Part shown: piece by piece, positions 1 through 64,000 of the stretch
Numbering within the stretch: position 1 is the first letter of the stretch
How the letters are laid out: every line of letters begins with the position of its first letter
DNA from: Escherichia phage vB-EcoP-XT18
Sequence record: OR757434.1
Length of the DNA: 64,000 nt
Strand: one strand, 5' to 3'
The notes under the pieces: generated by a model
Databases searched by the model: none
What the model saw: only the letters and a program-made list of their open reading frames with translations
What the model was told of the DNA's origin: nothing
Program-made: the position numbers and the translations under genes

Positions 1-18
1 ATCATCTTTTGTAATGGT

Positions 19-213
19 GTGCAGAAGGATGAGGTTTGTCGACAGTTAGGTTTCTTTGTAGATATCTGGATTGACGATTTCCCTGTTGGAATCCCCAAAA
101 AGGACCACCTAGATGGTATGCTGAAGGGTGTAAGACTTAATGACCTTAGGGCAGCACCTCCTGTAGAAATAGCCGCTCCTGTGTACTCTGAAGAGCCTCT
201 GGTGATTCGATGA
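19..213 (+). CDS. hypothetical protein
   Basis: ORF at window edge in co-directional gene block; true start may lie upstream of window; no motif recognised. Confidence 0.25.
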   Translation: MQKDEVCRQLGFFVDIWIDDFPVGIPKKDHLDGMLKGVRLNDLRAAPPVEIAAPVYSEEPLVIR

Positions 214-352
214 AAAAGTATAGTGTATGGTTTAACGAGGTAGAAGAAGGTTTTGATGAAGTTGGTGGATGGGTTAATATCCTAAACACTGATGATATAG
301 AAGAGGCCGAGAAGTGCGCCCTAAACTATAACTCTGGATATTATGAAAGAAA

Positions 353-595
353 TTGGGAATACGAGGAAGAAGTATGATTTGGATTCACACTTATAGAATT
401 GGAAAGAAAGGGCTTACTACTGTTCACACATCTGAAGACAGTGCTAAAGCATCTCAGGCTGTACTGAAAGGAAAGATCACACCTTATGTAGTCGCTGAAG
501 AAAAGAAAAGTCCTCCGGTTCTAGAATATCTAGGAACAGGTAAGGCTTACACAGCACTGGATGTTATTAACAACAAACAAGGAGATGTGGTGTAA
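353..595 (+). CDS. hypothetical small protein
   Basis: ORF in compact + strand block; no motif recognised. Confidence 0.25.
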   Translation: MGIRGRSMIWIHTYRIGKKGLTTVHTSEDSAKASQAVLKGKITPYVVAEEKKSPPVLEYLGTGKAYTALDVINNKQGDVV

Positions 596-799
596 AATGG
601 AATACATTGATAAATACTCAAGTGAAGATTCAAAAGACGCTGAAGTTTTGTTCGTACTGAAAACAGACTGTTTAGAACATGGACAGCTTATCAACTTTAT
701 TGAATTGGCAAAACTTAAAGAAGAAATTGATCAACTATACAGTGATGAGCAATCCAGATTACTTTCCTTGTCCCTGCTAGGTGACTTAACCTGTGATGG

Positions 800-1282
800 T
801 TGCATGATATGATAGAAGATCTTCTGGATGAGTTCTTTGTTTGTGATTTATCATCTGGGAAAGTGTTCTGGAGAATTCACAACGGAACAAAATGCAGGCG
901 GGGTGACGAGGCAGGAACTTCAAAAAAGGATGGAAGAGTGCTTATTCGATTGAAAGGAAGAGCCATTTACAGATACCACATCATTTGGTATTTTGCTAAT
1001 GGTGTTTTACCTAAAGATCAAATAGATCACATTGATCGAAACCCTTCCAACGATTCCATAGGCAACCTTAGAGAAGTTAACAACGAGAATAATTCTTGGA
1101 ACAAGGGTTTGAACTCTAACAACACATCAGGAGCTAAGGGCGTATACCTCAATTCAAGAGGGAAGTACATAGCCAACATACATATTAGAGGTAAAACTAA
1201 ATACCTAGGAACTTTCTCAACCCTAGAGGAAGCCGTCTCTGTTAGAAACAGAGCGGAGGAAGATCATAAATTAACTACCTAA
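800..1282 (+). CDS. HNH homing endonuclease with AP2-like DNA-binding segment
   Basis: HNH-type segment IDHIDRNPSNDSIGNLREV plus C-terminal GVYLNSRGKYIANIHIRGKTKYLGTFSTLEEA resembling AP2 domains of phage homing endonucleases. Confidence 0.55.
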   Translation: MHDMIEDLLDEFFVCDLSSGKVFWRIHNGTKCRRGDEAGTSKKDGRVLIRLKGRAIYRYHIIWYFANGVLPKDQIDHIDRNPSNDSIGNLREVNNENNSWNKGLNSNNTSGAKGVYLNSRGKYIANIHIRGKTKYLGTFSTLEEAVSVRNRAEEDHKLTT

Positions 1283-1291
1283 GAGGTCTTT

Positions 1292-1930
1292 ATGGCTGAA
1301 GTTTATTTTGCAGGAGATGGTCACTTAGGCCATCGAAACATCTGTAGTTTTCGTAAGCAATTTAAAAACATCGAAGAACATGACAAAGCAATTCTGGCTG
1401 CTTTTGACCACGTAACCAAACGTGATAAAGTTTTCTTTACCGGTGATTGGGTGTTTGAAAAGTATGCCCTTGACATCATCGCTGAAGTTAGAGGAGAGAA
1501 GCATCTGGTCTTAGGAAATCATGACAGATTAGAACTTCTCCCTGATATGATGAAAGTCTTCCGTAGAATCTCTGGTGACTTTAAATATAAAGAGTTTTGG
1601 GTAACTCATATTCCTATTCACTCTGATGAAATGAGAGGAAAGTATAATATCTATGCTCATACTCATAATTCTACTATCAGAGATTGGAGATACTTTTGTA
1701 CTTCTATGGAACAGATTGATTACAGAGCTGTGTCTCTGCAAGAAATTCGTAAAGAGTTCGCTGCAAGAAAAAGCATTTTAGAAACTACATTATTTCCAGT
1801 GGGAGATAAAAGTAGAGAGCAATTGGATGAAATCCGAAAGAAGATTCAATTAGAATCTCAAGCAGAATCTAACTTACTTTTTCAGAGAACAGTAGAACAA
1901 ACTAGTTTTAAAGGTCTTTTAGAATGGTAG
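1292..1930 (+). CDS. calcineurin-like metallophosphoesterase
   Basis: Metal-ligand motifs GDGHLGH, FFTGDW, LGNHD, HTH in canonical order. Confidence 0.6.
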   Translation: MAEVYFAGDGHLGHRNICSFRKQFKNIEEHDKAILAAFDHVTKRDKVFFTGDWVFEKYALDIIAEVRGEKHLVLGNHDRLELLPDMMKVFRRISGDFKYKEFWVTHIPIHSDEMRGKYNIYAHTHNSTIRDWRYFCTSMEQIDYRAVSLQEIRKEFAARKSILETTLFPVGDKSREQLDEIRKKIQLESQAESNLLFQRTVEQTSFKGLLEW

Positions 1931-2196
1931 AAGTTATTGTTTTAAGTTAAGTTTTCTTTTGATTTTAATAGAGAATCAAAGTCCTAGGAGTCCTCAACCT
2001 AAATCAAGGATTTCCTCAATTCTCTATTTTTATCTCGCAGGTGTCTCCTGCCCTTCGGTACTTGCAAGGGTTACGATGATTGCCCAATATACAAGCCTGC
2101 AATAGCTTTACTAGCTATACAATATATACATTACTAGTGTGTTATATCTACTACCAAAGATACTTATATTATATAGTACCCTTATCGGTATAAGCG

Positions 2197-2205
2197 TAAT
2201 GTATA
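2197..2205 (+). promoter_or_regulatory. TAATGTATA motif (putative phage-sigma-dependent promoter element)
   Basis: Exact 9-mer about 60 nt upstream of the 2264 ATG; same or near-identical 9-mer recurs upstream of other genes. Confidence 0.3.
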
Positions 2206-2263
2206 CTATACATAACCGCTCAAAGAGAGCAACAATCTTTCAAATTAAATAAGGAAATTAATA

Positions 2264-3010
2264 ATGAGCATGATCCCAACTATCGCAACTTCTTCTCGTA
2301 AATCCAACTACGATATTATCCCTGATGGTGAATATGAAGCACGTATCGTTCGTGTAGTAGGTTTGGGTGTTCACAATCGTGATCCTTGGGTTGACCCGAA
2401 GACCAAAGCAGTAACTCCTAAGAATCCAGCTTTCCGTATGGATTTGGCTTTCGAGCTGATTGGTGTTGATGCTACTGGTAAAGATTCCGATGGTAAGGCA
2501 TTAGAACCACGTCCTGCTTGCCAGTTCAAGAGTTATGATGTAAACCCACGAGCTAAGAACTCTGGTATTCTTGATCTCTGCAAGATGATTGACCCAAGCA
2601 TTCAAGCACTGAAAGGTGATCTGTCTTGGTTTAAGGATGTGTTGTTAGGTCAGCCTGTTAACATTCTGGTTAACTCCTACACTAACAAAGCTGGTGAAGT
2701 TAAAAACTCCATCAAGACCATTTCTCCAATCCCAACCAAATATCGTGCAGCAGTTGGTGAAGCTCGCAGTCCTCTGGTATTCTTCGAACCGTATGCGGAA
2801 ACCGATGAGAACGTAGCATCCTATCAACTGATGTTCCCGTTCCAGCGCAACCTGCTTACTCAAGCTAATGACGCTAAGAACATGCCTCTGGCTGGTCGTG
2901 AAATTACTCGTGCTTCTGAAACAGAGCAGAAAGAAGCTACTCCTTCAATCCCTACGATTGATAAAGAGCCTGCTTCTACTTATGAAGATGACAACGACAG
3001 CCCATTCTGA
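2264..3010 (+). CDS. putative ssDNA-binding protein
   Basis: Strong RBS aaggaaattaataATG; acidic C-terminal tail YEDDNDSPF resembling SSB C-termini; followed by strong terminator. Confidence 0.45.
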   Translation: MSMIPTIATSSRKSNYDIIPDGEYEARIVRVVGLGVHNRDPWVDPKTKAVTPKNPAFRMDLAFELIGVDATGKDSDGKALEPRPACQFKSYDVNPRAKNSGILDLCKMIDPSIQALKGDLSWFKDVLLGQPVNILVNSYTNKAGEVKNSIKTISPIPTKYRAAVGEARSPLVFFEPYAETDENVASYQLMFPFQRNLLTQANDAKNMPLAGREITRASETEQKEATPSIPTIDKEPASTYEDDNDSPF

Positions 3011-3031
3011 TAACTCTCCTTGTTATAGCTT

Positions 3032-3055
3032 AGCCACCTTCGGGTGGCTTTTTTC
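3032..3055 (+). terminator. rho-independent terminator
   Basis: agccacc-ttcg-ggtggct hairpin followed by TTTTTT. Confidence 0.7.
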
Positions 3056-3067
3056 GTTGGAGTCAAT

Positions 3068-3418
3068 ATGCAAAGCACTTTAAGTGATAATCTAGGATTT
3101 GTTATCTTCTCTGCTCTGGTGTTCTTTGGTGGTATGAAGTTTAATGAGTACAGAACAGACAGTAACAATCTGGATAAAGAAAAGCATCAACAAGAGTTAG
3201 AGATTGAAAGAAGTAAGGCAGCTGATGAAGTTGCTCAGAGAGTTCTTACCGGTTTATCCAACTGGAAGAAGAACACGGAAACCGTTTATAAAGAGATGCA
3301 TTATGAGAAAACTAAACCAGTTTTTTATAATGTCTGCGCTAGTGATGACTACATCCGCATGTTCAACGAGCGACAGCAGCAGGCAATCGATGCCCTTACC
3401 AACAAACCTAAAAGCTGA
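3068..3418 (+). CDS. putative i-spanin (Rz-like): N-terminal TM helix plus charged coiled-coil
   Basis: Start chosen at internal ATG with GGAG RBS (track ORF 3044..3418); hydrophobic LGFVIFSALVFFGG then EKHQQELEIERSKAADEVAQ. Confidence 0.35.
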   Translation: MQSTLSDNLGFVIFSALVFFGGMKFNEYRTDSNNLDKEKHQQELEIERSKAADEVAQRVLTGLSNWKKNTETVYKEMHYEKTKPVFYNVCASDDYIRMFNERQQQAIDALTNKPKS

Positions 3419-3559
3419 ATGTAGGGTTGACCTGCCTCTTTTAGAGAGTGCTCAAGGAAAGGCACTAGCCACTACGTTGGAGTGGTATCAGGACCAGTAC
3501 ACAGAATGTGCTGCTAATCACAATGGATTGTTAGAAGCTCTGAAAGAGCGTGGAGTAGA

Positions 3560-3563
<4 letters not shown>
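3330..3563 (+). CDS. putative o-spanin (Rz1-like lipoprotein) overlapping in +1 frame
   Basis: MSALVMTTSAC lipobox-like signal (TSAC) then Pro-containing periplasmic segment; overlaps 3' end of upstream gene as in overlapped spanin pairs. Confidence 0.3.
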
Positions 3564-5049
<1,486 letters not shown>

Positions 5050-5059
<10 letters not shown>

Positions 5060-5664
5060 GTAATGAGCCTAAACCTTTAGTAGTAATTCTTAATGGGCCT
5101 CCGGGTTGTGGTAAGGATACGATAGCTGAGGAGTGGTTACTAAAATCCCACATTGCGTCTTATTCTCGTTATATTAAATCATTTAAAGAGCCTATGTACA
5201 AAGTCGCCTCCGCAGCATTAGGTTTGAACTTGGAGGATTTTCTGGAGTTTTATAAAGATCGAAACTGGAAAGAAAAACCTAGGCCTGAATGGGGAGGTAG
5301 GTCTGTCAGAGATTTAATGATTTCCACAAGTGAAGATTACTTAAAACCTATGTTTGGTAAGAACTACATGGGAACCCAAGCAGTAAATAGTATCAAGTCA
5401 GAAGGAAGGAATCACAATGATGTTATCCTGTTTACTGATGGTGGGTTTGAAGCAGAGGTGAGAGAGCTAGAAAAGTCTTTCAATGTAGTAGTAGTTCAAG
5501 TTCACAGGAATGGTTGTGATTTTTCTGGAGATTCTAGGAATTATATTGAAGGGGAGCAGTTAGAAACTTGTACATTATCCAACAATCGAACTATTTCGGA
5601 AGCTCGGTACTACTTGGATTGGATTATAGCTGAAAATAGAGATAAAGTTTATGGAAGAAGTTAA
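5050..5664 (+). CDS. P-loop kinase (dNMP kinase-like)
   Basis: Walker A LNGPPGCGKDT near N-terminus; size and context fit nucleotide or polynucleotide kinase. Confidence 0.45.
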
Positions 5665-6469
5665 GCTCCCTGAAGTAGCTATAGTGGATGCTGACGTTCT
5701 TCGATATGAAGTGGGTGCTCTTACTCAGGAGCATCCCTTCCTTGACACAGGACGTGTTCCAGTTGATTACAATTTCATGATTGAACGACTTCAGTACAAG
5801 ATAGATACTATAATTGCTCGATCAGGTTGCAGTAAGGTTGTGTTCTACTTCAGCGAAGGTGGTAACTTCCGTTTCGATGTTGCTAAGCAGCAAGACTACA
5901 AAGCAAACAGACCTCCCGGAGAAAGACCTTTCCACTGGCAAAACGTTGGTGATTACATTAAAGGTAAGTATGAATACATAGATGTATTTGGGAGAGAGGC
6001 TGATGATGCACTAGCTGAAAGGCAACGTAGGGATAAGAACACTATCATCTGTACTAGAGACAAGGATTTGTTGATAACTCCCGGATGGCACTACCGTTGG
6101 GCTTGTGGAGAAAGACAGAAAGAAGTTCCTCCTCACTATGTATCTGATTTAGTTTCATGGCAAAACTTCTTCTATCAGATGCTGATTGGAGATGGTACAG
6201 ATAATATCCCCGGATGTGGAGAACGTAAAGAAGTTATGTGGGGCGGTAAGCTTCAGCTTCGACGTCAAGGTGTTGGGAAGAAGGCAGCAGCTAATCTATT
6301 GGCTGGTGTTACAGATAAGTGGACCATGTATCATATAGTACGAATGGAATATTATAAGAGATTTGACATTGAAGATGAAGAGAAGATGCTTGAAAATGCT
6401 CGTCTGCTCTTTGTTGGTCAGACTCCGGAAGACCTGTTCGACTGGACATGGTTAAACAAATCTTGGTAA
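5651..6469 (+). CDS. 5'-3' exonuclease / flap endonuclease
   Basis: LIGDGTDNIPG...GKKAAANLL H3TH-type motif typical of Pol I-family 5' nucleases; acidic clusters DAD, EADD. Confidence 0.7.
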   Translation: MEEVKLPEVAIVDADVLRYEVGALTQEHPFLDTGRVPVDYNFMIERLQYKIDTIIARSGCSKVVFYFSEGGNFRFDVAKQQDYKANRPPGERPFHWQNVGDYIKGKYEYIDVFGREADDALAERQRRDKNTIICTRDKDLLITPGWHYRWACGERQKEVPPHYVSDLVSWQNFFYQMLIGDGTDNIPGCGERKEVMWGGKLQLRRQGVGKKAAANLLAGVTDKWTMYHIVRMEYYKRFDIEDEEKMLENARLLFVGQTPEDLFDWTWLNKSW

Positions 6470-6482
6470 TAAGGATATTATA

Positions 6483-6674
6483 ATGGGTAAATTTGATTAT
6501 CGTTCATATGATGAAAACTCCTCCAATCGTGAATCTCGTAAAGAGCAGCGTATTAAATACAGTCATGAATTAGGAAATCGCTATATTAAAGAAAAGCGTG
6601 AAAAAGTATCACATCGAGTAGATAAACGTGTATGGGAAGAAGATGATATGAGTATAGGTTATGGCGAAGGCTGA
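6483..6674 (+). CDS. hypothetical small basic protein
   Basis: ORF with RBS in compact block. Confidence 0.3.
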   Translation: MGKFDYRSYDENSSNRESRKEQRIKYSHELGNRYIKEKREKVSHRVDKRVWEEDDMSIGYGEG

Positions 6675-7062
6675 GAAGACACGCTGTAGTGGAATGTGGA
6701 CTGAAGCTCGTTACAACTCTTTCATCAAGTCAGGGATTCGTTCTCTGACTAGAAAGTGGAAGCCCATGTTCGATGCACTAGCAGACGCCAAGACAGAGCA
6801 GAAGGTTAATCCAAAGACAGGAAGACTGGCAATGCACTTTAAGTGTGCCATGTGTGGTTCTGACCACCCTGTAAAGGATATGGCTATTGACCACATAGAG
6901 CCTATAGTTCCTCTTGACCATGAAGCAACTTGGGATGAAATCATCTCTCGTGCTCTGTGTGAGAAAGAAGGTTTTCAGGTTCTGTGTAAAGACCCTTGTC
7001 ATAAGATTAAAACAAAAGAAGAGAATGATGCAAGAAAACAATTCAAAAAAGGAAATGAGTGA
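6661..7062 (+). CDS. HNH endonuclease
   Basis: CAMCGSDHP ... IDHIEPI ... LCKDPCH metal/HNH motif set. Confidence 0.5.
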   Translation: MAKAEKTRCSGMWTEARYNSFIKSGIRSLTRKWKPMFDALADAKTEQKVNPKTGRLAMHFKCAMCGSDHPVKDMAIDHIEPIVPLDHEATWDEIISRALCEKEGFQVLCKDPCHKIKTKEENDARKQFKKGNE

Positions 7063-7282
7063 TGATCAAAAATCTACGCAACAAGTGCTTCGCTTTCGCT
7101 ATCGCAATTGGAGAGGCGAGGTTGCTGACCGGTCCGTTATTCCACTCCGAACCTCCGTTGCTAGCTCCCGTTTTCATAACGGTGGCAAACCTTGTTGGAT
7201 TATGACAGCGATAGATATAGAGAAAGATGAGATTCGAGAGTTCAAACTCTCTGACATTATTCAGTATTACGATTTAATCTAG
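7055..7282 (+). CDS. hypothetical small protein
   Basis: ATG with AAGGA RBS overlapping stop of upstream HNH gene (ATGAGTGA); downstream portion of track ORF 6914..7282. Confidence 0.3.
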   Translation: MSDDQKSTQQVLRFRYRNWRGEVADRSVIPLRTSVASSRFHNGGKPCWIMTAIDIEKDEIREFKLSDIIQYYDLI

Positions 7283-7719
7283 GAACTGACATGATCACAC
7301 AAGCAGATAAAAATAAACTCTTCGACTTAATCCACGATCTATTAGAAGCTCAGAGCTTTATTGATAATGTCGAGACTTGGGAGATGGAAGCAGCTGGAAA
7401 AGCTTTTGATGAAAGCGAAGAGAAACTTACTAATTTTATAAACACAATCTAGGAGGGTGTATGAATGAAGGAGTTGTTATTCTTGGCAGTAAATCAGATT
7501 GGTTCTACGGAGGCATCTCAGGATGCTTTGAAGATGAACATCCAGACTTCTGAAGAGAATTGGGATGTATGACGAATTTGATGGTTTTTGAAAAGATAAA
7601 ACAGAGCAAAATTGATATGATGAAAAAGTTCAAAGCGGCTTATGATAAAGCTGTTAAAGAAGGAACTATCACTTACAAGAAAATCTAGAAATAAATAAAG
7701 CCCCTTCCAAGGAGGATTA

Positions 7720-8085
7720 ATGGGAACATGGAGGTTTAGAAAAACAGAGCCATCTAATGTTCGTGGTCTTTGTGTTTTGTGCAACAAGAACCCTCAGAAA
7801 TCAAAGGGTGGTGGAAAGTTTGCACCCTTGTGCTCTCCTTGTAATAAAAGAGAGTATGAGAATATGGATGCACACAGAGAGCGTACTAGAAGGTATAAAT
7901 CACCATATGTAGACTTTAAGAAAGAAGTGTGCGAGATGTGCGGTTTCATCCCTAAACACACTTGCCAATTAGATGTAGATCACATAAATGGTAACCACAA
8001 AGATAACAGAGAAGAAAACCTTCAAACACTTTGTGCGAACTGTCACAGACTGAAAACGTTTACCAATAAAGATTGGGGACGTTAA
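7720..8085 (+). CDS. HNH endonuclease
   Basis: CVLCNK ... CSPCNK ... DVDHINGNHKDNREENLQTLCANCH classical HNH signature. Confidence 0.6.
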   Translation: MGTWRFRKTEPSNVRGLCVLCNKNPQKSKGGGKFAPLCSPCNKREYENMDAHRERTRRYKSPYVDFKKEVCEMCGFIPKHTCQLDVDHINGNHKDNREENLQTLCANCHRLKTFTNKDWGR

Positions 8086-8092
8086 ATAATAA

Positions 8093-8128
8093 AGCCCTCT
8101 TGGATTTCTCCTTGAGGGCTTTTCTTTT
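8093..8128. terminator. bidirectional rho-independent terminator between convergent modules
   Basis: agccctc ... gagggct hairpin flanked by TTTCTTTT on + strand and a T/A-rich run on - strand. Confidence 0.6.
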
Positions 8129-8129
8129 A

Positions 8130-11100
8130 TCACTCCTTAGGTCGAACTCTTACACGGAGTCTCGATTGACGCTTACTGCGTTCAAGCTTCTCTGACAATG
8201 AGCCACGTTTAATCTTCGGCTTCCCTTCGTCATTAAACTTCTCCAAGAACTGCAAGTACTCAGTACGATTCGTTGTCTTGTAAGAAGGAATCTTAACATC
8301 AGGGTTCTCTTCAATCACACGTCTCATCTTCGCTACATCATCCCTGCCAAGCAACTTACTCTTAGCCTGTTCAGCTGTAGAACCAAAGATCTTCTCCAGT
8401 GCTCTGGATTTGTTACCACCTGCGGAAGAAGCACCAAGTTTAGCAATAGCAGAATAATCATCAGCACTAAACCAAGCTACCGGATTATCGCCATACTTCT
8501 TCTTGTTTTCAGCAGCAGTCTGCAATGCACGTACAAAGCGACGGTTGTTACCAGCCTTATCTGCACCATGAACCCTGTCTAAAACTTCAGCCACACTAGC
8601 TAACTCATCCAAGCTCTTCCCACTCAAGAAAGCTTTCTCTACTTTATCAGCAAAGACTTCTTCCTGCTGCTTAATACTTTCCAAGATATCAGAATTTGCT
8701 TGAGATTTTTCATCGTCAGGCAGAGCAGAACGAATCTTCTCCATCTCCATCTCTTCCTCTTGCAGTTTCTTAATATCAGAGTCAACCTTCTGAGCTTCCT
8801 CAATAGCCTTCCTAGTATCCGAATCCAAATTATCAATCTTACCTTCAGTATCTCCAGTAACCTTAACAATCTCTTTCTCGATAGGAGTCATTGATTCGTA
8901 CTTCTTAGCAAACTTCTCAACATCAGCCTCGATACGAGAACGAGCATTCTGATGTTCAGTTGGAGTCATAGGCTTCTCAAGAAGTGCATAACGGTTATCC
9001 ATGTAGGAACCAGCAAACGCTTCAGCATCCTCTCTAGATATGCCCTTATCTTCCATAGTACGCACCAGACGGCGATGAATGTCATCACGTTGACGTTGTA
9101 CTGCCATAAGGTCATTCTCACGCTCTTGGGCCGCTTTAAGCTCTTCACTGCGCTTAACTCTCTTGTCCACATCAAACTTACGGTTCATCTCTTCCGCTTG
9201 CTCATACATCTTGTTCCACTTGGCCTGACGAGCATCTTCCTCTGCATCAGTTAAACGACGCTGACGATCAAGGTAATCTGACTCGGCGTTGTGGATACGT
9301 TCAATGTAACTACGGAACTTCTCTGGAGGAACTGGAGAGTTCTTGTCATGGTGAGCAGCCAACTGTTTCAATGTACGAGATTCCTGAGCCTCACGAACAG
9401 GTTTAGGTAAACCTTCCATCATCTTCTCAATCTCACTCTTCTGAGCTGCAATAGCCTCTAGAGTTTTACGTTCATTCTCAACAGCAGCCTTAGCATCTGA
9501 ACGAGCCTGAGCTTTGTTTTTCAGAGTGGCAAGACGTTCTTCACGAGCCTGTAAATGCTTAGCAGCAGCTTCATACTGAGAGTTCTTGTTAGCTTTGTTG
9601 AAGGCATTCACTTCTCTGTTATAGGTGTTAATAAACCCATCCCAAACATCCTTCATCTGACCAACTTCCAAAGCCTCTTCTCTACCAGCCTTCTCTGAAG
9701 ATTTAAACTTCCCATCTACATAATCATTCATCAGCTTACGCATAGCATCTTTCTGAGCAGGACGTAAAGGTTCTGAATCAATCAAAGTGTCAATCTCAGA
9801 CTGAAGCTCTTTCTTCTGGTCAACCAGTTTAGGAGCATCTTTCTTATCAAAAGCTTTGTTCTCTTCTAGAGCTTGTTGATACAGTCTATCAAACTCATCC
9901 TCACGCTGCTTCTGATACAATCTTTCAGCACGACGTTTCAGACTATCCAAGTTAGTAACGTTCCCACCTAAACCTTTCTCTTCAGCACGTAATGCCTTAG
10001 TAGCAATATCTTCTGGCAGACCACGTTCCTTAACCCATTCAGCAAAATTAGTTCGTACAGTGTTGTTCTTAGCAGTAGCAATACCTTGCTGAGAAGACAA
10101 CTGGTTACGAGCCATTTCTTCATGACGTTCAGTGTTGATAGCATTATCTTCCTGACGAATACGACGCATCAATTCCTTAGGATCACCTTTATAAGCCAAG
10201 AAGTTTTCAGCAGTAGCTTTAGCCTTAGCAGCCTTAGAGTACAGAGAACGAGCAAAGCGTTCTGCACGATCTTTAGTAGCCTGACGAGCAGCACTAGACA
10301 TAGCAGCTAAACGTTCTACACCACTTGCCGGTTTAACGTCCTGTACAGCTTCCTTAGGAGCTTTAGGAGCACGGGCAGGTAATGGCTCAGCTTTGACTGT
10401 TGGTTCCTCTACGGTTGGTTCTGGAGCCTGTGCGGCCTCTTCTTGAGCACGTTGCTGTTCCATTGCACGACGTTCCTCTAAAGGGTTACGAGCAGGGAGA
10501 GGTTCAGCCTGTGGAGCTTGTTCGACCGGAGCTTCTTGAGCCTGTGCTGCCTCTTCTTCAGCGCGACGCTGTTCAGCCTGACGGATAGCACGTCTTTGCG
10601 CAACTAAATCACGAGCTGTAAGAGGGGTTTCTTGAGGAGCAGAAGAAGAAAGATTTTCTTCCGTCACAGTACTAGAAGAAGGCTCCCGAACCGGTTCGGT
10701 TTCTACGTCATTTTGCGTCTTAAATTTAATGTCACCAACAACTGGTTCTTCTTCCATTTTAGCACGAGCTTCATCAGCAGTAGACTTAGCACGAGCAACT
10801 TCCAAATCACCACGAGCCAGAGAGCGGATAGCTTCACTGTTAGATTCTTGTTGCTTAACACGTTGAGAGCGAGCACGCTGAGAAGAGAAGCGATTCAGAG
10901 CATACTTAGCAGCACCGAGTGTGTTCATAACCAGACTAGGAGAAGAAGCCTCACGGAATCCATCATCAGTCAGGGACGTCCAACCACGGTCTTGGTTGCT
11001 CATGAACTTAGCTGTATTATTCAGAGTGTAAGCATCTTGAATAGGATTAAAACCTTCAGGCATACCTTTCAGTTTCTTCAACCCACCAATAGCTTTCTTC

Positions 11101-12551
11101 ATCTCTGGAGAAACATTATCAGCCATCTTCTGTAGTTCAGCAGCTTTCTCTACAAAGTTATTAAAGTCTTCACCATCACGAGCTTTGAATCGATTTGCTT
11201 CATTGTAGAAAGTCTTGTAAGCATCAATGAAATCACGGTCAGCTTGTGTACGGTTCTTAATGTCAATCGGACTACCAGTAAAATCACCAGAAGCTCGGAG
11301 AGAAACTAACTCACGATCAAGATTATCCAGAACATCTGTAAGAGCTTTAGTGTTATCCTTTGTGTAATCAGCCATTGCATCTTTCATAGCAACAGCTTGC
11401 TTCTGGTTGTGCTCGTTATCAGCGAATGCTTTACCACGAACTTTAGAAGGAGAAGCCAAAGGATTGAGGCCAGGAATGTTAGAATGTTCTTTCTGAACAG
11501 AAGCAGCTTTCTCGGCACGAGCTTGGTCTGTATTAAGGATGCGCTGAGCAGCAGGAGAGTCTACAGCAACAGCATCTGTGATACGGAATCCGTTCTCATC
11601 CAGAAGGTTAAGGGCAGAAGCGGCGTTAGCAGTTTCAGCTTTAGAGTATGCTTCTTTCAGCTCATCAATGTTCTTAGCACTACGAATTAATTCATCATCA
11701 GCAGCAATGTCAGTCTTTGCATACTCTGGAGTATTCTTAAAGACAGCAGAATCTGGACGACTAATCAAACCATGGACACCACCAACTGCACCACCGAATG
11801 CAGCACCCATAGCGCCTTCTTCAATAGCACCTTCTAAGACATTAGAAAAGGTTGTGTCATCACCATGTTTGTTCTGAGCTTCAGCAGCACCTACAAGAGC
11901 ACCACCTTTAGCACCAGCCACTGCGTTACTAGCAACGTTCTGACCAATACGACCAAGTGTAGACTCAGCTGTACCAACAGCACCCGGAAGGATTCTCTGA
12001 GCTGCATAGTTAGCACCACCAACTAGAGCGGCATCCAGAACAGACTTATCTTCTCCCTCTTCAGGAGTTTGGTCTGCATATGCACGACCTGTCTCACGAC
12101 CTGCAATGATAGCAGCGGCAGCTAATGGGTTAGCAACAGTCAAACCAATATCACCAACAACGCCAGCATATTGCCCAGCAGTTTTACCAATCCCATCCTC
12201 AATCTTATCCATACGATCTTTCAGAAGGTTCTGAGAGTTCTCTTGGATACGCTTACCATAACTAGTTTGTGCTCCAGCTAGATTCTCACCAATCTCAACT
12301 AAACCACCAATACCTTTAGCAGCACTAGCTGCAATGTTTGCACCACCAGATTGAAGAGCATTTGACACACCTTGAGCAAACTCACCTATAGCACCACGTT
12401 CTTCTTGTTGTGGTTGTGCTACTGGTTGTTCCTCAGGAATAGAGCCACCTGCTGCCTTATATTGTTCTCTCATTTGAGCTTGACGCTCCGGAGAGGCATT
12501 CAGATACGCAGGAGCTTTGGAAGCTTCTTCCCACGGTTTAATGTTAGCCAT
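8130..12551 (-). CDS. large internal virion protein (putative ejection/core protein, long coiled-coil region)
   Basis: About 1470 aa; Ala/Gly-rich N-terminal third then long K/E/R/A-rich coiled-coil-like region; start set at ATG with AAGGAG RBS 45 nt inside track ORF 8130..12596. Confidence 0.45.
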   Translation of the reverse strand: MANIKPWEEASKAPAYLNASPERQAQMREQYKAAGGSIPEEQPVAQPQQEERGAIGEFAQGVSNALQSGGANIAASAAKGIGGLVEIGENLAGAQTSYGKRIQENSQNLLKDRMDKIEDGIGKTAGQYAGVVGDIGLTVANPLAAAAIIAGRETGRAYADQTPEEGEDKSVLDAALVGGANYAAQRILPGAVGTAESTLGRIGQNVASNAVAGAKGGALVGAAEAQNKHGDDTTFSNVLEGAIEEGAMGAAFGGAVGGVHGLISRPDSAVFKNTPEYAKTDIAADDELIRSAKNIDELKEAYSKAETANAASALNLLDENGFRITDAVAVDSPAAQRILNTDQARAEKAASVQKEHSNIPGLNPLASPSKVRGKAFADNEHNQKQAVAMKDAMADYTKDNTKALTDVLDNLDRELVSLRASGDFTGSPIDIKNRTQADRDFIDAYKTFYNEANRFKARDGEDFNNFVEKAAELQKMADNVSPEMKKAIGGLKKLKGMPEGFNPIQDAYTLNNTAKFMSNQDRGWTSLTDDGFREASSPSLVMNTLGAAKYALNRFSSQRARSQRVKQQESNSEAIRSLARGDLEVARAKSTADEARAKMEEEPVVGDIKFKTQNDVETEPVREPSSSTVTEENLSSSAPQETPLTARDLVAQRRAIRQAEQRRAEEEAAQAQEAPVEQAPQAEPLPARNPLEERRAMEQQRAQEEAAQAPEPTVEEPTVKAEPLPARAPKAPKEAVQDVKPASGVERLAAMSSAARQATKDRAERFARSLYSKAAKAKATAENFLAYKGDPKELMRRIRQEDNAINTERHEEMARNQLSSQQGIATAKNNTVRTNFAEWVKERGLPEDIATKALRAEEKGLGGNVTNLDSLKRRAERLYQKQREDEFDRLYQQALEENKAFDKKDAPKLVDQKKELQSEIDTLIDSEPLRPAQKDAMRKLMNDYVDGKFKSSEKAGREEALEVGQMKDVWDGFINTYNREVNAFNKANKNSQYEAAAKHLQAREERLATLKNKAQARSDAKAAVENERKTLEAIAAQKSEIEKMMEGLPKPVREAQESRTLKQLAAHHDKNSPVPPEKFRSYIERIHNAESDYLDRQRRLTDAEEDARQAKWNKMYEQAEEMNRKFDVDKRVKRSEELKAAQERENDLMAVQRQRDDIHRRLVRTMEDKGISREDAEAFAGSYMDNRYALLEKPMTPTEHQNARSRIEADVEKFAKKYESMTPIEKEIVKVTGDTEGKIDNLDSDTRKAIEEAQKVDSDIKKLQEEEMEMEKIRSALPDDEKSQANSDILESIKQQEEVFADKVEKAFLSGKSLDELASVAEVLDRVHGADKAGNNRRFVRALQTAAENKKKYGDNPVAWFSADDYSAIAKLGASSAGGNKSRALEKIFGSTAEQAKSKLLGRDDVAKMRRVIEENPDVKIPSYKTTNRTEYLQFLEKFNDEGKPKIKRGSLSEKLERSKRQSRLRVRVRPKE

Positions 12552-12589
12552 AACGTCTCCTTTTATAAATAAAAATGTCCTACCCCCTA

Positions 12590-12598
12590 TATACATTA
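12590..12598 (-). promoter_or_regulatory. TAATGTATA motif upstream of large virion protein gene
   Basis: Reverse complement of tatacatta; overlaps the track's upstream ATG, supporting the downstream start. Confidence 0.3.
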
Positions 12599-12618
12599 TA
12601 GAAGGCAGGACTTAGGTC

Positions 12619-14274
12619 TTATTGAGCGAACCAGCTGGTGTCTTCAACAGCTGATAAAGCACCGTTTAGTTTAGGATTGGTTGCTGCACCACCAACTGCC
12701 TCTTCTGCCTGTTCAGAGAAAACACCGAGTGGGTCATAGAAACCACCAGAAGGAATTGCACGGTTAACCAATGCAGTAGCCCTCTTCTTATCCATACCTG
12801 AACCAATGTACGCTTCGATAGTAGCTCTCTTAGCATCAGCAACACCTTTCATTGCAGATGTATGACCAACATTAGCCTGCTTACGGGCATAAGAAAGAGC
12901 AGAGTCAGTAGGACGCCATCCTGACTTAAGAGCAAACTTGTTGCCAACACGAATGAAGATTGATGGGTCTTCTGCGAAGTGTCCCAAGTCTTCTTCGGTA
13001 AGGGAACGAGTAGCACCGATTTCAGCCCTTGCGGAGTTCATGATAGCCTGCATGTAAGCAGAACGAGCTGTCTGGTAGTCTTTATCTTTAACTGCTTTGT
13101 CAGCCAAATCCAAGTCTTTGTTGGACTGGTTAAACAGACCACCTTTCTCTGCCCACTGCTTAGCAACTGTACCTTCAGCTGTGTTCTGAGCAAGACGAAC
13201 TTCTTTCGGGTTAAAGTTAAAACTCTGAGCAACTTGTTCAGCACGTTCAGCCTTAACTTTATCACGATAACCAATCAACTCTTTCTGACGTTCAAAGTTC
13301 ATGTCAGTTCTCTTTTCAGCAGCACGACGAGTTTCCTCAGCACGTTCACGCATAGACTGCTCTTGAATCTGTTGACGTCTATCCCATTCAGCATTCTGAC
13401 GTTCTTCACGAGCAGCATACAGAGCTTCCTGTTGAAGAGGGTCTTTAGCTTTCATCTTCAGAAGAGAAGGATCACCCTGAGCTATAGCAGCTGCAATTGA
13501 GTCTTGAGAGAAACCTTGTTCAATCAGAGCATCACGGTTAGCTTCCAGTTGCTTTTTAGTCTCATCTTGATTAGCCATCCCCTGACCAATCTGGAATGCT
13601 TCGATAGGAGATTTACCTGACATGATAGAAAGACCTACACCCATTAAACCTGTATAGAAACTAGAGTTCTGATAGAAAGGTTCTTTCTGTAACTTCTTCC
13701 AAGCTTCTGAAGGATCTTTAGCTTTTGCAACTTGCAAGATATCATTGTTAACACGCTCTTGATCTTTAGTACGAGTAGCAGCAGCCATTCCGTCACCGGT
13801 GTCTTGTCCTTGAGCAAGAGTATTAACAACACCTTGTGCTTGTTCAACCTGAGAAGGAGTAAACTCCATAGGACCAGTTTCTAGTGGCTTGGCAGGAGGT
13901 GTCACCGGAAGAGGGTCACTAGGCATAAGTCCAGCATCCTGCAAACCTTGATCAGTAGATAAATTAGGATTAGCTGCTACAGGGGCTGGTGCTCCAATGT
14001 CAATACCCTGAAGACTTGTTGGGGTTCCTTGATTCTGTTGTTCCATAAGACGTTGCTGGAATCCCGGATTCATCATAGCATTCTGATCTTCTTCTGCCTG
14101 AGAGACAAGACCTGCGAGAGATGAAGGTACAGCAGGACGCTGGTACATAGAAACATCCGCTGTCTGAGTAGGTCTAGCCATATAAGGAGAGGCCGAAGCC
14201 GCTCCCGGATTAACACCGTAGAAAGTATTTCTCGGGTCACGACTTCTGACCTGAGCGTAAGTTGTCTGTTGCAT
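12619..14274 (-). CDS. internal virion protein (Gln/Ala/Glu-rich)
   Basis: Position in structural operon; compositional bias; no enzymatic motif. Confidence 0.4.
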   Translation of the reverse strand: MQQTTYAQVRSRDPRNTFYGVNPGAASASPYMARPTQTADVSMYQRPAVPSSLAGLVSQAEEDQNAMMNPGFQQRLMEQQNQGTPTSLQGIDIGAPAPVAANPNLSTDQGLQDAGLMPSDPLPVTPPAKPLETGPMEFTPSQVEQAQGVVNTLAQGQDTGDGMAAATRTKDQERVNNDILQVAKAKDPSEAWKKLQKEPFYQNSSFYTGLMGVGLSIMSGKSPIEAFQIGQGMANQDETKKQLEANRDALIEQGFSQDSIAAAIAQGDPSLLKMKAKDPLQQEALYAAREERQNAEWDRRQQIQEQSMRERAEETRRAAEKRTDMNFERQKELIGYRDKVKAERAEQVAQSFNFNPKEVRLAQNTAEGTVAKQWAEKGGLFNQSNKDLDLADKAVKDKDYQTARSAYMQAIMNSARAEIGATRSLTEEDLGHFAEDPSIFIRVGNKFALKSGWRPTDSALSYARKQANVGHTSAMKGVADAKRATIEAYIGSGMDKKRATALVNRAIPSGGFYDPLGVFSEQAEEAVGGAATNPKLNGALSAVEDTSWFAQ

Positions 14275-14287
14275 ATTTATCTCCTAA

Positions 14288-15256
14288 TTAAGAACTAGCC
14301 ATCCCGCCAATCACCCCTCCAGCCAAGGCACCCCAAGGACCAAAAGAAGAGCCAGCTGCTGCACCACTCATAGCTCCACCAAGGAAACCACCTTTGCCAC
14401 CAGATGTTTTAGTAGTTGTAGTTTGTCCGAGAGCACCGTTAAGTACACCTGCTGCACCTAGTTGGTTGTTAATGTCCTGCCATCCCCAGTTAGCTGCGTT
14501 CTGAGCATTCTGGTAGGCATTATCATATTCATTCTGTTGTTGCTGTTGTTGCTGCAACCCTGCATTCCATTGATTCATCATTTGCTGTTGAGACAAATTA
14601 GCACCTTGCTGGCCTAAGTTAGAAAGATTAGAACCGATAGTAGAAAGACCTGAGAGAGCAGCTGCCTGATTCTGCCTATTACCAGAGAGGATGCTTTCAG
14701 CTTGACTAATAGCTGAGTTATAGGCGCTATTGGTAATATCTGTTGCTTGTCCTTGCATCTGATTCAGAGCATCGCCTTGAGCGAAAGATTTAGCCATACG
14801 AGCACCTGAACCCTGCTGACCAGCATACTGTTGAGCTAACTGAGGCAAAGCATTACGTGCTAGGTTCTGTTGAACTTGTTCGTTATTAGCTGTAATAGCT
14901 GCTTGCACAGCATCGTCATCATACAATTGACCAGCAAGAGCACCAATCTGTTCTCCAGTAACCCCACCTTGTCCAGAAAGGCTCTGGTAGCCTTTATAGG
15001 CATTATCTAGATAACCCAACCCTTGGCCTGCTGCATCCATGTATTGTTGTGAGAGAGTCCCTAGAGCACCAGATTGTGCCAAGTTGTTAAGAGCTTCTGT
15101 CTGGTTGTTATTAAACCCTACATTGTCACGATAAACATAATCCCCTGAACTAGTATTACCAATCTGCTGGTTAAGCTGGTCAATATACTGTTGAATGTAT
15201 TCAGGGCGAATCATTTGAGAAGTAGTCTTACTACCCCCGCCTCCGAAAAGTCCCAT
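14288..15256 (-). CDS. virion protein, Gln/Asn/Gly/Ala-rich low complexity
   Basis: Poly-Q stretch (QQQQQQQ) and G/A-rich termini; structural operon. Confidence 0.4.
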   Translation of the reverse strand: MGLFGGGGSKTTSQMIRPEYIQQYIDQLNQQIGNTSSGDYVYRDNVGFNNNQTEALNNLAQSGALGTLSQQYMDAAGQGLGYLDNAYKGYQSLSGQGGVTGEQIGALAGQLYDDDAVQAAITANNEQVQQNLARNALPQLAQQYAGQQGSGARMAKSFAQGDALNQMQGQATDITNSAYNSAISQAESILSGNRQNQAAALSGLSTIGSNLSNLGQQGANLSQQQMMNQWNAGLQQQQQQQNEYDNAYQNAQNAANWGWQDINNQLGAAGVLNGALGQTTTTKTSGGKGGFLGGAMSGAAAGSSFGPWGALAGGVIGGMASS

Positions 15257-15268
15257 ATTAAATCTCCT

Positions 15269-16321
15269 TTAGTTTGCTCCGAATGCCCCTAAGACCCCAC
15301 CTAAGATATTATTACCCGTTGTGGATAACCAGTTAGACTGACCTTTCTGTTGAGAAAGATTAGAACCTCCAATCATAGGACCAGCCATTCCAGATTGCCC
15401 ACCTGAGTTGTTATAGGAACTCCAAGCATTCTGAGTCTGTTGGTTAGGAGAGAAAACTCCCATACGACCTGCAATACCCAAACCAGTGATACCAGCACCT
15501 AGGAGCTGTTGTCCAGTATTAATCCCCGGAGCAGCATTCTTAATCGTGTATCCAGCCATAGGACTTACACTATTTAGTACATTAAGCTGATTGTTAAGCT
15601 GATTCCATCCATACTGCTGAGAGCCGATAGCATTCTGCCAATTAATATCAGCCTGAGCTTGGGCTTGTTGCTGTTGCAGATTGCCAGCCATGAGTTGATT
15701 CTGAATGGCCTGTTGAGTTGCCTGAACACCTTGAGCACCTAGGTTGAGGTTCTGTCCAGCTAGACCGGATTGAGCACCAAGTAACCCTCTCTGGAAGTTC
15801 TGATCTTGTTGCAAAGCACTTACACCCATATTCTTGCCACTGATAGTACGAGACAGGTTTGTATTAGCACCATTCAAAGCAGCCCCTTGAGCCGCAGCCC
15901 TACGGAGAGAACCAGAATCAGAGCCATTGCCAAGAGAGACATTAGAAGCTGCTTTGCTAGTAGCTTGTGCAAGAGCTGAGTTGTTTAGTCCTTTACTAAA
16001 GTTATTAACACCCTCAGCCGTAACTCCACCACCATTGACAATATTCTGATACTGTTGAGCAAGAGAGTTGAGTTGGTCCAAACCTTGCTGTGTACGAGGT
16101 GTGTACATATCAGCTAATTGCTTTTGAGTTGTAGAAGCTGCTAAGTTATTCAGAGCACCTTGTTGGTTGCCATTAAACCCAGCCAGCTGTTGGGAAATAA
16201 ATCCCTGATCGTTGTTCTGCATATTCTGAGCATTAGCAACAATCTGCTTCAGCAGGGCATCAACCTGAGAGGAAGGAGCCACTGTGGTTTTGCTAGAAGC
16301 TGATTTTCCAAATAAAGACAT
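15269..16321 (-). CDS. virion protein, Gln/Asn/Gly-rich low complexity (paralogue-like of 14288..15256)
   Basis: Similar composition and repeated NNQL/LNNLA-type motifs. Confidence 0.4.
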   Translation of the reverse strand: MSLFGKSASSKTTVAPSSQVDALLKQIVANAQNMQNNDQGFISQQLAGFNGNQQGALNNLAASTTQKQLADMYTPRTQQGLDQLNSLAQQYQNIVNGGGVTAEGVNNFSKGLNNSALAQATSKAASNVSLGNGSDSGSLRRAAAQGAALNGANTNLSRTISGKNMGVSALQQDQNFQRGLLGAQSGLAGQNLNLGAQGVQATQQAIQNQLMAGNLQQQQAQAQADINWQNAIGSQQYGWNQLNNQLNVLNSVSPMAGYTIKNAAPGINTGQQLLGAGITGLGIAGRMGVFSPNQQTQNAWSSYNNSGGQSGMAGPMIGGSNLSQQKGQSNWLSTTGNNILGGVLGAFGAN

Positions 16322-16340
16322 AAGTCCTCCTTAACGATTA

Positions 16341-17123
16341 TTACTTAACACCAATGCTAGCCAAACGTCTGAGCACTGCTTGTGTTTGTGGACTGTACTG
16401 AGAACCTGCTGCATGAGGTGTACTCACTCTCTGAACTGTTTGAGAAGTAGGAGGTTTACCAGCAAGCATAGCAGCTACTCCTAATACTGCATTACCAAAG
16501 TTCTGTTGAGGCTTCTGGTCTTCACCTTCCTGTACTTCATCAGAGTAAAACTCTACCGGATTACCACCTAAAGCACCTGTCTTAGAAGCAGAAATCTCTG
16601 CCTGAGTTGGAGCTTGTGCAGCCTTCTCTCTATTTAGATTTTCTGGATTAAACTGGTTGACCGGTTGGACAGCTTGCAAAGCTCCAATAGGGTTAGCAAT
16701 CTGAGAAGCTGCATCACCATAGAAAGGGAGAAAATGTTTGTTGTTCATTGAATCAAGAGCCTGAGGGGTAAACCCTCTTTTACCAGCGAACATCTGCTTA
16801 GCACCACCTATACCTTCTGAATAACCAACCATTGCTTTCTTAACATCACCATTAAAAGCCTTTAAGTTATCTCTAATATAACGAGCACCCATGTCAATAT
16901 TTTTTGCTGGGTCCAGTCTATCTTCCAGCTTATATCCATAGTCTTTAGCCAACCCTTTACTGATCTGCATTAAACCTACAGGACCAGTTCCAGAGGCCAC
17001 TTTAGGACGTCCACTAGACTCTCTTTGGATTACAGCATGAATCAAAGCAGCTGGTATTCCATACTTCTTTGAAGCCTGTTGAACCATTGGGTCTAGTTCT
17101 TCAATACCCATTTTAATTGCCAT
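16341..17123 (-). CDS. virion-associated lytic transglycosylase (SLT domain)
   Basis: ESSGRPKVASGTGPVGLMQI matches the SLT catalytic E-S ... GLMQ motif. Confidence 0.7.
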   Translation of the reverse strand: MAIKMGIEELDPMVQQASKKYGIPAALIHAVIQRESSGRPKVASGTGPVGLMQISKGLAKDYGYKLEDRLDPAKNIDMGARYIRDNLKAFNGDVKKAMVGYSEGIGGAKQMFAGKRGFTPQALDSMNNKHFLPFYGDAASQIANPIGALQAVQPVNQFNPENLNREKAAQAPTQAEISASKTGALGGNPVEFYSDEVQEGEDQKPQQNFGNAVLGVAAMLAGKPPTSQTVQRVSTPHAAGSQYSPQTQAVLRRLASIGVK

Positions 17124-17135
17124 AATATCTCCTTG

Positions 17136-18167
17136 TTATAGTCCAGCAAAAACCTTAGCTGCATTCATTACAGGAACTGATAGATTAACTACAGTGTCAG
17201 CTCCTAGGTCGTAATTTTGATCCCACTGAAATAGGTATCTTCCATAGCCAGTTCCTATGCTAGAGCCGCTCATTGTGTGAGATCTCATTTGCTGATATCT
17301 CCATCCACTACCTTGGCCTTTTATTGCACCTATTCCAGAAGTAAGAGGTATCATAGGATACGACATTCCAGTGTTACCACCACCTGAACCTATAAAAGTA
17401 TCTACAGTGAAAGGTGTTCTGTTAGTAGAGAAGACGCACTGAGTGGTGCCCGGAGAGTAGATATTCAAACCCCCGTTATGCTCAGGAACGCCAGCTCCGT
17501 TGCAGAATACGGCAATCCTCACAAAGACGGACCCTCCTTCATTAGTGTTTCCGTTGACATAAGGCCTATTCTGATAGACTCGAATAATCCTGTCATCAGA
17601 TGTGTAAGATAAACCAACCCCTCCATCAGACCAATTAGCAAATACAACAGCATTGGTCATATTGAACCCACCAATATTTGGTATCTGAAGGGAGTTGTTT
17701 ATGGTCCCCTGCCAAGCCCAAATACATTGACCAACAACCCCACTATCCGATATTGAGAAGTAGTCTGCTGTATTGGAAAAGGTAATTCCATAATTCCTAT
17801 CCGCTCTAGGCCATATTTGGTATACGTTGAACCCACAGTCGAACAGAGGGTTACTACCTGGGTTCTGATTCAGAGTGACTCTAAAAGAGGAGTTGTTTTC
17901 TACGTAGATATCATTCACACAATAAACATCAGGAACTAGGTTAGGAGGGACTTCCCATTGCCAGCATAAAGAACCAGTAGGAACAATAACTATCTGACCA
18001 CTGCCATCCCACCCACTAATAGGGAAAGACCTCCCTGCCCCGTTAAAGTTAAAACTTCCTCTTATACTATTCTTGAACTGAGGGAAAGTACTTCCACTGT
18101 CTATGAAAAGAGGGGCTGGTGTAGCTGGTCCCGGCCCTACCGGTTGTGTCCAAATTCCATATGCCAT
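17136..18167 (-). CDS. tail/virion structural protein
   Basis: Position between tail fibre-like gene and transglycosylase; no motif recognised. Confidence 0.3.
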   Translation of the reverse strand: MAYGIWTQPVGPGPATPAPLFIDSGSTFPQFKNSIRGSFNFNGAGRSFPISGWDGSGQIVIVPTGSLCWQWEVPPNLVPDVYCVNDIYVENNSSFRVTLNQNPGSNPLFDCGFNVYQIWPRADRNYGITFSNTADYFSISDSGVVGQCIWAWQGTINNSLQIPNIGGFNMTNAVVFANWSDGGVGLSYTSDDRIIRVYQNRPYVNGNTNEGGSVFVRIAVFCNGAGVPEHNGGLNIYSPGTTQCVFSTNRTPFTVDTFIGSGGGNTGMSYPMIPLTSGIGAIKGQGSGWRYQQMRSHTMSGSSIGTGYGRYLFQWDQNYDLGADTVVNLSVPVMNAAKVFAGL

Positions 18168-18168
18168 A

Positions 18169-19137
18169 TCACCAACTCCCTATCCTAATTCTCAGAGCAC
18201 CACTTCCATCATAGAAGTCTATCCTGTTTCCATTCATCCATAATTGTGCCCCACCTGTGCCACCCATAACGAAATCACCTCCAACAGTAAACCTCCAGTT
18301 AGTACCTGACATTGTACCAGCAGTTATTTTATCAGCAGACAAACTTTGAATCTGAGCATTGGTGATTGATACGTTGGTAATCTGCCCCCACTCAATAGTA
18401 GCAGTTGCAATTTGAGCAGAGGTGATAACTACGTTAGTGATATCAGCAAACTCCATAACAGCTCTACCGTTCTCAACTCTGAATGGGGTACTTCCTGACG
18501 TGCCATCAGATACCACAAACTTATCAGCTGTTACTTGGAACTGGCTTATAGTGCCATTGTTTGTTAGCTTTACCCCTGCTGTCTTGCCGTTTACTGTGGA
18601 ATTAACACCCCAAGTAGCCTCATACTCGGTGAGCTTCATATACTGAGATGCACTTCCTGTGCCATTAGTGAGATCAGATTGAATAAGAGCTATCTCTTGT
18701 CCTTGGTCGTTAACAATCCCTTCGACAGTTTGGATAGATGCTGTATTTCCTTCTATAGACGTTTTGATACCGGACACAGTTGAATCCAGCTTGACAGGAG
18801 GACTAACAGAATTATCCCAAATGTCATCAGTGGATAGATTACCCATTTGTGTTATGATATCTGCAATGGCAGTCTCAATCTCTGTAGTAACACGGTTCTC
18901 TAGTTCATCGAATTGTAAATTCATAGCATGAAGAGCTTTAATACGAACATCAATCTCCTCATGGATTTCATCTATAGCTTGGAACATTTGATTAGTTGCA
19001 GTACTGATATTCTGGAGTTCATCATATATTGCAACGTTGTTAGTTTCTACACTCTCAGAGGTGTTTAGAAAACCCACACTATAAGGTTGTGTTGTGTTGT
19101 TTCTTCCGGTATTCTTACGAAAGCCACCAGCACCCAT
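18169..19137 (-). CDS. tail fibre-like protein
   Basis: N-terminal coiled-coil-like region then Ser/Thr/Gly-rich beta-rich C-terminus; strong RBS AAGGAGG. Confidence 0.4.
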   Translation of the reverse strand: MGAGGFRKNTGRNNTTQPYSVGFLNTSESVETNNVAIYDELQNISTATNQMFQAIDEIHEEIDVRIKALHAMNLQFDELENRVTTEIETAIADIITQMGNLSTDDIWDNSVSPPVKLDSTVSGIKTSIEGNTASIQTVEGIVNDQGQEIALIQSDLTNGTGSASQYMKLTEYEATWGVNSTVNGKTAGVKLTNNGTISQFQVTADKFVVSDGTSGSTPFRVENGRAVMEFADITNVVITSAQIATATIEWGQITNVSITNAQIQSLSADKITAGTMSGTNWRFTVGGDFVMGGTGGAQLWMNGNRIDFYDGSGALRIRIGSW

Positions 19138-19154
19138 ATAACCTCCTTCTTATA

Positions 19155-19181
19155 AACAAGAAAAGGGAGCACGAAGCTCCC
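19155..19181 (-). terminator. rho-independent terminator
   Basis: gggagc-ttcgt-gctccc hairpin followed by TTTTCTTGTTT on - strand. Confidence 0.55.
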
Positions 19182-19187
19182 TTAGTA

Positions 19188-22145
19188 TTATCTTCGCCCG
19201 CCAACAGCAAATTCAATAGTTAGGCCATTGATAGCTGCATTACTGTTAACATCATTATCTATAACATTATAGAATAGATACGGATGGTTCAGTCGGACAC
19301 CTACATGTCTGTCCACACCAATCGTATAAGACTTTTCACTGTGAATATGTCTATCTTCCTGATCAGAATACTGACTACCGCCAGCTTGGAATATATAGGT
19401 ACCTGACCCTGTTACTTGTGGACGGAATCGGTTTATGTGCTTCTGATTCCATTCGTTAGTTACATTGTCAAAATCTATACCAGTTCTTTCCAGTTTCATC
19501 TCTAAAGGCTTCCTGACAACAATATCATTCAACCTATCGAATGAGTAGTCATAAGGACCTACATCCACTTGGTAAAAGCCTTTCATCCAAGAACCTACTA
19601 CAGTGACTCTCTGACGGAAGTTAGTAGAATCCTTTCTCCACACAAGTTCACTGATTGAAGGGTCATCCCAAGTATACTCTTGGAAATCCACCCAAGTAGG
19701 ACCTTTCTCTAGAGTTGGAGGATCAACTAAACCGATACAATGAGAGAATGGGATTGTACGGAAAGACCATGTATCAAACTCATAGTTCCATACAGCGGCT
19801 TTAGTACAAGCAAAACTCCCAGCAGGCTCTCCGGGTCCAACATAGAGAATCCACACTTCCTTCTTATCTTGATGTAAGTGAACCTTAGTGGCTAAAGGGT
19901 TTACTAAACAGATTTCGTTGATAAGCATGTTCTTGACCCTGTTGGATGCAATAGATTTCTTAGTTGCACCATTGTGTAGAATAACATCATTCTGAGTAAC
20001 AACAAAGTGACTGCTCTCAACTTCAACCACACACTCAGGAGCTAAGATTCCAGAATCGTTGAAGAGCTTCTTGAACATTAGTGGTTGATATGTGTTGTTA
20101 GTTGGGGATCCGATGTAAGTCTCAAACTCTGTGTAGATAAATAAGTAATCCTTAAGAGGAAGAATCTCAACTAAACTACCGTTTGAGTCAGCTAAATCTA
20201 TATACCCAGCATATCCATTTTCCAGAGCCTCAGTCTGACCTACAACGTTTGCCGCTAAGTCTGAAGTCACATATCTATCGTAAGCAAAATCATCCCATAA
20301 AGTAGGTGCCTTATTCTCATTAGCGTAATTAGACCAGCGAAGGCGAAGAGGATAGTGAGTGGTAACCCCTGATGCATTAGACTCTCGCATATTAAGAGCA
20401 AATAGGCGATTATTAAATGCACGAATCCTTTCGCACTTCCAGTTATATTTTACAACAGATGGGTTTCCGTTAGCATCAACTATCGTCTGCTCCCCCCACC
20501 CCGGAAGATCTGTGAAGTACTCAGAGGCAAACTCTTTTACTTGAGGGGTTTCGTAGTGAGTGGTGAATACTGCGCAGTTAGAAATAATCGTATTGTACCA
20601 AGGATATTCCTCAAACGCTTCATAGTCTCTACGAGCTACCTGACTAGCAGTACAGGTTATCTTCACTTTGCCAGTCTTAATAGCAGTTAAGGTAAAGGAA
20701 GGCCCAGTAGTGGAAGTAGAGGATACATATCCCGGCTGATCTACCACCCAATTATAAAGATAGTCTCCTTCAGGGAATGCCGTTGCAGTTATTACTAATT
20801 CATCTCCAACATCAATTTCAGTATCCACAATGTCAAGAGTTAAAGTTTCAAGTTGAGCTGACCTTGACATAACTGCATTTAAAGAATAGGCTTCGACTCC
20901 ATCAACCATAGAATAGTCATAAAAAGGGTTGCCCTCTGACATAGCCGAAGTGTCGATACCTGAATCCGTAGAACTCGGTTCTTCAGGAGGAGCTGATGCA
21001 GCAGCAAAAAGGGTTCTACTTGACAGCTCAACTCTAACACTACAGGTAGCTGTCCTCTCACCTTCTTCCGTAGTTGCTGTTATAACTGTGAACCCAGCTG
21101 TGAGTCCAGAGATAGTACCTTGAAGACCTGTTCCAGAAACAGTAGCAATATTTGGATTAGAGGAGGTCCAAGTTATTTTCTGATTTGCAGCATTTGATGG
21201 GATTAAACTAGCATACAAGACATATGACGCCCCACGGTTAATTTGTAAATCTGTTTGACTCAAAGATATACTGTCAATTTGATTAATAACACTAACAGAA
21301 CATTCTGAGGTCTTAGACCCATTGCTTGCAGTTATTAGTGCATTACCTACTCCTTGAGCGGATAAAACTGCTGTAGTAGTATCACCGTTAGGAGCTACAG
21401 AAATAATGGCTGGGTTAGAAGAAGTCCATGTTAGAGGGGTCTTACTGGATGTTGCTGTAAGTGTGGTTGTTCCGCCTTTACGGAGTTGGACAGAGTCCCG
21501 GTTAAGGAAGATACCAGAATCAGAATCAACAACCCTTACGGAGATGCTGGCAGTCACAGAATCATCTTCATTAGAGACAGTGACAGTAAAGCTGCCCTCA
21601 TTAGATAAGACACTCAATGTAGCTTTCTTACTATCATCAGGATCAACTAGTATTGAACCATAAGAAGGATTACTAACCTCCCACACAAGAGATGGTGTAG
21701 TAACACCCTCCGGAAGAAGAGATACCTCAAGAGTCTTGCTTTCATTAAAATTCATAATGACAGACGTTTCTTTAGGGATGATCTCCGTTAGTACAGGATT
21801 TATCTTAACATAAGACACAGCTTTTTTGGTGACTGTAGCCACTCTTCGACTAACATCAATCATAGATTCGTTGTTCAGTCTAAAAATACTCTTATCTGTA
21901 CCTACCAGCAAGAAGCTATTGTTAGCGCTAAAGTAGTCAAAAGGCATTGAAGCGAATGATAATGGTTTTATTTCTTTATCACTCTCAACGTAAGAAAGAG
22001 GGGCAGAGCCCCCCGTTTTAAACACACGCTGTTCTACAAACCGAGCATTGATTGCATTAGTGAATGCATTAGGAGCCAGATCTGTAGGAGATTGGTCGGC
22101 AATAACACCAACCGCACCCAAAGATTTTATTGGGTAGAGAGCCAT
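19188..22145 (-). CDS. tail protein with bacterial Ig-like (BIG2-type) domains
   Basis: 985 aa; repeated Ig-like segments (e.g. TLEVSLLPEGVTTPSLVWEVSNPSYGSILVDPDD, TLTATSSKTPLTWTSSNPAIISVAPNG). Confidence 0.5.
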   Translation of the reverse strand: MALYPIKSLGAVGVIADQSPTDLAPNAFTNAINARFVEQRVFKTGGSAPLSYVESDKEIKPLSFASMPFDYFSANNSFLLVGTDKSIFRLNNESMIDVSRRVATVTKKAVSYVKINPVLTEIIPKETSVIMNFNESKTLEVSLLPEGVTTPSLVWEVSNPSYGSILVDPDDSKKATLSVLSNEGSFTVTVSNEDDSVTASISVRVVDSDSGIFLNRDSVQLRKGGTTTLTATSSKTPLTWTSSNPAIISVAPNGDTTTAVLSAQGVGNALITASNGSKTSECSVSVINQIDSISLSQTDLQINRGASYVLYASLIPSNAANQKITWTSSNPNIATVSGTGLQGTISGLTAGFTVITATTEEGERTATCSVRVELSSRTLFAAASAPPEEPSSTDSGIDTSAMSEGNPFYDYSMVDGVEAYSLNAVMSRSAQLETLTLDIVDTEIDVGDELVITATAFPEGDYLYNWVVDQPGYVSSTSTTGPSFTLTAIKTGKVKITCTASQVARRDYEAFEEYPWYNTIISNCAVFTTHYETPQVKEFASEYFTDLPGWGEQTIVDANGNPSVVKYNWKCERIRAFNNRLFALNMRESNASGVTTHYPLRLRWSNYANENKAPTLWDDFAYDRYVTSDLAANVVGQTEALENGYAGYIDLADSNGSLVEILPLKDYLFIYTEFETYIGSPTNNTYQPLMFKKLFNDSGILAPECVVEVESSHFVVTQNDVILHNGATKKSIASNRVKNMLINEICLVNPLATKVHLHQDKKEVWILYVGPGEPAGSFACTKAAVWNYEFDTWSFRTIPFSHCIGLVDPPTLEKGPTWVDFQEYTWDDPSISELVWRKDSTNFRQRVTVVGSWMKGFYQVDVGPYDYSFDRLNDIVVRKPLEMKLERTGIDFDNVTNEWNQKHINRFRPQVTGSGTYIFQAGGSQYSDQEDRHIHSEKSYTIGVDRHVGVRLNHPYLFYNVIDNDVNSNAAINGLTIEFAVGGRR

Positions 22146-22154
22146 ACTTCCTCC

Positions 22155-22958
22155 TTAACTAATACGTCTCCAGATATATGCTGCACGGAAAGGTGGTAGC
22201 GTATTTATAGGTTGACGAGATACGTCATCATAGCCAAATGTTGCATTGCCAGTGATAGAGTGGGTGTGGGTATCAGAACTTGTTACAGCAGAATATCCAC
22301 TACCTGGACTGTACCAGTTAGGTGAGCTATTATGACCACTTGCATCTCCACGTCCAAATGATGTAGTGTGTGAGTGTGTATAGTTAGAAAGAGAAAAACT
22401 TGAACCAGAGATTGTAGTCAATGGCAGGTTCTCTGTCTTAACTGTGTTGTAAACACGACCACCTGTAGCACCAGCAGTAAACTCCACACGCTGAGCATTA
22501 GGGACTGTCCCATCAGGGTTCACAACCCCAGCACCCATGATAACACCAGTAACTGCTGTCCAGATACCAAACCCTAAAGATGTAGAATCTCCAGGGTTAA
22601 TATCTTCCTCAGTGATGTAATAAGACCCAACCCTGTAAATCTTATTCTGCATCCAGTTGAGCATAAAAGATTCCATTTGAGCTTTGGTGGTAAAGTCGCT
22701 ATTACCAGTACCTGCTGTACCGTTCTTAATCATCAGACCACCAACATCCATATAGTCACCAGCAAAAGAGATCTTGTCAGAGATGGCGGCTAGTGTATCA
22801 GAATCTACTGTCATAGGCTCAGTTAAGTTGGGGAATGTGTTCTGTAATACTTGCTTAACTAGGCGCAGCTGGGCTGCACCTTCATAGATATAATCTCTAT
22901 CACGAGGATAGAGAGGGTTTAAGTCGGTAACTACTACCGCATTAGTTTCAATAGCCAA
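22155..22958 (-). CDS. tail fibre protein with collar-like C-terminal region
   Basis: Gly/Ser/Thr-rich C-terminus ending QPINTLPPFRAAYIWRRIS, resembling tail-collar fibre ends. Confidence 0.4.
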   Translation of the reverse strand: MAIETNAVVVTDLNPLYPRDRDYIYEGAAQLRLVKQVLQNTFPNLTEPMTVDSDTLAAISDKISFAGDYMDVGGLMIKNGTAGTGNSDFTTKAQMESFMLNWMQNKIYRVGSYYITEEDINPGDSTSLGFGIWTAVTGVIMGAGVVNPDGTVPNAQRVEFTAGATGGRVYNTVKTENLPLTTISGSSFSLSNYTHSHTTSFGRGDASGHNSSPNWYSPGSGYSAVTSSDTHTHSITGNATFGYDDVSRQPINTLPPFRAAYIWRRIS

Positions 22959-22970
22959 GAGGCACCTCCA

Positions 22971-23462
22971 TTAATATTTACCTTCGGTATAAAGATCAGC
23001 TTCTGCAACCCTTCTGTTATGAAGACCCTGACTTCTCTGCTTCACTCCCTTGACCGTTATCTTATCCCAACGAAGAAATTCAGAATATACATCCCCTTTA
23101 ACGTCTCCATTGATAACCTTCCTTAACTTAGATGTGCTCAAAGCCCCACTACCAACATTAAAGTTGAAAGAGGTGAGTGCATCAAACTCATGAACTAGCA
23201 AAGGAACCTTTATGTTCTTCTGAGTAGCACGAACAGAGTCTTGTGTGTCTCTATCTAGCAGAGCTAGACAATCCTCTATAGAATACGTTAATCCTTGTCT
23301 AACCGGATAACCATTCATATCGCGCGTAGCCCCTACACATATCGTCCAGATACCTGCGGAATCTTTATAAGCCTTAGTTCTCATACCCTCATGCTTCATG
23401 ATAAATTCAATTCCAGCTGGGCTTAAGTTTAATTGTACAGGTGGCAATGCGGCGTTATCCAT
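22971..23462 (-). CDS. endolysin, GH24 (T4-type) lysozyme
   Basis: HEGMRTKAYKDSAGIWTICVGAT matches the catalytic Glu/Asp/Thr triad spacing of T4 lysozyme-family enzymes. Confidence 0.7.
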   Translation of the reverse strand: MDNAALPPVQLNLSPAGIEFIMKHEGMRTKAYKDSAGIWTICVGATRDMNGYPVRQGLTYSIEDCLALLDRDTQDSVRATQKNIKVPLLVHEFDALTSFNFNVGSGALSTSKLRKVINGDVKGDVYSEFLRWDKITVKGVKQRSQGLHNRRVAEADLYTEGKY

Positions 23463-23491
23463 TTCTAACCTCCTTTTGTAGTCCCTTTAGA

Positions 23492-23710
23492 TTAAGGTAA
23501 TATCTTTCTCAGAGCGTTAGATTCAGCATCAGGACAAATAACAACTAAGTTATTTTGAATTATTCTCTGCTTACATTGAGAACTAAGTTTCTCTACTGGA
23601 GCAGGGATATTTACTAATGGGTGAACTGCACCTACAGGAACTGCGGTCGACACCACAACACCTGCACCTAAACACACCAAACCATATGCAGCTTGTTTCA
23701 TCATTTTCAT
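23492..23710 (-). CDS. small membrane protein, possible holin or lysis accessory protein
   Basis: Single hydrophobic segment AAYGLVCLGAGVVVSTAVPVGAV; immediately upstream of endolysin. Confidence 0.3.
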   Translation of the reverse strand: MKMMKQAAYGLVCLGAGVVVSTAVPVGAVHPLVNIPAPVEKLSSQCKQRIIQNNLVVICPDAESNALRKILP

Positions 23711-23825
23711 TTAAGTGTCTCCTATATATTAACCTCTTGAGATATATTAGTTTCATTACCCATCAAGAAAAGGTACTGCTAAAAATTCTTGATGGGCTGT
23801 TCTTATCACATATAGAGTATCAAGA

Positions 23826-25898
23826 TCATATCAATCCATAGATGATGTTGTGAAGAACACACCCCCCAACTGCGCCACCTATGTTGAAATTAATTTCAGC
23901 CTTACTGGACCCTGGAGGAACTGAATCAATAACAGCATAGAAACTGAACGAGTTGTTACTAGGTATGTAATATCCAATAGACTCAGAAACTGCATTACCT
24001 GCTGAATCTAGAAACCTAATAGATGCTAGTGTAGTGGTTGTATTCTTAGCCCAAAAACCAAACTGAAAGTATCTTCCGGGATGACACTCACTCACTGATT
24101 GGGTGAAGTTTGCCGAGCTAGTCGTATCTGGGACACCAAAAGAGAATGATGTGTTAAACATAGGAGACGAACTCGGAACATCATTGGGTTGAGAAACTGA
24201 CACTACCCCTGATCCTGTTTGACTAAATGTCCAGTTAGATGTATTTAAGAATTGCCCGGAACCATTACTAAGACTATTAATGTAAGGGCTTACAATAGAT
24301 CCAAGATCCCACCTACTTAAGACAAAACCAGCTCTAGGGTAACATCCGTTAGACACAACTCTCTTACTATCACCGCCGATGAGTTGGCGAGTAGGGAAAC
24401 CAGTGGCTAGAGTATTGTTGCCATACAGAGGTAGAGAGCAGTTTGTCAGAGAAACAAAACCATCCCCATTACTTACTATAGGGACAGAACTAAAACCTAC
24501 AGGGACCAAAATTGTCGAATCTTTTATGCTCAATCTCGAACTACCATTAACAGAAAAAGAAACAAAAGACTGATCCGGTTGATACTCAATGTTCCCATTA
24601 GAAAAAACAACTGTGGCGTTGTCTGTCATTATAATGGTTGGGTCAAAATATCCAGACTTTTTCCCAGCAGGAAGTGAACACGTATCAAAGATGAATTGTC
24701 CATTCTCAAAAGTAAAAGGTCCTCCGTTATCCACGCACCAGCAGTGATTGAACTTTATAACTTCTCCAGAGTTCGCTCTTGATTTAAAAACAACCGTGTC
24801 CGTAAAGCTTCTACTTATTGCACATTTGTCAAAAAGGATCCTATATGAATTATCAAGGAATTCAAGACCAGCTGTTGAGATAAAACCACAATTTTCTATC
24901 CGAACTTCCGACACCTCCCCACTATCAGTCCCTCCAATTACAACCTTTCTGGCACCTAGACCAACAAAGGACACTCCTGATATCTTAGCTGTTGAAGAAA
25001 TCGAATCTCTAAGCCCATAATCTGTGTTTGAATTTATAATCTTCAAGAAATATTGACCTGTTGCTCCAGCCCCTTCCTGAAGCTTACAATTATTATAGCC
25101 TATCAAGGCTCCTTTAGAAACGTCAATAGCTATCTCAGATAATACGGATCCAGAAGTTGGAACTATACAATCGTAACCAGAGGAGTTCACTTTGTTGATA
25201 TAAACAGCAATATCCCCGCTGCCAGTGTAGCCTGCATCAAACACAGAAGCTTCTCCAGAGAATAGCAACCTCTTCCATTTTACAGAAACTCCACTGAAAA
25301 CCACCACCCCATCAGCTGTTTCTGAATTGTCTATTGCTACAAACACACCCCCTCCCATATTAGCCCCTTCGACATAAGATCTTACAAAGACTTTGTCACC
25401 TACAGAAGCTCCCTCTAAGGTCTGAAGTTGTTCAATAGAGGGGAGATCTCCAATAAGATTAAACCCTGTAGGCAGGCCTAGTTCTTGAGAGACCACATTA
25501 GATACCTGACCTAATGCCACTGCTTCGTCACTCTCAACGGCGTTTGGTATACGTATAGGTTGAGAAAAAGTTACCTTATTTGTCATCGAAGTAATATCTG
25601 AGTTAGCCCCACTCTTAGCCGCAACCAGTGCGAGCCTTGCCGTGTCCGGAGAAGAGGCTCCTGTACCACCTTTCGAAATAGGAACAATATTTTCTACAGA
25701 AACATCACCTAATCCTAAATTAGATCTAGCAATAGTAGTATTAATTGCTCCTGTACCACCTTTCGAAATAGGAACAATATTTTCTACAGAAACATCACCT
25801 AATCCTAAATTAGATCTAGCAATAGTAGTATTAATTGCTCCTGTACCACCTTTCGAAATAGGAACAGGCTCCTGTACCACCTTTCGAAATAGGAACAA
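23826..25898 (-). CDS. tail fibre, C-terminal portion (begins inside frameshifted repeat array)
   Basis: N-terminus is 30-aa repeats ISKGGTGAINTTIARSNLGLGDVSVENIVP; TTG start without RBS lies inside the repeat. Confidence 0.55.
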   Translation of the reverse strand: MFLFRKVVQEPVPISKGGTGAINTTIARSNLGLGDVSVENIVPISKGGTGAINTTIARSNLGLGDVSVENIVPISKGGTGASSPDTARLALVAAKSGANSDITSMTNKVTFSQPIRIPNAVESDEAVALGQVSNVVSQELGLPTGFNLIGDLPSIEQLQTLEGASVGDKVFVRSYVEGANMGGGVFVAIDNSETADGVVVFSGVSVKWKRLLFSGEASVFDAGYTGSGDIAVYINKVNSSGYDCIVPTSGSVLSEIAIDVSKGALIGYNNCKLQEGAGATGQYFLKIINSNTDYGLRDSISSTAKISGVSFVGLGARKVVIGGTDSGEVSEVRIENCGFISTAGLEFLDNSYRILFDKCAISRSFTDTVVFKSRANSGEVIKFNHCWCVDNGGPFTFENGQFIFDTCSLPAGKKSGYFDPTIIMTDNATVVFSNGNIEYQPDQSFVSFSVNGSSRLSIKDSTILVPVGFSSVPIVSNGDGFVSLTNCSLPLYGNNTLATGFPTRQLIGGDSKRVVSNGCYPRAGFVLSRWDLGSIVSPYINSLSNGSGQFLNTSNWTFSQTGSGVVSVSQPNDVPSSSPMFNTSFSFGVPDTTSSANFTQSVSECHPGRYFQFGFWAKNTTTTLASIRFLDSAGNAVSESIGYYIPSNNSFSFYAVIDSVPPGSSKAEINFNIGGAVGGCVLHNIIYGLI

Positions 25899-26030
25899 TA
25901 TTTTCTACAGAAACATCACCTAATCCTAAATTAGATCTAGCAATAGTAGTATTAATTGCTCCTGTACCACCTTTCGAAATAGGAACAATATTTTCTACAG
26001 AAACATCACCTAATCCTAAATTAGATCTAG
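25657..26030. repeat. tandem 90-bp (30-codon) direct repeats, about 4 units, with a 31-bp partial duplication
   Basis: Unit gctcctgtaccacctttcgaaataggaacaatattttctacagaaacatcacctaatcctaaattagatctagcaatagtagtattaatt repeated in tandem; extra 31 bp at 25867-25897. Confidence 0.85.
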
Positions 26031-26892
26031 ACCCCTCTGCCGTGGAAGAACCCGTACCGCCTTGGAGCAGAGAGAGAGGTGTGGTTAGACCTGAGAGGGA
26101 GGTAATATCTGAGTTAGAGCCACTCTTAGCTGCACCGGTAATCTGCTCAACAGTATAGTCTCCGGCCTGCGGTGATACAACACCTGTCCGTGAGTTAAAA
26201 CTGGAAACCACCTGTAAAGAAACTTCTCCTGTTTGAGCAACACCTCCATTAAGAGATACTGACCGAACAGAGGGGATTAGATTAGCAATGTCAACCATTG
26301 AGGTTCTATACAGCCCACCAGAGTCCTTATCTACGAAAAAACCATAATCATCCGACACAGGAATACCAACAGGAGTTTCCCCAATGTCTGAAATTGTACC
26401 ATCTGTTCCGTCACGACCCGGCTTCCCTTCTGGAATACCAAAAGAGAATACACCAGTTGTATTGTCATAGGAACCCGTTGCCAAACTACCTGGGGGTAGT
26501 AGCGTCGTCTGTACCGTCATATTAGAAATAATATCAAGCTGTTCTAGGACTTGCTGCGTTGCTTCTCTTGAAAGATCTGTAGCTGCATTTGTATTGTCAA
26601 TAGCCTGTCCCGTAGACTGAATAAGACCTAGAAGAGTCTGATTCTGTGCTTCAAAGTCTTCTTTAAGTTGCTTAATGTCAGACTCTAGCAGGAACCCTTG
26701 AGCGTATAGACGTTCTACCTCAGCAAGAATCTCATCTACTGAAGAATATTTAGTCTGGGATAACAGCGCCCAATATTTAGCATCAGCTGCATACTCAGCC
26801 GCTGATTTATAAGCACCAATTGATCCTTCTGTAGCACCAAATTGGCCTACATTATTCACCGCTGTAGGTGCTGAATTGTTGTAACTGATCAT
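25831..26892 (-). CDS. tail fibre, N-terminal portion (terminates inside repeat array)
   Basis: C-terminus carries the same 30-aa repeats then goes out of frame after the 31-bp duplication. Confidence 0.55.
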   Translation of the reverse strand: MISYNNSAPTAVNNVGQFGATEGSIGAYKSAAEYAADAKYWALLSQTKYSSVDEILAEVERLYAQGFLLESDIKQLKEDFEAQNQTLLGLIQSTGQAIDNTNAATDLSREATQQVLEQLDIISNMTVQTTLLPPGSLATGSYDNTTGVFSFGIPEGKPGRDGTDGTISDIGETPVGIPVSDDYGFFVDKDSGGLYRTSMVDIANLIPSVRSVSLNGGVAQTGEVSLQVVSSFNSRTGVVSPQAGDYTVEQITGAAKSGSNSDITSLSGLTTPLSLLQGGTGSSTAEGSRSNLGLGDVSVENIVPISKGGTGAINTTIARSNLGLGDVSVENIVPISKGGTGACSYFERWYRSN

Positions 26893-26901
26893 ATTATCTC
26901 C

Positions 26902-27678
26902 TTATACACGAGAAGTACGAATACCATAAATATCAGGCAAGCTGCTCTGAAGCCGAGTCATGTTATTCGGAATTGCGATAGGTGAACCTGAGTACTCTTG
27001 TTTCTTATTCTGCTCTACCATTTCATCAAGGATAGCTTTTCCTAATGCTGACCATTTCTGAACTCCGTTGTCATCTTGAACAAACAAGCAAGCATGACGT
27101 AGAGTAAAGTACAGAAGAAGTTCTGGTGCGATAGTAAGAATAGCACTAGTGTCTGTGTCTTCATGGAATTCCGGTGGGTCTGCATAATAACTAAGAATTA
27201 CTGAGTTTTCTGCTGGAATCAAAGGACTTCCATCATCAGGGTAATACGGAGTGTCTGCTTCGATGCTAGGATAGAAAATGAAACGACTACCGAAACGAGC
27301 AAAGTTAACAGGTTGATTGTTCCAATGAGATGGGTTAATTGTTCCATGCTGTCTACGATAGCTAATCTCTTCAGGAGATGTTACTTGGAAGATTGTACCA
27401 TCTTTGGCTCTCATCATCCATTGAGCTTCTAAGTAATCAGGAGGAATGTAAGCTACTCCATCTTTAATATCTAAATACACTTCTTTTTCCAGAGGAGGGA
27501 TACGTAAATTACGATAAATCTCTTTCTCTGCAAAGTTAATAAAGTTTGGAATTTGATTAACAAATTCGTCATCGTCCCTATCTGCCCAGAGGGCCACGGC
27601 CTTCTTTAGCCACCCATAGGTATTGATGGGGTATTGAACGTCAGGCAACATAGGATACCTCCTTCCAGTTTGTGCCAT
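26902..27678 (-). CDS. virion structural protein (possible head-tail adaptor or tail tubular protein)
   Basis: Position between capsid and tail fibre genes; no motif recognised. Confidence 0.3.
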   Translation of the reverse strand: MAQTGRRYPMLPDVQYPINTYGWLKKAVALWADRDDDEFVNQIPNFINFAEKEIYRNLRIPPLEKEVYLDIKDGVAYIPPDYLEAQWMMRAKDGTIFQVTSPEEISYRRQHGTINPSHWNNQPVNFARFGSRFIFYPSIEADTPYYPDDGSPLIPAENSVILSYYADPPEFHEDTDTSAILTIAPELLLYFTLRHACLFVQDDNGVQKWSALGKAILDEMVEQNKKQEYSGSPIAIPNNMTRLQSSLPDIYGIRTSRV

Positions 27679-28153
27679 TGATTATCAGGCTTATTGTACT
27701 TGAAGAGACTCCAAACTTCCTAGCTAAAGCTCTAGCTCCGAACTGTCTGTCCCTCGGTTTATAGTTCTCTAAACAGAAAAGAACTTGTTCTTTAGTAAGT
27801 TTGGAATTAGGGTTATCCTCAAGATTTCTTGGTGTTGAGAGTTTTGTTTCATAAGCATGTACACAGTTTTCTTGTTGAGTACACCACTCTAGATTCTCAA
27901 TCCTGTTATCATCTTTTATTCCATTCTTATGGTTGACATAATCCTTCCCTTCTACTTTAGGAAGAAAGAGTTCAGCTATGACCCTGTGCTCTAGGTACGA
28001 TTTCTTCTTGAAGGTTAGTACACGATATCCCTTATTATTAATACATCCAGCACGTTGCCCTTTCTGTTTATTGAATATGTTACTCATAGACCAGAAAAGA
28101 TGCCCTGTATTTGGGTTATATGTAAAAGCTCCTCTGAAATCTGGCATTGCCAT
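27641..28153 (-). CDS. HNH homing endonuclease
   Basis: YLEHRVIAELF ... VNHKNGIKDDNRIENLEW HNH_3-type motif; inserted between capsid and tail genes. Confidence 0.6.
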   Translation of the reverse strand: MAMPDFRGAFTYNPNTGHLFWSMSNIFNKQKGQRAGCINNKGYRVLTFKKKSYLEHRVIAELFLPKVEGKDYVNHKNGIKDDNRIENLEWCTQQENCVHAYETKLSTPRNLEDNPNSKLTKEQVLFCLENYKPRDRQFGARALARKFGVSSSTISLIINGTNWKEVSYVA

Positions 28154-28186
28154 AGGTTGTCCTCCTTGTTATATGTAGACAAAGAA

Positions 28187-28195
28187 TATACATTA
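28187..28195 (-). promoter_or_regulatory. TAATGTATA motif
   Basis: Reverse complement of tatacatta, 35 nt upstream of HNH start, just downstream of terminator. Confidence 0.3.
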
Positions 28196-28222
28196 CACAC
28201 TAGCTTGTATAGGTCTTAAAAC

Positions 28223-28247
28223 GAAAAAACCCCGCCCGAAGGCAGGG
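28223..28247 (-). terminator. rho-independent terminator after capsid gene block
   Basis: ccctgcc-ttcg-ggcgggg hairpin followed by TTTTTT on - strand. Confidence 0.65.
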
Positions 28248-28254
28248 TCTAATT

Positions 28255-28698
28255 TTAAGCAGCAGGTGTTACACCTGTGAATTCACAAGTGGCTGTTACA
28301 AGAGGTTTAGTCTCGTGTGTAGCTGTAACAGAGACTGCACCCGTAGCAGTATCAGCAAGAGTCAAAAGACCAGCTGCACTAACAGTGCCCGCTTCCGGAG
28401 GAGTTACCTCAAAAGTATAGTCACTTCCGGTAGAGTTTGTTGCTGTAAACATAGTAGAGAATGCGGTTGTTGATCCACCCACCTTCCCTGAAATCGGACC
28501 TCGGCTAACAAGGGTAGGTTCAGGGTCAGCAATAGCTGAGATCGTAGATGTACCGGATTTACCACCTTTAGTAGCTTTCACTGTAATCGGGGTTTCTTGC
28601 GACGCACTCGGTGCAGTATACAGTCCAGAAACAGAAATAGCCCCACCACCCTCAACGGACCAAACAAATCCAGTTGTTGATGTGGAGCTATCACTCAT
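28255..28698 (-). CDS. Ig-like (BIG2-type) domain, probably expressed as -1 frameshift C-terminal extension of the major capsid protein
   Basis: Frame stays open 31 codons upstream of the ATG into the capsid gene; upstream in-frame translation TITVSPSSVASLPTGATQQFTATA is itself Ig-like; no own RBS. Confidence 0.5.
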   Translation of the reverse strand: MSDSSTSTTGFVWSVEGGGAISVSGLYTAPSASQETPITVKATKGGKSGTSTISAIADPEPTLVSRGPISGKVGGSTTAFSTMFTATNSTGSDYTFEVTPPEAGTVSAAGLLTLADTATGAVSVTATHETKPLVTATCEFTGVTPAA

Positions 28699-28781
28699 TT
28701 GTGCTGTAGCTGTAAACTGCTGAGTAGCCCCCGTCGGAAGGCTTGCAACCGACGAAGGACTAACAGTTATGGTATCTACTG

Positions 28782-29843
28782 TTACGCCGCCACTGCCTTT
28801 CCCGCAGCAGTGAACAGAACACCGGAAGCATACGGGTTGCGGTGACGCAGACCAACTTCCATCTCAATCATCCATTTTTCGTAAGAACCATCTTTAGCCA
28901 GTTCAGTACGTTTCGGAGCACGCAGAACCATCTGAGTCCAGTCAGCGCTACGGAAGAAGTAAACTGCATCGGTAGGCATCCAACGGTTAACGATGATTTT
29001 GTAGCTCTGGCCCAGCGGGTCAGTGATGCTGTTAACTTCGTAAATGAACTGCTTGGTGTTTTCAAAGATACGCTTACGTGAACCCTGAGTATTTTCTTGC
29101 AGACCAGCGAAGATCTTAGCATGAGCCGGGTTAATCATGATGATATCTGCTTCAGAACCAGCGGTGTACAGTTGCAGAGTCATATCAAAGATATCTGCTT
29201 CATCAAAGCCGATGTTAGTAGCCGGGTTAGAAGCGTTCTGTGCAACTTTAACAGTGATTGCACCAGTATCCGGGTCAGCAGGACCATTCTTGGTCTTGTC
29301 AACAACGCCGCCAGCCAGACCACCGTGAGCACACAGGAACTGGAATGCACCAGTCTTACGAGCTGCATGGGTGTCGTTCTTGCCAATCTGATCTGGGTCA
29401 GCGGCAGAGTTAGTCAGGTATTGGTCAGCCAGAACGTCGGTACGAGCCTGACCAGACAGAAGGATTTTCTCGAGGTCACGCTTGATCTCTTTACCTTTCT
29501 TCTCCAGCTGGTACATCAGTTCGCGACCACGACCGTAGTTAGCGGTGGTGTTAGCAGTGTCAGAAACACGAACAACCTTACGCAGAATCTGAGTAACGTT
29601 AGACTTGATAACAGTCGGTTTCATTTCGCCGTCTTCAGCACGAGAGCCTTCGACGTGTGCGTTATTACCATCAACGCTTGCCAGTGCATCGGTCTGCCAG
29701 CTAAAGATAGTCTGGTTGATAGACTCTTTACCGGTCATGGATACGAACGGGGTATCCTGAGGGGACAGAACAGAAATCCAGTTAGCAAAAGAAAGTTTTT
29801 TACCATTCTGGTCATACGATACAAATAAAGTTGGATTAGCCAT
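28782..29843 (-). CDS. major capsid protein
   Basis: 353 aa with strong RBS TAGGAG directly downstream of scaffold gene and followed by strong terminator; order terminase-portal-scaffold-capsid. Confidence 0.6.
   Translation of the reverse strand: MANPTLFVSYDQNGKKLSFANWISVLSPQDTPFVSMTGKESINQTIFSWQTDALASVDGNNAHVEGSRAEDGEMKPTVIKSNVTQILRKVVRVSDTANTTANYGRGRELMYQLEKKGKEIKRDLEKILLSGQARTDVLADQYLTNSAADPDQIGKNDTHAARKTGAFQFLCAHGGLAGGVVDKTKNGPADPDTGAITVKVAQNASNPATNIGFDEADIFDMTLQLYTAGSEADIIMINPAHAKIFAGLQENTQGSRKRIFENTKQFIYEVNSITDPLGQSYKIIVNRWMPTDAVYFFRSADWTQMVLRAPKRTELAKDGSYEKWMIEMEVGLRHRNPYASGVLFTAAGKAVAA
28797..28803 (-). other. candidate -1 ribosomal frameshift heptamer G_GGA_AAG
   Basis: X_XXY_YYZ pattern 7 codons before capsid stop; possible downstream hairpin aacagt ... 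actgtt. Confidence 0.4.
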
Positions 29844-29884
29844 GTTATGTTAGCTCCTATACTATTAAATAATTAATTTGTCGA

Positions 29885-30970
29885 TTAATCTACGAGGAAT
29901 TTGAATGCGTCTTCGTGACTAACGCGACCCTCTGCGAATGCCTTGGCAACCTTAGCGTTGTCTGGCTTATTGGAAGTACGAGACTTTGCAGCATCAGACT
30001 TCACAACCTTGCGTGGAGCACCGGGACGTTTAATCTTAGCCATCACCTGCTGCTTACCTTTATCAAATTGGTATGCTTTATGGAGAGCTAGGAAAATAGA
30101 CGGACGGTTTTCCTTCAATACTTCTTCTTCAGTAGCACCTAAGTCAATTGCATATTGCATTAAGTTTTGATATAAGTTTTCATCCCAATTTGGAATCTCA
30201 CGTTTCAGAATATTAACGCACTCAATACTTTTGGCTTGGAAAGCTTCCTGTTCTTTAGCTGCTGCTTCCTGCTTAACACGCATCTGAGCCTGTTCAAGCT
30301 GGTTACGACGAGCTGTGTACTTCTCTAGGAAACGTTTGTTTTCAACATATGCTTGAGGATCTTCTACTGCAAGCTTGTCCCAATCAAATCCGTTGTAATC
30401 TTCAATTACTCGGTCTGCTTCTAAAGACGCTAATTCTAATACATCCTTCAAACCTACTACACGTTCCTCAAATGCTTCCATGTGACGCTGAAGAGTTGAT
30501 TCTCGTTCGGTCATGTCAGCACCAGTAAGATAGCCATTGGAGAGTTCTTCAATAGTCATCTCACGTCCATCAGGAAGGGTGATAACGGTTTCGTAGTCTA
30601 CATCAAAGACCTCACCATCACCGTCAGCAGAATCATCTTCATACCCTGCATCGCTTGAGTCTTCCTCTTCTGCTTCAGTGTTTTCATCACCTTCATCAGA
30701 GTCATCCCCATCTTCTTCGACTTCGCCTTCCTCATCATGATCTTCCCAACCATCTTCATCTTCGAACTTAAGCTCATCGCTTTCACCGAGAAGGTCGGTA
30801 TCAAAGTCGAAATTGTCACCGGTATCTTCCGGGAACTCATCGTCAATGTCCACTTCTGGTTCTTGTTCAGATTCTAATCGACCAAGTTCTTCTTTAAAAG
30901 AACCTTTCAGGTCATCCAGTTGGAGGAAAGATTTAAAATCGTTCGGGTCAATATAATTATCTTGTGGCAT
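29885..30970 (-). CDS. scaffolding protein (putative)
   Basis: Highly acidic N-terminal half (D/E runs), helical C-terminal half; between portal and capsid. Confidence 0.5.
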   Translation of the reverse strand: MPQDNYIDPNDFKSFLQLDDLKGSFKEELGRLESEQEPEVDIDDEFPEDTGDNFDFDTDLLGESDELKFEDEDGWEDHDEEGEVEEDGDDSDEGDENTEAEEEDSSDAGYEDDSADGDGEVFDVDYETVITLPDGREMTIEELSNGYLTGADMTERESTLQRHMEAFEERVVGLKDVLELASLEADRVIEDYNGFDWDKLAVEDPQAYVENKRFLEKYTARRNQLEQAQMRVKQEAAAKEQEAFQAKSIECVNILKREIPNWDENLYQNLMQYAIDLGATEEEVLKENRPSIFLALHKAYQFDKGKQQVMAKIKRPGAPRKVVKSDAAKSRTSNKPDNAKVAKAFAEGRVSHEDAFKFLVD

Positions 30971-31206
30971 TATGAAACATCTCCTGCACTATTGATAGCA
31001 GCTTTTATGACCTCTTTTAAGCTACCCACCATTTTATACTTTTGATAACAATCTTCGCGTTTCTTATTCTCATGAGGTTCAGTTTGAACTATCTCTGTCA
31101 TGAGTCTTTCTTTCAATGCCTCTAATGCTGCGTCAAGACTGCCGTTAAGATTGAGAGCCGCCAAAGCGGCGGCGTGCTCTTTATTGAATTGATGCCTAAT
31201 GTTCAT
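30970..31206 (-). CDS. hypothetical small protein
   Basis: Between portal and scaffold genes; translationally coupled. Confidence 0.3.
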   Translation of the reverse strand: MNIRHQFNKEHAAALAALNLNGSLDAALEALKERLMTEIVQTEPHENKKREDCYQKYKMVGSLKEVIKAAINSAGDVS

Positions 31207-31215
31207 TCGACGTCC

Positions 31216-33459
31216 TTACTTTTTACTTCCAAGACGTTTGCCTGGAATCCGTGAATCTTTGAGAGAAGCTTGTTGCTCTTTCTTAGTTACATTTGCTTCT
31301 TTCTTCTGGAGTTCCAAAGTTTTATCCTGAACACGAGATTGCTGAACAATCTTCTCTTGGTCAACCTGATGTTCCATAACCATCTGCAATTCTTTCAGTA
31401 CAGACTCATACTGACGGACCTGCTGTTGCATAAGAGCTAACTTGTGCTTAGCTTGTTCCAGAGTTGCATTGTTATCTTCTTTACGGTTTTCCAGAGTCAT
31501 AGCATCTGCTGCATTTTCTTGCTTGAACTGCAACTCTTCCTGACGCAGACTTAATTCATCCGCAGCTTTCTGCTGTTCGAATGTAGTACGTTCACGCTGG
31601 TCGAATGCATCAGCAATCATCTTCTGAGAAGAAGCCTGTACGTTCTCAACCTGTGCTTTAGTCATCTCGAGCTGGAGGATTTCCATCGGAGACGGCTCAG
31701 GAGGCTGATACTGTTCCAGAGGCAGTAGGTATTTGTGAGTGTCTTTAATACCCATCAACTCAAAGATCTGTGCAGTCATGTAACGGTCTTGCTCCAAACC
31801 GAAGAGAGGTGCTAACTGTGCATCTGCTGCAATCAGCTGCTTCAAGCTAATCAGTTTCTGTGCACGTTCTGCTTTTTCATTAGGAGAGATAGCTACAACA
31901 ACTTGAAGATTGTGACGAGCTGGTAATTGTTTCGGATTTACCTGAACCATACCACGAGGGGTTTGTACCTCAATAGGAACTTCACCATTTTCTCTGATAA
32001 GGCTATAAATACCACGCATCAATTCAACCATACCATTGTGAGCAATGTTACGACATACCATACGGAGACGGTTCTGTGCAGCATTCATCATCAAGCCTAC
32101 GGTTGCATAAGCGTTATCGTTCTTAAACACATCAGGGTTGATACCCATGCCAAGTTTAGTTACACCAGTACGTGTCTCTTTAAGCTCCTCAGACATACCT
32201 AGGAGGCCATCAATACCTTGAGGTAGGTTATGGTATGGGAACAGGTCGATAGCGTCCTGACGTTCCATTTCAACCACTCCACCGGGACGGTTATCAAGCA
32301 GAGAGCGACGATCGTATGCACCAACAAGAGCTTTGTATCGACCATAGTTAGCATTGTTGACGTTATCAATATAACCACGAACTAACGCGGTACGTAAATC
32401 CTGAATATCTTTCGTAATGTCATAGACTGACTGACCATAGAAGGAACCCGGAATCGGATACGGACAGAAGGTTACAAACGGAATGTGAGTTACTTCTTCA
32501 GTGTGAAGGATATGCTCACCAGCTTGAATAACCTGATAGAGTTTAGATTCTTTATTCTTATCTAGAACACCAGTACGGATGTAGTGCTCATAAACCCAAA
32601 CCATAGTAGCGATATCTTCAGTATCTGTGCCAATGTCAGCATCAATGTCCTGACGCCAGTCAGTACGAGACCAAGCAACTGTAGATTGAGTGGTATCCAT
32701 CGTGTCTGTCCAGTCATTAAATGCTTCAATCTCATCTTTAGGGAAGCCCATAGCAACCAGATCTTCTTTAGAACGACGTACACGATGACAGAAATATTGT
32801 GCATCTGCAAAAGAGGTAGCATGTTCATCAACAAAGATTTGCTCTGAAGGAACATATTCAACTTTCACACGTTTAACAGTTTGTTCATAAGTAACTTTAA
32901 CATCTACTGTACCGTCTTCATTTTCTTCAGTGAAGATTTCCAGATTCTTGAGTCCACCAGCTTCTAATCCCTGAACATATGCAGCCAACGCTTCCGGTGG
33001 TACACCTTCAGCTTCTTCAGTTTGAGTAGAAGTGTGCTCATCCCAATAATACTTGATAAAAGAGTTACGAGTAACTAGACATTCTTGTGCAGCAGAGGAG
33101 ATAATATTGTATCCCGGATTGTCACGCAGAAGAATTTGGTTAACTAGTTTAGTTGCTACATCAGCAGCATCAGAGTCCTGTTGGTTATCAGCTACAAAAG
33201 TAACTGCTTCATCACCAGAACAGAATACGTTAATAATATCTTGCAATGTACCGTTAACGGATTCCCAAACAGTACGATCTACCCAACTAGAGCTGCCAGC
33301 AGTTACTGGTGCAGGTAAGTTACCATAGAAATATTCCCAAGCTTCACGAGCATAGCCCTTAACAGCCATGTCAACGTAACCTTGAGCGTAATTAAAACGA
33401 CGTTGAAGGTCAACACGTAACTCGTCCAACACCTCTTCACTATATTTTTGCTTAGCCAT
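31216..33459 (-). CDS. portal protein
   Basis: 747 aa directly downstream of large terminase; size and order typical of portal; C-terminal coiled-coil/charged tail. Confidence 0.6.
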   Translation of the reverse strand: MAKQKYSEEVLDELRVDLQRRFNYAQGYVDMAVKGYAREAWEYFYGNLPAPVTAGSSSWVDRTVWESVNGTLQDIINVFCSGDEAVTFVADNQQDSDAADVATKLVNQILLRDNPGYNIISSAAQECLVTRNSFIKYYWDEHTSTQTEEAEGVPPEALAAYVQGLEAGGLKNLEIFTEENEDGTVDVKVTYEQTVKRVKVEYVPSEQIFVDEHATSFADAQYFCHRVRRSKEDLVAMGFPKDEIEAFNDWTDTMDTTQSTVAWSRTDWRQDIDADIGTDTEDIATMVWVYEHYIRTGVLDKNKESKLYQVIQAGEHILHTEEVTHIPFVTFCPYPIPGSFYGQSVYDITKDIQDLRTALVRGYIDNVNNANYGRYKALVGAYDRRSLLDNRPGGVVEMERQDAIDLFPYHNLPQGIDGLLGMSEELKETRTGVTKLGMGINPDVFKNDNAYATVGLMMNAAQNRLRMVCRNIAHNGMVELMRGIYSLIRENGEVPIEVQTPRGMVQVNPKQLPARHNLQVVVAISPNEKAERAQKLISLKQLIAADAQLAPLFGLEQDRYMTAQIFELMGIKDTHKYLLPLEQYQPPEPSPMEILQLEMTKAQVENVQASSQKMIADAFDQRERTTFEQQKAADELSLRQEELQFKQENAADAMTLENRKEDNNATLEQAKHKLALMQQQVRQYESVLKELQMVMEHQVDQEKIVQQSRVQDKTLELQKKEANVTKKEQQASLKDSRIPGKRLGSKK

Positions 33460-33493
33460 CTATTCTCTCCCTCGGTTGATAGCTTAAATAAAA

Positions 33494-33516
33494 GAAGGGA
33501 GGACAAACCTCCCCTC
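33494..33516 (-). terminator. hairpin with flanking T-runs (terminator/attenuator between terminase and portal)
   Basis: gaagggagg-acaaa-cctcccctc with T-runs on both strands. Confidence 0.4.
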
Positions 33517-33685
33517 TTGTTTTTCTTTCTAGCTGCACTTAAGGTAGCAAATCACCTGAATTTCTTAACCATAAGACTAAAAGGGAGGTCGTAGCCTACT
33601 CTCCCCAACAAGCCGCCAGAATGCTTGTCCCCTACACTAGAAAGACCAATTTCTGGCCTAAGTCTCTCTAGAAACTCTTAGGATT

Positions 33686-35227
33686 TTAGTAGCTCTGATT
33701 CCATCTGCTTACGTTTGCCTCATACAAAGAAGCGCTTCCGTAGCTAACATCATGCTTAGAGCGACCACGATGTGTAACAGAGCACGCTGAATAGCGCATT
33801 GCATCCATTAAGTCATCATGTTCTTTAATAATCTTACCAACCTTACGGTGATATCTAGCTTTCTCTTCGAATAGCTTAGCGTTAGCGGCTGTGTTAAAGA
33901 CTTTAAAGCGTCCACTCATCATTCTTTCTCGGATATCTGTGATTCCCGGTTCTACAAAGAAGTTCTTTTTACCATCCATTCCAATTTTGTTGTAGAAGGT
34001 CTCACTCTGTACGTTAACTCCTGCATTCTTATAGAATTGAGCAACAGATGAGCCACTACCTTTCTCAGTATTGTCCGCATCATGCGGTAGGATGACAGGA
34101 ATCCACTGACCACGACCATTAATAGCTGGAGCATGATACACTGGAGTAAAGCCACCTTCTTTATATGAGTCGTAAACATAGATAGTATCCGTGTTTGCAT
34201 CGTAAGCTGTCCAAACAGCAGCAGTTGGGTGATCAATACCAATATCAATTGCACAGACACGTTTCCACGTATCAGGAATTTCGAATGGTTCACATTTAAT
34301 TGTGTCATCCGATACATCATATATCAAACCACTTCCTAACAATGGCATACCTTTTGAACGCATCTCTAACTGCCACGCTGGAATACCTTCAGTCATATCT
34401 TTTATATCTTGGTCAGTGATGTGTCCACCTAGGTCTGCATGAGCATCCCACCAAGAAGCATTCTGGAAATACAGAGAACCTGTGTTCTCATCTCCTTCAC
34501 CTTTCATAAATTTATCTACCAGTTCAGTTAAACCGTTCTCTGGTGTAGCTGTAATTGTAACTAGACCTTTAGTTGTGAGTGTACGTGTGACGCACTGTGC
34601 GAATATAGCCATAGACTCGTATGGATCTTCTTCGTCTAACCAAATGTAGTCAACTGTTGCACCCATCAATGTGTGTTCACCCTGTTGGGTTGAACGGAAT
34701 TCTAATGTACTTAAACCGTCAAACTCTCCTCTCTCATTTTGATGTTTGATTTGTACGATTTGAAGTTTGTTACCATCTCGTTCTATCGTATCAATGACGA
34801 TAGCATCACGAGGAATGACACCTGTCCCTAATAAATTTGTATCCTTTCCGATAGGTGTACCAAACAATTCCTTTTGCAATACTTTCCTTGTGGAATCCCC
34901 TGTAATACCAACTGCCCATGCTAAGATAGGTCTTTTAAATTTATATCCTGTCCACCAAGTTGGGTAGCGACCTGTGACATGACAAGCAAACTCGTATGCC
35001 TCGCTATAAGATTTACCAACACGGTTCGCTGCACACAAGAATCTAAAGCGATGCTTCAATCCTGCTGCATAAAATTTCTTTTGGAAGTCATACGCCTTGA
35101 AAGACAAAATCTTATTATACTTCCTCCATTGGTCACGCTCTTTCAACATATTCAATAGTGCTTTCTTTTCGTCTACACTAAGGTTGTTACCAGTTAGAGC
35201 TTCATAAATTTGTTTATCTAATGACAT
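33686..35227 (-). CDS. terminase large subunit
   Basis: Walker A-like CAANRVGKS near N-terminus, C-terminal nuclease-like acidic residues, 513 aa, upstream of portal. Confidence 0.7.
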   Translation of the reverse strand: MSLDKQIYEALTGNNLSVDEKKALLNMLKERDQWRKYNKILSFKAYDFQKKFYAAGLKHRFRFLCAANRVGKSYSEAYEFACHVTGRYPTWWTGYKFKRPILAWAVGITGDSTRKVLQKELFGTPIGKDTNLLGTGVIPRDAIVIDTIERDGNKLQIVQIKHQNERGEFDGLSTLEFRSTQQGEHTLMGATVDYIWLDEEDPYESMAIFAQCVTRTLTTKGLVTITATPENGLTELVDKFMKGEGDENTGSLYFQNASWWDAHADLGGHITDQDIKDMTEGIPAWQLEMRSKGMPLLGSGLIYDVSDDTIKCEPFEIPDTWKRVCAIDIGIDHPTAAVWTAYDANTDTIYVYDSYKEGGFTPVYHAPAINGRGQWIPVILPHDADNTEKGSGSSVAQFYKNAGVNVQSETFYNKIGMDGKKNFFVEPGITDIRERMMSGRFKVFNTAANAKLFEEKARYHRKVGKIIKEHDDLMDAMRYSACSVTHRGRSKHDVSYGSASLYEANVSRWNQSY

Positions 35228-35388
35228 ACTTCCTCCAGTTTAAAAATAGAAAAGGGAAAGTCCCTTCGTCAAAGAACCTCCCCTCTCCACTACAAGGGTA
35301 CACTGCAAAAGAACATCGTGGCAATAAAACTATAACAACCCTTAGATTGCTAATCAGATGATCTTCGACAGCTCCCTGTTTCCTTTAA

Positions 35389-35862
35389 TTAACTCTCGTC
35401 CGCTTCCTCCCCCTTTTCAGCGTCCTCAGAGTTGTCTTCTTCTGGAGGCATAACGTCGATACCAAGTGCTCCAGTCAAGAAGTCCTTGATTTGTGCATTC
35501 AATGATTCTTCGTTAATTACATTCTCTTCCTCAATCTTAACTTCAACAGAGGCCGCCTTAGGATATACCAGATCTGCAACTTTTGATGCAGCCTTGAATC
35601 TAAGATCAGGTGGAATATTAGGATCTTCGTAAATTTGAATTAACACTTCATCAGGAGACAAATGACTTGCAGCAACACGGTCCAACATTAATTGTGTCAG
35701 TTTACCTCTACTACCTCTGGGTCGTCCGAATTTATTTCCCTTTTGAAACTTCCCATTGCTTGGGTTCATACCACGGCCTTCAAGTTCTTCCGTTACTCCG
35801 GGTAATCTTCCTGTAATCTCAGCTACCTGTGCAGGTGTGAGTTCTCCGTTTTCTCCAAACAT
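35389..35862 (-). CDS. terminase small subunit (putative)
   Basis: 157 aa, basic N-terminal segment and acidic C-terminus, immediately upstream of large terminase. Confidence 0.4.
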   Translation of the reverse strand: MFGENGELTPAQVAEITGRLPGVTEELEGRGMNPSNGKFQKGNKFGRPRGSRGKLTQLMLDRVAASHLSPDEVLIQIYEDPNIPPDLRFKAASKVADLVYPKAASVEVKIEEENVINEESLNAQIKDFLTGALGIDVMPPEEDNSEDAEKGEEADES

Positions 35863-35889
35863 TTTATACTCCTTCTACATTATCAACAA

Positions 35890-35913
35890 CACAAAAAGCC
35901 TCCCAAGGGAGGC
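35890..35913 (-). terminator. rho-independent terminator
   Basis: gcctcc-cttg-ggaggc hairpin followed by TTTTTGT on - strand. Confidence 0.5.
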
Positions 35914-35918
35914 AAACA

Positions 35919-36551
35919 TTACTTACAATCACCAACGGACAGGTTAAACATCTTACCTAAAGTAACTATCTCACCCTCCCACGGAAGTTCTACACCCTTC
36001 TCTTCCTCTAAAAGAATAGAGCCGTCGACCAAAAATTTTTCGTAGTCTCGCAGTGCGTCGTCTACTAACTCACTCTTGTGAATCCACGTAATTGTTTCTG
36101 TACCATCTTCTTCGATTCGAACATCACGATGCCATTCATCTTTAGAGGTAATGTAATCATGGAGCATTTCATATTCAGCTTCTTCAATCATCTCAATCAT
36201 TGCACGAGCATAGTCAGGAAGGTGATCATGTTTAGTAGATTCATATTCAACTACTTCCAGAGTAGATGGTTGTGTTTTAGTTTTAGAGTTAGGGCGAGTA
36301 GTATGAATCAAATCTAACATGTTTTTGTTCTCCGTAATATTTGGTTTAAGAATACTTCCACTATACAAATCTTGTACAGCCAGTCCTGAGATGTTTCCCA
36401 TAGTTTCTAAATGTTGTAAGCTACAACCAGAGCGACATAGCTGTGAATTATACTCGTTAAGGTCCATCGCTTGGGTGTGGAAAGGAGAGCCAGAAGGGAA
36501 ACTACCTCCATAAATACCTTCCATGTTACGTGCGATTATTTGATTATTCAT
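35919..36551 (-). CDS. hypothetical protein
   Basis: First sizeable gene of leftward operon; no motif recognised. Confidence 0.3.
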   Translation of the reverse strand: MNNQIIARNMEGIYGGSFPSGSPFHTQAMDLNEYNSQLCRSGCSLQHLETMGNISGLAVQDLYSGSILKPNITENKNMLDLIHTTRPNSKTKTQPSTLEVVEYESTKHDHLPDYARAMIEMIEEAEYEMLHDYITSKDEWHRDVRIEEDGTETITWIHKSELVDDALRDYEKFLVDGSILLEEEKGVELPWEGEIVTLGKMFNLSVGDCK

Positions 36552-36798
36552 CTGTCTCTCCCTTGCTGTAATCTTTATACGTTTCTACTTTGTAAGTGCA
36601 GAATGCTCTAAAGAAGAGCCAACCTAAGCTACTCACATCAATGGTAATATCGAAATCTGTTTCATCATCTAGGTCAACAAGACGACCTAAGCATGTAGCT
36701 TCCATCCCATCTTCAGAGTCACTATTGACTACGAAAGCGTATGTCTCCGTTCTGAACCGAGGCACTATCTCTGATAAAAAGTCTAATACTAAATTCAT
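36544..36798 (-). CDS. hypothetical small acidic protein
   Basis: ORF overlapping start of downstream gene. Confidence 0.3.
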   Translation of the reverse strand: MNLVLDFLSEIVPRFRTETYAFVVNSDSEDGMEATCLGRLVDLDDETDFDITIDVSSLGWLFFRAFCTYKVETYKDYSKGETDE

Positions 36799-36849
36799 AA
36801 CTCTTCTCCTCTGAATAAGAGTATAAAGGGCTAGTCATATCTAACCCGT

Positions 36850-36950
36850 AAAGGCCACGTCATCAAAGATGACTACCTCATACTAACAACCCGTGTACTC
36901 TGAAGTAAAGGGCATGTCATAAAGGCACCCTCATGTTAAGGCCATGTCAT
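36850..36950. repeat. three direct repeats AAGG(C/G)CA(C/T)GTCAT
   Basis: aaggccacgtcat, aagggcatgtcat, aaggccatgtcat within about 100 bp in the divergent control region. Confidence 0.6.
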
Positions 36951-37344
36951 TAGTCATACTTGATACATCTTGCTATAGAGAAGCAGATGAATAAACAGAA
37001 GACTATTACTAACCAAAAGATTATTTCCATTAAGACCTATCCACCCACGTACTGAATCTCAACTTACCACATTCCTTACACTTCCATGTTGATAGGTAGA
37101 GACCGTGTATTCTTTCATCCCCGTAAGCTTTACGAAGAAGGTAGTAATTGTGCTTACACTTCATCCGTCTAAATACTTTAATTAGATTCATTAAGTTCTC
37201 TCTTAAGCTTATATATAACAGTTCAAAATTCTGATTTGACCGAGTGGGGCTAGGCCCTCTGCGGCGAATTGTTAAAAAGGGGGAGTCCTCAAATAAAAAA
37301 TGGTTATTGGCAATGCCTTTACACCTTCTTCCACGTTCCAACCT

Positions 37345-37750
37345 TTCCCCGTGCCTACTCCCCGTAATTATTCCCCCGTGTATACTACCCAATACATTAC
37401 CTACCCGTTTATTTAGTTCCCCTTTACTGAATGGATGAAAGGCTAGCACTGTATAGGCCAACTGATTAGTCTGCTAATAATGCCATTAATGATGGTCACC
37501 ACTCCCCATAGTTTGAGTGTAAATAGTTTCAATAGTGATTGTTATGAGTGCAATAATGATGTATGTATTAATTAAGTGGATGATTGTGTTTCTTTTAATA
37601 ATTTCTTTTAATTACTTTCTTTTTCAGCGTGCATGAGCGTAGCGAATGGTCTTTGATGTTTGAGTTATACAATTATTTAAGTGGTATATTATTACCGCAC
37701 TATCTGGCAATGTTCCCCCGTGGTCTGTCCTGCGGTTGTATGTTCCCCGT
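37345..37750. repeat. iteron-like direct repeats TYCCCCGT (at least 6 copies)
   Basis: tttccccgtg, ctccccgtaa, ttcccccgtg, tacccgttt, gttcccccgtg, gttccccgtcc; three copies spaced 13-14 bp. Confidence 0.55.
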
Positions 37751-38054
37751 CCTATAGAGATAGTAGAAATATTTTACCCGTAGGACTTGCTTTCTTTATT
37801 AAGAAGTAGTAAATTGTATTCATCGAAGCGAAGCAGTGATGCAAAGTAGCTAGATGGTAGTAAGCTCCATGAAGGATAATCGTCCTAAGTAGTGGAGAAT
37901 GTTTAAAGATAAGGACTCTGCGATTGACTGGTGAAAGCTGGAACACTATCGAGTCAGTGAAGAGGCCAACTGAGCAATGGCCCTACGTATAAAAGAGAAA
38001 TACGTGCTATCTTGTGAAACATGAAACCAAATACACATCAATGAGGATTCACAA

Positions 38055-38546
38055 ATGGCTAAGGTAATGCAGGTAGTTAATCTGGCAAGCTATGTACTGG
38101 TTGCCGCGATCGGTGTTAGTGCACTGGTAACATCTCTTTCTGATAAGGCTATCGCTAGTCCAGCTCCTGCAACTAATGCCGCTGATGTTTTCGCTAGTTC
38201 CATTAATAAAGGTTGGATGATTTGCAACGGTGCGGATAGTGACGGCAATACCATCGCGTTAAAGATGAAATTTAGTAACGTAACAAATGAAGGCGTTCTC
38301 TTTCAATCTAAGACGTTGGACGGTCAGCCTAACAGTGATCTGGTACTCAAGCGTGCTGATAATGATGCGGATATGGTGACGTTCGGCACTGTACAACGTT
38401 ATGAAGACGTTAAAGCTGTTACCAATCTTGTGAGCTACGGTCCGGTCAATGAGTCGATGATTGCTACCACTGTTTACAATAACGCTGATAATGCTGTTTA
38501 CACTGTTCACGTTAATCTAGCCAACTGCATCAAGGCCAGTAAATAA
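38055..38546 (+). CDS. secreted/membrane-anchored early protein
   Basis: N-terminal hydrophobic signal-like segment; first gene of rightward early operon. Confidence 0.4.
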   Translation: MAKVMQVVNLASYVLVAAIGVSALVTSLSDKAIASPAPATNAADVFASSINKGWMICNGADSDGNTIALKMKFSNVTNEGVLFQSKTLDGQPNSDLVLKRADNDADMVTFGTVQRYEDVKAVTNLVSYGPVNESMIATTVYNNADNAVYTVHVNLANCIKASK

Positions 38547-38572
38547 ATAACCTATTCTTGGGAGTGTAAAAC

Positions 38573-38824
38573 ATGGCTATCAAAGAAGTTAAATTATCTA
38601 GCGGGTTTTCTTGTTTTGTTTGTGATACTTTTATTGCGTTCAGCTTGAAAGAAGATGATGTGATAATCCCTGCCGTTGCTTTTTGTTCCATGAGTTTTAA
38701 CGAGGCCAAAAAATGGCTTCAATTGGTGCGCATTGATATTAATCGCGATGACTTCCGATCAATCTATGTTGACGGTGATTTGTCGCTTTCTGGTCTTCTT
38801 GAGATTGATTTGCCTAAATGGTGA
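38573..38824 (+). CDS. hypothetical small protein
   Basis: ORF in compact operon. Confidence 0.3.
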   Translation: MAIKEVKLSSGFSCFVCDTFIAFSLKEDDVIIPAVAFCSMSFNEAKKWLQLVRIDINRDDFRSIYVDGDLSLSGLLEIDLPKW

Positions 38825-38835
38825 GGGATTGATTC

Positions 38836-39045
38836 ATGGTCAATGGCGTTGTTGTTAATGATAGCGTAACTATCTTTGATAATGTTGTGTCAGTTGCAAG
38901 TAGTCGCGGTGAAAGTCGTGTACCGCTTGCCATATTGTGCAACCTTTCGGAATTTAGCGCACGAATTACGGTTGCTTATTTAGGCGGCACTTTATCCGGC
39001 CCTGAATATGTATCTATGCTCAAATACAATAAGGAGTGGTCTTAA
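38836..39045 (+). CDS. hypothetical small protein
   Basis: ORF in compact operon. Confidence 0.3.
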   Translation: MVNGVVVNDSVTIFDNVVSVASSRGESRVPLAILCNLSEFSARITVAYLGGTLSGPEYVSMLKYNKEWS

Positions 39046-39308
39046 TGGCTAAAGAGTACAGCTTTACCATCCCGACTCATAACTATGGTGAGATTGATTT
39101 CTCATACACTGATAACTCTGACATGTGTTTAATCCTGTTTACTAGTGGCGATAAGACTAATGCGGTTGAATTTCCTGCCGTTGCTCTAATCATGGATGAC
39201 GTTATAGCAGGTCAGTATCTGGCGCAACGTGGGATTCTCCTTTCTCTGGAAGAGATCGAACTACTTAGCGTAGCAGTTTTTGGTGAGGGTAACAGTGATG
39301 ATTCATGA
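39036..39308 (+). CDS. hypothetical small protein
   Basis: AAGGAG RBS, overlapping start/stop. Confidence 0.3.
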   Translation: MVLMAKEYSFTIPTHNYGEIDFSYTDNSDMCLILFTSGDKTNAVEFPAVALIMDDVIAGQYLAQRGILLSLEEIELLSVAVFGEGNSDDS

Positions 39309-39488
39309 CTATTTTTGGCGGTGCTTATTCGTTGTTACAGTGGCGTCATTCGTCGCTGATATGCTTTATTCTTACATCCTTTGAGGTCCGGTTGTGTTAT
39401 TTCTGTTTTTGTTTGTCGTTGGCTTCATTTCTTTAAACTATTTATTGATTGTTGCCGCTTTCGATATTCTTAAACTTATTATTGAAGG

Positions 39489-39863
39489 TTGATTACTATG
39501 TGGTTTATTAAATTCGTCGTTAAAACGGTTGTAGGCTTTTTTCTGGTTGTTCTTCTGTTGGGTGTCCTGCTATCAGCTATGGGTAGCGTTAAGGCTGCAA
39601 CATTTTCCCCTGCTACGGTTGACGGCTTGCAATGTACCTACCTTGTAGAAAACTATTCGACTGGTAAAAAGTCACCTAAGGTTATTATTTTACATGTAAA
39701 TGATTTCGAGCATGTACAATCATACGCTAAGACTATTCAGCTAGTGAATGAAACCACTGGCAAACAAATCACGGTCGATCACTTGATGCGCTCGTCGTTG
39801 ACGCTCTTTGACGAGTCTATGAATGAAGTAGAATCCGGTAACGGTCAGTGTGTAAATCCTTAA
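39489..39863 (+). CDS. membrane protein (N-terminal TM helix)
   Basis: FIKFVVKTVVGFFLVVLLLGVLLSAMG hydrophobic segment. Confidence 0.35.
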   Translation: MITMWFIKFVVKTVVGFFLVVLLLGVLLSAMGSVKAATFSPATVDGLQCTYLVENYSTGKKSPKVIILHVNDFEHVQSYAKTIQLVNETTGKQITVDHLMRSSLTLFDESMNEVESGNGQCVNP

Positions 39864-39942
39864 TCCTTGTGGGCCTGTTCTTTTTGACCATTGTCGGTGC
39901 AATGGGCCTTTTCTATGCTGTCATAATGTTAGGAGTTTAAAA

Positions 39943-40266
39943 ATGAAGAAGTTAATCGTTGGCTTGGCTGTTGGTTTGTCTTTGTTTGCTGGTAGTGCTA
40001 GCGCATACATGAAATGCGGAAGCATTGGAGTGGTCACAGCCTCTAATGGTGCTAAAAATCTCACCGCTTTAGGTAAGACTTGGTCCGCTACTGAGGTTAT
40101 CACTTTAGAAAATGGCTTAAAGGCTGTAATCTATGATAACCGGAAAGATGGTTCAATTCTTCGGGTTGTTCCTACGGAAGATGGGAAAACGGTTGCCATT
40201 ATCTATTATCGAGATGCGGAATCTAATCTTAATGGTAATCCTGTGCTTTCCGGTATGTGCCGATAG
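39943..40266 (+). CDS. secreted periplasmic protein
   Basis: Signal peptide MKKLIVGLAVGLSLFAGSASA. Confidence 0.4.
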   Translation: MKKLIVGLAVGLSLFAGSASAYMKCGSIGVVTASNGAKNLTALGKTWSATEVITLENGLKAVIYDNRKDGSILRVVPTEDGKTVAIIYYRDAESNLNGNPVLSGMCR

Positions 40267-40602
40267 TCTATCTGATGCTCTAAATCCTTCCTATAAGCCT
40301 CCTAGTGAGGCTTTTCTCATTTCTAAGGTGATTGTATTCCTTACCCTCCTTTAGCTCATTGTGATGCGTCTGAGAGCGTCAAATAGTGCTTTACAAGCCT
40401 GTTTTAGTATGTTATTCGCGTGCGCGTTCCTTTACCTACTCCTCTACGAAAAAGTTTAAAATAATTTGCTTTGCCCTATTGCATTACTCACTGGTTGGCG
40501 TATACTTCAATTCATCGGGTACGATGAAAAACATACAAGGCAAGAAATTGCCCCGCTCTTTAAAAATCAGGCTAGAAAGTGAAAAAATACTTGAAAAAGT
40601 AT

Positions 40603-40630
40603 TTGACAACTGGAAAGCCTAACCTATAAT
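40603..40630 (+). promoter_or_regulatory. near-consensus sigma70 promoter (TTGACA-16 nt-TATAAT)
   Basis: tatTTGACAactggaaagcctaaccTATAATgagc in ORF-poor region. Confidence 0.5.
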
Positions 40631-41055
40631 GAGCATAAGTCAGCGATGACGTGAAACATCCCCGCTCTTTAAAAACTTATCATCTTGCCCTTTCGCATAG
40701 ATTCAAGCGAGATAAGGGAAAAGAATAAAAGAAGATGATAAAAAAGAGGTTGCAAACGTGGTTAAGGTAGTTCATACTAACCACAAGTTAACAAAACAAC
40801 GTTAACTAGTTCCCAAGTCAACGTATCGCGGGAAAGGTGGCACATAGTGCAGCGAGTAGTTCGGGAGTAGGCGCCCCGTTAATGAATAAGTAAGCCTTTA
40901 ATGATGCAGTGATTAGCAGACACTATAAAAGGCTAAAAACGCTCTTTAACAATATGGATCATAAGTTTAAGCCTTATCGCTTAATCTTCAATCAAATAAA
41001 GCTGGTTGATATATCCTCCCAATAGCGGGAACGACGAAAAAGATTAAAAAAGCGG

Positions 41056-41084
41056 TTGACAGCAAAAACATCATGGTCCATAAT
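41056..41084 (+). promoter_or_regulatory. sigma70-like promoter (TTGACA-17 nt-CATAAT)
   Basis: gcggTTGACAgcaaaaacatcatggtcCATAATgagc; same ATAATGAGC downstream context as the first promoter. Confidence 0.45.
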
Positions 41085-42008
41085 GAGCGTACTCACTAGG
41101 CAAATCACCGCTTCAGTGAAAAGCGAAACAACGGCTTACAGTTGCGTAGCGTGAGAAAGCACGCTGACAGATTTACCGCTCTTTAATAATTTAAACGTCC
41201 CCATATATCGGTTAAATATGCTGGAAGATAATAACCATCGGAAAGCATACCAGATAAAACGGCGTAAAACTCCCTAAACCATCAGGGTAAACAGTTTTAC
41301 AATCCCTTAACTGGAAACGTCACCACTGATAAGCGGATTCATTGAGTACACGCAACGGTTTAAGCTAATCGCCCACGGTTAAGGGTAGCGGCGGCCATCG
41401 CTAACACGGTGCTACAGTGAAATAAGTTAATCAGGGCAGACAAGTCCGACGAAATAACGCTCAATTGAGAGCGGCGGGGGATGGTTAAAGGGTAGCAAAT
41501 TGCTATTTAACAATAAGGTTTAGTGTGAACGTTTACGATGCGAACGGCTTGAGATTCGTCTTATGATGAAAGTACATAGTCGGTTTATGTAGTAAACTCG
41601 CCGAAAGATATAAAACGCCGGAATAATAGGCGGTTAGTGACTCTTTCGCAATAGTATCCCATAGTGGGCGATGACTAGCGAAAGAGAGCTGATATAAAAG
41701 GATAGGCGGGAGCGAAAGCAAAGTAAACGATATTGCCGACGGTTACATCAATGTAACTAATTAGAGTCGGACGCACTGCCTTATTGTGGTGATTGATCAT
41801 CGCTATCAGGTCGGCTTGGTTTATAGCGACTAATTAAAGATACCAGTTGAAACACCACGGATAAGGGGGCGGCAAGGTTAACTCCTGACAAGACCGCCCC
41901 CCTTATCAATAATTACTTAACAATGAGTGATTATCGATAAGTCAATGGCGACTTAAAAAGCTCATAGAGAGCGGGGCATAGTGCCCTTACAATTGAAAGG
42001 TGAATATC

Positions 42009-42908
42009 ATGGCTAAAATTTTTAATCTGGTTAAAGAATCTGGTTTTAACGCACTGGCTAACAACATTCGCAGCAATAACGCGGCGATCAAACAAGATGT
42101 TTCTAATTTTCTGTTAGGGCACTTGCAGCACTTCCGTAGCAATGGTAAAAAGCTGGACGTATTGCAGGCGGCGGTCGATTTTCTGTTAACCGAACGTTTC
42201 CGCGATATGGATGTGATTGCCACTGCAATTACTTTCCTGACTCCGATCAAGTTTAACACCGATGCGGCAAATGGGCGTAAGAAGTGGATTAATCTGGAAG
42301 GTGAAGCGAAAGCGAAAGAAGATGCGAAAGAAGCGCAAATTAAGGCCAAAATGGAACAAAACCGAGCTCGCTGGTCAAATGCTTTCGAAAATTTTGCCCT
42401 CGGTCGTGAAATTGAAGTCGATAATCCTAACTTTTACAAAGGTTGCAATGACAACGTGGCGGCCCACCTTCAAATCCCGGCGAAAAATAAGGAAGATTTT
42501 AACCAAGATATTTACGCCTTAGTTGAACGCTTGAATGCAATCCGTATTGAAGCCAAATTGCTGGCTGATGAGCGCAACGGCGCTACCAGTGATAATACTA
42601 TTGCCTTGAGTGAAGAAGTGGGGAAAGTTAAAAAGTCCTTTGATTCACTCATCAAGAAAGTCACGGCTTCAACGGTAGCGATCTCTGACGACTATCTGAT
42701 GAACGCATCAAGCAAGGAGCTGGAATCACTTGATTCATATGCCGATGAAATGGAATCAACCATCGCAAAAATGCAGGAAAAATTGGATAATCTGCGCGGT
42801 CGTATCTCTTCAACAGTTGCAATCCGTACCGAACAAGCTGCGAAAGAAGAAGAGGAAGAAGTATTGCGTAAAGCGGCTGAGATTATGGCGGCACGTCAGG
42901 CGGCATAA
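42009..42908 (+). CDS. abundant early protein of unknown function (helical, Lys/Glu/Ala-rich)
   Basis: ATG with AAAGG RBS (track ORF from GTG 42000); followed by strong terminator. Confidence 0.4.
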   Translation: MAKIFNLVKESGFNALANNIRSNNAAIKQDVSNFLLGHLQHFRSNGKKLDVLQAAVDFLLTERFRDMDVIATAITFLTPIKFNTDAANGRKKWINLEGEAKAKEDAKEAQIKAKMEQNRARWSNAFENFALGREIEVDNPNFYKGCNDNVAAHLQIPAKNKEDFNQDIYALVERLNAIRIEAKLLADERNGATSDNTIALSEEVGKVKKSFDSLIKKVTASTVAISDDYLMNASSKELESLDSYADEMESTIAKMQEKLDNLRGRISSTVAIRTEQAAKEEEEEVLRKAAEIMAARQAA

Positions 42909-42932
42909 GTAAGACAATCTAAATAAACATAA

Positions 42933-42965
42933 GGCGCTATCTTAACGGGTAGCGCCTTTTCTTTT
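42933..42965 (+). terminator. rho-independent terminator
   Basis: ggcgcta ... tagcgcc hairpin then TTTTCTTTT. Confidence 0.65.
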
Positions 42966-43010
42966 ATCAGTGCATTGATTCAGTGCATTAATCAAAGAAT
43001 CTAATCAAAG

Positions 43011-43238
43011 GTGATGATCATGTTAATTACGCATACCACGATTTATAGGAATCTTGTCAACGGTCAACATTACCGCCTATCTAAAAAGTATGGCGTTGAA
43101 TGTAAATGTGTTATTACCGGTGAATGGTATCCGTCGCCAATGAAGATTGAAACGTTGGAACGTGACGCTGTTAGTTATGTTATCACGCAAGAAACAACGT
43201 TAGGCCGTATCTTAAGAAAGCTGGGATTAAGAAAATGA
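43011..43238 (+). CDS. hypothetical small protein
   Basis: ORF with RBS. Confidence 0.3.
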   Translation: MMIMLITHTTIYRNLVNGQHYRLSKKYGVECKCVITGEWYPSPMKIETLERDAVSYVITQETTLGRILRKLGLRK

Positions 43239-43459
43239 TATTCAGTAGCAATTTTGGCAAGTGTCCTATTTGTGAGAAACATCGCAGCACGGGAAATCAT
43301 CGAAAATGTAGTAAGATATTACAGCGTCAACGTGATAACAATCATTGGGATACTGTACACACTAATCAGCGTAAAGAAGAAGTTAGAAAAATGGCTGTTA
43401 AAGCATCATTTGCTCAATCCACCCGTATTGAACACATTCAAAGGTATCAAGCATTATGA
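43235..43459 (+). CDS. hypothetical small basic protein with CxxC/H motifs
   Basis: CPICEKH ... HRKC. Confidence 0.3.
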   Translation: MIFSSNFGKCPICEKHRSTGNHRKCSKILQRQRDNNHWDTVHTNQRKEEVRKMAVKASFAQSTRIEHIQRYQAL

Positions 43460-43665
43460 TCACTAACATTTCAGAATTTAAGAAAGCACCTTCCCGCTTG
43501 TTAGGCCGTCGTGTAGTATATCTTTATAGCAACAAAGGTAAATGTACAACCGGAAGAATTACAACGGTGAGTAGTGCCAATAAGAAACTACTAAAATTAT
43601 GTGTAGCTATGGATGACGGTACAATCCTGCTACGCAGTTGGAAGTCATTTAGTTTACTCGATTAA
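43456..43665 (+). CDS. hypothetical small protein
   Basis: Overlapping start/stop ATGA. Confidence 0.3.
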   Translation: MITNISEFKKAPSRLLGRRVVYLYSNKGKCTTGRITTVSSANKKLLKLCVAMDDGTILLRSWKSFSLLD

Positions 43666-43734
43666 GTTATTTGTTCAAGCCTATCGACTTGATGGGCTTG
43701 CCCGATATAACTTATCACTGAAAGGAATAAGATT

Positions 43735-44178
43735 GTGGCTAAATCTAAAATCAGCATGAAGGGCGGGCGTTGTTTTTCTATCTCTGAACTGGAGAAAGAG
43801 AAGCCGAAGGCAACCAATCACGTCAGTAAGCGCAGTTTAAAACGTCGTGCTGCAAAGGCTGAAGCTGAATCTCATATCCCTTCTAGTGTGGCAAAACGTG
43901 TAGGCCATCGCGTCCATCGTGCTGATGCGTTATTGTTAGCCGATCACAAACGTTCTTTATTACAGAGCGGGGGAGCTAAAACAGAAGAGGAGAAGAAGTT
44001 AGAAATCTTCTGTAATGGTCGCACCCGTGGTAAACAGAAATTTAAAGGTAGCACGAAAGACCCGCAGGCTTTTCCTAAGACAAGTCAGTGTGCACCTGAT
44101 GTATTCTACGCAGATAGCAAACACAAATGGGGAGTTGAAAAATACATTGACCCCATCAAAGAGGCAAGGGTTAAGTAG
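43735..44178 (+). CDS. hypothetical basic protein
   Basis: Lys/Arg-rich 147 aa. Confidence 0.3.
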   Translation: MAKSKISMKGGRCFSISELEKEKPKATNHVSKRSLKRRAAKAEAESHIPSSVAKRVGHRVHRADALLLADHKRSLLQSGGAKTEEEKKLEIFCNGRTRGKQKFKGSTKDPQAFPKTSQCAPDVFYADSKHKWGVEKYIDPIKEARVK

Positions 44179-44343
44179 TAGGAATATAGTCCCCTCTTTT
44201 AGTACTATGACGCTCTTTCTATCGCGTCGTGCCTTCTCCCCATTTGAAGCTTCCGCATAGCCGCCTTTGAGCGGCTTTTGTCGTTGCCGTAAGCGCATTT
44301 ACGAGTGTTTTTACTGCAATAGTCATGTATTGCTTTCAGGTTT

Positions 44344-44369
44344 GCCCCGGCTACGGCTGGGGCTTTTTT
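44344..44369 (+). terminator. rho-independent terminator
   Basis: gccccggc-tacg-gctggggc then TTTTTT. Confidence 0.6.
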
Positions 44370-44418
44370 ATGCCCGTAAAACAGGAGGTAGCAAGTTCTG
44401 ATAACAACGGCCCAGCTA

Positions 44419-44808
44419 ATGTTGACATTGACTATTTATTATGAGGCAGGGGACCAGCCAACCGCATGTAAAGCTATGGTTGCGGATACCGTGATAAATA
44501 GAATGGCTCAACGAAAACTGACCGCTGAACAGGTGATAAGACAAAAGAACCAGTTTGAGTGGATTCCGGTACTATTAAAACAGGAGAAACCTTATAAACG
44601 TTATGTAAAGCTGGTTCGTGATAAAAATCCGATGACTAGGCAAACCATTGGAGAAAGCGAGCGACTTGCTAAACGTGCCCTTAAGAAGAATTATGTTCCT
44701 CTGTATAGTGGGACTTACTTTCAGAGTAAGAGCGAAGGGGTGCCAAAATGGTATGCCAATCCTATGTATTGTGGTGATTTAGTGTTCGATAATAGCTCTA
44801 GGGAATAA
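44419..44808 (+). CDS. SleB/CwlJ-like cell-wall hydrolase domain protein
   Basis: IYYEAGDQPTACKAMVADTVINR ... QKNQFEWIP ... GTYFQSK ... PKWYAN parallels the SleB-family motif pattern. Confidence 0.5.
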   Translation: MLTLTIYYEAGDQPTACKAMVADTVINRMAQRKLTAEQVIRQKNQFEWIPVLLKQEKPYKRYVKLVRDKNPMTRQTIGESERLAKRALKKNYVPLYSGTYFQSKSEGVPKWYANPMYCGDLVFDNSSRE

Positions 44809-45007
44809 TCACTAGTGCCAGATTTGACAAACTAAATTCCTTTATAAACCAACCACTTAGTAAATTTATTGAAAAAGATGGTAGTATTCTGGGACTATGG
44901 GTAATGCTCTGTATATAGACCCTTTGAAAATTTCTTAGAAAATAAGTTTACTAAATATAACTTACTTAAATAATATTACTTTTAATCTCTGATAAAGGGT
45001 AAATAAT

Positions 45008-45304
45008 ATGACTTTAGAAGTATATAAATTCCTTTTTGTAAGCTGTTTAACTATCAGCGTTATAGGATTTATTGTTCTCAGAAACAAAGCAGCAAGCTGG
45101 GAGAGAATGTATAGATCTCTAGTCCGAGTGGATGAGATGTATAATGAGAAAGTTAAAGCAACGCTTAATGATCTTATTATGCAAGTAGAGGACAGAAACA
45201 AGCGTCTTCAGAATCTCAACCATGAAGTATTGCGCCTTGCTCGTGCTAATGAAGACTTGCGAGTAGCTATTGCTAAACAGCAGGAGATTAACAGTGAAAG
45301 TTAA
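45008..45304 (+). CDS. membrane-anchored coiled-coil protein
   Basis: N-terminal TM (FLFVSCLTISVIGFIVL) then helical region. Confidence 0.35.
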   Translation: MTLEVYKFLFVSCLTISVIGFIVLRNKAASWERMYRSLVRVDEMYNEKVKATLNDLIMQVEDRNKRLQNLNHEVLRLARANEDLRVAIAKQQEINSES

Positions 45305-45527
45305 TATTAAGCCTGATCATACTACACTTCGTTTAAATAACATGAGGCCGGGTGCTCTGTTTCATTTTAAAGGTTCTCTCTATATCAGAACCGGATTAAC
45401 AACTGACTATCACGTCAATTGTGTTAACGTGGTTTCTGGAGAGCTTATTGTTATCAGCAAAAACGAAGTCTGCCAAGTGCGCAATGATCTCCACATAACT
45501 AACATCGAGGCTAAAGATGAAGATTGA
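45270..45527 (+). CDS. small protein, GDVF-motif paralogue family
   Basis: LRLNNMRPGALFHFKG motif. Confidence 0.35.
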   Translation: MLNSRRLTVKVNIKPDHTTLRLNNMRPGALFHFKGSLYIRTGLTTDYHVNCVNVVSGELIVISKNEVCQVRNDLHITNIEAKDED

Positions 45528-45774
45528 TCTTGAATTAAAAGACCCAGACCTTACAGTGGGTGATTTAAAGCTTGGAGATGTGTTCCAAGTTAAAGCTACA
45601 CGCGTCGATCATTATTTGGTTGTTAGTTTATTCACTCCACACGTAACCGAGTCGAACAGGAAAGATTCTGGAACAGTTGTGCTTGGTTTAAGAACTAATC
45701 AGGTTATGAAGCTCAATTCAAAACTTCCTGTAATCCTTATCCCAGATGCAGTAATTACTAATAAAGGTAAGTGA
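45517..45774 (+). CDS. small protein, GDVF-motif paralogue family
   Basis: DLKLGDVFQVK motif. Confidence 0.4.
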   Translation: MKIDLELKDPDLTVGDLKLGDVFQVKATRVDHYLVVSLFTPHVTESNRKDSGTVVLGLRTNQVMKLNSKLPVILIPDAVITNKGK

Positions 45775-45993
45775 ATGGAAATTAAAGTGGTTGATTATCC
45801 TAAATATGCAAATGCAGAAGACGTTAAGGGTGGTGATGTTTTCTCTTACGATAAACGTTTCTGGCTGATGCTAGAAGATAAAACCCTTGATGGTTTGTGT
45901 AAGGCTGCTAACTTGAGCAGTGGTTATGTTGAAGTCTTCGGTCTATCAACCACTATTATGCCACGTCCTGATCTGTGTTTATCCCAAAAGTAA
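45775..45993 (+). CDS. small protein, GDVF-motif paralogue family
   Basis: VKGGDVFSYDKRFWLMLEDK; close to 48786..49007. Confidence 0.4.
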   Translation: MEIKVVDYPKYANAEDVKGGDVFSYDKRFWLMLEDKTLDGLCKAANLSSGYVEVFGLSTTIMPRPDLCLSQK

Positions 45994-46351
45994 CACCGAC
46001 TTATAGCCCTTGTGTTTACCAGAGGGCTATGTGAGGGTGTTCCTCATTAACTTATTAATTCAGGCATATGCCACACCGCTAGGGAGAGCTTGCTCAAACA
46101 TCCGGTGCTAGACTAAAACCTGTTAATTTTCGAAAGACTTTCCGGTATGTAGGGGTACGTATTGGTTTGGGATTCAGGAGACTTCCTAGGGGTAGGGAGT
46201 CTTCACCAGTTGGAATAAGAGATAGCTCTAGAACCTGAACTCTTAGGCAGAGAAGGTCGGCAATGAGTACGCGGTCAGGATTAGTCTACTGACTAGGGCT
46301 ATCCCTTATATCAACTGGCAATAATGCCTCCACTAACAAAGAGAGATAGGT

Positions 46352-46492
46352 ATGAAAGTATCAACCAAACGTATGAACCGCCCTGAGCGTATGGATGCAG
46401 TAGCTAACGGTGCTCTGAAACTGGAAGGCTTCTGGGTTCATGCAATGTCGGCTATTCGTAACAAGCAAGGTAATTGGACATATAACAGTTAA
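46352..46492 (+). CDS. small basic protein (46 aa)
   Basis: ATG with GAGAGATAGG RBS after long intergenic region; followed by terminator. Confidence 0.3.
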   Translation: MKVSTKRMNRPERMDAVANGALKLEGFWVHAMSAIRNKQGNWTYNS

Positions 46493-46500
46493 TAAATAAA

Positions 46501-46530
46501 AGGCTGCCTTCGGGCGGCCTTTGTTGTTTT
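46501..46530 (+). terminator. rho-independent terminator
   Basis: aggctgcc-ttcg-ggcggcct then TTGTTGTTTT. Confidence 0.65.
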
Positions 46531-46574
46531 AATTAAGGGACAACTCTTACTTAAACTAACAAGAGGAAGCTCAA

Positions 46575-46751
46575 ATGTCTAAGCAAACAATCAAGAATAC
46601 ACAAGCTGGTTACTCTTATGTTAACTCTCCTTGCTGTGGTGCTCGTGTTAATCTGGTTAAGGAAGAGGTTCGTATCGTTCAGCGTGGCGCTACTGTTGTT
46701 CGTTCATGCTGTGTCTGTGGTAATGATATTTTTATCAAAGGTAAAGTATGA
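46575..46751 (+). CDS. small zinc-ribbon-like protein (CC ... CC)
   Basis: SPCCGARV ... SCCVCGND motif; AAGAGGAAG RBS. Confidence 0.35.
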   Translation: MSKQTIKNTQAGYSYVNSPCCGARVNLVKEEVRIVQRGATVVRSCCVCGNDIFIKGKV

Positions 46752-46972
46752 TTATCGTCCACTCTGAACCTAAAGATAATACTTTTGGTAGTCTACGTAA
46801 TGGTGATGTATTCTCTCTAGAAATAGACGGGGATACAAAACCTCCTTTATACATGAAGGTTATGCACAGACATGCTATCTGTATAAAGAATCCTGAAACA
46901 AGATTCACCTTTGATAGAACTTGCCCTGTCAAATACTATCAAGCTACCCTAAATGTTAGGAGAGTAGGATGA
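46748..46972 (+). CDS. small protein, GDVF-motif paralogue family
   Basis: LRNGDVFSLEIDG. Confidence 0.4.
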   Translation: MIIVHSEPKDNTFGSLRNGDVFSLEIDGDTKPPLYMKVMHRHAICIKNPETRFTFDRTCPVKYYQATLNVRRVG

Positions 46973-47220
46973 AAAACTTCCAAGCTGCACCAATAACTAA
47001 AGCGATCGCAGTTAGTGATGTGATGATGACTGTTCCTCTGAACACTCGTTACATTGCAATTGACAAGATGGGTTATGTATGGGCTTGGAAGATTAAGCCT
47101 AGCTATAACGCATTGTTTGACGAGTTTGTTTGTACTGGTACTTACAGTCCTACATTCTTGGGTTTATTTGGAGAGTTTGAAGGTCAGTATAAAATCATTA
47201 CTCTCCCTGCTTGTGTTTGA
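46969..47220 (+). CDS. small protein, paralogue of 47228..47461
   Basis: RYIAIDKMGYVWAWKIKP vs RYLATDSNGEVYGFTHKP. Confidence 0.35.
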   Translation: MKNFQAAPITKAIAVSDVMMTVPLNTRYIAIDKMGYVWAWKIKPSYNALFDEFVCTGTYSPTFLGLFGEFEGQYKIITLPACV

Positions 47221-47227
47221 GGTTCTG

Positions 47228-47461
47228 GTGAAGACTAAAGAGGTTAAATATTTTGGTGAAGTTATTAAAATAGGTAACTCTATAAGATATTTAGCAACTG
47301 ATAGCAACGGCGAAGTGTATGGGTTTACTCATAAGCCAGAAATTCGTGGGTATGCTTGGGCACTCCCTTATGGAACTCCATTCGAGACTGGAGGGGCTGT
47401 TTATCTTAATGATAATGGACCTCTGTTTGGGTGGAAAACATCTCTCGTTGAGGTGGTATAA
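47228..47461 (+). CDS. small protein, paralogue of 46969..47220
   Basis: GTG start with GAGG RBS; in frame of track ORF 47054..47461. Confidence 0.3.
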   Translation: MKTKEVKYFGEVIKIGNSIRYLATDSNGEVYGFTHKPEIRGYAWALPYGTPFETGGAVYLNDNGPLFGWKTSLVEVV

Positions 47462-47636
47462 TTATGTTCAAGTGGTTTAAATATCTCTTCCATCTCCATG
47501 AGTGGGAGACAATCAAAGCGGTTAGTTTAAATACATACAATGAGTTTGGTAAACTGGAAAGTACCGGAACTCGTTACATACTTCGATGTAAAACATGTGG
47601 TCATATCACTAAGCGGGATATGATCTAAGAGGTGTT

Positions 47637-47846
47637 ATGTTCTTTCGTAAGAAAAAGCCCGAAGATTCTGGATGTAAACATGAGTGGGTGATCACTGAAA
47701 ACTTACATATCACTCACGCTAAAGACACTCCAGTTGAAGCGAAAGAGTCTCGTGTATCTCGTGTCTGTAAACGCTGTTTGAAAATAGAACAGCATAAAGT
47801 CCCCGGTCATATAGGTCATGATGTGGCCTTGCGTATCTTCAGTTAA
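47637..47846 (+). CDS. hypothetical small protein
   Basis: ORF with Cys pairs (CKHEW ... CKRC). Confidence 0.3.
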   Translation: MFFRKKKPEDSGCKHEWVITENLHITHAKDTPVEAKESRVSRVCKRCLKIEQHKVPGHIGHDVALRIFS

Positions 47847-47864
47847 ACAAATTCAGAGGTTAAT

Positions 47865-48173
47865 GTGAAACAAAAGCATTTTATCATCTCAACCTTACTA
47901 CTAATGACAACCATTGGTATCATCTCTGTTAATAGTGCAGAGATTGGGGTTAAGTATCAGAGTGTTCAGCAATGCACTCTTAAAGAGCATAGCTTAACTG
48001 GTATCAAAGAATCTCATGGTATGGTAAGAGATGGGCTTCTGTTTGTAGAAACAACTTCTGGTAATCGTGTCATGGCTACTGATGGCAAAGAAACAAAGTA
48101 TGCCTACTTCCCTGATACAACAGGCTACTACACTTTTGAAGAGAAGGATTGTAAGAAGTCTTTCTCTTTATAA
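47865..48173 (+). CDS. secreted small protein
   Basis: N-terminal signal-like FIISTLLLMTTIGIISVNSA. Confidence 0.35.
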   Translation: MKQKHFIISTLLLMTTIGIISVNSAEIGVKYQSVQQCTLKEHSLTGIKESHGMVRDGLLFVETTSGNRVMATDGKETKYAYFPDTTGYYTFEEKDCKKSFSL

Positions 48174-48182
48174 ATAAATCAA

Positions 48183-48257
48183 GTCCCTATAGTTAAAAGG
48201 ATATAACAGATTTCTTCTAAAAATCCATTCTAGGTTCGAGTCCTAGTGGGGACGCCA
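48183..48257 (+). tRNA. tRNA-Arg (anticodon UCU), CCA encoded
   Basis: Hand-folded cloverleaf: acceptor GTCCCTA/TGGGGAC (one G-U), U8, D-stem GTTA/TAAC, anticodon stem GATTT/AAATC with loop CTTCTAA (U33, TCT), T-arm CTAGG-TTCGAGT-CCTAG, discriminator G, CCA. Confidence 0.75.
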
Positions 48258-48277
48258 AATCAAATAGGAGGTGTGTT

Positions 48278-48577
48278 ATGAGTTGGGGTGGTGTAATATC
48301 CTTAATCTGTATCTTCCTTGTCTGTGTGGCCCTTACAGGCTGCGTACAGAGCCGTCCTGATAGATGGTGTGCAGTAGCAGTGGATGGTATTTGTGTATCT
48401 CGCTGGCATAAAGGTGAGAAGGTTCCTTCTGGTGAAATTGATATGCGCTGGAACGGAGCAACCTGCTCTAATGCTAACCCTTCTATCAACGAAGAGAAGT
48501 CTACGCCAGACAATGTTGTGATTGATACAGCGTTGTGGTGTGGTGGCTCTACGACTACAACCGGTAAGGAGTGGTGA
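48278..48577 (+). CDS. lipoprotein
   Basis: Signal with lipobox LTGC (ICIFLVCVALTGC); AGGAGG RBS. Confidence 0.45.
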   Translation: MSWGGVISLICIFLVCVALTGCVQSRPDRWCAVAVDGICVSRWHKGEKVPSGEIDMRWNGATCSNANPSINEEKSTPDNVVIDTALWCGGSTTTTGKEW

Positions 48578-48578
48578 T

Positions 48579-48776
48579 ATGAATTACACGTCTACAAAGG
48601 TGTTAATTGATTCGATTAATAACACCTCAGAAGCTGTACAGGAGCGTTTAATACAAGATGTAAGCAATGATATTAAGTTCTTTGTTAAACGCCGCCTGTT
48701 AGGTTCTAAGGCTTATTACAGAGCTAAAGCTGAGTTAACTAAGAGAGTGTTTCTCTTACACGGCTTGGTGTATTAA
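48579..48776 (+). CDS. hypothetical small protein
   Basis: ATG with AAGGAG RBS in frame of track ORF 48522..48776. Confidence 0.3.
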   Translation: MNYTSTKVLIDSINNTSEAVQERLIQDVSNDIKFFVKRRLLGSKAYYRAKAELTKRVFLLHGLVY

Positions 48777-48785
48777 GGAACTCGT

Positions 48786-49007
48786 ATGAAATTAGATTCT
48801 AAACAATCCCTTAAAACTGTTGAACTGTCCACACTGCCAAACGGAAGTATTTTTGGTCATGATAAACACTTCTGGATTAAAACAGACTACTTGAACGATG
48901 GGTATATTACCTGCGTCAACCTTTGGAATGGTTCAGTGGATGGCTATCGCCCTAGTGCAAAAGTAGTCCCTCAGCCTGATGCAAAGGCTATAGGTTTAGT
49001 TTATTAA
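48786..49007 (+). CDS. small protein, GDVF-motif paralogue family
   Basis: LPNGSIFGHDKHFWIKTDY. Confidence 0.4.
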   Translation: MKLDSKQSLKTVELSTLPNGSIFGHDKHFWIKTDYLNDGYITCVNLWNGSVDGYRPSAKVVPQPDAKAIGLVY

Positions 49008-49016
49008 GGAGTTTAT

Positions 49017-49190
49017 ATGAGCTGTTTTGGTGGTGGTGAAATAGATGACGATTATGACATGGAATCCAACGGTACATGTCCTGATTGTGGGTGTGAAACA
49101 TTTGATGGAGTGTCAGTATATCCTGCCTGTAGTTATTCACCAGTAGTTTGTAAAACATGTGGAGATCAACCTTGTGATCAGTCCTGTTAA
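49017..49190 (+). CDS. small Cys-rich protein (57 aa)
   Basis: CPDCGCE ... PACS ... CKTCGD ... CDQSC; AAGGAG RBS. Confidence 0.3.
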   Translation: MSCFGGGEIDDDYDMESNGTCPDCGCETFDGVSVYPACSYSPVVCKTCGDQPCDQSC

Positions 49191-49979
49191 GAGGTTTTAT
49201 GACTGAAGAATTTTTAAAGTGGTTTGGAAATACCTTCAAAGAATATCTATTCTCTCCAGAAGACTTTGAAGAGCTGAAAACCTACACTTGGTTGGCTTGG
49301 AGAGATAGCCGACGAGAGATGAATAAGTAATATCGTGAAGGATTCTTACGAGAGTCCTTTGAGATAGGACTTCAGATCTCCTATCAAACTAACATTCACG
49401 TAACTAGCCCATAAGGGCGTTACCCTTTAATAACCCAGCCCACTAAGGGGGCGGGAGTTTAGTGCTGGATTTAGCATAACGCTTATTCCTACAAAGGCAT
49501 CCGATTGTTAGATCTTACATGCAATATTAATTAATAGGATAAGGGAGGATTCGTCCCCTCCCCCTATTTATAAATTATCAGGAGGGTGCATTAGCTGATT
49601 AGCTGTAGAAGGGAGGCTGATATCTACAGCGTGGCCCAGAGTTAGTGTACTCTCCTGATGAGTAGATACCTCATCACGGTAAGCTGTGGAATAATCTTTA
49701 CAGAAGTTACTTAAAGTAGCCTGTACGGCCCTCAGCAAAGAGTCCGGACGATATCTGAGTGACTTTAAAAACAGATGGAGCCAGGTGGAATCCCTGGCAA
49801 TCAATTACAGGTATAGCTTATGAGGCTAATTAATGCAGAGCCTATGGTAAAGCAGTCGCCCGTGGTCAAATGACCGTATGCCCATTGGGTGCATCCCTTT
49901 GGTGATGGCTAGGGAGTCCGAGCGTAGGTCCGAACCCTACACCTGTAACCAAATCAAACAATATCTAATTGGAGGATGT

Positions 49980-50291
49980 ATGAAAGCTCGAAGAACTATA
50001 TGGACTCCGATGCAGATTGAAAATCTTCGGAGACTAATCAAAGAGTACTCTGTTCAAGAGGTTGCTCAGATTATGAATGTAACGGAGAATGCAGTTAATA
50101 CAGCTTGCACTAAGTTTGGTATATCAAGAGCTGCAATCCGAGTCAAGTGGTCTAAAGAAGAAGACCAGTTCCTTATCCGTAATGCTGGGTTCATGTCTAT
50201 TCAGAGAATGGCTGACATGCTCGGTAGAAGCTATGCTGCTGTACAGAACAGGGCATGTATGCACCTTAACATTAGCCTTAAACTTAAATAG
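49980..50291 (+). CDS. small HTH DNA-binding protein (putative transcription regulator)
   Basis: Internal ATG with GGAGG RBS in track ORF 49878..50291; HTH-like VQEVAQIMNVTENAVNTACTKFGIS. Confidence 0.4.
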   Translation: MKARRTIWTPMQIENLRRLIKEYSVQEVAQIMNVTENAVNTACTKFGISRAAIRVKWSKEEDQFLIRNAGFMSIQRMADMLGRSYAAVQNRACMHLNISLKLK

Positions 50292-50299
50292 GAATCAAT

Positions 50300-50485
50300 A
50301 TGAAAGTTAACGAGTTAAATAGAACTACCAAGACTGTGAAACTCCATACTCTGAAGAAGGGTGATACATTCCGTTTAGAGGAGAATGGACCAATCCACAT
50401 GGTCTGCACTGCGGCATCTACTAATTGGGTGGAAGTTGCACGAGATCGAGTAGTGTGTGTGTCAGGCTGGAAGATGGTAATCTGA
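50300..50485 (+). CDS. small protein, GDVF-motif paralogue family
   Basis: LKKGDTFRLEENG. Confidence 0.35.
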   Translation: MKVNELNRTTKTVKLHTLKKGDTFRLEENGPIHMVCTAASTNWVEVARDRVVCVSGWKMVI

Positions 50486-50552
50486 GTGGTCCGGTCGAGG
50501 GGATTCCTGTTATCCCTGTTAAAGTTGAAGCTAACGTTATTAAGGGTTCTAA

Positions 50553-50798
50553 ATGAAGATCATCCCAAAGATTAAAGATAACACTGTTTCATTGGCTACA
50601 ATTATTCCCGGAAACCCTTTCGTAGTTCAAAGAGGAACAGCATCCCCTCAGTATTACATCCGTGTCAATAATGTGTCCAACAAAATCTCTGTCGAAGAAG
50701 GTTGGATTACTATAGTCAATCTTCTTACTGGTGTATTAGGTGTTATGAAAAGTGATGCCCCAGTTGAAGTGATTCGTATGTCAGTGGTTCAGGAGTAG
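50553..50798 (+). CDS. small protein, GDVF-motif paralogue family
   Basis: IIPGNPFVVQRG. Confidence 0.35.
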   Translation: MKIIPKIKDNTVSLATIIPGNPFVVQRGTASPQYYIRVNNVSNKISVEEGWITIVNLLTGVLGVMKSDAPVEVIRMSVVQE

Positions 50799-50803
50799 TG
50801 TAG

Positions 50804-51046
50804 ATGAGCACAATACATATCAAGGTCCATCACAAAGAAGAAAAGAAACTCTTTGTTAAAGATCTATCAATCGCTGATATCTTTACTTTAAAAGAAGATG
50901 ATAATCAGGTCATCTATTTGATGATGCCTGTGACTGAAGGGTATCGAAGGGCTGTTTGTTTGGGTACAGGTGTACCTCGTCCTGTTGCTGATACCCTTGA
51001 AGTTGGTGAGAAGTTTAGTAAGGCTGAAATTATCTTAACTTCGTAG
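50804..51046 (+). CDS. small protein, GDVF-motif paralogue family
   Basis: LSIADIFTLKEDD. Confidence 0.35.
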   Translation: MSTIHIKVHHKEEKKLFVKDLSIADIFTLKEDDNQVIYLMMPVTEGYRRAVCLGTGVPRPVADTLEVGEKFSKAEIILTS

Positions 51047-51276
51047 GAAAACAAATGAGACGTAAAGCATATTCTTATGACGATATGATTAACCAGAAAG
51101 GCTTCGGTCAACGACAGCCTGACGGTTCAATTATCTGGTTCGTAAACGGGCAGAAAAAGGTAGCTAAATAAGCCTTCTTCTCTCCTCCTTTTAGTACTAT
51201 GACGCCTCTCTGTGGGCGGACCAATTTGCGTAGGGAATTCCCTCTACGCAGCCATAATTTTTAAGGAATTTCCCCT

Positions 51277-51510
51277 ATGTCTAAAGTAAGCGCAATTGAT
51301 GCAATCCGTCAACCGTTCCAGTTCCAATCCAAATCAACCCAAACCTTCAGCGAACCTAAGCAAATTCGCTTGGGTGGCACAGAGAAGACTGTGTTCGATC
51401 TGGCTAAAAATAAAAGTGTTACCGTAGTTGATGGTGGCACTCTGGTTAACGTTTCCCATCGTATCCGCACTGGCAAAACTGCCAAAGATCGTGCTAAGAA
51501 AGGTGAGTAA
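51277..51510 (+). CDS. hypothetical small basic protein
   Basis: ORF with RBS. Confidence 0.3.
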   Translation: MSKVSAIDAIRQPFQFQSKSTQTFSEPKQIRLGGTEKTVFDLAKNKSVTVVDGGTLVNVSHRIRTGKTAKDRAKKGE

Positions 51511-51752
51511 TGAAAATAGGGAAACCAGCTAAGGATGCTCTATCGAAGATTAGTGATGTCTCTATTGGGGAAGTTTTCTCAGCAGAGCACTTTTCAAGTT
51601 ACTACATGAAAATCCCTGACACTAAAGTAGAGGGTTACATCATTCCTGCCAACGCAGTTAACCTGAACACAGGCCATCTGTCTGCATTCAAACCTGATTC
51701 ACAGGTTACTGAGATCAAGGATGCCTATCTCGCCTTTGGTGGGGATAAGTAG
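51510..51752 (+). CDS. small protein, GDVF-motif paralogue family
   Basis: VSIGEVFSAEHF. Confidence 0.35.
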   Translation: MKIGKPAKDALSKISDVSIGEVFSAEHFSSYYMKIPDTKVEGYIIPANAVNLNTGHLSAFKPDSQVTEIKDAYLAFGGDK

Positions 51753-52140
51753 AGTGACATTTATAGCCTTCCCTCCGGAGGGCTATGTGAGTCATTCTGA
51801 CTCAACTAACCTAATCTTAATATATTTCCCGTATGGGGCCGATGCTAGGGCGAGGAATATTCCTCAAACATCCGTCGGATAGATATTTTAAGAGCAGGTT
51901 ATCCACAGATATTGGGTAATATCTTTTTGGATTTAAAGCTTGGCTCTTTTCGGAGAGTCCTTTTTTAAATTCAACGAGAGGAAATATGTCTAAATTAGAT
52001 TTAAAACTGCTAGCAGCAGCGGTAGTGATTTGTGCACTAGCACTGGTAACGCAGAGAACATCTGGATTTATTCAGTGTTTCTTTTCTGGGCAATCCACTT
52101 ATCAGTGGGTTATTGACGAGTGTAAACAACAGGAGTAAGT

Positions 52141-52503
52141 ATGAATACACGTCCCATTAAGGGCAACGTTAATATTGAAACTCTGAACAAGGTTGCATCA
52201 AATCTCGGTGGAATGTCCAACGAGGATCTTGAGCAAGAACTTGCTTGGATTGCAAATGGTATCAAAGTTGCTAAAGGTAAGATTGCTCGTGAGCAAAGCA
52301 ACATGAAAGCTCACAAGTATATCATCCGTCGTGCAAATACGTTACCAGAGCGGGTTGTACATCTTGCCCGTAAAAACTACGAAGATGCAAAGAAAGCTAT
52401 GGAAGAAGCTACTTTCCAGAAGCACCAATTTATGAACAACTACAGAAACTTCCGAGATATTCTTTATATCCGTAAGTCAATTGAGTTGATTAAAAACCAA
52501 TAG
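52141..52503 (+). CDS. hypothetical protein
   Basis: First sizeable gene after intergenic element; helical, basic. Confidence 0.3.
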   Translation: MNTRPIKGNVNIETLNKVASNLGGMSNEDLEQELAWIANGIKVAKGKIAREQSNMKAHKYIIRRANTLPERVVHLARKNYEDAKKAMEEATFQKHQFMNNYRNFRDILYIRKSIELIKNQ

Positions 52504-52514
52504 AGGTTGGTATA

Positions 52515-53708
52515 ATGTTTCCAGTAACATTAGAAGATACTGAAGGTAATGTTTTAACGGTCCACCCTCCTTGTTATGGGTTCCTTCAGCTTCGCAACTA
52601 TAATGGTGGCGTTGATGAAGATGATTACGAAGATGAATACTTCGACCCTAACATGTATGAGGCAACTCATGGGTGGAATATGCACGTTCGAGTGTGGCAT
52701 GAAGAGGCTAACGTTCGTAGTGCTGATGGGGAAGAGTTCCTGCTAAGCCGAGAGATGGATATGTGTAAAATCAAGCATATCTGGAACTCCGGAACTCACA
52801 TGAAGATGTTAGGTTTTAGACGATGGCGTGATGAAAAACCTGTATCCGCAGATTTAGGTTGGGGTGCAATTGATCACGAAGGCGAGCTTAAAAATAACAT
52901 TGAGCACTGGAATGATAAAAACCCTGAGTATCAAACCTCACCTCGTGCTGTACTGGAAGCTATGGAAGCATTTGTGGACAAAGATCGTCCCTCCTGTTTA
53001 CGCTGGCACGAAAAAGGTTTTATGGGTGTAGCAACTGAGAATGTTCCTGCTGATCGTTGTCTGTTCTATTTAATGTTAGATCGAACCTTCTATTGTGATG
53101 ATGAAGAGAGTCAAGTTGAAACCTTCCTTCATAAATGGTTGGTTGAAGGATGGACAATTCTTCAGGCTTACGTTTACTCACGAATGGTTAGCACTTACAC
53201 TAACCTCTTGGGTGAAACGAAAGCTACTCTGGTTGGTAATGATTGGGATGCTTGTATCTTCCCAGCGTCGTTGTTTACGGTTGGTATGGCTGATAAATAT
53301 GCTGAAGCATTTCAAGTGCCTTGGCGTCAACAGTCGTATAGGGATGGGTGTGGTCACTTCCGTGATGAAGATTTTAAGTGGATTCGTTATGAGAATGATG
53401 AAACAGCAGAATTACGAGTTAATAATTCGATGTTCTTGCCGGTGATGCACCCTGATTTAGTAGAGAGCGAATCAGAAATCCTGAAATGTGACAACCTTCT
53501 GATCAACTTTACTCGTCGCGTGTCTAAAAATGAGAGAACATCTAACAGGTTAATCTACGGCATTCGTGCTGAGGCTAAAGATCTGTTCAACATCTACAAC
53601 ATTGTTCAGCGATTTAGTAGTGGGATTCTGGACCAAAGTTCGGAGTATTCAGTGATTCCATCCTCTGAGTGGGATGGTGTTATGAGCGGATTATTTTTAG
53701 GAAAATAA
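52515..53708 (+). CDS. hypothetical protein, component of amidoligase cluster
   Basis: 397 aa, translationally coupled to cluster; no motif recognised. Confidence 0.35.
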   Translation: MFPVTLEDTEGNVLTVHPPCYGFLQLRNYNGGVDEDDYEDEYFDPNMYEATHGWNMHVRVWHEEANVRSADGEEFLLSREMDMCKIKHIWNSGTHMKMLGFRRWRDEKPVSADLGWGAIDHEGELKNNIEHWNDKNPEYQTSPRAVLEAMEAFVDKDRPSCLRWHEKGFMGVATENVPADRCLFYLMLDRTFYCDDEESQVETFLHKWLVEGWTILQAYVYSRMVSTYTNLLGETKATLVGNDWDACIFPASLFTVGMADKYAEAFQVPWRQQSYRDGCGHFRDEDFKWIRYENDETAELRVNNSMFLPVMHPDLVESESEILKCDNLLINFTRRVSKNERTSNRLIYGIRAEAKDLFNIYNIVQRFSSGILDQSSEYSVIPSSEWDGVMSGLFLGK

Positions 53709-53718
53709 AAGGTTAGTT

Positions 53719-54690
53719 ATGTCAATCTCCACAACGATCGTACCTCTGAATCTTCAACAAGATTTAGGGGAACAGAAGTTCTTAGGTCGTGGGTGCTTCG
53801 GTATCCACAACTATATGCAAGGCCAGTGTGTAAATGATATTAATGGTGAAGTTATCACTGAAGAGGGGCGTTATAGACGCTTCAACCGTGATATCAACTT
53901 GCAATTGGAGATGTTGAATTACTGGACTCACTCTTTTCACGGTCATGTTCCATCTGAAATTGAAAAGAACTTGGTTGAAACAGCAGACATTATGAACTCT
54001 ATGTCTTGCTATCGTGATGTATTTACAATCACTTCAGCGAATAGTGTAGCTGTCAACCTCCGTGAGCATCCAGCAGATCAAATCTTCACAGGACTTATGC
54101 TTTTCCGTAGTATTCTGGAAGGGCAGTATCGTGGAATGGATTTCCTAGCAGAAGGAATTGAAGACAGGGAAGAGTGGCTGAAGCGTAAACGCATCGGCAT
54201 CGCTCTAGTGTTAGCTGGGTTGGGTCGTGACTTCTTCGGTGGGTGGTCTCAACGAGGAAGAGCCAATGGGAGTAGCGAGAGCACCTCTATTGTTATTAAT
54301 AACAATATGTCAGCAGCAGCATTCCTTCCTTTGGTTGTAGACTCTGATGAATACACGAAGCAAGTATGGGTTCAAAACCCCTTCGGTGTTGGTGACAATG
54401 AGAATGGTTATGTTCGTAACCACAACCAAGATGCCTTACGAAGATTTGCTCGTGCTAAAGATCAAGACCCGGACGAGTATGAAACAATGTCAGAGTGGTT
54501 AAGACTCTGGTCCAACTGTCATGGTCACAAACGTGAAGCAATAGACAATAAGTTGGAAAACATTACAGTACAAAACTTTACAGCCCGACTAATTCAGCGT
54601 ACTGGCCTAAGCTCTGGCCTTACTATTGAAGAAGTTGGTAACACAATCTCATCTCTCTTTTCTGAACTAGTGGAGTATTACAATGACTAA
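53719..54690 (+). CDS. hypothetical protein, component of amidoligase cluster
   Basis: 323 aa; overlaps start of next gene. Confidence 0.35.
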   Translation: MSISTTIVPLNLQQDLGEQKFLGRGCFGIHNYMQGQCVNDINGEVITEEGRYRRFNRDINLQLEMLNYWTHSFHGHVPSEIEKNLVETADIMNSMSCYRDVFTITSANSVAVNLREHPADQIFTGLMLFRSILEGQYRGMDFLAEGIEDREEWLKRKRIGIALVLAGLGRDFFGGWSQRGRANGSSESTSIVINNNMSAAAFLPLVVDSDEYTKQVWVQNPFGVGDNENGYVRNHNQDALRRFARAKDQDPDEYETMSEWLRLWSNCHGHKREAIDNKLENITVQNFTARLIQRTGLSSGLTIEEVGNTISSLFSELVEYYND

Positions 54691-55489
54691 GCGCAAATTC
54701 CTTATTGGGAGCGATCCCGAGATGTTCGTTCGTACCAGCAATGGCATCATCACCTCTGTGGCTGGTCTGTTAGGCTGTTCTAAGGACGATAAGATCACTC
54801 TGGCTAAGGATGTTCGTCTTCAAGAGGACAACGTACTGGCTGAGTTTGATATTGACCCACAGAGCGGCTTTGAAGCGTTTAACGACAACATGCAACGTGG
54901 TATCGATCTCACCAACAATGTCCTGAACAAACTGGACATGGAAACAGCTCCGGGTGTTAGCTCTCACATCTTCACTGAAGAAGAGATGAAGACTTTCAAT
55001 GAATCAGCGTTCATCTTCGGGTGTACTCCTGATTTCAACGCTTTCACTGGTCAGAAGAATCCATCCCCGACTTCTCAGAATAAAGGGCTTCGTACTGCCG
55101 GTGGTCACGTACATCTCGGCGTAGTTGGTGCTTTGGATATCACTCTGCAAACTCAGATGATGCTGGGTGTGCTGTGTGACTACTTCCTGTCCCTCCCAGC
55201 AGTTATTATGGATAAAGACACTCGCCGTAAAGAACTGTACGGCAAAGCATCTGCAATCCGTTATAAAGACTATGGTATTGAATACCGTTCACTGTCTAAT
55301 TTCTGGATTAGCGATCGTGAAAACCGTAAGTTTGTTTACGATCAGGTTGACAAGGTTGTTCAGCAGTGTGATATGTCCACTCTGATGGCATTGCACTCTC
55401 GCCTTCCGATTGAGAAGCTTCATGAAATCATTAACGGCAACAACGTTAAAGAAGCGGACCAGCAGATCAAACTCCTTCAGGTAGCATAA
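54683..55489 (+). CDS. glutamine-synthetase-like amidoligase (paralogue 1)
   Basis: Ordered motif triad IGSDPEMF ... GGHVHLG ... GIEYRSL parallel to 56113..57216. Confidence 0.4.
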   Translation: MTKRKFLIGSDPEMFVRTSNGIITSVAGLLGCSKDDKITLAKDVRLQEDNVLAEFDIDPQSGFEAFNDNMQRGIDLTNNVLNKLDMETAPGVSSHIFTEEEMKTFNESAFIFGCTPDFNAFTGQKNPSPTSQNKGLRTAGGHVHLGVVGALDITLQTQMMLGVLCDYFLSLPAVIMDKDTRRKELYGKASAIRYKDYGIEYRSLSNFWISDRENRKFVYDQVDKVVQQCDMSTLMALHSRLPIEKLHEIINGNNVKEADQQIKLLQVA

Positions 55490-55498
55490 GAGGTTATC

Positions 55499-56116
55499 GT
55501 GAGCTTAGTAGCTGATTTTTCTCATTACTATAATGGTACATGGATTGCTAAACGAGCAGGTAATATCAACCTTCCGTGTTTTGTGATTGGTGTTGAGCAG
55601 AGCGGTAACTTCCGCAGTGATGACTTCTCTCACGAAGCAGAACAGGCTCTGTACTTTGTTGTAGAGCAGTGGTACAAGAACGAGCAAGGGAATCTTCGAA
55701 ACACTGTGATGAACATTCCAGTGTTCGACCCAACCTTGATTCTTGAATCACCTGATGTTGGTTATCTGTTCCATAATGGTAACACTGTAAGCTGGACTCA
55801 TATTAACCCTGTTCGTCAGAGAGCAAAGGGTTTGATGGGTAACAAGATTCGAAATGCTCCGGGTGTTGGTCGTGCTATCTCCGGGGAGATGGTTTACAGT
55901 CTGTTCAATCCTGAATTCGAAGGATTGGTCACTCGTTATATTTACATCAACCCTACTGATGGTAAGGTGCATTATAAAGGTGCACTGGTAGGACAAGTAG
56001 ATCTGGAAGCGCCTCGTGACTCTTACGGTCAGCAACCGATGCGACTTCTGGAACACTTTCATCACATTTCTGAAAACCTTAGCAATTACAATATTACGTT
56101 GGTGGATTCGTTATGA
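55499..56116 (+). CDS. hypothetical protein, component of amidoligase cluster
   Basis: 205 aa; overlapping start/stop with neighbours. Confidence 0.3.
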   Translation: MSLVADFSHYYNGTWIAKRAGNINLPCFVIGVEQSGNFRSDDFSHEAEQALYFVVEQWYKNEQGNLRNTVMNIPVFDPTLILESPDVGYLFHNGNTVSWTHINPVRQRAKGLMGNKIRNAPGVGRAISGEMVYSLFNPEFEGLVTRYIYINPTDGKVHYKGALVGQVDLEAPRDSYGQQPMRLLEHFHHISENLSNYNITLVDSL

Positions 56117-57216
56117 CAACTGTAGCGCAAACTTTTGGATATCGAGAAGGTCGTTTAACTGAGGCGCATAGTTCAATTGCACTTCAGTGCGGTGTCGGTA
56201 TTGAACTTGAACTCGAAGGTTCCGATCATATCGAAGCAGATATGTGGGATTGTACAGAGGATGGTTCCCTGCGTAATGGTTGTGAAATGGTATGTTCACG
56301 ACCTTACAACGGACAGGAGTTGTTAGACGCTATCAACAACCTGAGTGAAGCAGTAGCTGAATCGCACGCCGAGGGGACTTGGCGTTGCTCTACTCACGTT
56401 CATATGGATATGAGGGATGCTGATAGTAATATCCTCAAGAAAACCATTCTCGCTTGGACCTTCTATGAAAAGATGTTGTTCAAGTGTTCAGGCTACCATC
56501 GTTACCGTAGCAACTTCTGCCCTGCTTTCGCAGTGGTACAAGCACAGGTAATGAATGCCTCTGACGCATTTAACTACGACGATGAAGAGTTCTTCAACCG
56601 TCTGGTTCGTTCATGGGATAAATATACATCTCTGAACCTTCTGCCACTTGCCCAATACGGTTCGATCGAGTTCCGTATCAGTGAGCCTAAGTGGAAACGT
56701 GGTCAACTTCTCAATCTGGTTAACCGCTTCTTGATGTTGAAGAAGCTTGCATTAGATAACGCAGAGATGAGCAATGATCAGTTTATTGATCATTTAAATA
56801 CTGTACGATTTGCCCCAATGCTTCCTTACCTTCCTCTGGATTATAATCTGGACGAATCGGATTTGCATTCAGGCTATTGTATGGCCCGTGATGTTTTGTA
56901 CTGTCGTTCTCATGAAGTAGAACAGTCTGGTCGTATTCGTTTACGTCGAACCAACTCCAACGGAGAAGTTCTTGTTGACCTACGTCATATCTCAGACTTC
57001 TACGGATTCCTTGGATATGTCCGAGGGAACGCTAACAACTTGTACCAAGAGATTCTGGTTATGCTTCGTACAACTGATCTATCTACTGTACGATCTGCAC
57101 CAGAGCAACGTATCCGTGCTATTTTTGACTTGCTACGTGAGTCAGGTCACAGTGATAACAACATCACAGGGTACATTCCAGATCATCTGGAAAATCAGTT
57201 AGAGCAAGCGCTGTAA
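56113..57216 (+). CDS. glutamine-synthetase-like amidoligase (Amidoligase_2-type, paralogue 2)
   Basis: GIELELEG ... EDGSLRNGCEMV ... STHVHMD ... GSIEFRISE motif set. Confidence 0.5.
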   Translation: MTTVAQTFGYREGRLTEAHSSIALQCGVGIELELEGSDHIEADMWDCTEDGSLRNGCEMVCSRPYNGQELLDAINNLSEAVAESHAEGTWRCSTHVHMDMRDADSNILKKTILAWTFYEKMLFKCSGYHRYRSNFCPAFAVVQAQVMNASDAFNYDDEEFFNRLVRSWDKYTSLNLLPLAQYGSIEFRISEPKWKRGQLLNLVNRFLMLKKLALDNAEMSNDQFIDHLNTVRFAPMLPYLPLDYNLDESDLHSGYCMARDVLYCRSHEVEQSGRIRLRRTNSNGEVLVDLRHISDFYGFLGYVRGNANNLYQEILVMLRTTDLSTVRSAPEQRIRAIFDLLRESGHSDNNITGYIPDHLENQLEQAL

Positions 57217-57295
57217 TCAATGGGTGCCTCTGACAAAGGGGCACAATTTAAAGGTTAATTAGATGAAAGGGTTTACCCTTCAGGTGGATTAGAAA

Positions 57296-64000: not shown

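Follow-up and report, generated by a model that had tools for sequence, protein, structure and literature searches.

Predicted promoters for a phage-encoded sigma factor in Escherichia phage vB-EcoP-XT18, with a plausible divergent candidate opposite P40

The nine-nucleotide sequence TAATGTATA at positions 2197-2205 (+) of the DNA of Escherichia phage vB-EcoP-XT18 recurs ahead of genes on both strands, and this raises the question of what such an element is for and what reads it. An earlier note, made from the letters alone, took these sites for candidate promoters of the phage's own sigma factor, and the exact copies it named at 2197-2205 (+), 12590-12598 (-), and 28187-28195 (-) are indeed all present, as is the near-match TAATGTAGA at 35874-35882 (-). 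Here, we conclude with high confidence, from comparison with phiEco32, that TAATGTATA would act as the -10-like element of promoters read by the E. coli RNA polymerase (RNAP) core together with a sigma factor orthologous to gp36. This mapping of the TAATGTATA sites as gp36 promoters is right, but it has already been published for the phiEco32 group. What the locus adds is a further exact copy, on the opposite strand and facing away from the first, which we discuss below as a candidate promoter of the same type.

The window (the whole stretch of DNA analysed, 64,000 nucleotides of record OR757434.1) is, by its sequence, a Kuravirus (phiEco32-like) genome. Its first 12 kb match Escherichia phage vB-EcoP-XT32 over their full length with 99.2% identity, and this part also matches some 90 further Escherichia phages belonging to the phiEco32 group (Kuravirus, Gordonclarkvirinae). 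IMG/VR offered only about six relatives and thereby little added breadth. The window runs in reverse complement to the phiEco32 reference (NC_010324), with its order circularly permuted, and it omits about 12.6 kb of the genome, equivalent to phiEco32 positions of about 38000-50000. Two of the promoters known from phiEco32, P58 and P68, lie outside the 64-kb window. A copy of P58 is carried by XT32, which is 99% identical to the window where the two overlap; the XT32 record contains no AAATGTATA and a single GGTAGTAGATA box, such that a P68-type site is absent, and its gene 67/68 region, outside the window, is rearranged in appearance. The general layout of the window and the coordinates of the features discussed here are collected in Table 1. 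Within the early region, two stretches at 41026-41999 (about 970 nt) and 49331-49877 (about 550 nt) hold no open reading frame (ORF) of at least 35 aa on the transcribed strand.

Table 1. Gene blocks, promoters, and associated features in the 64-kb window; predicted starts number the 9-mer as -15 to -7
Feature	Position	Strand	Predicted start	Start codon; leader	Details
Middle genes	1-8085	+			
Non-coding block	1953..2060				Nearly invariant, about 110 bp; downstream of P40as
Stem-loop	2118 to 2100	-			6 bp, AUAGCU-AGUAAAG-...-AGCUAU type; begins at predicted P40as +1
P40as, candidate gp36-type promoter	2125..2157; TAATGTATA 2133 to 2125	-	about A2118		Exact copy, divergent from P40
P40 orthologue, middle	2175..2205; 9-mer 2197-2205 (-15 to -7)	+	about A2212	ATG 2264; 52 nt	phiEco32 36632-36640(-), 1 mismatch in 30 nt upstream
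Phage sigma factor, gp36 orthologue	4026..4670	+			213/214 identical to phi32_36
Late and structural genes	8130 to about 37200	-			
P26 orthologue, late	12590..12621; TAATGTATA 12598 to 12590	-	about G12583	ATG 12551 (1473-aa virion protein); 32 nt	phiEco32 26014-26022(+), few upstream substitutions
TAAGACCTA of P26	12621 to 12613	-			
P13 orthologue, late	28187..28218; TAATGTATA 28195 to 28187	-	about G28180	ATG 28153; 27 nt	phiEco32 9101-9109(+), 1 mismatch in 30 nt upstream
TAAGACCTA of P13	28218 to 28210	-			
P6 orthologue, late	35874..35882; variant TAATGTAGA	-	about A35867	ATG 35862; 5 nt	phiEco32 1677-1685(+), 1 mismatch in 30 nt upstream
Non-coding region, 1.2 kb	between late and early genes				Contains terminal-repeat homologue
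Early genes	from 38055	+			
gp79 orthologue	60975..61223	+			82/82 identical to phi32_79

In phiEco32, as far as the later papers and a supplement that cite Pavlova et al. 2012 relay its promoter details, six gp36-dependent promoters have been mapped, belonging to genes 6, 13, and 26 (late) and 40, 58, and 68 (middle), and all six share the single consensus tAATGTAtA with transcript starts 6-8 bp downstream (PMC8948821; PMC4331800; PMC4281155). Table S3 of Lavysh et al. 2022 (PMC8948821) gives P6 as TAATGTAgA, P13, P26, P40, and P58 as TAATGTATA, and P68 as aAATGTATA, and reports the six promoters as conserved in five further phages. The earlier note had described the motif as an element of the late promoters of phiEco32-type phages; this stands for the late promoters, but not for these alone, as middle promoters carry it too, including the very site at 2197, which is P40. 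More recently, the cryo-EM structure of E. coli RNAP with gp36, gp79, and promoter P68 (PMC12276001, Xu et al. 2025) placed AATGTA at -14 to -9, with base contacts to A-14, A-13, T-12, and G-11 made by N95, S91, S94, E79, and H80 of gp36, and with W90 and Y83 stacking at the fork. Further upstream, G-37 and A-34 are contacted by R187 and Y186 of the gp36 C-terminal domain, and mutating the contacted positions reduced or abolished transcription (PMC12276001). In the same study, gp79 displaced or inhibited sigma-70, shut off its transcription, and stabilised the gp36 open complex as a co-activator, and P26 was transcribed in vitro by the gp36 holoenzyme (PMC12276001).

Both proteins are encoded in the window. 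The sigma-like gene claimed at 4023..4670 turned out to be that of gp36 itself, with the listed ORF beginning one ATG too early, at 4023, and its product gives a full-length match to PDB 9m7y chain F (E = 2.6e-145) and matches PHROG 1740 ("RNA polymerase sigma factor"). With Pfam Sigma70_r2, its score of 19.1 bits stays below the cutoff of 24, which fits a distant homologue. The sole change from phiEco32 gp36 is K28R, located away from the DNA, and all DNA-contact residues (E79, H80, Y83, R84, W90, S91, S94, N95, Y186, and R187) are retained in an alignment against those of the cryo-EM structure (PMC12276001). Given this near-identity, the sigma N-terminal domain in XT18 would read A-14, A-13, T-12, and G-11, with melting nucleating from -11, while its C-terminal domain would touch the purine at -37 and the A at -34; gp79 would displace sigma-70 and stabilise the gp36 open complex; and transcripts would start about 7 nt past the motif. 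The P40 site would then drive gp40 and the genes up to that for the sigma factor, P26 the 1473-aa virion protein, P13 the HNH, tail, and lysis block, and P6 the packaging and head genes.

Scanning the window and phiEco32 with the same pattern gave one-to-one sites that differ by 0-4 substitutions over the 30 nt preceding the 9-mer, and each of the four elements is co-oriented with a downstream middle or late gene whose start codon lies 11-58 nt away. With four sites orthologous to mapped phiEco32 promoters, near-identical flanks, and gp36 encoded in the same window, the proposal of phage-sigma promoters is well founded for these, though the labels "SSB-like" and "small terminase" that had been attached to two of the downstream genes find no backing in Pfam or PHROGs. 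In an alignment of the sequence ahead of gp40 from 10 phages, extended to 16 by direct extraction, the 9-mer of P40 is unchanged in 16/16 while the adjacent bases vary; the A at -34 (position 2178) is kept in all 10 of the smaller set, and -37 varies. For their part, P6, P13, and P26 are conserved in phiEco32, XT32, and SU7, the last of which is annotated in its paper and record with BPROM and PhagePromoter predictions only and with no gp36 sites. At -37 to -34, the five window sites read AGTA (P40), GGTA (the divergent copy, P40as), AAGA (P26), AAGA (P13), and GGGA (P6), which amounts to a purine at -37 and A at -34 in five of five.

Two kinds of upstream box can be told apart. Exactly 14 nt ahead of the 9-mer, both P13 and P26 carry TAAGACCTA in the window, phiEco32, XT32, and SU7, a sequence that is itself common (7 copies in phiEco32), and P68 and P40as carry a GGTAGTAGATA box instead. 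We consider that TAAGACCTA-N14 in P13 and P26 and GGTAGTAGATA in P68 and P40as may represent class-specific upstream elements.

The surroundings of the late promoters also bear on how the downstream genes are annotated. The listed ORF 8130..12596 starts at an ATG inside TAATGTATA of P26, but the true start, which has a ribosome-binding site, is the one in Table 1, and the resulting length is that of phiEco32 gp26. A terminator hairpin with a T-run (about 28247 to 28224) is found just upstream of P13, and an intrinsic terminator detected in our scan (35913 to 35898) directly precedes P6. Downstream of P13, a gene for an HNH_3 endonuclease (170 aa; 27641-28153, -) interrupts the gp13 virion-protein gene after its codon 5; the insert uses the gp13 start codon, ribosome-binding site, and P13 promoter (MAMPD...), and gp13 (26902-27678, -) restarts with a new N-terminus, MAQTGRRYPMLPDVQYP..., an arrangement absent from phiEco32. 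As for P6, its predicted start falls downstream of the AGGAG Shine-Dalgarno sequence, which would leave gene 6 nearly leaderless, and the same layout is seen in phiEco32. A transcript that excludes the Shine-Dalgarno sequence, as predicted here, would be unusual.

Placed beside known systems, XT18 is closest to phiEco32, with which it shares tAATGTAtA, the genome positions, the sigma factor, gp79, and four direct orthologues among the promoters. It differs in that P13 of the window would first drive the inserted HNH endonuclease gene, and P40as points away from any gene, unlike the listed promoters. A more distant likeness is with phage T4, whose late promoters (TATAAATA) are read by gp55 with gp33 and the gp45 clamp. 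There too, a small, divergent phage sigma factor reads a dominant -10-like element, and a co-activator replaces functions of sigma region 4; however, the T4 late promoters involve no -35 contact, and their activation is coupled to the sliding clamp. In phiEco32, unlike T4, positions -37 and -34 are touched by the C-terminal domain of the sigma factor, and gp79 serves as co-activator (PMC12276001). Phages 7-11 and GAP52 likewise place a phage-encoded sigma factor (SaPh711_gp47) on the host core enzyme, and their late promoters have the bipartite motif GTAAtg-N16-aCTA, but the 7-11 sigma factor is 15% identical, and the phage has no gp79 homologue and no middle class (PMC8948821). The XT18 element does not belong to this bipartite type. 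Among relatives of 82-90 kb (gp40 67-69% and sigma about 53% identical, with H80N), either TAATGGATA or AAATGGATA stands upstream of the gp40 homologue, the element lying at about 2876-2890 (+), and GGTA is retained at -37 to -34. This pattern suggests that the sigma factor co-varies with promoter position -10. Taken together, TAATGGATA or AAATGGATA with a 53% identical sigma factor, and a bipartite motif with a 15% identical one, indicate that the element tracks the sigma factor.

The further exact copy of TAATGTATA, overlooked in the earlier note, occupies 2125-2133 (-). This site, P40as, faces away from P40 at a distance of 63 bp within a 333-bp intergenic region. Its -35 box, TTGGTAGTAGATAT at 2157 to 2144, puts a G at -37 and an A at -34 and is identical to the -35 region of phiEco32 P68, the promoter used in the cryo-EM work (PMC12276001), with the same spacing of 11 nt after GGTAGTAGATA. 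None of the 16 phages has a broken -10 element or -35 core (GGTAGTA) at P40as, and the full GGTAGTAGATA box is found in 14, with ES17 and SDYTW1 carrying GGTAGTATATC; the spacer occurs as 11 different sequences, yet its length is 11 nt throughout. The six published phiEco32 promoters also served to build a position weight matrix (PWM), with which we scored the window; shuffled sequences gave maxima of 11.7-16.1. Five window sites stood clear of this range at 16.6-18.4, and the high scores of four of them are partly circular given that the matrix was trained on their phiEco32 orthologues. P40as, on which the matrix was not trained, scored 18.0, second only to P40.

As to what P40as would transcribe, a small-ORF scan found no credible gene downstream, and hence no co-oriented gene at an orthologous position to set beside those of the other four promoters. 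Immediately at the predicted start, the minus-strand RNA would begin with a 6-bp stem-loop (Table 1) in which 97.6% of the cells are paired across the alignment. Two of its pairs show compensatory double changes (C-G to U-A or A-U, and U-A to G-C), the covariation score was reached by none of 500 shuffles, and all slid registers collapse. Moreover, a change from G-C to G-U in phiEco32 and ES17 still pairs on the minus-strand RNA, but on the plus strand it makes an A-C mismatch; this variant is probably a single evolutionary event. Past the stem-loop, the nearly invariant block at 1953-2060 is unchanged in 10 phages even where the adjacent segment is replaced, and it holds a 10-bp inverted repeat (AATAGAGAAT / ATTCTCTATT) along with a small GCAGG..CCTGC hairpin. 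In the region downstream of P40as, Rfam returned only a miRNA match at chance level (E = 0.23; 19.8 bits, where the gathering cutoff is 84.5), the terminator scan gave no consensus terminator, and single-sequence folds beat shuffles weakly (z = -2.2 for the minus strand and -1.45 for the plus strand). Within the block, a direct repeat at 1975-1995 (+), AGTCCT-AGG-AGTCCT, has both of its copies altered together in phiEco32-type genomes, where it reads AGTCCCT-AGG-AGTCCCT.

On these features of sequence and conservation, we regard P40as as a plausible candidate for an unlisted seventh gp36 promoter, one that most likely fires divergently from P40 into the conserved non-coding region. The promoter lists of PMC4331800 and of Table S3 in PMC8948821, to the extent that these sources set them out, do not include P40as, and a computational search covering only the strand of the downstream gene, as in the published one, would explain its omission. 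Our literature search on phiEco32 and Kuravirus returned no relevant antisense or divergent promoter, transcription-start map, or origin. The fuller reading, to which we would give even chances, is that P40as is a working gp36 promoter missed by such strand-restricted searches, and that it produces a divergent non-coding or antisense transcript, with the stem-loop at its 5' end, that runs through 1953-2060 and possibly on, in antisense, into the upstream phosphoesterase gene. Possible roles include that of a regulatory or antisense RNA, or else transcriptional activation or priming of a replication origin.

Alternatively, the pair at 2125-2133 (-) and 2197-2205 (+) could form a symmetric site for some other DNA-binding protein, as in an operator or a replication origin, in which case the minus-strand copy would not be a working promoter. 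The arrangement of two exact 9-mers facing apart in one short intergenic region lends itself to this, as do further partial copies at 2116-2124 and 2207-2215, and the want of a downstream gene or terminator for the minus-strand copy, together with its absence from the published lists so far as they go, would follow naturally. Nevertheless, a -35 box identical to that of P68, and at the same spacing, has no place in such a model, the spacer varies in sequence and never in length, and the covarying hairpin at the predicted +1 includes a G-U pair that is workable only on minus-strand RNA; the omission from the lists, moreover, is accounted for by the restriction to the downstream gene's strand. 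For these reasons, we judge the symmetric site to be rather unlikely and retain P40as as a candidate promoter.

Another near-match, which the earlier note had put at about 37388 (-) at the head of the leftward operon, does exist, and as TAATGTATT, but its actual position is 37391-37399. As a promoter it does not hold up well. It falls within a segment that corresponds by homology to the terminal repeat of phiEco32; in the record of that phage, the 100 nt in question are present at either end, and the orthologous site is TAATGAATA. Across eight genomes, two haplotypes are seen here in an otherwise invariant block, with TAATGTATT in three and TAATGAATA in five, phiEco32 being among the latter. 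One could read TAATGTATT as a gp36 promoter newly gained in one lineage and driving the leftward operon from within the terminal repeat, seeing that the AATGTA core is intact, that GGGA stands at -37 to -34 as in P6, that the site is co-oriented with the leftward genes, and that three genomes share the allele. Set against this, the last position is T where all six mapped promoters have A, most of the relatives carry TAATGAATA, the PWM score (14.0) falls within the shuffle maxima, and conservation in the otherwise invariant block is lowest at the motif itself, where a promoter footprint would have it highest. Hence, we consider a newly gained promoter at this site improbable. The block itself (about 37330-37445, -) is homologous to the 193-bp terminal repeat of phiEco32, contains ACGGGG(G/A)A repeats, and is almost invariant in the eight genomes, its linked substitution cluster giving the two haplotypes TAATGTATTGGGTAG and TAATGAATAGGATGG.

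Two other near-matches were considered as candidates and rejected. That at 45105 (+), GAATGTATA, falls inside a coding sequence, is missing from SU7, and scores no better than chance with the PWM (13.8, also within the shuffle maxima), and that at 3951 (+), TAATGTTTA, upstream of the sigma gene, has a broken core and is coding. In the published work, a sigma-70 promoter is placed upstream of the sigma gene (PMC8948821; PMC4281155).

Given that TAATGTATA(TA) amounts to TG followed by a TATA-rich hexamer, it might also be asked if host sigma-70, independently of the phage sigma factor, uses these sites as promoters of the extended -10 type (TGnTATA-like). A scan of the P40 and P6 regions for TTGACA-N16-18-TATAAT (at least 9/12) found a weak 9/12 match that overlaps P40as (2150 to 2121), but none at P40 or P6. 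In addition, the dependence on gp36 (PMC8948821), the base contacts to AATG in the cryo-EM structure, and the shut-off of sigma-70 transcription by gp79 (PMC12276001), a protein 100% conserved in the window, all speak against it. We therefore hold a host sigma-70 origin for these sites to be very improbable and keep to gp36 as the factor that would read them.

A genome-wide count against expectation had been proposed as a check on the motif, and when run it gave four exact copies of TAATGTATA where 0.62 were expected from dinucleotide shuffles; one of 100 shuffles attained four. All four copies are in non-coding DNA, which makes up about 12.6% of the window under a conservative ORF mask; a naive coding mask (ORFs of at least 35 aa, TTG starts allowed) had put two real promoters within "genes", and the stricter one was substituted for it. 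As a 9-mer, TAATGTATA is the joint most frequent in the non-coding DNA of the window, where the low-complexity TAAAAGAAA likewise has four copies. The one-mismatch class shows no enrichment over the whole window (16 found against 20.5 expected), and it follows that the motif alone is no predictor of promoters and that the signal is limited to the exact copies and the P6-type variant. That the copies are merely an AT-rich 9-mer arising by chance in AT-rich intergenic DNA, and without function, would agree with the one-mismatch count being at or below expectation, with the one shuffle that yielded four copies, and with the equal tally of TAAAAGAAA, but the wholly non-coding placement of the exact copies, the orthology to experimentally mapped promoters, and a 9-mer constant in 16 of 16 phages while neighbouring bases vary leave this with practically no likelihood, the orthology and the phylogenetic footprint effectively excluding it.

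The main value of these results is the correct annotation of the middle and late transcription units in XT18. Beyond this, the class-specific upstream boxes, if real, could help explain the timing of middle versus late expression. The question of P40as is one that suits an in vitro test, as the proteins and the assay already exist. If P40as is real, it would matter modestly, adding to the well-studied model of sigma switching in these phages either an origin-associated promoter or a transcript that is non-coding or antisense.

Follow-up and report, generated by a model that had tools for sequence, protein, structure and literature searches.

The Fibre Locus

The window, by which the whole analysed stretch of 64,000 nucleotides (64 kb) from Escherichia phage vB-EcoP-XT18 (OR757434.1) is meant, is that of a Kuravirus, that is, of an SU10/phiEco32-like coliphage, and is 99.6–99.7% identical to vB-EcoP-XT32 (OR757435) and vB-EcoP-XT73 (OR757436). 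The features considered here are the following:

23826..26892, minus strand: whole locus, one long-tail-fibre/tailspike gene, interrupted; 3067 nt (3036 + 31); a single CDS in XT32 and XT73
25831..26892, minus strand: upstream ORF of 353 aa, comprising anchor, lead-in and 1.8 repeats and closing with 11 out-of-frame codons and TAA
23826..25898, minus strand: downstream ORF, 690 aa, with a nominal TTG start; a half-unit in the wrong frame makes up its first 11 codons, and it has no SD
26206..26892, minus strand: N-terminal virion-anchor domain (aa 1–229), homologous to gp12, the proximal protein of the SU10 long tail fibre
26029..26133, minus strand: diverged lead-in copy of the shaft motif (AAKSGSNSDITSLSGLTTPLSLLQGGTGSSTAEGS), aligning to SU10 gp12 residues 463–545
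25657..26030, minus strand: array of perfect 90-bp repeats coding for INTTIARSNLGLGDVSVENIVPISKGGTGA, made up of three full units, one partial unit of 73 nt and an insert of 31 nt
25867..25897 (equivalently 25837–25867), minus strand: the 31-nt insert, a copy of the array-terminal half-unit and the next base
25584..25655, minus strand: post-array linker SSPDTARLALVAAKSGANSDITSM, between the fibre shaft and the tailspike module
23829..25517, minus strand: CBA120 TSP4-like tailspike module, 563 aa (5w6h_A, E 1.1e-245)
26902–27678, directly upstream of the fibre gene: adaptor-position ORF, 258 aa (phrog_2941), in the place of SU10 gp11 (adaptor)

A preliminary description of this DNA had reported the two ORFs, 25831..26892 and 23826..25898, the latter starting with TTG, and had taken them for one gene of about 1020 aa. 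Both ORFs exist, and they are one gene: the corresponding fibre ORF is uninterrupted in XT32 (WPK41947.1, 3216 nt/1071 aa, five full 90-bp units) as well as in XT73 (WPK42100.1, 3036 nt/1011 aa, three full 90-bp units), so that the suggested comparison of copy number among relatives finds the frame kept in either case. Gene, position and the 90-bp unit (at 100% identity) are the same in the two orthologues and in the window; the orthologues differ in being single ORFs, whereas the window has three full units and, out of register, an insert of 31 nt. In both records the annotation is just “hypothetical protein”, and a literature search yielded no paper on the XT phages or on how they were sequenced.

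The upstream ORF begins at an ATG with a good SD (−9.3 kcal/mol) and ends in ...GGTGACSYFERWYRSN followed by the stop, the out-of-frame codons at 25834–25866 reading CSYFERWYRSN. Signals for independent translation of the downstream ORF are absent, as had been supposed for its start: the anti-SD duplex energy is about 0 kcal/mol at TTG 25898 and also at GTG 25880 (−7 to −13 at five of six neighbouring gene starts), and none of the in-frame ATG, GTG or TTG codons among its first 135 has an SD, for which reason independent translation of the 690-aa ORF was rejected. Within the repeat, 68 nt are shared by both ORFs.

Modules of the Fibre Protein

Domains were placed by comparison with PDB sequences and PHROGs; Pfam gave one sub-threshold chance hit only on the two ORFs. 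By these alignments, the fibre protein is a chimera of an SU10-gp12-type anchor, which docks on the tail adaptor, a shaft of perfect 30-aa repeats and a CBA120-TSP4-type tailspike. We take it for the receptor-binding protein of the phage's long tail fibre. The anchor matches residues 1–226 of 7z47_D (E 9.6e-96 with the whole 1011-aa query) and phrog_10305 (1.7e-85). With SU10 gp12 (PDB 7Z47 chain D; PMC9509320) the window protein shares these N-terminal ~226 aa, the gene order after the adaptor gene and, at gp12 residues 463–545, the shaft motif SGANSDITSLSGLTTPLS..GGTGA....ARSNLGLG; the repeat, said earlier to be of long-tail-fibre type, is thus indeed native to the SU10 long fibre. The late-operon order (capsid, adaptor, fibre, lysis genes, short fibre, nozzle) matches that of SU10 as well. 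SU10 differs in having two diverged copies of the motif, a gp12 of 786 aa and, as a protein of its own, the distal gp13; here the motif has been amplified into perfect repeats and a fused tailspike replaces the distal part. A gp13-like gene is not found in the window, XT32 or XT73, all of which have the fused TSP4-like tailspike instead. In a large protein search the best relative was 56% identical and none was close, the shaft motif being common among fibre proteins whose C-terminal domains vary.

The designation as a fibre gene therefore holds for the long-fibre anchor and the shaft; the C-terminal 563 aa are not a fibre tip but an O78-specific type of tailspike. Query residues 449–1011 align with residues 139–697 of the CBA120 TSP4 chain (ORF213, PDB 5W6H, 5w6h_A) end to end at about 65% identity, the module also matches phrog_4217 (3e-210), and tblastn returned matches of 62–68% to tailspikes from many O78 phages of several morphotypes; the tailspike matches in other phages start at about residues 420–495. 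The N-terminal baseplate-anchor and assembly domains of TSP4 are absent, the Kuravirus fibre anchor and the repeats taking their place, and the depolymerase remains putative. The O78 O-antigen is what TSP4 itself cuts (PMC8825819), the host on which XT32 and XT73 were isolated is O78, and many of the matching phages have O78 hosts too; from homology and these hosts together, the C-terminal module would bind and cut the O-antigen of E. coli O78.

The Tandem Array and Its Insert

The 90-bp array, which begins at 25657 and whose units are 100% identical, is the sole tandem array scoring at least 60 in the 64-kb window (TRF); with such identity chance is no concern. The preliminary description had counted four copies at 25657–26047. 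The array itself stands; it comprises, however, three full units and a 73-nt partial one and ends at 26030, positions 26031–26047 being part of the diverged GGTG lead-in motif outside the array proper. On the plus strand its layout is a unit (25657–25746), a second unit (25747–25836), a half-unit (25837–25866), a G (25867), a third unit (25868–25957) and the partial unit (25958–26030), identity ending at 26031; the total of 374 nt equals 3 × 90 + 73 + 31. In addition to the 90-bp period, TRF reports a 31-bp period at 25837–25897 and a 211-nt period of 99% identity over 25651–26030.

The extra 31 bp, seen previously as a 30-bp partial duplicate plus one G, are present, but the G is not a stray base: the coding strand has GTTCCTATTTCGAAAGGTGGTACAGGAGCC+T as the insert, an exact match to the last half-unit of the array (the only one ending GCC, the others ending GCA) and then to the next base, T. 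All 31 nt are copied. The insert shifts the downstream frame to +1. The insert-bearing sequence in the window is GGTACAGGAGCCTGTTCCTATTTCG, with the junction 5'-GGTGGTACAGGAGCCTGTTCCTATTTCG-3'; at GGAACA|G|GCTCC the join is out of register, its base coming from the context of the array's flank, and because the 31-mer copies the terminal half-unit and the next base, this junction is unlike one made by homologous slippage.

Beyond the array, the DNA of the gene matches that of XT32 at 100%, and the whole can be written as an XT32 prefix of 1025 nt, one C and an XT32 suffix of 2041 nt. In-silico deletion of 25867–25897 restores a protein of 1011 aa which is, residue for residue, that of XT73 and equals that of XT32 minus two units. 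Among the window genes of at least 120 aa, none besides the fibre gene is frameshift-truncated relative to both XT32 and XT73, and most other indels relative to these phages fall in divergent mosaic patches rather than being scattered about as homopolymer errors. A look-up of the exact 353-aa product gave no match; the insert junction has no match in IMG/VR, nor has the 90-bp repeat unit in IMG/VR, JGI metagenomes or GTDB genomes. Since junction and unit are absent from the public collections scanned, the allele has no independent support.

Origin of the Split

Probably the split reflects either an ordinary assembly error or a very recent knockout, and no new mechanism. With some confidence, though far from certainty, we infer that it is an artefact of assembly or consensus. 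The phage DNA would then most likely be without the insert, which would have arisen as a mis-join or consensus error during assembly across the 374-nt perfect tandem array, for instance by the joining of one read or contig, fixed at the downstream edge of the array, to another that ended inside it. The lesion is confined to a perfect array at least as long as a typical short read, and the rest of the genome is clean. Homologous slippage in a 90-bp array yields gains or losses of whole multiples of 90 nt, as between XT32 and XT73, whereas mis-overlapped reads or contigs give joins that are out of register, which argues for an artefact; so does the lack of secondary decay in the gene, unlike what a long-dead gene would show. 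Further, the broken part is the O78 tailspike, the relatives' host is O78, and the long fibres of SU10, made from two proteins (gp12 and gp13), are the first to contact the cell (PMC9509320); a null allele forming the majority would therefore be strongly counter-selected. Several points speak against an artefact: a pure de Bruijn graph cannot create junction k-mers without read support, base quality outside the array looks good, and on a rough or non-O78 host the loss of the tailspike could be neutral. Moreover, the 30 + 1 nt duplication does not fit a simple k-mer-overlap concatenation, from which two exact 31-mers would be expected where only 30 nt are exact; concatenation of contigs overlapping at k = 31 was for this reason not adopted as the exact cause, the duplicate being 30 exact nt and a flank-type base. 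The difference in copy number between XT32 and XT73 means that either the array is truly unstable, or it is itself hard to assemble.

It is possible, if rather doubtful, that the insert is instead a genuine and very recent loss-of-function mutation, or a variant carried by a sizeable subpopulation; the window sequence as given does contain it. It could have originated in a microhomology-mediated event, by a route in which a nascent plus strand ending in ...AGGAACA re-primes on ...GAGAAGA at the array edge and thereby duplicates 211 nt of a shorter array, the outcome of which would be a 31-nt insertion into an XT73-type array. That all 31 nt are templated, the 211-nt period, and the junction contexts GAAGA|G and GAACA|G, agreeing at four of the last five nt, are in keeping with this, as are the good base quality elsewhere and the differing copy numbers of the sister phages; the microhomology is, however, imperfect at the penultimate base. 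A classical precedent would be the lambda PaPa laboratory strain, in which the side-tail-fibre gene stf is, as Hendrix and Duda are said to have found in 1992, frameshifted into two ORFs. The likeness lies in a fibre gene split in one lineage and present as a single ORF in relatives; yet in lambda PaPa the lesion is experimentally established and the fibre a dispensable accessory, whereas here the lesion is putative and the fibre probably the primary receptor-binding protein. A genuine mutation would delete the receptor-binding domain matching the serotype of the relatives' host, in a gene otherwise without decay, and the allele was found neither by the look-up of the 353-aa product nor in the IMG/VR junction scan.

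That the split is functional, by recoding or as two working proteins, is very improbable even with both taken jointly, and the preliminary description, which had listed phase variation and recoding among the causes, is not followed on this point. A real split could be bypassed by +1 (or −2) recoding within the 11-codon overlap, so that some full-length fibre is made; this we regard as highly improbable, and we hold the same of a real insert from which some full-length fibre arises by a +1 shift, or which serves a deliberate mix of stub and full fibre. The shift required is +1, and the overlap (TGT TCC TAT TTC GAA AGG TGG TAC AGG AGC AAT TAA), with its two rare AGG codons, loosely resembles hungry-codon and prfB-type +1 sites; the candidates are GAA_AGG, with a rare AGG in the A site, and AAT_TAA, preceded by an SD-like GGAG, which is separated by 1 nt from the last sense codon and the stop. 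Inspected by eye, though, the 36-nt stretch shows no +1/−2 slip site and no good tRNA re-pairing: re-pairing of the P-site tRNA at +1 would be poor (GAA to AAA, AAU to AUU), and the SD spacing is 1 nt (3 nt in prfB). In the product, 10–11 foreign residues would fall within a trimeric shaft, and the two-ORF arrangement is not conserved, XT32 and XT73 having one ORF. How a site of the recoding type may look can be seen in the same genome: the Kuravirus capsid gene gives rise to an extended isoform by −1 programmed frameshifting, and a two-isoform capsid is found in this phage group (PMC9965538). There, too, the frame changes between two overlapping ORFs, but the end of the capsid gene (window 28797–28803) has the canonical slippery heptamer G_GGA_AAG, to which nothing at the fibre junction, devoid of a slip site and unique to the window's record, is comparable.

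It is even less probable that the two ORFs make a functional fibre of two proteins, like gp12 and gp13 of SU10, or that the split marks an on/off phase-variable contingency locus. The long fibre of SU10 does consist of two proteins, and array copy number does vary among the relatives; on the other hand, the downstream ORF lacks an SD and has just TTG and GTG starts inside a misread half-unit, the 68-nt overlap falls within the repeat, and the gene is fused in the relatives. Phase variation was rejected because the 90-nt unit is divisible by 3, so that copy-number slippage is unable to switch the frame; alleles of three and of five units are both in frame.

Implications

For annotation, the two ORFs belong together in one (pseudo)gene, and the array region of the record should be checked again. 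The three or five perfect 90-bp units of the sister phages hint, as a minor point, at rapid changes in fibre length within this lineage. Were recoding to operate after all, the repeat would embed a switch tuning the number of O78 tailspikes per virion. The “hypothetical protein” of XT32 and XT73 can now be named as a Kuravirus anchor of the long fibre to which an O78-specific tailspike is fused. Should the lesion be real, virions would carry a 353-aa fibre stub and no O78 tailspike; such an isolate would be without its serotype-specific receptor-binding domain, which would matter for use against avian pathogenic O78 E. coli.

Fibre gene and repeat array

The window represents a Kuravirus, an SU10/phiEco32-like short-tailed coliphage, and is 99.6–99.7% identical to Escherichia phage vB-EcoP-XT32 (XT32) and, depending on the block, 92.6–99.8% identical to vB-EcoP-XT73 (XT73), both of which come from chicken-farm sewage, with an E. 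coli O78 strain as isolation host. In both sister phages the fibre locus is a single CDS, of 3216 nt/1071 aa in XT32 (L001, 4127–7342) and 3036 nt/1011 aa in XT73 (L002, 4127–7162), annotated in GenBank only as "hypothetical protein". The locus in the window measures 3067 nt (3036 + 31), and its coding strand consists of 1025 nt from the start of the XT32 gene, one C, and the final 2041 nt of that gene. Removal of 25867–25897 gives an open frame of 1011 aa, the product of which is exactly the XT73 protein, or the XT32 protein less two units; the preliminary description was right in treating the two ORFs as one fibre gene of about 1020 aa.

The array (25657–26030; direct reading and TRF) consists, as first described, of 90-bp units, with copies 100% identical. 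Direct reading gives, in plus-strand layout:

25657–25746: full unit
25747–25836: full unit
25837–25866: first 30 nt of the unit
25867: lone G
25868–25957: full unit
25958–26030: 73-nt partial unit

Each unit translates on the coding (minus) strand to INTTIARSNLGLGDVSVENIVPISKGGTGA, and no other tandem array in the 64-kb window scores at least 60 in TRF. Read on the coding strand, the insert is GTTCCTATTTCGAAAGGTGGTACAGGAGCC followed by T, an exact copy of the array's last half-unit, the sole one with a GCC end (the others have GCA), plus its next base; it is because of this copying that TRF also calls a 211-nt period (99% identity, 25651–26030). The 31 extra bp were described correctly, with one correction: the extra G is not untemplated.

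Comparing copy number with related phages, as had been suggested, gives five full units in XT32, three in XT73 and three in the window; outside the array, the fibre gene DNA of the window is that of XT32. The XT32 and XT73 genes are otherwise near-identical, yet contain five versus three full perfect 90-bp units, which reflects either quick fibre-length change in the lineage or an assembly-uncertain copy number in both records. A plus-strand ORF (25642–25923, 93 aa) is the antisense reading of the array and lengthens with copy number (161 aa in XT73, 221 aa in XT32); it is therefore not a gene.

Architecture of the fibre protein

When PDB sequences and PHROGs were searched with the intact XT73 protein, residues 1–229 resembled the N-terminus of SU10 gp12, the proximal protein of the long tail fibre (7z47_D; whole-query E-value 9.6e-96), and residues 449–1011 matched CBA120 tailspike protein 4 (TSP4) end to end (5w6h_A residues 139–697, E 1.1e-245). 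Residues 463–545 of SU10 gp12 hold two diverged copies of the repeat motif (...SGANSDITSLSGLTTPLSISQGGTGAKDAASARSNLGLGSVSTLDNVPIASGGTGAGDAAGARFNLGLG...), which is native to the Kuravirus fibre; weaker matches occur in the solved phage fibres 8vbx_R and 9zd7_AE, and the motif recurs in numerous fibre proteins from metagenomes, whose C-terminal domains vary. The gp12, motif and TSP4 matches together identify the protein as a chimera in three parts, a fibre anchor of Kuravirus type, a shaft of amplified repeats and a predicted O78 tailspike; the break interrupts the shaft, after the anchor and before the predicted receptor-binding enzyme. The long fibres of SU10 are docked on the adaptor and are the first to contact the cell (PMC9509320); TSP4 cleaves the O78 O-antigen (PMC8825819). 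By tblastn, many O78 coliphages of differing morphotypes have the C-terminal module in their tailspikes, at 62–68% identity.

Expression of the split gene

Both ORFs are present as previously delimited:

25831..26892, minus strand: upstream ORF, 353 aa; enters the array and stops 11 codons past the extra piece (...GGTGA CSYFERWYRSN*)
23826..25898, minus strand: downstream ORF, 690 aa; nominal TTG start within the array

As 31 = 30 + 1, the downstream ORF lies in the +1 frame with respect to the upstream ORF. Pairing with the anti-SD is about nil at TTG 25898 (−0.2 kcal/mol), which bears out the earlier remark that this start lacks an RBS, and at GTG 25880 (+1.0 kcal/mol), while five of six neighbouring gene starts reach −7.3 to −12.9 kcal/mol, the exception being the nominal ATG of a 258-aa ORF in the adaptor position; no SD was found at the next in-frame ATG (25586) either. 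Independent translation of the 690-aa ORF is therefore not credible.

A +1 or −2 ribosomal shift bypassing the split would have to occur in the overlap TGT TCC TAT TTC GAA AGG TGG TAC AGG AGC AAT TAA. Such recoding is very improbable: good re-pairing of the P-site tRNA at +1 is possible at none of these codons, AAT_TAA stands 1 nt from the SD-like GGAG (the optimal spacing in prfB is 3 nt), the junction has nothing like the G_GGA_AAG slippery site of the capsid gene, and relatives do not share the two-ORF state. To a functional split or phase switch hardly any credence can be given. Phase variation by copy-number slippage is excluded because the 90-nt unit is divisible by 3 and cannot switch frame; the natural three- and five-unit variants are both in frame.

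Other loci

Further features concern these genes:

28782–29843, minus strand: capsid gene (SU10_MCP), ending ...ACT GCT GCG GGA AAG GCA GTG GCG GCG TAA
27641–28153, minus strand: HNH endonuclease gene (PF13392, 4.4e-13), between the capsid-extension ORF and the adaptor gene
62309–63838, plus strand: primase/helicase region; an ORF ends after 312 aa; a 166-aa ORF comes next

The capsid gene end (28782–28810) carries the canonical −1 heptamer G_GGA_AAG at about 28797–28803 on the minus strand, from which the −1 frame stays open through a 147-aa Ig-like ORF (GKGSGGVTVDTITVSPSS...) down to 28255. Two capsid isoforms, the extended one arising through ribosomal slippage, have been described in Kuraviruses (PMC9965538), and the heptamer and open frame fit such an extended isoform. 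The HNH gene, whose sequence overlaps the adaptor ORF at its start, occurs in the window and XT32 but not in XT73, and hence looks like a mobile homing-endonuclease insertion. The adaptor-position ORF (26902–27678, minus strand, 258 aa) probably starts near 27651, since ATG 27678 has no SD (−0.7 kcal/mol) and the gene is annotated 27 nt shorter in XT32. The primase/helicase layout recurs in XT73, annotated there "HNH homing endonuclease # Phage intron", and is uninterrupted in XT32 (596 aa); a polymorphic intron or homing endonuclease within an essential replication gene may account for the difference. A (GT)n run at 50453–50462 has one GT more than in XT32 and XT73. Two short, heavily rearranged patches (6452–7575 and 37447–37640, the latter AT-rich with TTTCTTTTAAT-like motifs) show dense substitutions and many small indels versus both relatives within surroundings that are >99.5% identical, and may represent mosaic exchange or variable intergenic region.

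Origin of the insert

The insert is rather more probably an assembly artefact than not, with considerable room for doubt. In that case a read or contig fixed at the edge of the array would have been joined to another ending inside it, and such a mis-join would yield what is seen, an out-of-register junction bearing a flank-context base; homologous slippage gives ±90n. The lesion occupies the single hard-to-assemble locus of the window, in a gene identical in DNA to that of XT32 apart from the array. Also in favour of an artefact, the fibre gene is the only one of at least 120 aa frameshifted relative to XT32/XT73, the sole other difference in length being the homing-endonuclease insertion in the primase/helicase gene, common to XT73. 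The remaining indels are not scattered errors; most lie in divergent mosaic patches. Moreover, the loss affects the serotype-specific tailspike, a part required on the O78 host of the relatives. A genuine recent null allele, or a subpopulation carrying one, is an unlikely yet serious candidate: novel junction k-mers require read support in a de Bruijn assembler, the 30 + 1 pattern misfits simple k-overlap concatenation, and microhomology-mediated duplication in vivo (GAACA versus GAAGA, 4/5 nt) could produce the insert. It would resemble the fibre loss known in laboratory phages, for example stf in lambda PaPa.

Exchange of tailspike modules among phage families is well known, as are fibre genes split by frameshift in single isolates or assemblies, and nothing at the fibre locus falls outside known kinds. 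What the analysis usefully yields is a mended annotation, in which a single gene has a function that can be named, and an array flagged for re-examination.

Follow-up and report, generated by a model that had tools for sequence, protein, structure and literature searches.

A −1 frameshift site that very probably joins predicted Ig-like domains to the major capsid protein of a Kuravirus coliphage, and a conserved RNA hairpin downstream

The DNA analyzed herein (a 64,000-nt stretch, called the window below) comes from a coliphage of the genus Kuravirus, a phiEco32-like podophage. Approximately 1.7 kb (1701 nt) at the site of interest is identical (100% at the nucleotide level) to Escherichia phage vB-EcoP-XT73, and the same 1701 nt exhibit 87–99.8% nucleotide identity to many other phiEco32-like Kuravirus records. 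The genes are arranged on the minus strand in the order portal, small ORF, scaffold, major capsid protein, Ig-like ORF, HNH endonuclease, adaptor and tail fibre (Table 1). The order of the portal, scaffold, capsid, Ig-like ORF and adaptor matches that of Kuravirus records, and an orthologous SU10-type capsid gene is present. Its product matches the Pfam family SU10_MCP (E 6e-77) and the major head protein of SU10 (PDB 7z45, E 2.9e-231), and is 92–100% identical to its counterparts in phiEco32, SU10, Paul and YF01. The AGGAG of the capsid gene is the sole ribosome-binding site for both the short and the long products discussed below. A promoter-like site was sought between the capsid ORF and the Ig-like ORF, and none was found. 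The intrinsic terminator is predicted to close the capsid transcript, and the record of phage Paul annotates a terminator at the equivalent position.

Table 1. Features of the capsid and Ig-like coding region (positions are those of the window)
Feature	Position	Strand	Basis or remark
Shine-Dalgarno AGGAG of capsid gene	29854..29858	-	read from the sequence 5′ of the ATG
Major capsid protein gene, 0 frame	28782..29843	-	353 aa, 38.79 kDa; TAA stop 28784..28782
Slippery heptamer G_GGA_AAG (GGGAAAG)	28797..28803	-	in phase with the capsid frame
−1 frame extension, 180 codons plus TAA (28257..28255)	28255..28797	-	translation of the −1 frame
GSGG linker ahead of domain 1	28797..28786	-	translation of the −1 frame
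Predicted Ig-like domain 1 (Big_2), extension residues about 7–90	28528..28779	-	Pfam, AlphaFold2
Predicted Ig-like domain 2, extension residues about 92–180	28258..28524	-	AlphaFold2, Foldseek
Small hairpin UAACAGU-N10-ACUGUUA	28761..28784	-	part of the 99-nt MFE structure; takes in the capsid stop codon
Conserved long RNA hairpin, 59 nt	28712..28770	-	RNAalifold
Apical stem of long hairpin, CCUUCGUCGG/CCGACGGGGG	28758..28749 / 28737..28728	-	RNAalifold
ATG called by gene finders as start of a ‘hypothetical protein’	28696..28698	-	extension residue 34
Intrinsic terminator stem and T-rich tail, just past the extension stop codon	28227..28250	-	predicted

The 3′ end of the capsid gene reads TTC ACT GCT GCG GGA AAG GCA GTG GCG GCG TAA, and thus four sense codons (GCA GTG GCG GCG) separate a GGGAAAG heptamer from the stop codon. 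In the capsid frame the heptamer is divided as G_GGA_AAG, which has the required X_XXY_YYZ phase, and its presence ahead of the capsid stop had been proposed in the original prediction. This heptamer is among the most shift-prone in E. coli (PMC5009743). GGGAAAG occurs nine times on the two strands of the window, which is approximately the chance expectation. The heptamer alone is therefore uninformative, and the argument is borne by its phase, position and conservation. A Shine-Dalgarno-like run was sought 5′ of the heptamer, and none was seen.

The same protein would be expected if RNA polymerase slipped at GGGAAAG and produced a transcript shorter by one base. We consider this explanation extremely improbable. 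The homopolymer runs at this site are just G3 and A3, whereas known transcriptional slippage sites are far longer runs (reviewed in PMC5009743). Furthermore, the exact X_XXY_YYZ phase fits tandem re-pairing of tRNAs, and this phase is kept across genera.

Reading in the −1 frame from the last G of the heptamer yields GSGGVTVDTITVSPSSVASLPTGATQQFTATAQMSDSS..., which continues for 180 codons. The predicted fusion protein has 529 amino acids and a mass of 55.98 kDa, compared with 38.79 kDa for the capsid protein alone. The computed increment of 17.2 kDa agrees with the ∼17 kDa anticipated earlier. The predicted junction peptide is ...FTAAGK/GSGGVTVD (that is, ...FTAAGKGSGGVTVDTITVSPSSVASLPTGATQQFTATAQMSDSSTSTTGFVWSVEGGGAISVSGLYTAPSASQETPITVK), and so the junction ...TAAGK/GSGGVTVD put forward originally matches the translated −1 fusion. 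The predicted tryptic peptide begins with GSGGVTVD.

Structure modeling indicates that the extension is composed of two tandem Ig-like domains. A Pfam Big_2 match spans extension residues 7–79 (E 5.8e-8) and begins 27 codons before ATG 28698, and AlphaFold2 places the strands of domain 1 at residues 7–86. A Pfam search gave no match to domain 2. The AlphaFold2 model, made with 20 homologues, has a mean pLDDT of 96 and depicts two all-beta domains spanning roughly residues 5–88 and 92–178, of which the second is a beta sandwich. When this model was compared with the PDB by using Foldseek, the top matches were tandem Ig/Big pairs, including those of Leptospira LigA (8gyr, E 7.5e-12), titin Z1Z2 and NCAM. 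The Ig-like nozzle domains of SU10 also were returned. In addition, the Big_2 stretch of the extension can be aligned to the Big_2 domain found at the C terminus of the capsid protein of phi29 (6qvk).

The ORF list includes a minus-strand ORF of 147 aa at 28255..28698, whose ATG is the start called by gene finders. This ORF was originally described as lacking a ribosome-binding site and as beginning inside an Ig-like domain, and both observations are borne out. The 32 nt located 5′ of the ATG (GGGCTACTCAGCAGTTTACAGCTACAGCACAA) contain no Shine-Dalgarno-like run, in contrast to the AGGAG of the capsid gene and the AAGGAGG of the HNH gene. The ATG specifies Met34 of the extension, which falls past the first strands of domain 1 predicted by AlphaFold2. 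As foreseen, no independent initiation site backed by a ribosome-binding site was found for the Ig-like ORF.

Several details of the original prediction require revision. Upstream of ATG 28698, the Ig frame extends without a stop for 55 codons rather than 31, back to a TGA at 28866..28864, and it overlaps the capsid gene by 27 codons rather than 30. The peptide TITVSPSSVASLPTGATQQFTATA, which had been placed in this overlap, is actually encoded at 28773..28702, past the capsid stop codon. After a slip, the overlap with the capsid gene would comprise only GSGG and part of a Val codon. The distance from the slip site to ATG 28698 is 33 codons. According to the ORF list, no ATG, GTG or TTG codon is present in the Ig frame between 28863 and 28698.

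These characteristics are relevant to the possibility that the Ig-like ORF is a separate gene with its own start (ATG 28698 here, GTG in phiEco32), which would produce a free decoration protein that binds the capsid. Most GenBank records are annotated in this manner, and the SU10 structure paper considers gp10 to be a possible separate minor capsid protein (PMC9509320). However, ATG 28698 lacks a Shine-Dalgarno sequence and is replaced by AAA in members of the phiEco32 clade and by CTA in those of the E20-1 clade, and this phage has ATA where phiEco32 has the GTG with which its gene 12 is annotated to begin. A product started at the ATG would be missing the first predicted strands of domain 1. 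Moreover, over the 27 codons that separate the capsid stop from the ATG position, pN/pS is 0.20 in the −1 frame, versus 1.52 and 2.00 in the other frames, yet no start codon gives access to these codons in this phage. This low ratio indicates that a stretch unreachable by initiation is maintained as protein. We therefore judge a separate gene to be very unlikely, and ATG 28698 is probably just an internal Met codon of the extension. Because the Ig frame lacks its own start and Shine-Dalgarno sequence, because the annotated start is not conserved, and because the −1 frame is under purifying selection, the extension is very probably reached by frameshifting.

The extension might instead be a decaying remnant, for which slippage is negligible and the Ig region has no useful expression in this phage, as has been proposed for SU10. 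That phage is reported to have a premature stop in the −1 frame and to lack decoration density (PMC9965538, PMC9509320), and the present site is without a stimulatory structure at the canonical spacing. Decay is nevertheless difficult to reconcile with a pN/pS of 0.20 or with an ORF that remains intact over 180 codons, for which the chance probability, (61/64)^180, is ∼2e-4. Both heptamer and frame persist throughout the rest of the group, in which some extensions reach 545 codons, and the pLDDT of the AlphaFold2 model is consistent with well-formed domains. Thus we give this possibility very little credence as well.

Roughly 125 Kuravirus-group junctions were located by nucleotide search. Conservation was examined in a set of 21 distinct junction sequences, which were drawn both from metagenome contigs and from phages of Kuravirus and Suseptimavirus in GenBank. 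The pattern used for the metagenome scan, GCGGGAAAGG-N6-15-GTAACAGT, is loose, and most of the matches listed are due to chance. BLAST filtering of the matches listed revealed at least 10 true Kuravirus-like loci. All 21 Kuravirus-group junctions retain GCGGGAAAGG with its GGGAAAG. The −1 offset likewise is retained in 21 of 21, and the length from heptamer to stop changes only by 3-nt indels. Every extension in the set starts with G(S)GGVTVD[ST][IV]TVSP, and the lengths range from 178 to 545 codons through the addition of Ig-like modules. Conservation of the heptamer within Kuravirus is not strong evidence by itself because a nearby 29-nt stretch is equally invariant in this genus. Conservation across genera carries more weight.

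Phages outside this group exhibit a variety of arrangements. In Privateervirus, whose capsid protein has ∼56% identity, GCGGGAAAG lies immediately 5′ of the stop codon and is followed by an extension with I-set and Big_2 domains. Escherichia phage PJNS034 carries C_CCA_AAA at the equivalent site, again followed by an Ig-like extension. The Vibrio and Aeromonas relatives examined that have the SU10-type capsid family carry neither the heptamer nor the extension. SeKF_80, A24 and BUCT695 have two capsid paralogues, the second of which includes Big_2 in frame. This variety among capsid lineages fits the published view that Ig-like domains may be added to the structural genes of phages in frame or out of frame, with frameshifting recruited in the latter case (PMC5009743).

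The original prediction also suggested a possible hairpin downstream from the heptamer, and RNA folding reveals two candidates (Table 1). The small hairpin is separated from the heptamer by 12 nt in this phage and by 9 nt in the phiEco32 clade. Its seven base pairs are all invariant across the alignment, and so covariation neither supports nor opposes this pairing. The small hairpin and the base of the long hairpin are mutually exclusive. At the canonical distance of 5–9 nt 3′ of the heptamer no structure was found, and the nearest is the small hairpin (9–12 nt).

Evidence for the long hairpin is more extensive. Among the cells of the alignment, 98.9% are paired, compared with 93% when shuffled, and none of 500 shuffles matched the native value. 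When the pairing partners were slid, pairing fell to 28–51%. Three compensatory pairs are present, and one of these appears as U-A, G-C or A-U. In this variable pair, one partner is the third base of a Ser codon, where changes are synonymous, and it co-varies with the middle base of a codon for Pro, Gln, Leu or Glu. The 59-nt segment has a predicted folding energy of −24.6 kcal/mol (z −4.2), and all clades share the fold (−22.6 to −30.2 kcal/mol). For each of eight clade representatives, the stability of the native sequence was reached by none of 1000 synonymous recodings (z −4.2 to −6.0), which indicates that the codons used favour the fold. The start of the long hairpin is fixed at 11–13 nt past the stop codon, which places it 26–28 nt past the heptamer in this phage and 23–28 nt past it across clades. 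Privateervirus and PJNS034, which are independent frameshifting lineages, also have more downstream structure than their synonymous recodings, starting 6–7 nt and ∼15 nt past the slip site, respectively. An Rfam search of 28200..28900 returned nothing at the gathering score, and the weak matches lie on the terminator.

A stem-loop that encloses the slip site has been proposed for SU10, and it is seen here as CACUGC...GCAGUG and in RNAalifold pairs between columns 2–20 and 29–51. Only one-sided changes are seen in its pairs. We do not count this structure as a stimulator because a ribosome positioned on the heptamer would already have unwound its 5′ arm. The long hairpin is distinct from that stem-loop.

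The long hairpin could represent an undescribed functional RNA element of the recoding cassette, although we regard this conclusion as tentative and rather doubtful. It may act as a modulator of frameshifting from an unusually long distance of 23–28 nt. It may instead function as a barrier that protects the capsid message and thereby helps set the ratio of short to long forms. In this second reading, the Ig region past the stop codon would be mostly untranslated, and therefore exposed to Rho-dependent termination and exonuclease decay.

Frameshifting at the capsid gene to add Ig-like domains is real and already known, and so it is not a new finding, since the same site has been published for close relatives (PMC4281155, PMC7881722, PMC9965538). 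For SU10, a shift at GGGAAAG within the gene for the major head protein is reported to fuse this protein to an Ig-like coding sequence, and forms of 38.5 and 55.4 kDa were reported from mass spectrometry (PMC4281155). One passage of that report describes the shift ‘as in phage phiEco32’ (PMC4281155). In contrast, Ig-like decoration density is lacking from the SU10 head determined by cryo-EM (PMC9509320), and no band for the long form was seen (PMC9509320, PMC9965538). The premature stop in the −1 frame that the YF01 authors report for SU10 explains the undecorated head (PMC9965538). Privateer has the same frameshift signal and yields two gel bands, with the minor form detected by mass spectrometry, and the same paper states that such a product had been observed for phiEco32 and SU10 as well (PMC7881722). 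Both capsid forms thus have been reported in virions of relatives (PMC4281155, PMC7881722), and the YF01 paper describes short and long capsid forms for the whole group (PMC9965538).

The orthologous sites of phiEco32 (gp11/gp12), SU10 (gp9+gp10), Paul and YF01 carry the identical GGGAAAG three or four codons before the stop. The capsid protein terminates with the four-codon tail AVAA in this phage, NJ01 and XT73, and with VAA in phiEco32. As is observed here, the first extension domain of the phiEco32 type is a homologous Big_2. The extensions differ in length, with 180 codons and two domains in this phage versus 545 codons in Paul, 543 in YF01, 351 in SGF2 and 459 in Bas86. Privateer resembles this phage in having GGGAAAG at the end of an SU10-type capsid gene and a long form with Ig-like domains. 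Privateervirus is different in that the stop codon directly follows the heptamer, the extension is of the I-set plus Big_2 type, and a hairpin starts 6–7 nt downstream.

Similar logic is used by more distant phages. In Lactobacillus phage A2 (gp5A/5B), a −1 shift also appends Ig-like domains to the capsid protein, and its heptamer, C_CCA_AAA, is the one found in the relative PJNS034. Unlike the phage studied here, however, A2 and similar systems involve unrelated phages, hosts and capsid families. T7 uses a different slip site, G_GUU_UUC, and T7-type 10A/10B systems resemble the present locus in their logic, in which a −1 shift occurs where the capsid gene ends. The analogy to T7 10A/10B drawn in the original prediction holds for the mechanism, in that the −1 shift near the 3′ end of the capsid gene in T3 and T7 produces a minor, longer subunit, but it does not extend to the Ig-like character of the added segment (PMC5009743). 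The T3 10B extension is Ig-like whereas that of T7 is not, which makes T3 the better parallel (PMC5009743). Ig-like domains added by frameshifting to phage structural proteins have been described more generally (Fraser et al. 2006, as cited in PMC9965538). Finally, phi29 gp8 and the second paralogues of SeKF_80, A24 and BUCT695 resemble the long form in being HK97-type capsid proteins with C-terminal Big_2 domain(s). In these proteins Big_2 is in frame, and therefore recoding is unnecessary. The ratio of forms in SeKF_80, A24 and BUCT695 is set by two genes, whereas phi29 carries the domain on every subunit.

Our observations concern how the site is laid out, the missing start codon of the extension, the selection that acts on the −1 frame, the degree to which the heptamer and its offset are conserved, and the Ig-like folds. 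The phased heptamer, the startless Ig frame, the pN/pS of 0.20 and the 21 of 21 conserved junctions support the interpretation of this site as a programmed −1 frameshift. Judging from these sequence features, a −1 shift at the heptamer very probably yields a capsid–Ig fusion in this phage.

The simplest mechanism would proceed as follows. Ribosomes would initiate at a single ribosome-binding site, that of the capsid gene, and the majority would terminate at the TAA to release the 353-aa major capsid protein. A minority, at a rate that we infer, would slip by −1 on G_GGA_AAG with GGA in the P site and AAG in the A site, where both tRNAs would re-pair. The final G then would be decoded a second time, as the initial base of GGC, and translation would continue as GGC AGT GGC GGC GTA... 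in the −1 frame to 28255. The resulting product would be a 529-aa capsid protein with a C-terminal GSGG linker and two tandem Ig-like domains. This long form, whose incorporation we likewise infer for this phage, would co-assemble in the prolate head as a minor subunit with its Ig-like domains outside.

The conserved hairpin past the capsid stop codon is possibly the only new element at this site, and it represents a small addition to the knowledge of this capsid recoding site. There are also consequences for genome annotation. Among the records inspected, a joined CDS is given in GenBank for only Paul and YF01, and the Paul entry is accompanied by the note ‘Frameshift at GGGAAAG; Frameshift in PhiEco32 major capsid protein product as well’. 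The majority of entries for Kuravirus phages, including that of the 100%-identical XT73, omit this documented recoding site and list the Ig-like ORF separately (‘hypothetical’ or ‘Ig domain’) with arbitrary starts. Pipelines that miss the join therefore misreport a protein of the virion surface.

On the head, the Ig-like domains would lie farther out than any other feature, and their role is probably weak binding to surface carbohydrates. Their outermost position, together with their modular variation (from two to several domains, 178–545 codons), suggests that they probably affect adherence to surfaces. Such an effect would be relevant since phages of this type have been isolated against avian and multidrug-resistant E. 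coli.

A long, conserved RNA hairpin follows the stop codon of the capsid gene, downstream of the site of the probable −1 frameshift that fuses two Ig-like domains to the capsid protein. Compensatory pairs are present in this hairpin, and the native codon choice is far more prone to form structure than its alternatives, as none of 1000 synonymous recodings matched it. The stem-loop published for the relative SU10 differs from this hairpin.

For SU10, publications conflict on whether the long capsid form is produced. It was detected by mass spectrometry in 2014 (PMC4281155), whereas neither the cryo-EM map nor the gel showed this form in 2022 (PMC9509320). A premature stop in the −1 frame of SU10 was reported in 2023 (PMC9965538).

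Features of the window and of relatives' loci (handles beginning with L)
Feature	Location	Strand	Remark
Long RNA hairpin, conserved	window 28712..28770	minus	begins 11-13 nt past capsid stop
HNH_3 endonuclease ORF	window 27641..28153	minus	170 aa
Adaptor ORF	window 26902..27678	minus	
Tail-fibre-like ORF	window 25831..26892	minus	from ORF list
Slippery heptamer C_CCA_AAA, Escherichia phage PJNS034	L020, about 3890		one codon ahead of capsid stop
Two tandem capsid paralogues, Salmonella phage SeKF_80	L019 1984-2922 and 3001-4770		
Two tandem capsid paralogues, Cronobacter phage A24	L027 2992-3930 and 4011-5096		
Two tandem capsid paralogues, Aeromonas phage BUCT695	L028 3001-3972 and 4049-5281		

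Compared with the otherwise near-identical phage XT73, the endonuclease ORF is an insertion of ~470 bp, placed directly behind the adaptor gene's five initial codons (MAMPD). The ribosome binding site and start codon of the adaptor now serve the endonuclease ORF. At its N-terminus the adaptor ORF carries a new sequence (MAQTGRRYPMLPDVQ...), whose coding region overlaps the 3′ end of the endonuclease ORF. Phage Bas86 shows the same layout, as does one ENA contig. The tail-fibre-like ORF carries a direct repeat at its end, with two copies of SNLGLGDVSVENIVPISKGGTG.

One of the records compared, that of phage NJ01 (NC_018835), has no CDS entry for the major capsid gene even though the ORF is intact (L002 1558-2619), and its numbering skips locus tag NJ01_021 on passing from the scaffold gene to the Ig ORF.

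The slippery heptamer of PJNS034 is unlike the GGGAAAG of Kuraviruses. Downstream of it are a 132-codon −1 ORF for Ig-like domains and two strong hairpins (z −5.4), and the record carries no frameshift annotation at this site. In SeKF_80, A24, and BUCT695, Big_2 domains are joined in frame to the second capsid paralogue. Gene duplication in these three phages is another route to a pair of short and long capsid proteins, for which Kuraviruses use frameshifting.

Follow-up and report, generated by a model that had tools for sequence, protein, structure and literature searches.

What are the short direct repeats that cluster at positions 36800-38054 of Escherichia phage vB-EcoP-XT18 (OR757434.1), and what might bind them? 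A sequence-only reading of the window, that is, of the whole 64,000-nucleotide stretch analysed here, had taken this locus for a divergent control region between two operons, carrying two classes of iteron-like repeats. The phage is a Kuravirus (phiEco32-like), and XT32/XT73 are 98% identical to the window. In phiEco32 the first bases, 1-193, are also the final 193 bases; an alignment of this direct terminal repeat (DTR) and its flanks gives 79% identity with the 193-bp DTR of the window, and both boundaries align. Record base 1 of Paul, YF01, IMEP8, WFI101126 and CHD5UKE1 corresponds to window position 37444 (query position 645), as does record base 2 of KM01. Annotated DTRs measure 193 bp in Paul and YF01 and 206 bp in 4E8, the last of which aligned only from record base 31, and the 193-bp DTRs of phiEco32, SU10, Paul and YF01 were, according to the papers describing them, determined experimentally. 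By homology to these determined ends, the DTR of the window, which contains a single collapsed copy, is 37252-37444. Because of this placement, we read the region as the concatemer junction at which both physical genome ends meet, so that its two halves would lie at opposite ends of the virion DNA. The features that define the junction are as follows, a slash marking the position of a cut.

37252..37444, minus strand: DTR, 193 bp, one collapsed copy, placed by homology to the phiEco32, Paul, YF01 and 4E8 ends
37441..37446, plus strand: GGCT/AG hexamer at the terminus, cut between 37444 and 37445 (by homology)
37248..37253, plus strand: GGCT/AG hexamer at the inner DTR boundary, cut between 37251 and 37252 (by homology)
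37208..37251, minus strand: most conserved non-coding block, adjoining the DTR on its outside; may serve as promoter of genes 1-5, in cut-site recognition, or both
37030..37191, minus strand: gene 1 homologue, 53 aa (PHROG 7696, E 3e-16)
37577..37585, plus strand: P1, candidate rightward early promoter with the extended −10-like element TGgATGATT (from sequence, and conserved in the alignment)
37586..37625, plus strand: T-rich variable tract, unit TTTCTTTTAAT, between P1 and P2
37682..37690, plus strand: P2, candidate promoter with the extended −10-like element TGgTATATT (conserved)

With 37444 as its first base, the left genome end is read leftward (AGCCTTTC...), whereas the right-end early region begins at 37445. 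The genes do diverge here, as the sequence-only reading had it, but from two physical ends that lie apart in virion DNA, and not within one contiguous control region. Nor is the region wholly intergenic, given the 53-aa gene inside it. A 162-nt CDS is annotated at the place of this gene in 4E8, Bas89 and NJ01; its CxH...CxxC residues look like those of a zinc ribbon, although these residues gave no family match. The leftward neighbour was thought to be a structural operon; the nearest genes to the left of the DTR are instead small left-end genes, gene 1 first, followed by the terminase genes. CDS 1-3 are classed as early in the SU10 paper. Searches of the surroundings for structured RNAs found no Rfam match at E<=1 across 36000-39000 and no tRNA in the region, and a scan of IMG/VR with a conserved DTR 15-mer returned mostly chance matches and only known Kuravirus genomes.

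Transcription appears to leave the junction in both directions. Rightward there are two conserved extended −10-like elements; that of P2 hardly varies, if at all, among the Kuravirus relatives and can still be made out in Bas89 and Bas88, and its transcription start would fall near 37697, some 20 bp upstream of the repeats described below as the right-unique array. The T-rich tract between P1 and P2 expands and contracts in NJ01 and Bas92. Leftward, the conserved DTR-adjacent block lies upstream of gene 1. Its column identity is 0.94-0.97, nothing else can still be aligned in the genomes L048-L050, and the homologous stretch is listed as a potential sigma-70 promoter in the S2 table of the SU10 paper. 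Since a TTGACA/TATAAT sigma-70 scan found nothing in 36800-38054 and one match overall, outside the region, against 5.8 expected, our promoter statements are drawn from the extended −10-like elements and homology.

Both classes of repeat are real. For the second class, six or more copies of TYCCCCGT had been claimed. The exact form occurs only four times (37345, 37372, 37714 and 37743), a count attained in 6 of 100 shuffles and to be set against 1.3 expected, so the claim is true only of the degenerate core: on the plus strand, 36845-37777 holds six CCCCGT and ten CCCGT, and the minus strand there holds none. The CCCGT copies start at 36845, 36890, 37120, 37348, 37361, 37375, 37404, 37717, 37746 and 37777, that is, ten on one strand over 930 bp against 0.26 expected, and CCCGT is the most over-represented k-mer in 36800-37800. 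By a scan statistic, the five CCCCGT or seven CCCGT contained in 450 bp were reached by none of 300 dinucleotide shuffles, which bears out the predicted enrichment over shuffled sequence. The 13-14 bp spacing noted for three copies is also correct. By zone, four CCCGT lie in the DTR, three in the right-unique flank (+273 to +333 from the terminus) and three in the left-unique flank, where gene 1 itself contains one CCCCGT, at 37119.

37348..37408, plus strand: four CCCGT in the DTR (37348, 37361, 37375, 37404), the last 41 bp from the terminus
37717..37781, plus strand: right-unique array, three CCCGT (37717, 37746, 37777) spaced by 29 and 31 bp, +273 to +333
36845..36894, plus strand: two left-unique CCCGT (36845, 36890), interleaved with class-1 repeats in a composite unit CCCGT-AAAGGSNNNNTCAT
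36824..36950, plus strand: class-1 degenerate repeats TAAAGGSNNNNTCAY, five copies (36824, 36849, 36906, 36920, 36936)

Is the CCCGT array conserved with respect to the genome end? We compared GenBank records of 15 phages from at least three lineages; phage 7-11 was examined as an outgroup, with its own array left out of the terminus-relative layout, and a duplication at the EK010 junction was removed by hand. All but one of the 15 phages have four copies in the DTR, the exception being 4E8 with six, and in all 15 the last of them is 41 bp from the terminus, even though the DTRs are 193, 205/206 or about 249 bp long. With the exception of a single 1-bp gap, the terminal 75 bp are free of indels, and large ones occur elsewhere in the DTR. 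Past the terminus, 12 of the 13 phages with this locus carry three to five copies at about +250 to +415, with the motif kept and its positions shifted; Bas92 has two right-unique copies, one of them CCCAT. In phiEco32 the array has the same positions and spacing as in the window, with near-identical motif sequences. Within Kuravirus, motif columns are conserved at 0.92 and other non-coding columns at 0.78, a weakly informative difference because the whole DTR is conserved at 0.9. The divergent lineages, rather than this footprinting, were decisive. In L052, a distant relative whose putative small terminase is 50% identical and whose DNA gives no blastn match to the junction of the window, 13 ACGGG occur in the 800 bp upstream of the small terminase gene on the same relative strand (p ~3e-12). 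Most copies read CCCAT in Bas88 and EK010, whichever of the three zones they lie in, and in L050 TAGGG takes the place of the motif. Because left-unique copies can have either G or A within Kuravirus, where the DTR copies stay G, and because some left-unique hits are within coding sequence, the covariation of the three zones amounts to about one lineage split. The motif arrays are not described in the literature we searched.

The cut sites are conserved as well. At the inner boundary CT/AG is found in 15 of 15 phages, and at the terminus in 10 of the 13 with the locus past it, the exceptions being MN03 (CC/AG), Bas91 (CT/AT) and EK010, where the duplication distorts the junction. GGCTAG nevertheless occurs 15 times in the window; the hexamer is therefore not sufficient for specificity, and extra recognition is needed.

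What might provide it? Our candidate for a trans-acting factor is the product of a gene 1.4 kb away from the region, given here together with the large terminase.

35389..35862, minus strand: putative small terminase (TerS), candidate trans-factor for the arrays (from a profile of 38 homologues)
33686..35227, minus strand: large terminase (TerL), P22/PaP3-like (tblastn)

By tblastn, TerL is 99% identical to that of phiEco32, 39% to those of PaP3-group phages and 32% to that of P22. The assignment of TerS is putative and comes from weak profile hits, the two best PDB matches being the small terminases of NV1 (7JOQ, E 0.003) and PaP3 (6W7T, E 0.053). Pfam gave a sub-threshold DUF5681 match only, the YF01 homologue is annotated as a putative TerS, and an AlphaFold model (pLDDT 69) had no significant Foldseek match in the PDB, PaP3 TerS ranking seventh with E 2.5. 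The PaP3 TerS binds DNA sequence-specifically (PMC7672466).

We propose, with a probability of about 0.5, that the CCCCGT/CCCGT repeats are cis-elements for concatemer maturation and packaging, analogous to the CCTAAAG arrays of T7 and to lambda cosB. Read in this way, the copies make up a single array of short sites for a protein, all on one strand, that begins in the right-unique flank, runs through the DTR and ends in the left-unique flank. The ligand would be a phage factor, most likely the small terminase of PaP3 type, and once bound it would position TerL to cut at the two CT/AG sites that bound the DTR, the nearer cut falling exactly 41 bp from the last motif copy; after cutting, packaging would run leftward from 37444. 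We infer the binding factor and the packaging role from the DTR mapping, the enrichment, the conserved layout in which the repeats adjoin the predicted cut site at a constrained distance (41 bp in 15 of 15 phages), the persistence of the motif in L052, its concerted drift, the one core at both DTR boundaries, the T7 precedent and the putative TerS encoded nearby. Several points count against this proposal. The array, at about 930 bp, is longer than typical TerS footprints. The TerS proteins of the CCCGT and CCCAT lineages share 91-98% identity, so that no covariation of TerS with the motif is visible. The right-unique copies follow closely on a promoter-like element, a position that a role in transcription would explain as well.

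More tentatively, the CCCRT array and the paired CT/AG sites could be the packaging-recognition and cleavage signal of the phiEco32-like phages at large (Gordonclarkvirinae and related phages), read by one trans-factor on both sides of the junction, the specificity of which drifted in concert across all zones. The drift might then have gone to CCCCGT in Kuravirus and L052, to CCCAT in the Suseptimavirus-like phages and to a TAGGG type in L050.

The other readings account less well for these observations. As expected of protein-binding sites, which is how the arrays were first read, the repeats are clustered beyond chance, keep to one strand and remain conserved where their flanks have long ceased to be. 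The iteron label is another matter. An iteron-type replication origin, at which direct repeats bind a phage initiator beside an AT-rich unwinding region, would suit repeats that are direct, conserved and in a single orientation, with the T-rich tract at 37586-37625 lying between the DTR and the right-unique array; in T7, too, secondary-origin promoters, phiOL and phiOR, are annotated beside the terminal arrays. However, the conserved core is 5-7 bp and not 17-22 bp, the spacing is irregular (13, 14, 29, 29, 31 and 45 bp) and not helically phased, and six neighbouring proteins have no initiator-like Pfam or PHROG match. The TYCCCCGT triple lies inside the 193-bp DTR, and the array as a whole straddles the cut site, split by a physical terminus to which it keeps its 41-bp offset. 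The T-rich tract varies in length as promoter-upstream DNA does, and the DTR, folded as single-stranded DNA, has less structure than its shuffled versions (z +2). We consider an iteron origin unlikely.

Operators for a phage transcription regulator that controls both outward early promoter sets are likewise improbable. Some 20 bp do separate the extended −10 element at 37682-37690 from the right-unique copies downstream of it, and the early protein encoded at 49980-50291, which the sequence-only reading had named as a possible binder, has two HTH motifs in tandem and matches a PHROG "transcriptional regulator" family. Yet this protein is only 63% identical in phiEco32, where the arrays are nearly identical, and this speaks mildly against it. 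Although transcription diverges, every copy has the same orientation in the DNA, and the fixed distance to the terminus would go unexplained. Neither repeat class resembles the consensus of the phage sigma factor gp36 (tAATGTAtA). The gp36-promoter-like TAATGTATT among the DTR copies (37391-37399, minus strand), the sole nearby match, has one mismatch and is at chance level, about 20 such being expected; in phiEco32 gp36 promoters are known upstream of genes 6, 13, 26, 40, 58 and 68 only. The early leader RNA, compared over nine sequences, showed neither covariation nor compensatory pairs.

The class-1 repeats are a separate case. The three copies of AAGG(C/G)CA(C/T)GTCAT reported within about 100 bp are there: AAGGSCAYGTCAT occurs exactly at 36851, 36908 and 36938, always on the plus strand and nowhere else in the 64 kb, against a mean of 0.02 in shuffles, 0 of 100 of which reach three copies. 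Two degenerate copies accompany them, and a looser unit, TAAAGGSNNNNTCAY, has four copies (36824, 36849, 36906 and 36920) against 0.15 expected; with up to two mismatches, the class-1 pattern is not enriched window-wide (6 against 3.9 expected). Two other roles for these repeats were considered and rejected: as mini-ORF starts they have no ribosome-binding sites, and as pseudo-termini they fail because the GGCTAG-containing copy is not conserved. That the repeats of this locus have no dedicated function and reflect local duplication or slippage and passive inheritance is very unlikely and most plausible for class 1 only, where number and sequence differ between close relatives, the segment is partly unalignable with phiEco32 and folding as RNA is not significant (z −1.1), against which a unit of this kind, if only in degenerate and variable form, is present in 15 of 15 relatives, and CCCGT persists where its flanks are unalignable and keeps its spacing to the terminus. 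In the packaging proposal the class-1 repeats would extend the same terminal repeat zone into the left-unique flank and evolve fast there; SRL of T7 would be the comparable array.

If the wider reading for the phiEco32-like phages is true, it would yield a sequence-defined model for how a P22/PaP3-type terminase produces short exact terminal repeats. Outside T7 and T3, little has been defined about how the terminases of phages with short DTRs choose their ends and duplicate them. Here the sequence itself shows the two CT/AG cut sites and, at a constant offset of 41 bp, a candidate recognition array; they are conserved throughout a subfamily used in phage therapy work, and the recognition problem becomes testable. 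The junction also helps to find the true ends of the genome in Kuravirus assemblies, many of which are circularly permuted, and the region is best left undisturbed when these phages are engineered.

Finally, how does the array compare with known systems? Like plasmid and phage iterons (P1, lambda ori), it has direct repeats that cluster in non-coding DNA with an AT-rich stretch nearby; the unit length, the regular phasing, the adjacent initiator gene and the independence from a terminus are lacking here. Lambda cosB carries the gpNu1-binding repeats R3-R2-R1 beside cosN, and SPP1 has its pacL and pacR boxes. As in these phages, several short repeats lie tens of bp from a cut site on the terminase-gene side; in lambda and SPP1 they are bound by the small terminase, and here they would, by inference, mark the side packaged first. 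The ends in lambda and SPP1 are cohesive or headful-permuted, whereas here a 193-bp DTR requires two cuts, and the present array extends across the cut and much further, to about 930 bp in total.

The LUZ24-like phages have a related TerL (~39% identity), a short exact DTR (184-186 bp) and, repeated at each DTR boundary, one short core that contains a palindrome: GGGGAATATCCC in LUZ24, and in tf GATATCcc, the proposed terminase core site (PMC3517423). One core at both boundaries is a principle common to the window, LUZ24 and tf, although the core here is CT/AG. One end of tf has a 3' protrusion of 4 nt; reads of SU10 indicate blunt ends.

T7, counted likewise, has 13 CCTAAAG in one orientation, distributed over both unique flanks, right and left, and the terminal repeat between them; these heptamers were reportedly described by Dunn and Studier in 1983 in SRR, the terminal repetition and SRL, and we know of no firmly established function for them. 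Both systems pair a 5-7-bp motif, in one orientation and about 10-13 copies, with a right-unique flank, a short exact DTR and a left-unique flank, and both have early host-RNAP promoters just inside one end and sequence similarity at the two repeat boundaries. The early promoters are at the right end here and at the left end in T7, there is no phage RNA polymerase here, and the terminases are unrelated. Because the motif differs (CCTAAAG in T7, CCCCGT here) and TerL is of the P22/PaP3 type, the resemblance is one of analogy and not of membership.

Where on the phage genome do the repeats lie? Eighty GenBank phage records match the 3 kb around them, nearly all Escherichia or Shigella Kuravirus (phiEco32-like, Gordonclarkvirinae), with XT32 and XT73 closest at ~98% identity; with only 36800-38054 as query, a search of higher sensitivity returned 101 records. 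Among records that were purposely made to start at the physical end of the genome, base 1 of Paul, YF01, IMEP8, WFI101126 and CHD5UKE1 and base 2 of KM01 align at query position 645, window 37444, and the alignment of 4E8, whose terminal repeat is annotated, starts only at record base 31. The direct terminal repeats (DTRs) annotated at the homologue of this position measure 193 bp in Paul, 193 bp in YF01 and 206 bp in 4E8, and the first 193 bases of phiEco32 are identical to its last 193. According to the published papers, 193-bp DTRs were determined experimentally in phiEco32, and also in SU10 (from read drop-off), Paul (with PhageTerm) and YF01 (from full-length nanopore reads). By alignment to these relatives, the window's DTR is 37252-37444 (193 bp). 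Because the DTR maps here and its sequence is present only once in the window, the assembly is circularly permuted and the repeats lie on its concatemer junction. Judged by homology, the left genome end of virion DNA should be the sequence left of 37444, and the right genome end the sequence right of it. The features around the junction are the following, where right-unique denotes the sequence flanking the collapsed DTR copy on its right (left-unique, on its left).

33686-35227, leftward from the DTR, large terminase (TerL)
35389-35862, leftward from the DTR, putative small terminase (TerS)
35919-36551, leftward from the DTR, gp5 homologue
36544-36798, leftward from the DTR, gp4 homologue
37030-37191, leftward from the DTR, 53-aa gene (PHROG 7696; annotated in 4E8, Bas89 and NJ01)
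37577-37585, right-unique side, conserved extended -10-like element TGgATGATT
37682-37690, right-unique side, conserved extended -10-like element TGgTATATT
38055-38546, first gene rightward of the junction

In the PDB, a profile of the putative TerS (38 homologues) matched the NV1 (E 0.003) and PaP3 (E 0.053) small terminases best, structural comparison of this protein gave no significant match, and TerL shares 39% identity with terminases of the PaP3 group and 32% with those of P22. In the 53-aa product, CxH...CxxC residues resemble a zinc ribbon. Two alleles of the leader and first early gene at the right end (37750-38546) occur among the relatives: phiEco32, SGF2 and Bas91 have a 290-aa form (PHROG 36409); the window, MN03 and SDYTW1 encode a 163-aa protein that matches its C-terminal half only, and are without the consensus TTGACA-N17-TATATA early promoter of the 290-aa allele. 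The tRNA-Arg(TCT) at 48183-48257 is the single tRNA typical of phiEco32-like genomes.

The sequence-only reading had counted three AAGG(C/G)CA(C/T)GTCAT repeats (class 1), and these are borne out: AAGGSCAYGTCAT has three exact copies (36851, 36908, 36938) against 0.02 expected, the looser unit TAAAGGSNNNNTCAY has four against 0.15, and a fifth, TTAAGG-type copy overlaps 36936-36950. Its "six or more" TYCCCCGT repeats (class 2) come to only four exact copies (1.3 expected); it is the shorter core, CCCGT, that recurs ten times, starting at 36845, 36890, 37120, 37348, 37361, 37375, 37404, 37717, 37746 and 37777. CCCGT is the top over-represented k-mer of the region (10 observed, 0.26 expected), all ten copies are on the plus strand with none on the minus strand between the first and the last, and a cluster as dense arose in 0 of 300 dinucleotide shuffles, so the clustering is beyond chance. 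The 13/14-bp spacing reported for three class-2 copies is correct, and these three and a fourth all lie within the DTR. The repeats are a real feature, of a nature other than that first read into them. A palindrome, GTCATCAAAGATGAC, lies at 36862-36875 within the second class-1 unit; on the minus strand at 36847-36828, the first class-1 unit pairs with the CCCGT copy at 36845 in a hairpin followed by a T-run, which might act as a weak terminator ahead of gene 4.

One layout is shared by all 15 phages compared (the window, phiEco32, Paul, 4E8, YF01, SDYTW1, MN03, PE006, SGF2, NJ01, Bas91, Bas92, Bas89, Bas88 and EK010; the Paul, YF01 and 4E8 loci end at the terminus, and a 136-bp duplication was removed by hand from EK010 before comparison). 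At the inner DTR boundary all 15 read CT|AG, mostly GGCT|AG. The terminus boundary, readable in 13, is CT|AG in 10, the exceptions being MN03 (CC|AG), Bas91 (CT|AT) and EK010, whose junction the duplication distorts; in the EK010 record (LC553734, loci L044 and L045) this duplication spans the ends and is apparently part of the DTR left over in a linear assembly. The terminus-proximal half of the DTR holds four same-strand CCC(G/A)T copies in 14 of 15 phages and six in 4E8, and the last DTR copy lies 41 bp from the terminus in every phage, with DTR lengths of 193, 205/206 or ~249 bp (the last an inferred value). With the exception of one 1-bp gap, the terminal 75 bp are free of indels, large ones falling in the remainder of the DTR. 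On the right-unique side, 12 of 13 phages carry 3-5 copies at ~+250 to +415 bp, spaced mostly 27-31 bp; Bas92 has only two, one of them CCCAT. On the left-unique side, 2-6 copies are interspersed with degenerate class-1 units. Within Kuravirus, conservation is 0.92 in motif columns versus 0.78 in other non-coding columns, the whole DTR being so conserved that footprinting there is of little use and the divergent lineages are the informative ones. Bas89 and 4E8 keep the DTR copies at shifted positions, and in the Suseptimavirus-like Bas88 and EK010 CCCAT replaces CCCGT in most copies of all three zones.

More distant relatives were found via TerS homologues. The TerS of locus L052 is only 50% identical, and blastn finds zero similarity between the L052 junction region and that of the window; 13 ACGGG (five as ACGGGGA) still lie there on the same relative strand, in the 800 bp upstream of TerS (p ~3e-12). 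L048 and L049 have 4-6 copies, and L050 has mainly TAGGG (6 copies), upstream of a conserved GAGGACTCCCCCTTTT block also found in the Kuravirus DTR. An array of short G/C-rich motifs at the junction is therefore deep, evolving yet persistent in this phage group. Among these relatives, a GIY-YIG endonuclease ORF breaks the portal gene of one and TerL is called as two ORFs in another (L049:7137-10192, L052:6240-8083); Proteus phage 3H10_20 has an HNH gene inside TerL. Salmonella phage 7-11 has its own array in a putative 1.7-kb non-coding junction region, four copies of YGTRTGGATAR spaced 17-29 bp (L041:907-990) and resembling the DnaA box TGTGGATAA, together with a 19-nt direct repeat, which contains ACTAGT, at 1031 and 1173.

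What could the copies do? For the fast-changing class-1 units, and for these only, passive inheritance is plausible. It is possible that the right-unique copies are an operator for an early regulator: they start ~20 bp downstream of the 37682-37690 element. This would leave the fixed terminus offset and the uniform orientation unexplained, and the tandem-HTH protein (49980-50291), suggested earlier as a binder, is only 63% identical in phiEco32, yet the arrays are nearly identical. A T-rich tract of variable length separates the two -10-like elements (37586-37625, TTTCTTTTAAT-like units, longer in NJ01 and Bas92) and may represent curved DNA upstream of a promoter. A canonical promoter scan returned nothing in this region, and searches there for an Rfam family, tRNA, significant fold or covariation were likewise negative; the consensus early promoter upstream of the last gene of SU10 and phiEco32 is part of the leader allele absent from the window. 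Adjoining the DTR on the left-unique side is the most conserved non-coding block (37208-37251), whose SU10 homologue has been labelled a potential sigma-70 promoter of CDS1; at ~37218, SDYTW1 and NJ01 carry a 42-bp insertion that is a second copy of the GAGTTTAAAAT... promoter-like block between gene 1 and the DTR. Within the DTR, between CCCGT copies, TAATGTATT (37391-37399, minus strand) is one mismatch from tAATGTAtA, the promoter consensus of the phiEco32 sigma factor gp36, and phiEco32 and Bas92 keep 8/9 matches here at different positions; with 16 such one-mismatch matches in the window against 20 expected, TAATGTATT alone is not significant, and the known phiEco32 gp36 promoters are located elsewhere than in the DTR. 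Finally, the iteron-like origin first suggested fits poorly: the core is too short, the spacing irregular, no initiator is adjacent, and the terminus splits the array.

The DTR of Kuraviruses was already known; one internal repeat, CCCTTTTTTA, was reported for SU10, and conservation of a block around DTR positions 130-170 for YF01. In the literature searched, we found no description of the CCCGT array, of its 41-bp distance to the terminus or of the CT|AG pair that bounds the DTR. Sequence comparison establishes the DTR, places its boundaries by homology and shows an array of conserved motifs, all on one strand, at a fixed distance from the terminus; we propose that concatemer maturation uses this array as its recognition element. 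The motif copies would be bound by a phage protein, the most plausible candidate being the PaP3-type TerS encoded 1.4 kb away, and TerS on the array would position TerL for cutting at the CT|AG sites; GGCTAG is insufficient for specificity on its own, since it occurs 15 times in the window. Several points weigh against this packaging role. Between the CCCGT and CCCAT lineages TerS keeps 91-98% identity; the G-to-A shift in three zones amounts to essentially a single evolutionary event, and the left-unique copies differ among Kuravirus members. The array is also long (~930 bp), and a transcriptional role would likewise fit the place where the right-unique copies sit. What is gained above all is a set of candidate packaging signals that can be tested precisely.

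How does this arrangement compare with known systems? Early promoters of the phiEco32-like family are at the right end; if this end is the first into the cell, it would be the last to be packaged, and packaging, by general phage biology, would start at 37444 and proceed leftward through the DTR copies, which would then occupy the place of cosB in lambda. The proposed mechanism finds support in two phages with related TerL: in LUZ24 one core, GGGGAATATCCC, recurs at both DTR boundaries, and in phage tf a palindrome, GATATCcc, is the proposed core site of the terminase (PMC3517423). The right-unique flank of LUZ24 (L053/L054, ~380-690 of the joined sequence) has about six YCTATAGGT/CATAGG copies, so that arrays of motifs next to short DTRs may be a general trait of this TerL clade. 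The closest overall analogue of the array is T7, where identical counting gives 13 CCTAAAG in one orientation over the 160-bp repeat and its two unique flanks. The feature belongs with the motif arrays that phages with short DTRs carry at their genome ends.

Follow-up and report, generated by a model that had tools for sequence, protein, structure and literature searches.

Consensus boxA elements and a conserved structured leader RNA in the early spacer of phiEco32-like phages: a proposed rrn-like early transcription unit

The DNA analyzed in this study, a window of 64 kb (64,000 nucleotides; OR757434.1, Escherichia phage vB-EcoP-XT18), is 100% identical to that of phage XT32 (Kuravirus, phiEco32-like). 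Positions 40270 to 42008 represent the spacer which separates two early gene blocks. A terminator closing the upstream block has been mentioned previously (PMC4281155), and the records of SU10, SU7, and 4E8 annotate one at the corresponding location. The first gene beyond the spacer encodes a homologue of phiEco32 gp124, for which no Pfam match was obtained and whose PHROGs family (phrog_13018) carries no functional annotation; PHROGs and Pfam likewise yielded no functional clue from the neighboring proteins. No similarity of the region to E. coli DNA was found, and ARAGORN detected neither a tRNA nor a tmRNA within it. The features discussed below are as follows.

40295..40323, + strand: intrinsic-terminator-like hairpin and T-run (AAGCCTCCTAGTGAGGCTT + TTCTCATTTC), ending the upstream early gene block
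40479..40506, + strand: P1, candidate sigma70 promoter (TTGCAT-16-TATACT, 8/12, weak), with an A/T-rich stretch upstream
40540..40553, + strand: hairpin (GGCAA-GAAA-TTGCC) adjoining the 5' side of boxA1, in a boxB-like position
40555..40565, + strand: boxA1 (GCTCTTTAAAA), with its flank like the spacer boxA of E. coli rrn, TGCTCTTTAAAAATCTGG
40603..40630, + strand: P2, sigma70 consensus promoter (TTGACA-16-TATAAT, 12/12), predicted start ~40637
40664..40674, + strand: boxA2 (GCTCTTTAAAA), at ~+28 from the predicted P2 start
40677..40741, + strand: hairpin domain starting 2 to 3 nt after boxA2, its arms TTATCATCTT / AAGATGATAA being 10/10 complementary
40750..40778, + strand: P3, weak candidate promoter (TTGCAA-17-CATACT, 8/12)
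40941..40951, + strand: boxA3 (GCTCTTTAACA); CGCTCTTTAACAA agrees with the rrn leader boxA TGCTCTTTAACAA at 12/13 positions
41056..41084, + strand: P4, near-consensus sigma70 promoter (TTGACA-17-CATAAT, 11/12), predicted start ~41091
41147..41166, + strand: boxB-like hairpin 5' of boxA4, with a covarying stem and a conserved purine loop (AGAAAG)
41178..41188, + strand: boxA4 (GCTCTTTAATA), at ~+88 from the predicted P4 start
41190..41489, + strand: leader domain I (helices 6 to 19), closing helix 41190-41202 with 41477-41489
41490..41787, + strand: hairpin 41490-41508 and leader domain II (helices 20 to 32), the latter closed by 41510-41527 with 41772-41787
41788..41990, + strand: leader domain III, a row of hairpins including the GC-rich hairpin 41860-41907
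41965..41978, + strand: "anti-boxA" (TAGAGAGCGGGGCA), 93% complementary to (TGCC)CCGCTCTTTA of boxA1, boxA2, and boxA4
42009..42908, + strand: first gene after the leader, 299 aa, gp124 homologue
42931..42968, + strand: strong intrinsic-terminator-like hairpin (12-bp stem and T-run), immediately 3' of the gp124 homologue

An earlier reading of this DNA, made from the sequence alone, had described the region as poor in open reading frames (ORFs), a description which is borne out by several observations. The largest ORFs within 40270 to 41999 comprise at most 78 aa, each of six ORFs tested in 41100 to 42011 is intact in only 3 to 18 of 25 relatives (none in all 25), and across 41190 to 42008 neither a conserved ORF nor a 3-nt periodicity of conservation was found among the relatives. 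Its further description as purine-rich is only mildly true, the purine content being 55%, chiefly owing to an excess of A (33%; AT skew of +0.12 to +0.26). It is extremely improbable that the region encodes small proteins overlooked by annotation. The records of UKE3, CHD5UKE1, and EK5 do annotate six to eleven short "hypothetical proteins" here, and an insertion confined to SU7 and PAS59 carries an annotated 66-aa ORF; the annotated ORFs, however, vary between records and sit on both strands, and small-protein coding was rejected on the basis of the broken ORFs and the absent periodicity. For annotators, this provides a ground for not calling the spurious small ORFs which several records carry at this locus.

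Sigma70 promoters have already been predicted and reported in the homologous spacer of phiEco32 and SU10 (PMC4281155), and the suggestion of a host-polymerase early promoter array in the present window is right and already published for those phages. The two promoters originally proposed, P2 and P4, were placed exactly, and each is followed by ATAATGAGC, as had been claimed. The number of promoter-like sites in the region (seven) is not above that in shuffled sequences (6.0), so that it is how well P2 and P4 match the consensus and how well they are conserved, rather than site number, which constitutes the evidence. P2 is conserved in the relatives, P2-type promoters being present in most of the 25 phages, and P4 was found in all 25. 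At the predicted P1, both hexamers are kept in relatives and the 16-nt spacer has diverged, while the site homologous to P3 reads TTGACA-16-TAGAAT in relatives. A-rich stretches precede all four promoters, the one upstream of P2 being UP-like.

A four-copy repeat had also been noted in the region, although its identity as boxA was missed. The repeat, CGCTCTTTAA, is indeed present in four exact copies, all on the + strand, at 40554, 40663, 40940, and 41177; three of the positions given previously are right, whereas the first copy, formerly placed near 40585, lies some 30 nt away from it. No further exact copy was found in the whole 64-kb window, in which the chance expectation for a 10-mer is ~0.1. 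At 40555, 40664, 40941, and 41178, all four copies fit perfectly the gamma-proteobacterial boxA consensus, GYTCTTTAANA (PMC5725501), and, together with their flanks, they resemble the leader and spacer boxA of E. coli rrnH. Each boxA is located ~28 to 157 nt 3' of a predicted start of P1 to P4, the promoters themselves being predictions, and boxA4 lies inside a 17-nt block, GATTTACCGCTCTTTAA, which is invariant in 25 of 25 phages.

Over the loci of 25 phages representing three genera (129 kb in all), consensus boxA occurs 103 times on the + strand and once on the - strand. The core is invariant among the 103 copies and the flanks vary; homologous copies are seldom disrupted, and boxA3 and boxA4 are preserved in every one of the 25 phages. 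Individual phages harbor four to six boxA copies, each with a promoter to itself, the number of boxA modules changing in step with that of promoters across relatives, and no boxA was found in the upstream, translated early operon. The boxA core is, as these alignments indicate, under selection in the relatives, and we regard it as a putative NusB-NusE binding element which would confer resistance to Rho. A fifth boxA-like sequence, GCTATTTAACA (41502 to 41512), fails the consensus at position 4 (A, not C) and sits in covarying helices; it was rejected as a Nus site on both counts.

The boxA copies might, alternatively, be features of a promoter-bearing spacer and nothing else, the CGCTCTTTAA copies being left over from duplicated promoter modules or serving as DNA sites of a protein, and any RNA structure being functionless. 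Repeats can arise by duplication, since the left half of the region is a mosaic of modules which have been duplicated and lost among relatives, and kinship among the sequences inflates statistics based on shuffling. Such an explanation is nevertheless highly improbable, as the 11-nt core, which remains invariant amid diverging flanks, is an exact fit to a host consensus that was defined independently, its strand bias is pronounced, and the conservation and covariation of the downstream RNA, described below, also argue against it.

Small hairpins accompany most of the boxA copies. The rrn-type order, in which the hairpin is located 5' of boxA, is observed, and a small purine-loop hairpin is present at three of the four copies. 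The hairpin at boxA1, the reverse complement of which was flagged as a stem-loop, is replaced by a different stem (GCAC...GTGC) in phiEco32 and SU10, boxA2 is associated with a 4-bp GNRA hairpin, and the hairpin 5' of boxA4 (helix 4) exhibits compensatory changes in three of seven pairs, with 98% of cells paired. The sequence of the hairpin domain which follows boxA2 is conserved in all relatives. A lambda-type nut site was rejected, given that the hairpin is positioned 5' rather than 3' of boxA. The boxC of rrn operons was taken as UCUGUGUGGG located 18 to 19 nt after boxA on the 5' strand of the leader-trailer helix; no boxC-like UCUGUGUGGG was noticed when the region was read by eye, and at the corresponding position lies the 5' strand of the covarying long-range helix which closes leader domain I.

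Downstream of the last boxA, the + strand of 41190 to 42008 specifies a highly structured RNA of ~0.8 kb, and the sequence-only proposal of a noncoding RNA locus is thereby strongly supported through covariation. Among the 25 phages, 50.6% of leader columns are invariant, compared to 16.7% at the third positions of gp124 codons, a level of conservation far above that of synonymous sites. Compensatory changes were observed at 70 of 283 base pairs, as opposed to 7 to 16 when partners were slid, a control which preserves relatedness; none of 500 shuffles reached the observed value, a statistic which is inflated by shared ancestry. RNAalifold returned 78 covarying pairs out of 241. When the minimum-free-energy fold of XT32 alone was placed on the 25-sequence alignment, 93.7% of cells were paired, against 35 to 48% with slid partners, and the minimum-free-energy and centroid folds almost coincide. 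Folding of the + strand yields -261.6 kcal/mol (z = -7.1) and that of the - strand -223.4 kcal/mol (z = -3.9), and 98.1% of pairs are canonical on the + strand versus 89.2% on the mirrored - strand, G-U accounting for 9.5% of pairs. Structure in this segment is, therefore, conserved at the level of the + strand RNA.

Covariation extends to individual elements of the three domains. The helix closing domain I (helix 6) starts 2 nt after boxA4 and contains three covarying pairs, while in domain II a compensatory C-to-T/G-to-A change in phage TH42 preserves pair 446-760. The GC-rich hairpin of domain III (helix 38) had been recognized previously and is real, with compensatory changes in six of eight pairs; it is, however, located at 41860 to 41907 rather than 41851 to 41898, and it constitutes one helix of the ~0.8-kb fold instead of a stand-alone element. 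It was rejected as an intrinsic terminator, the stem being followed by ATCAATAATTACTT with no U-tract and a terminator scan being silent. Invariant stretches include some of the loops and single-stranded blocks, and CGGTT(A) occurs six times in the leader against an expected 0.5. In a scan for Rho loading based on the C/G ratio, the leader could not be told apart from coding sequence. With Rfam 15, no family reached the gathering threshold in 40200 to 42100 (best E = 1.1), and only a tRNA at 48183 passed it over the whole window. Weak Ysr197 matches coincide with boxA1/2, boxA3, and boxA4; weak SAM-VI and sR9 matches were attributed to chance.

The G-U-dependent strand asymmetry shows that selection acts on the RNA, and this could also be accounted for by an RNA primer. 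A replication origin primed or activated by transcription in the style of ColE1 RNA II or the T7 primary origin, through a primer or an R-loop, would be compatible with the strong promoters, the long untranslated structured RNA, and the G/C runs in the 41860-41907 hairpin, but is very unlikely at this locus. The GC-skew minimum is located at ~37.5 kb, at the switch in gene orientation, with no turn in skew here; the region harbors no DnaA boxes and no iterons, containing only one two-copy A-rich repeat; and transcription must run on into the early genes. The origin option of the sequence-only reading thus gained no positive support from the skew, DnaA-box, or iteron tests, and 40270 to 42008 was rejected as an origin on these grounds.

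We consider it probable that the region represents the main early unit transcribed by the host polymerase, organized in a manner resembling an rrn operon, with strong promoters, antitermination by Nus factors, and a folded leader of considerable length that is not translated. According to this proposal, the E. coli sigma70 holoenzyme would initiate at P2 and P4, and probably also at the weaker P1 and P3. Each boxA in the nascent RNA would then recruit NusB-S10, and the resulting complex, with NusA, NusG, and SuhB, would render the polymerase processive and Rho resistant, a form which would be needed because the next 0.8 to 1.5 kb are never translated. Antitermination may also help the polymerase to pass the terminator following gp124 and reach the early genes beyond it, which lack a promoter of their own nearby, no + strand sigma70-like promoter having been found between that terminator and position 44300. 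Passage through the strong intrinsic terminator at 42931 is uncertain, since rrn-type antitermination acts chiefly against Rho. The transcript 3' of boxA4 would fold into the conserved three-domain structure. In rrn operons, the leader strand tethered through boxA is kept close to the RNA exit channel until it meets its 3' partner; the 5' strand of the first long-range helix begins 2 nt past boxA in the phage, a parallel to that arrangement, and the antitermination complex may, therefore, also chaperone folding of the phage RNA.

Two further readings concern the role of the folded RNA. It is possible, if on balance doubtful, that the 0.8-kb RNA is itself the main product, namely, a stand-alone noncoding RNA processed from the early transcript and acting as a decoy or scaffold, in anti-defense, or as a mimic of an rRNA precursor. 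This reading extends the rrn-like early unit without excluding it, the promoters and boxA serving high output. It is consistent with purifying selection over the whole 0.8 kb that is as strong as that on protein-coding positions, with the three-domain fold and its long-range helices and many covarying pairs, with the near identity of the two predicted folds, with the invariant loops and the recurring CGGTT(A) motif, and with retention of the leader in three genera. It is also consistent with the invariant anti-boxA at the 3' end, release by processing possibly taking place at a leader-trailer helix formed between boxA and anti-boxA. Conversely, no sequence sign of a discrete 3' end is apparent, the GC-rich hairpin having no U-tract, and no Rfam family was matched; GGA motifs are not enriched (10 observed versus 15.8 expected), which argues against a CsrA sponge. 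The proposed leader-trailer pairing also lacks covariation support, although, with 8 of 10 pairs of the boxA/anti-boxA helix (helix 5) being invariant, covariation speaks neither for nor against it.

The other reading, that the leader regulates gp124 and the downstream early genes solely in cis (as a timer, a translational gate, or an mRNA stabilizer) and has no function in trans, is unlikely. The leader is located directly 5' of gp124 with neither promoter nor terminator in between, anti-boxA lies 31 to 44 nt 5' of the start codon, and Nus/boxA elements near start codons can repress expression, as at suhB (PMC5725501). In the XT32 fold, moreover, 41132-41144 pairs with 41990-42002 (helix 3) so as to cover the ribosome-binding site; this helix, however, shows no covariation and is broken in three phages. 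Furthermore, conservation is even along the leader rather than focused at the ribosome-binding site, and 800 nt with ~40 helices is far beyond the needs of known translational gates.

A bolder extension of the rrn-like unit, which we put forward tentatively and regard as rather unlikely, is that Gordonclarkvirinae phages carry a miniature ribosomal-RNA-operon mimic, in which the host complex for rRNA antitermination and chaperoning, recruited through rrn-like promoters and boxA, would make and fold a new three-domain RNA of ~0.8 kb that is bracketed by a boxA/anti-boxA leader-trailer helix, is released as a stable particle, and acts in trans early in infection. If so, this RNA could sequester a host factor or counter a defense system.

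The leader RNA is kept in all 25 phages and three genera, and scans of IMG/VR and metagenomes located it solely in phiEco32-like contigs. A protein search with the flanking gp124 returned five loci, and 27 matches to an 18-nt motif in bacterial genomes were dismissed as chance. The distant relative 7-11 has neither boxA nor this leader RNA, and the gp151 which it encodes bears no relation to gp124; as its own long leader lacks boxA, the element is not shared by every phage with this lifestyle. The authors describing 7-11 stated that an antitermination strategy "remains to be defined" (PMC8948821). In full-text literature searches, which did not cover the primary phiEco32 transcription papers, boxA was never combined with phiEco32, and Kuravirus was never combined with noncoding RNA; the ~0.8-kb leader RNA thus appears to be previously undescribed, and it and the identity of the boxA elements both appear to be new.

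Apart from the promoters and the gp36/gp79 switch, little is known of how phiEco32-like phages express their early genes. With boxA behind every early promoter, such a phage would hijack the antitermination of host rRNA synthesis with no N-like factor of its own. T5-like Proteus phages were likewise observed to carry promoter-plus-boxA modules in their pre-early region, and, because those phages have the same modules, the mechanism may be widespread. Large structured phage RNAs with no assigned function are rare and have repeatedly opened new biology; the leader described here is a large RNA with strong covariation and no Rfam family, present in an abundant and therapeutically used phage group which has been reported to resist many defense systems (PMC11990801).

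Several known systems share elements of this organization. A cluster of very strong sigma70 promoters near the early-gene end of the genome likewise drives the early genes in T7 (A1 to A3), T5 (pre-early promoters), and phiEco32/SU10, although the published early promoter descriptions consulted include neither boxA nor the structured leader. In lambdoid nut sites, a boxA is likewise carried on a phage early transcript with an adjoining purine-loop hairpin (AGAAAG or GAAA in the present region, where use of Nus factors is presumed). The lambda boxA is the weaker CGCTCTTA and is located 5' of boxB, whereas the elements described here conform to the full rrn consensus with the hairpin on the 5' side, which is the rrn order, and the present phage is a virulent podovirus with a sigma factor of its own. 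Protection of long noncoding transcripts from Rho by boxA is known for CRISPR arrays (PMC7665894), and Nus targets outside rRNA include the suhB 5' untranslated region (PMC5725501); these similarly present a consensus boxA, recognized through the same sequence, early in an untranslated transcript which Rho would otherwise terminate. In the phages, by contrast, boxA is present in four to six copies with their own promoters and precedes a conserved folded RNA instead of a repeat array or one gene.

The rrn system itself comprises boxB-boxA-boxC, the antitermination complex (rrnTAC) consists of NusA/B/E/G, S4, and SuhB, and leader-trailer helices flank 16S and 23S rRNA. E. coli rrn operons, the antitermination architecture of which was used for comparison (PMC10250234), likewise combine strong promoters and A-rich upstream elements with a boxA (GCTCTTTAA[A/C/T]A) in rrn-like flanks, a small hairpin 5' of boxA and a long untranslated structured RNA 3' of it, a long-range helix starting just after boxA, and a boxA-complementary sequence at the far end. 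The phage unit differs in being located on a virulent phage, in specifying a ~0.8-kb RNA whose sequence is not related to that of rRNA (neither Rfam nor E. coli gave a match), in its tandem promoter-plus-boxA modules, and in the continuation of its transcript into protein-coding early genes.

The region from 40000 to 42300 is identical (100%) to the reverse strand of the record of Escherichia phage vB-EcoP-XT32 (OR757435.1; below, XT32 also denotes our own sequence in folding and alignment), a Kuravirus of the Gordonclarkvirinae, the phiEco32-like prolate podoviruses, and it is present in 97 phage records at 74 to 100% identity. All genes flanking the spacer (40270-42008) lie on the + strand: an upstream block of small early genes has its last base at 40266, and the first codon of the phiEco32 gp124 homologue is at 42009, the equivalent gap between phiEco32 genes 125 and 124 being 1.9 kb. 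The upstream block ends in a 107-aa ORF (39943-40266, +) whose N-terminus (MKKLIVGLAVGLSLFAGSASAYMKCG...) resembles a signal peptide or that of a lipoprotein. This ORF returned no match in PHROG and Pfam comparisons and, among the relatives listed, falls within full query coverage for XT32 and XT73 only, the other matches starting 3′ of it; it looks like an extra inserted gene. The sequence-only reading had described the spacer as ORF poor, which holds (longest ORF, ≤78 aa), and as purine rich, which is true to a mild degree (55% purine, chiefly an excess of A). A promoter array, one of the possibilities that it raised, is already in the literature, promoters in this spacer being known from phiEco32 and SU10 (PMC4281155).

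Elements of the array (all on the + strand; distances are from predicted start to boxA in XT32)
40479-40506, +, predicted sigma70 promoter P1, boxA at ~+43
40555-40565, +, boxA1
40603-40630, +, predicted sigma70 promoter P2, boxA at ~+28
40664-40674, +, boxA2
40750-40778, +, predicted sigma70 promoter P3, boxA at ~+157
40941-40951, +, boxA3
41056-41084, +, predicted sigma70 promoter P4, boxA at ~+88
41178-41188, +, boxA4

The elements, their order and their orientation are directly observed. P2 and P4, which the sequence-only reading had placed exactly right, match the consensus at 12/12 and 11/12 positions, respectively, and each is followed by ATAATGAGC, as claimed. P1 and P3 match the consensus only weakly; the hexamers of P1 are retained among relatives while its spacer is divergent, and relatives carry TTGACA-16-TAGAAT at the P3 position. 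The four reported copies of CGCTCTTTAA are exact (at 40554, 40663, 40940, and 41177) and are the only ones in 64 kb, all on the + strand within 630 bp; a 10-mer is expected ~0.1 times in the window.

On sequence grounds, this repeated element is a boxA. The four phage copies (CGCTCTTTAAAAATCAGG, CGCTCTTTAAAAACTTATCA, CGCTCTTTAACAATATGGATCA, and CGCTCTTTAATAATTTAAAC), to be compared with the E. coli rrnH leader boxA region (TGCTCTTTAACAATTTATCA) and the 16S-23S spacer (TGCTCTTTAAAAATCTGGATCA), all match GYTCTTTAANA, the consensus derived for gamma-proteobacterial Nus-factor sites (PMC5725501). Each of 24 relatives (Kuravirus, Suseptimavirus, and Nieuwekanaalvirus) harbors four to six copies per spacer, except for one metagenome-derived contig with three plus a mutated copy; in the relatives, every boxA is preceded by a promoter of the TTGACA-16/17-(T/C)A(T/G)AAT type, and boxA number tracks that of promoter modules, up and down. 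Across 129 kb of these loci, 103 consensus copies were found on the + strand versus 1 on the − strand, with freely variable flanking positions. Because the search pattern itself fixes the core in this count, conservation was judged from homologous positions, where almost every copy is intact (25/25 phages for both boxA3 and boxA4, the latter inside an invariant 17-nt block), directly showing that boxA is under selection. The translated early operon upstream lacks boxA, consistent with the element shielding RNA that is not translated against Rho. Two further exact matches to the boxA consensus, outside the spacer at 33820 (+) and 47988 (−), are both apparently antisense to local genes, and one of them has the tRNA-Arg gene (48183) ~200 bp away; with ~0.2 to 0.5 matches expected per window, they could be due to chance.

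Small purine-loop hairpins stand just 5′ of boxA1 (GGCAA-GAAA-TTGCC) and boxA4 (loop AGAAAG; 41147-41166). In the latter hairpin the stem covaries, AGCGTG/CACGCT giving way to AGTGTG/CACACT, AACGTG/CACGTT, GAAGTG/CACTTC, or GAGGTG/CACCTC. The order hairpin-then-boxA is shared with rrn, whereas that of lambda nut differs. The segments following boxA2 (40673-40684, AAACTTATCATC) and boxA3 (40957-40968, GATCATAAGTTT), 272 nt apart, are 92% complementary, an alternative to the local hairpin 40677-40741 that may constitute a second leader-trailer-like pairing. A subset of phages carries a 155-nt insertion 5′ of boxA3 (about 40786-40936) with compensatory changes, e.g., GTTAAC...GTTAAC versus GTTAGC...GCTAAC.

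The remainder of the spacer, the leader (41190-42008), is a conserved folded RNA. Mean column identity among the 25 phages (XT32 and 24 relatives) is 0.83 to 0.93 over 41159-42008, on a par with the gp124 gene, and 50.6% of leader columns are invariant versus 16.7% at gp124 third codon positions (72 to 82% at first and second positions). Small-protein genes were rejected as an explanation, as none of six small ORFs tested (41100-42011) is intact across all relatives and the leader's conservation has no 3-nt phase; the 6 to 11 "hypothetical protein" genes (30 to 50 aa, both strands) annotated inside the spacer of 101114UKE3 (locus L014), CHD5UKE1, EK5, and other GenBank records are almost certainly false calls over structured RNA. 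RNAalifold applied to the alignment of the 25 sequences (41085-42011) predicted 241 pairs, 78 with compensatory double changes. When XT32 was folded alone, independently of the other sequences, and its structure counted on the alignment, 93.7% of cells were paired versus 35 to 48% with 3′ partners slid by 1 to 3 columns; changes on both sides affected 70 pairs (306 cells) versus 7 to 16 pairs (8 to 28 cells) in the slid controls, and 0/500 column shuffles reached the observed values. As G-U makes up 9.5% of pairs, the signal is strand specific (98.1% canonical on the + strand versus 89.2% on the mirrored − strand). Structure at the RNA level is directly shown. Folding energy is −261.6 kcal/mol (z = −7.1) for the + strand and −223.4 (z = −3.9) for the − strand, the minimum-free-energy structure being nearly the same as the centroid.

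Domains of the leader RNA
41190-41489, +, domain I, long-range closing helix whose 5′ strand starts 2 nt after boxA4
41490-41508, +, hairpin between domains I and II
41510-41787, +, domain II, long-range closing helix
41788-41990, +, domain III, hairpins in a row

The GC-rich inverted repeat of the sequence-only reading exists, at 41860-41907 rather than 41851-41898, and forms helix 38 of the fold (6/8 pairs covary); lacking a U-run 3′ of its stem, it is ruled out as a terminator. The sequence GCTATTTAACA (41502), a fifth element resembling boxA, departs from the consensus at position 4 and belongs to two helices, a C-to-T change within it in TH42 being matched by G-to-A in the partner strand. 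Invariant TAGAGAGCGGGGCA (41965-41978) is complementary to the regions of boxA1, boxA2, and boxA4; its predicted pairing with boxA4 would close the whole 0.8-kb RNA, resembling the pre-rRNA leader-trailer helix (PMC10250234), and covariation is neutral here since both strands are invariant. CGGTT(A) and GGTTAA occur six and four times on the leader + strand (0.5 and 0.3 expected), mostly within blocks invariant across the 25 phages, and the former is a possible motif for protein binding or tertiary contacts.

The region gave no match to Rfam families, no tRNA or tmRNA, and no similarity to E. coli chromosomes. A replication origin, also considered, received no support: the GC-skew minimum (~37.5 kb, at the gene-orientation switch) lies outside the region, where neither DnaA boxes nor iterons were found. 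Pattern scans and an nhmmer profile detected the leader RNA in phiEco32-like contigs only, and not in the distant relative 7-11. This Salmonella phage has ~1 kb of non-coding sequence, the site of its validated sigma70 promoters, upstream of gene 151 (L033:4865-5917, −, right genome end), with moderate predicted structure (z = −2.4), no boxA, and no similarity to the XT32 leader; its gp151 is unrelated to gp124. In their terminal-repeat region, the T5-like Proteus phages PM135 and Stubb (~104 kb; L109:5990-7045 and L089:4800-5650) carry three to four consensus promoter-plus-boxA modules (e.g., TTGACA...TATAAT...CGCTCTTTAACAATTT) upstream of the pre-early A1/A2 genes, so that phages other than the phiEco32-like ones also show this promoter-boxA design. 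An IMG/VR pattern scan yielded at least 120 matches, most of them single ones of uncertain significance.

We propose that, early in infection, host sigma70 RNA polymerase would initiate at the array, that boxA in the nascent RNA would load NusB-S10 and other Nus factors, and that the polymerase would become Rho resistant over 0.8 to 1.5 kb of untranslated RNA. Transcription by this modified enzyme may also extend past the following element:

42931-42968, +, strong intrinsic-terminator-like hairpin (12-bp stem and T-run) directly 3′ of the gp124 homologue

As no + strand sigma70-like promoter was seen 3′ of this hairpin (42931-42958) up to 44300, the downstream early genes would need read-through. 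Leader folding is presumably co-transcriptional, and the Nus complex may chaperone it, a role already suggested for rRNA, given that a long-range helix strand directly follows boxA. The folded RNA itself may regulate in cis, exist as a stand-alone product of processing, or serve as a primer.

No literature linking boxA or structured RNA to phiEco32-like phages was found, and the authors studying 7-11 describe the antitermination strategy of such phages as undefined (PMC8948821). The unit is probably a case of boxA antitermination acting on a long non-coding transcript, of the type known from rrn operons and CRISPR arrays, here in a virulent phage and coupled to a large RNA of a new family.
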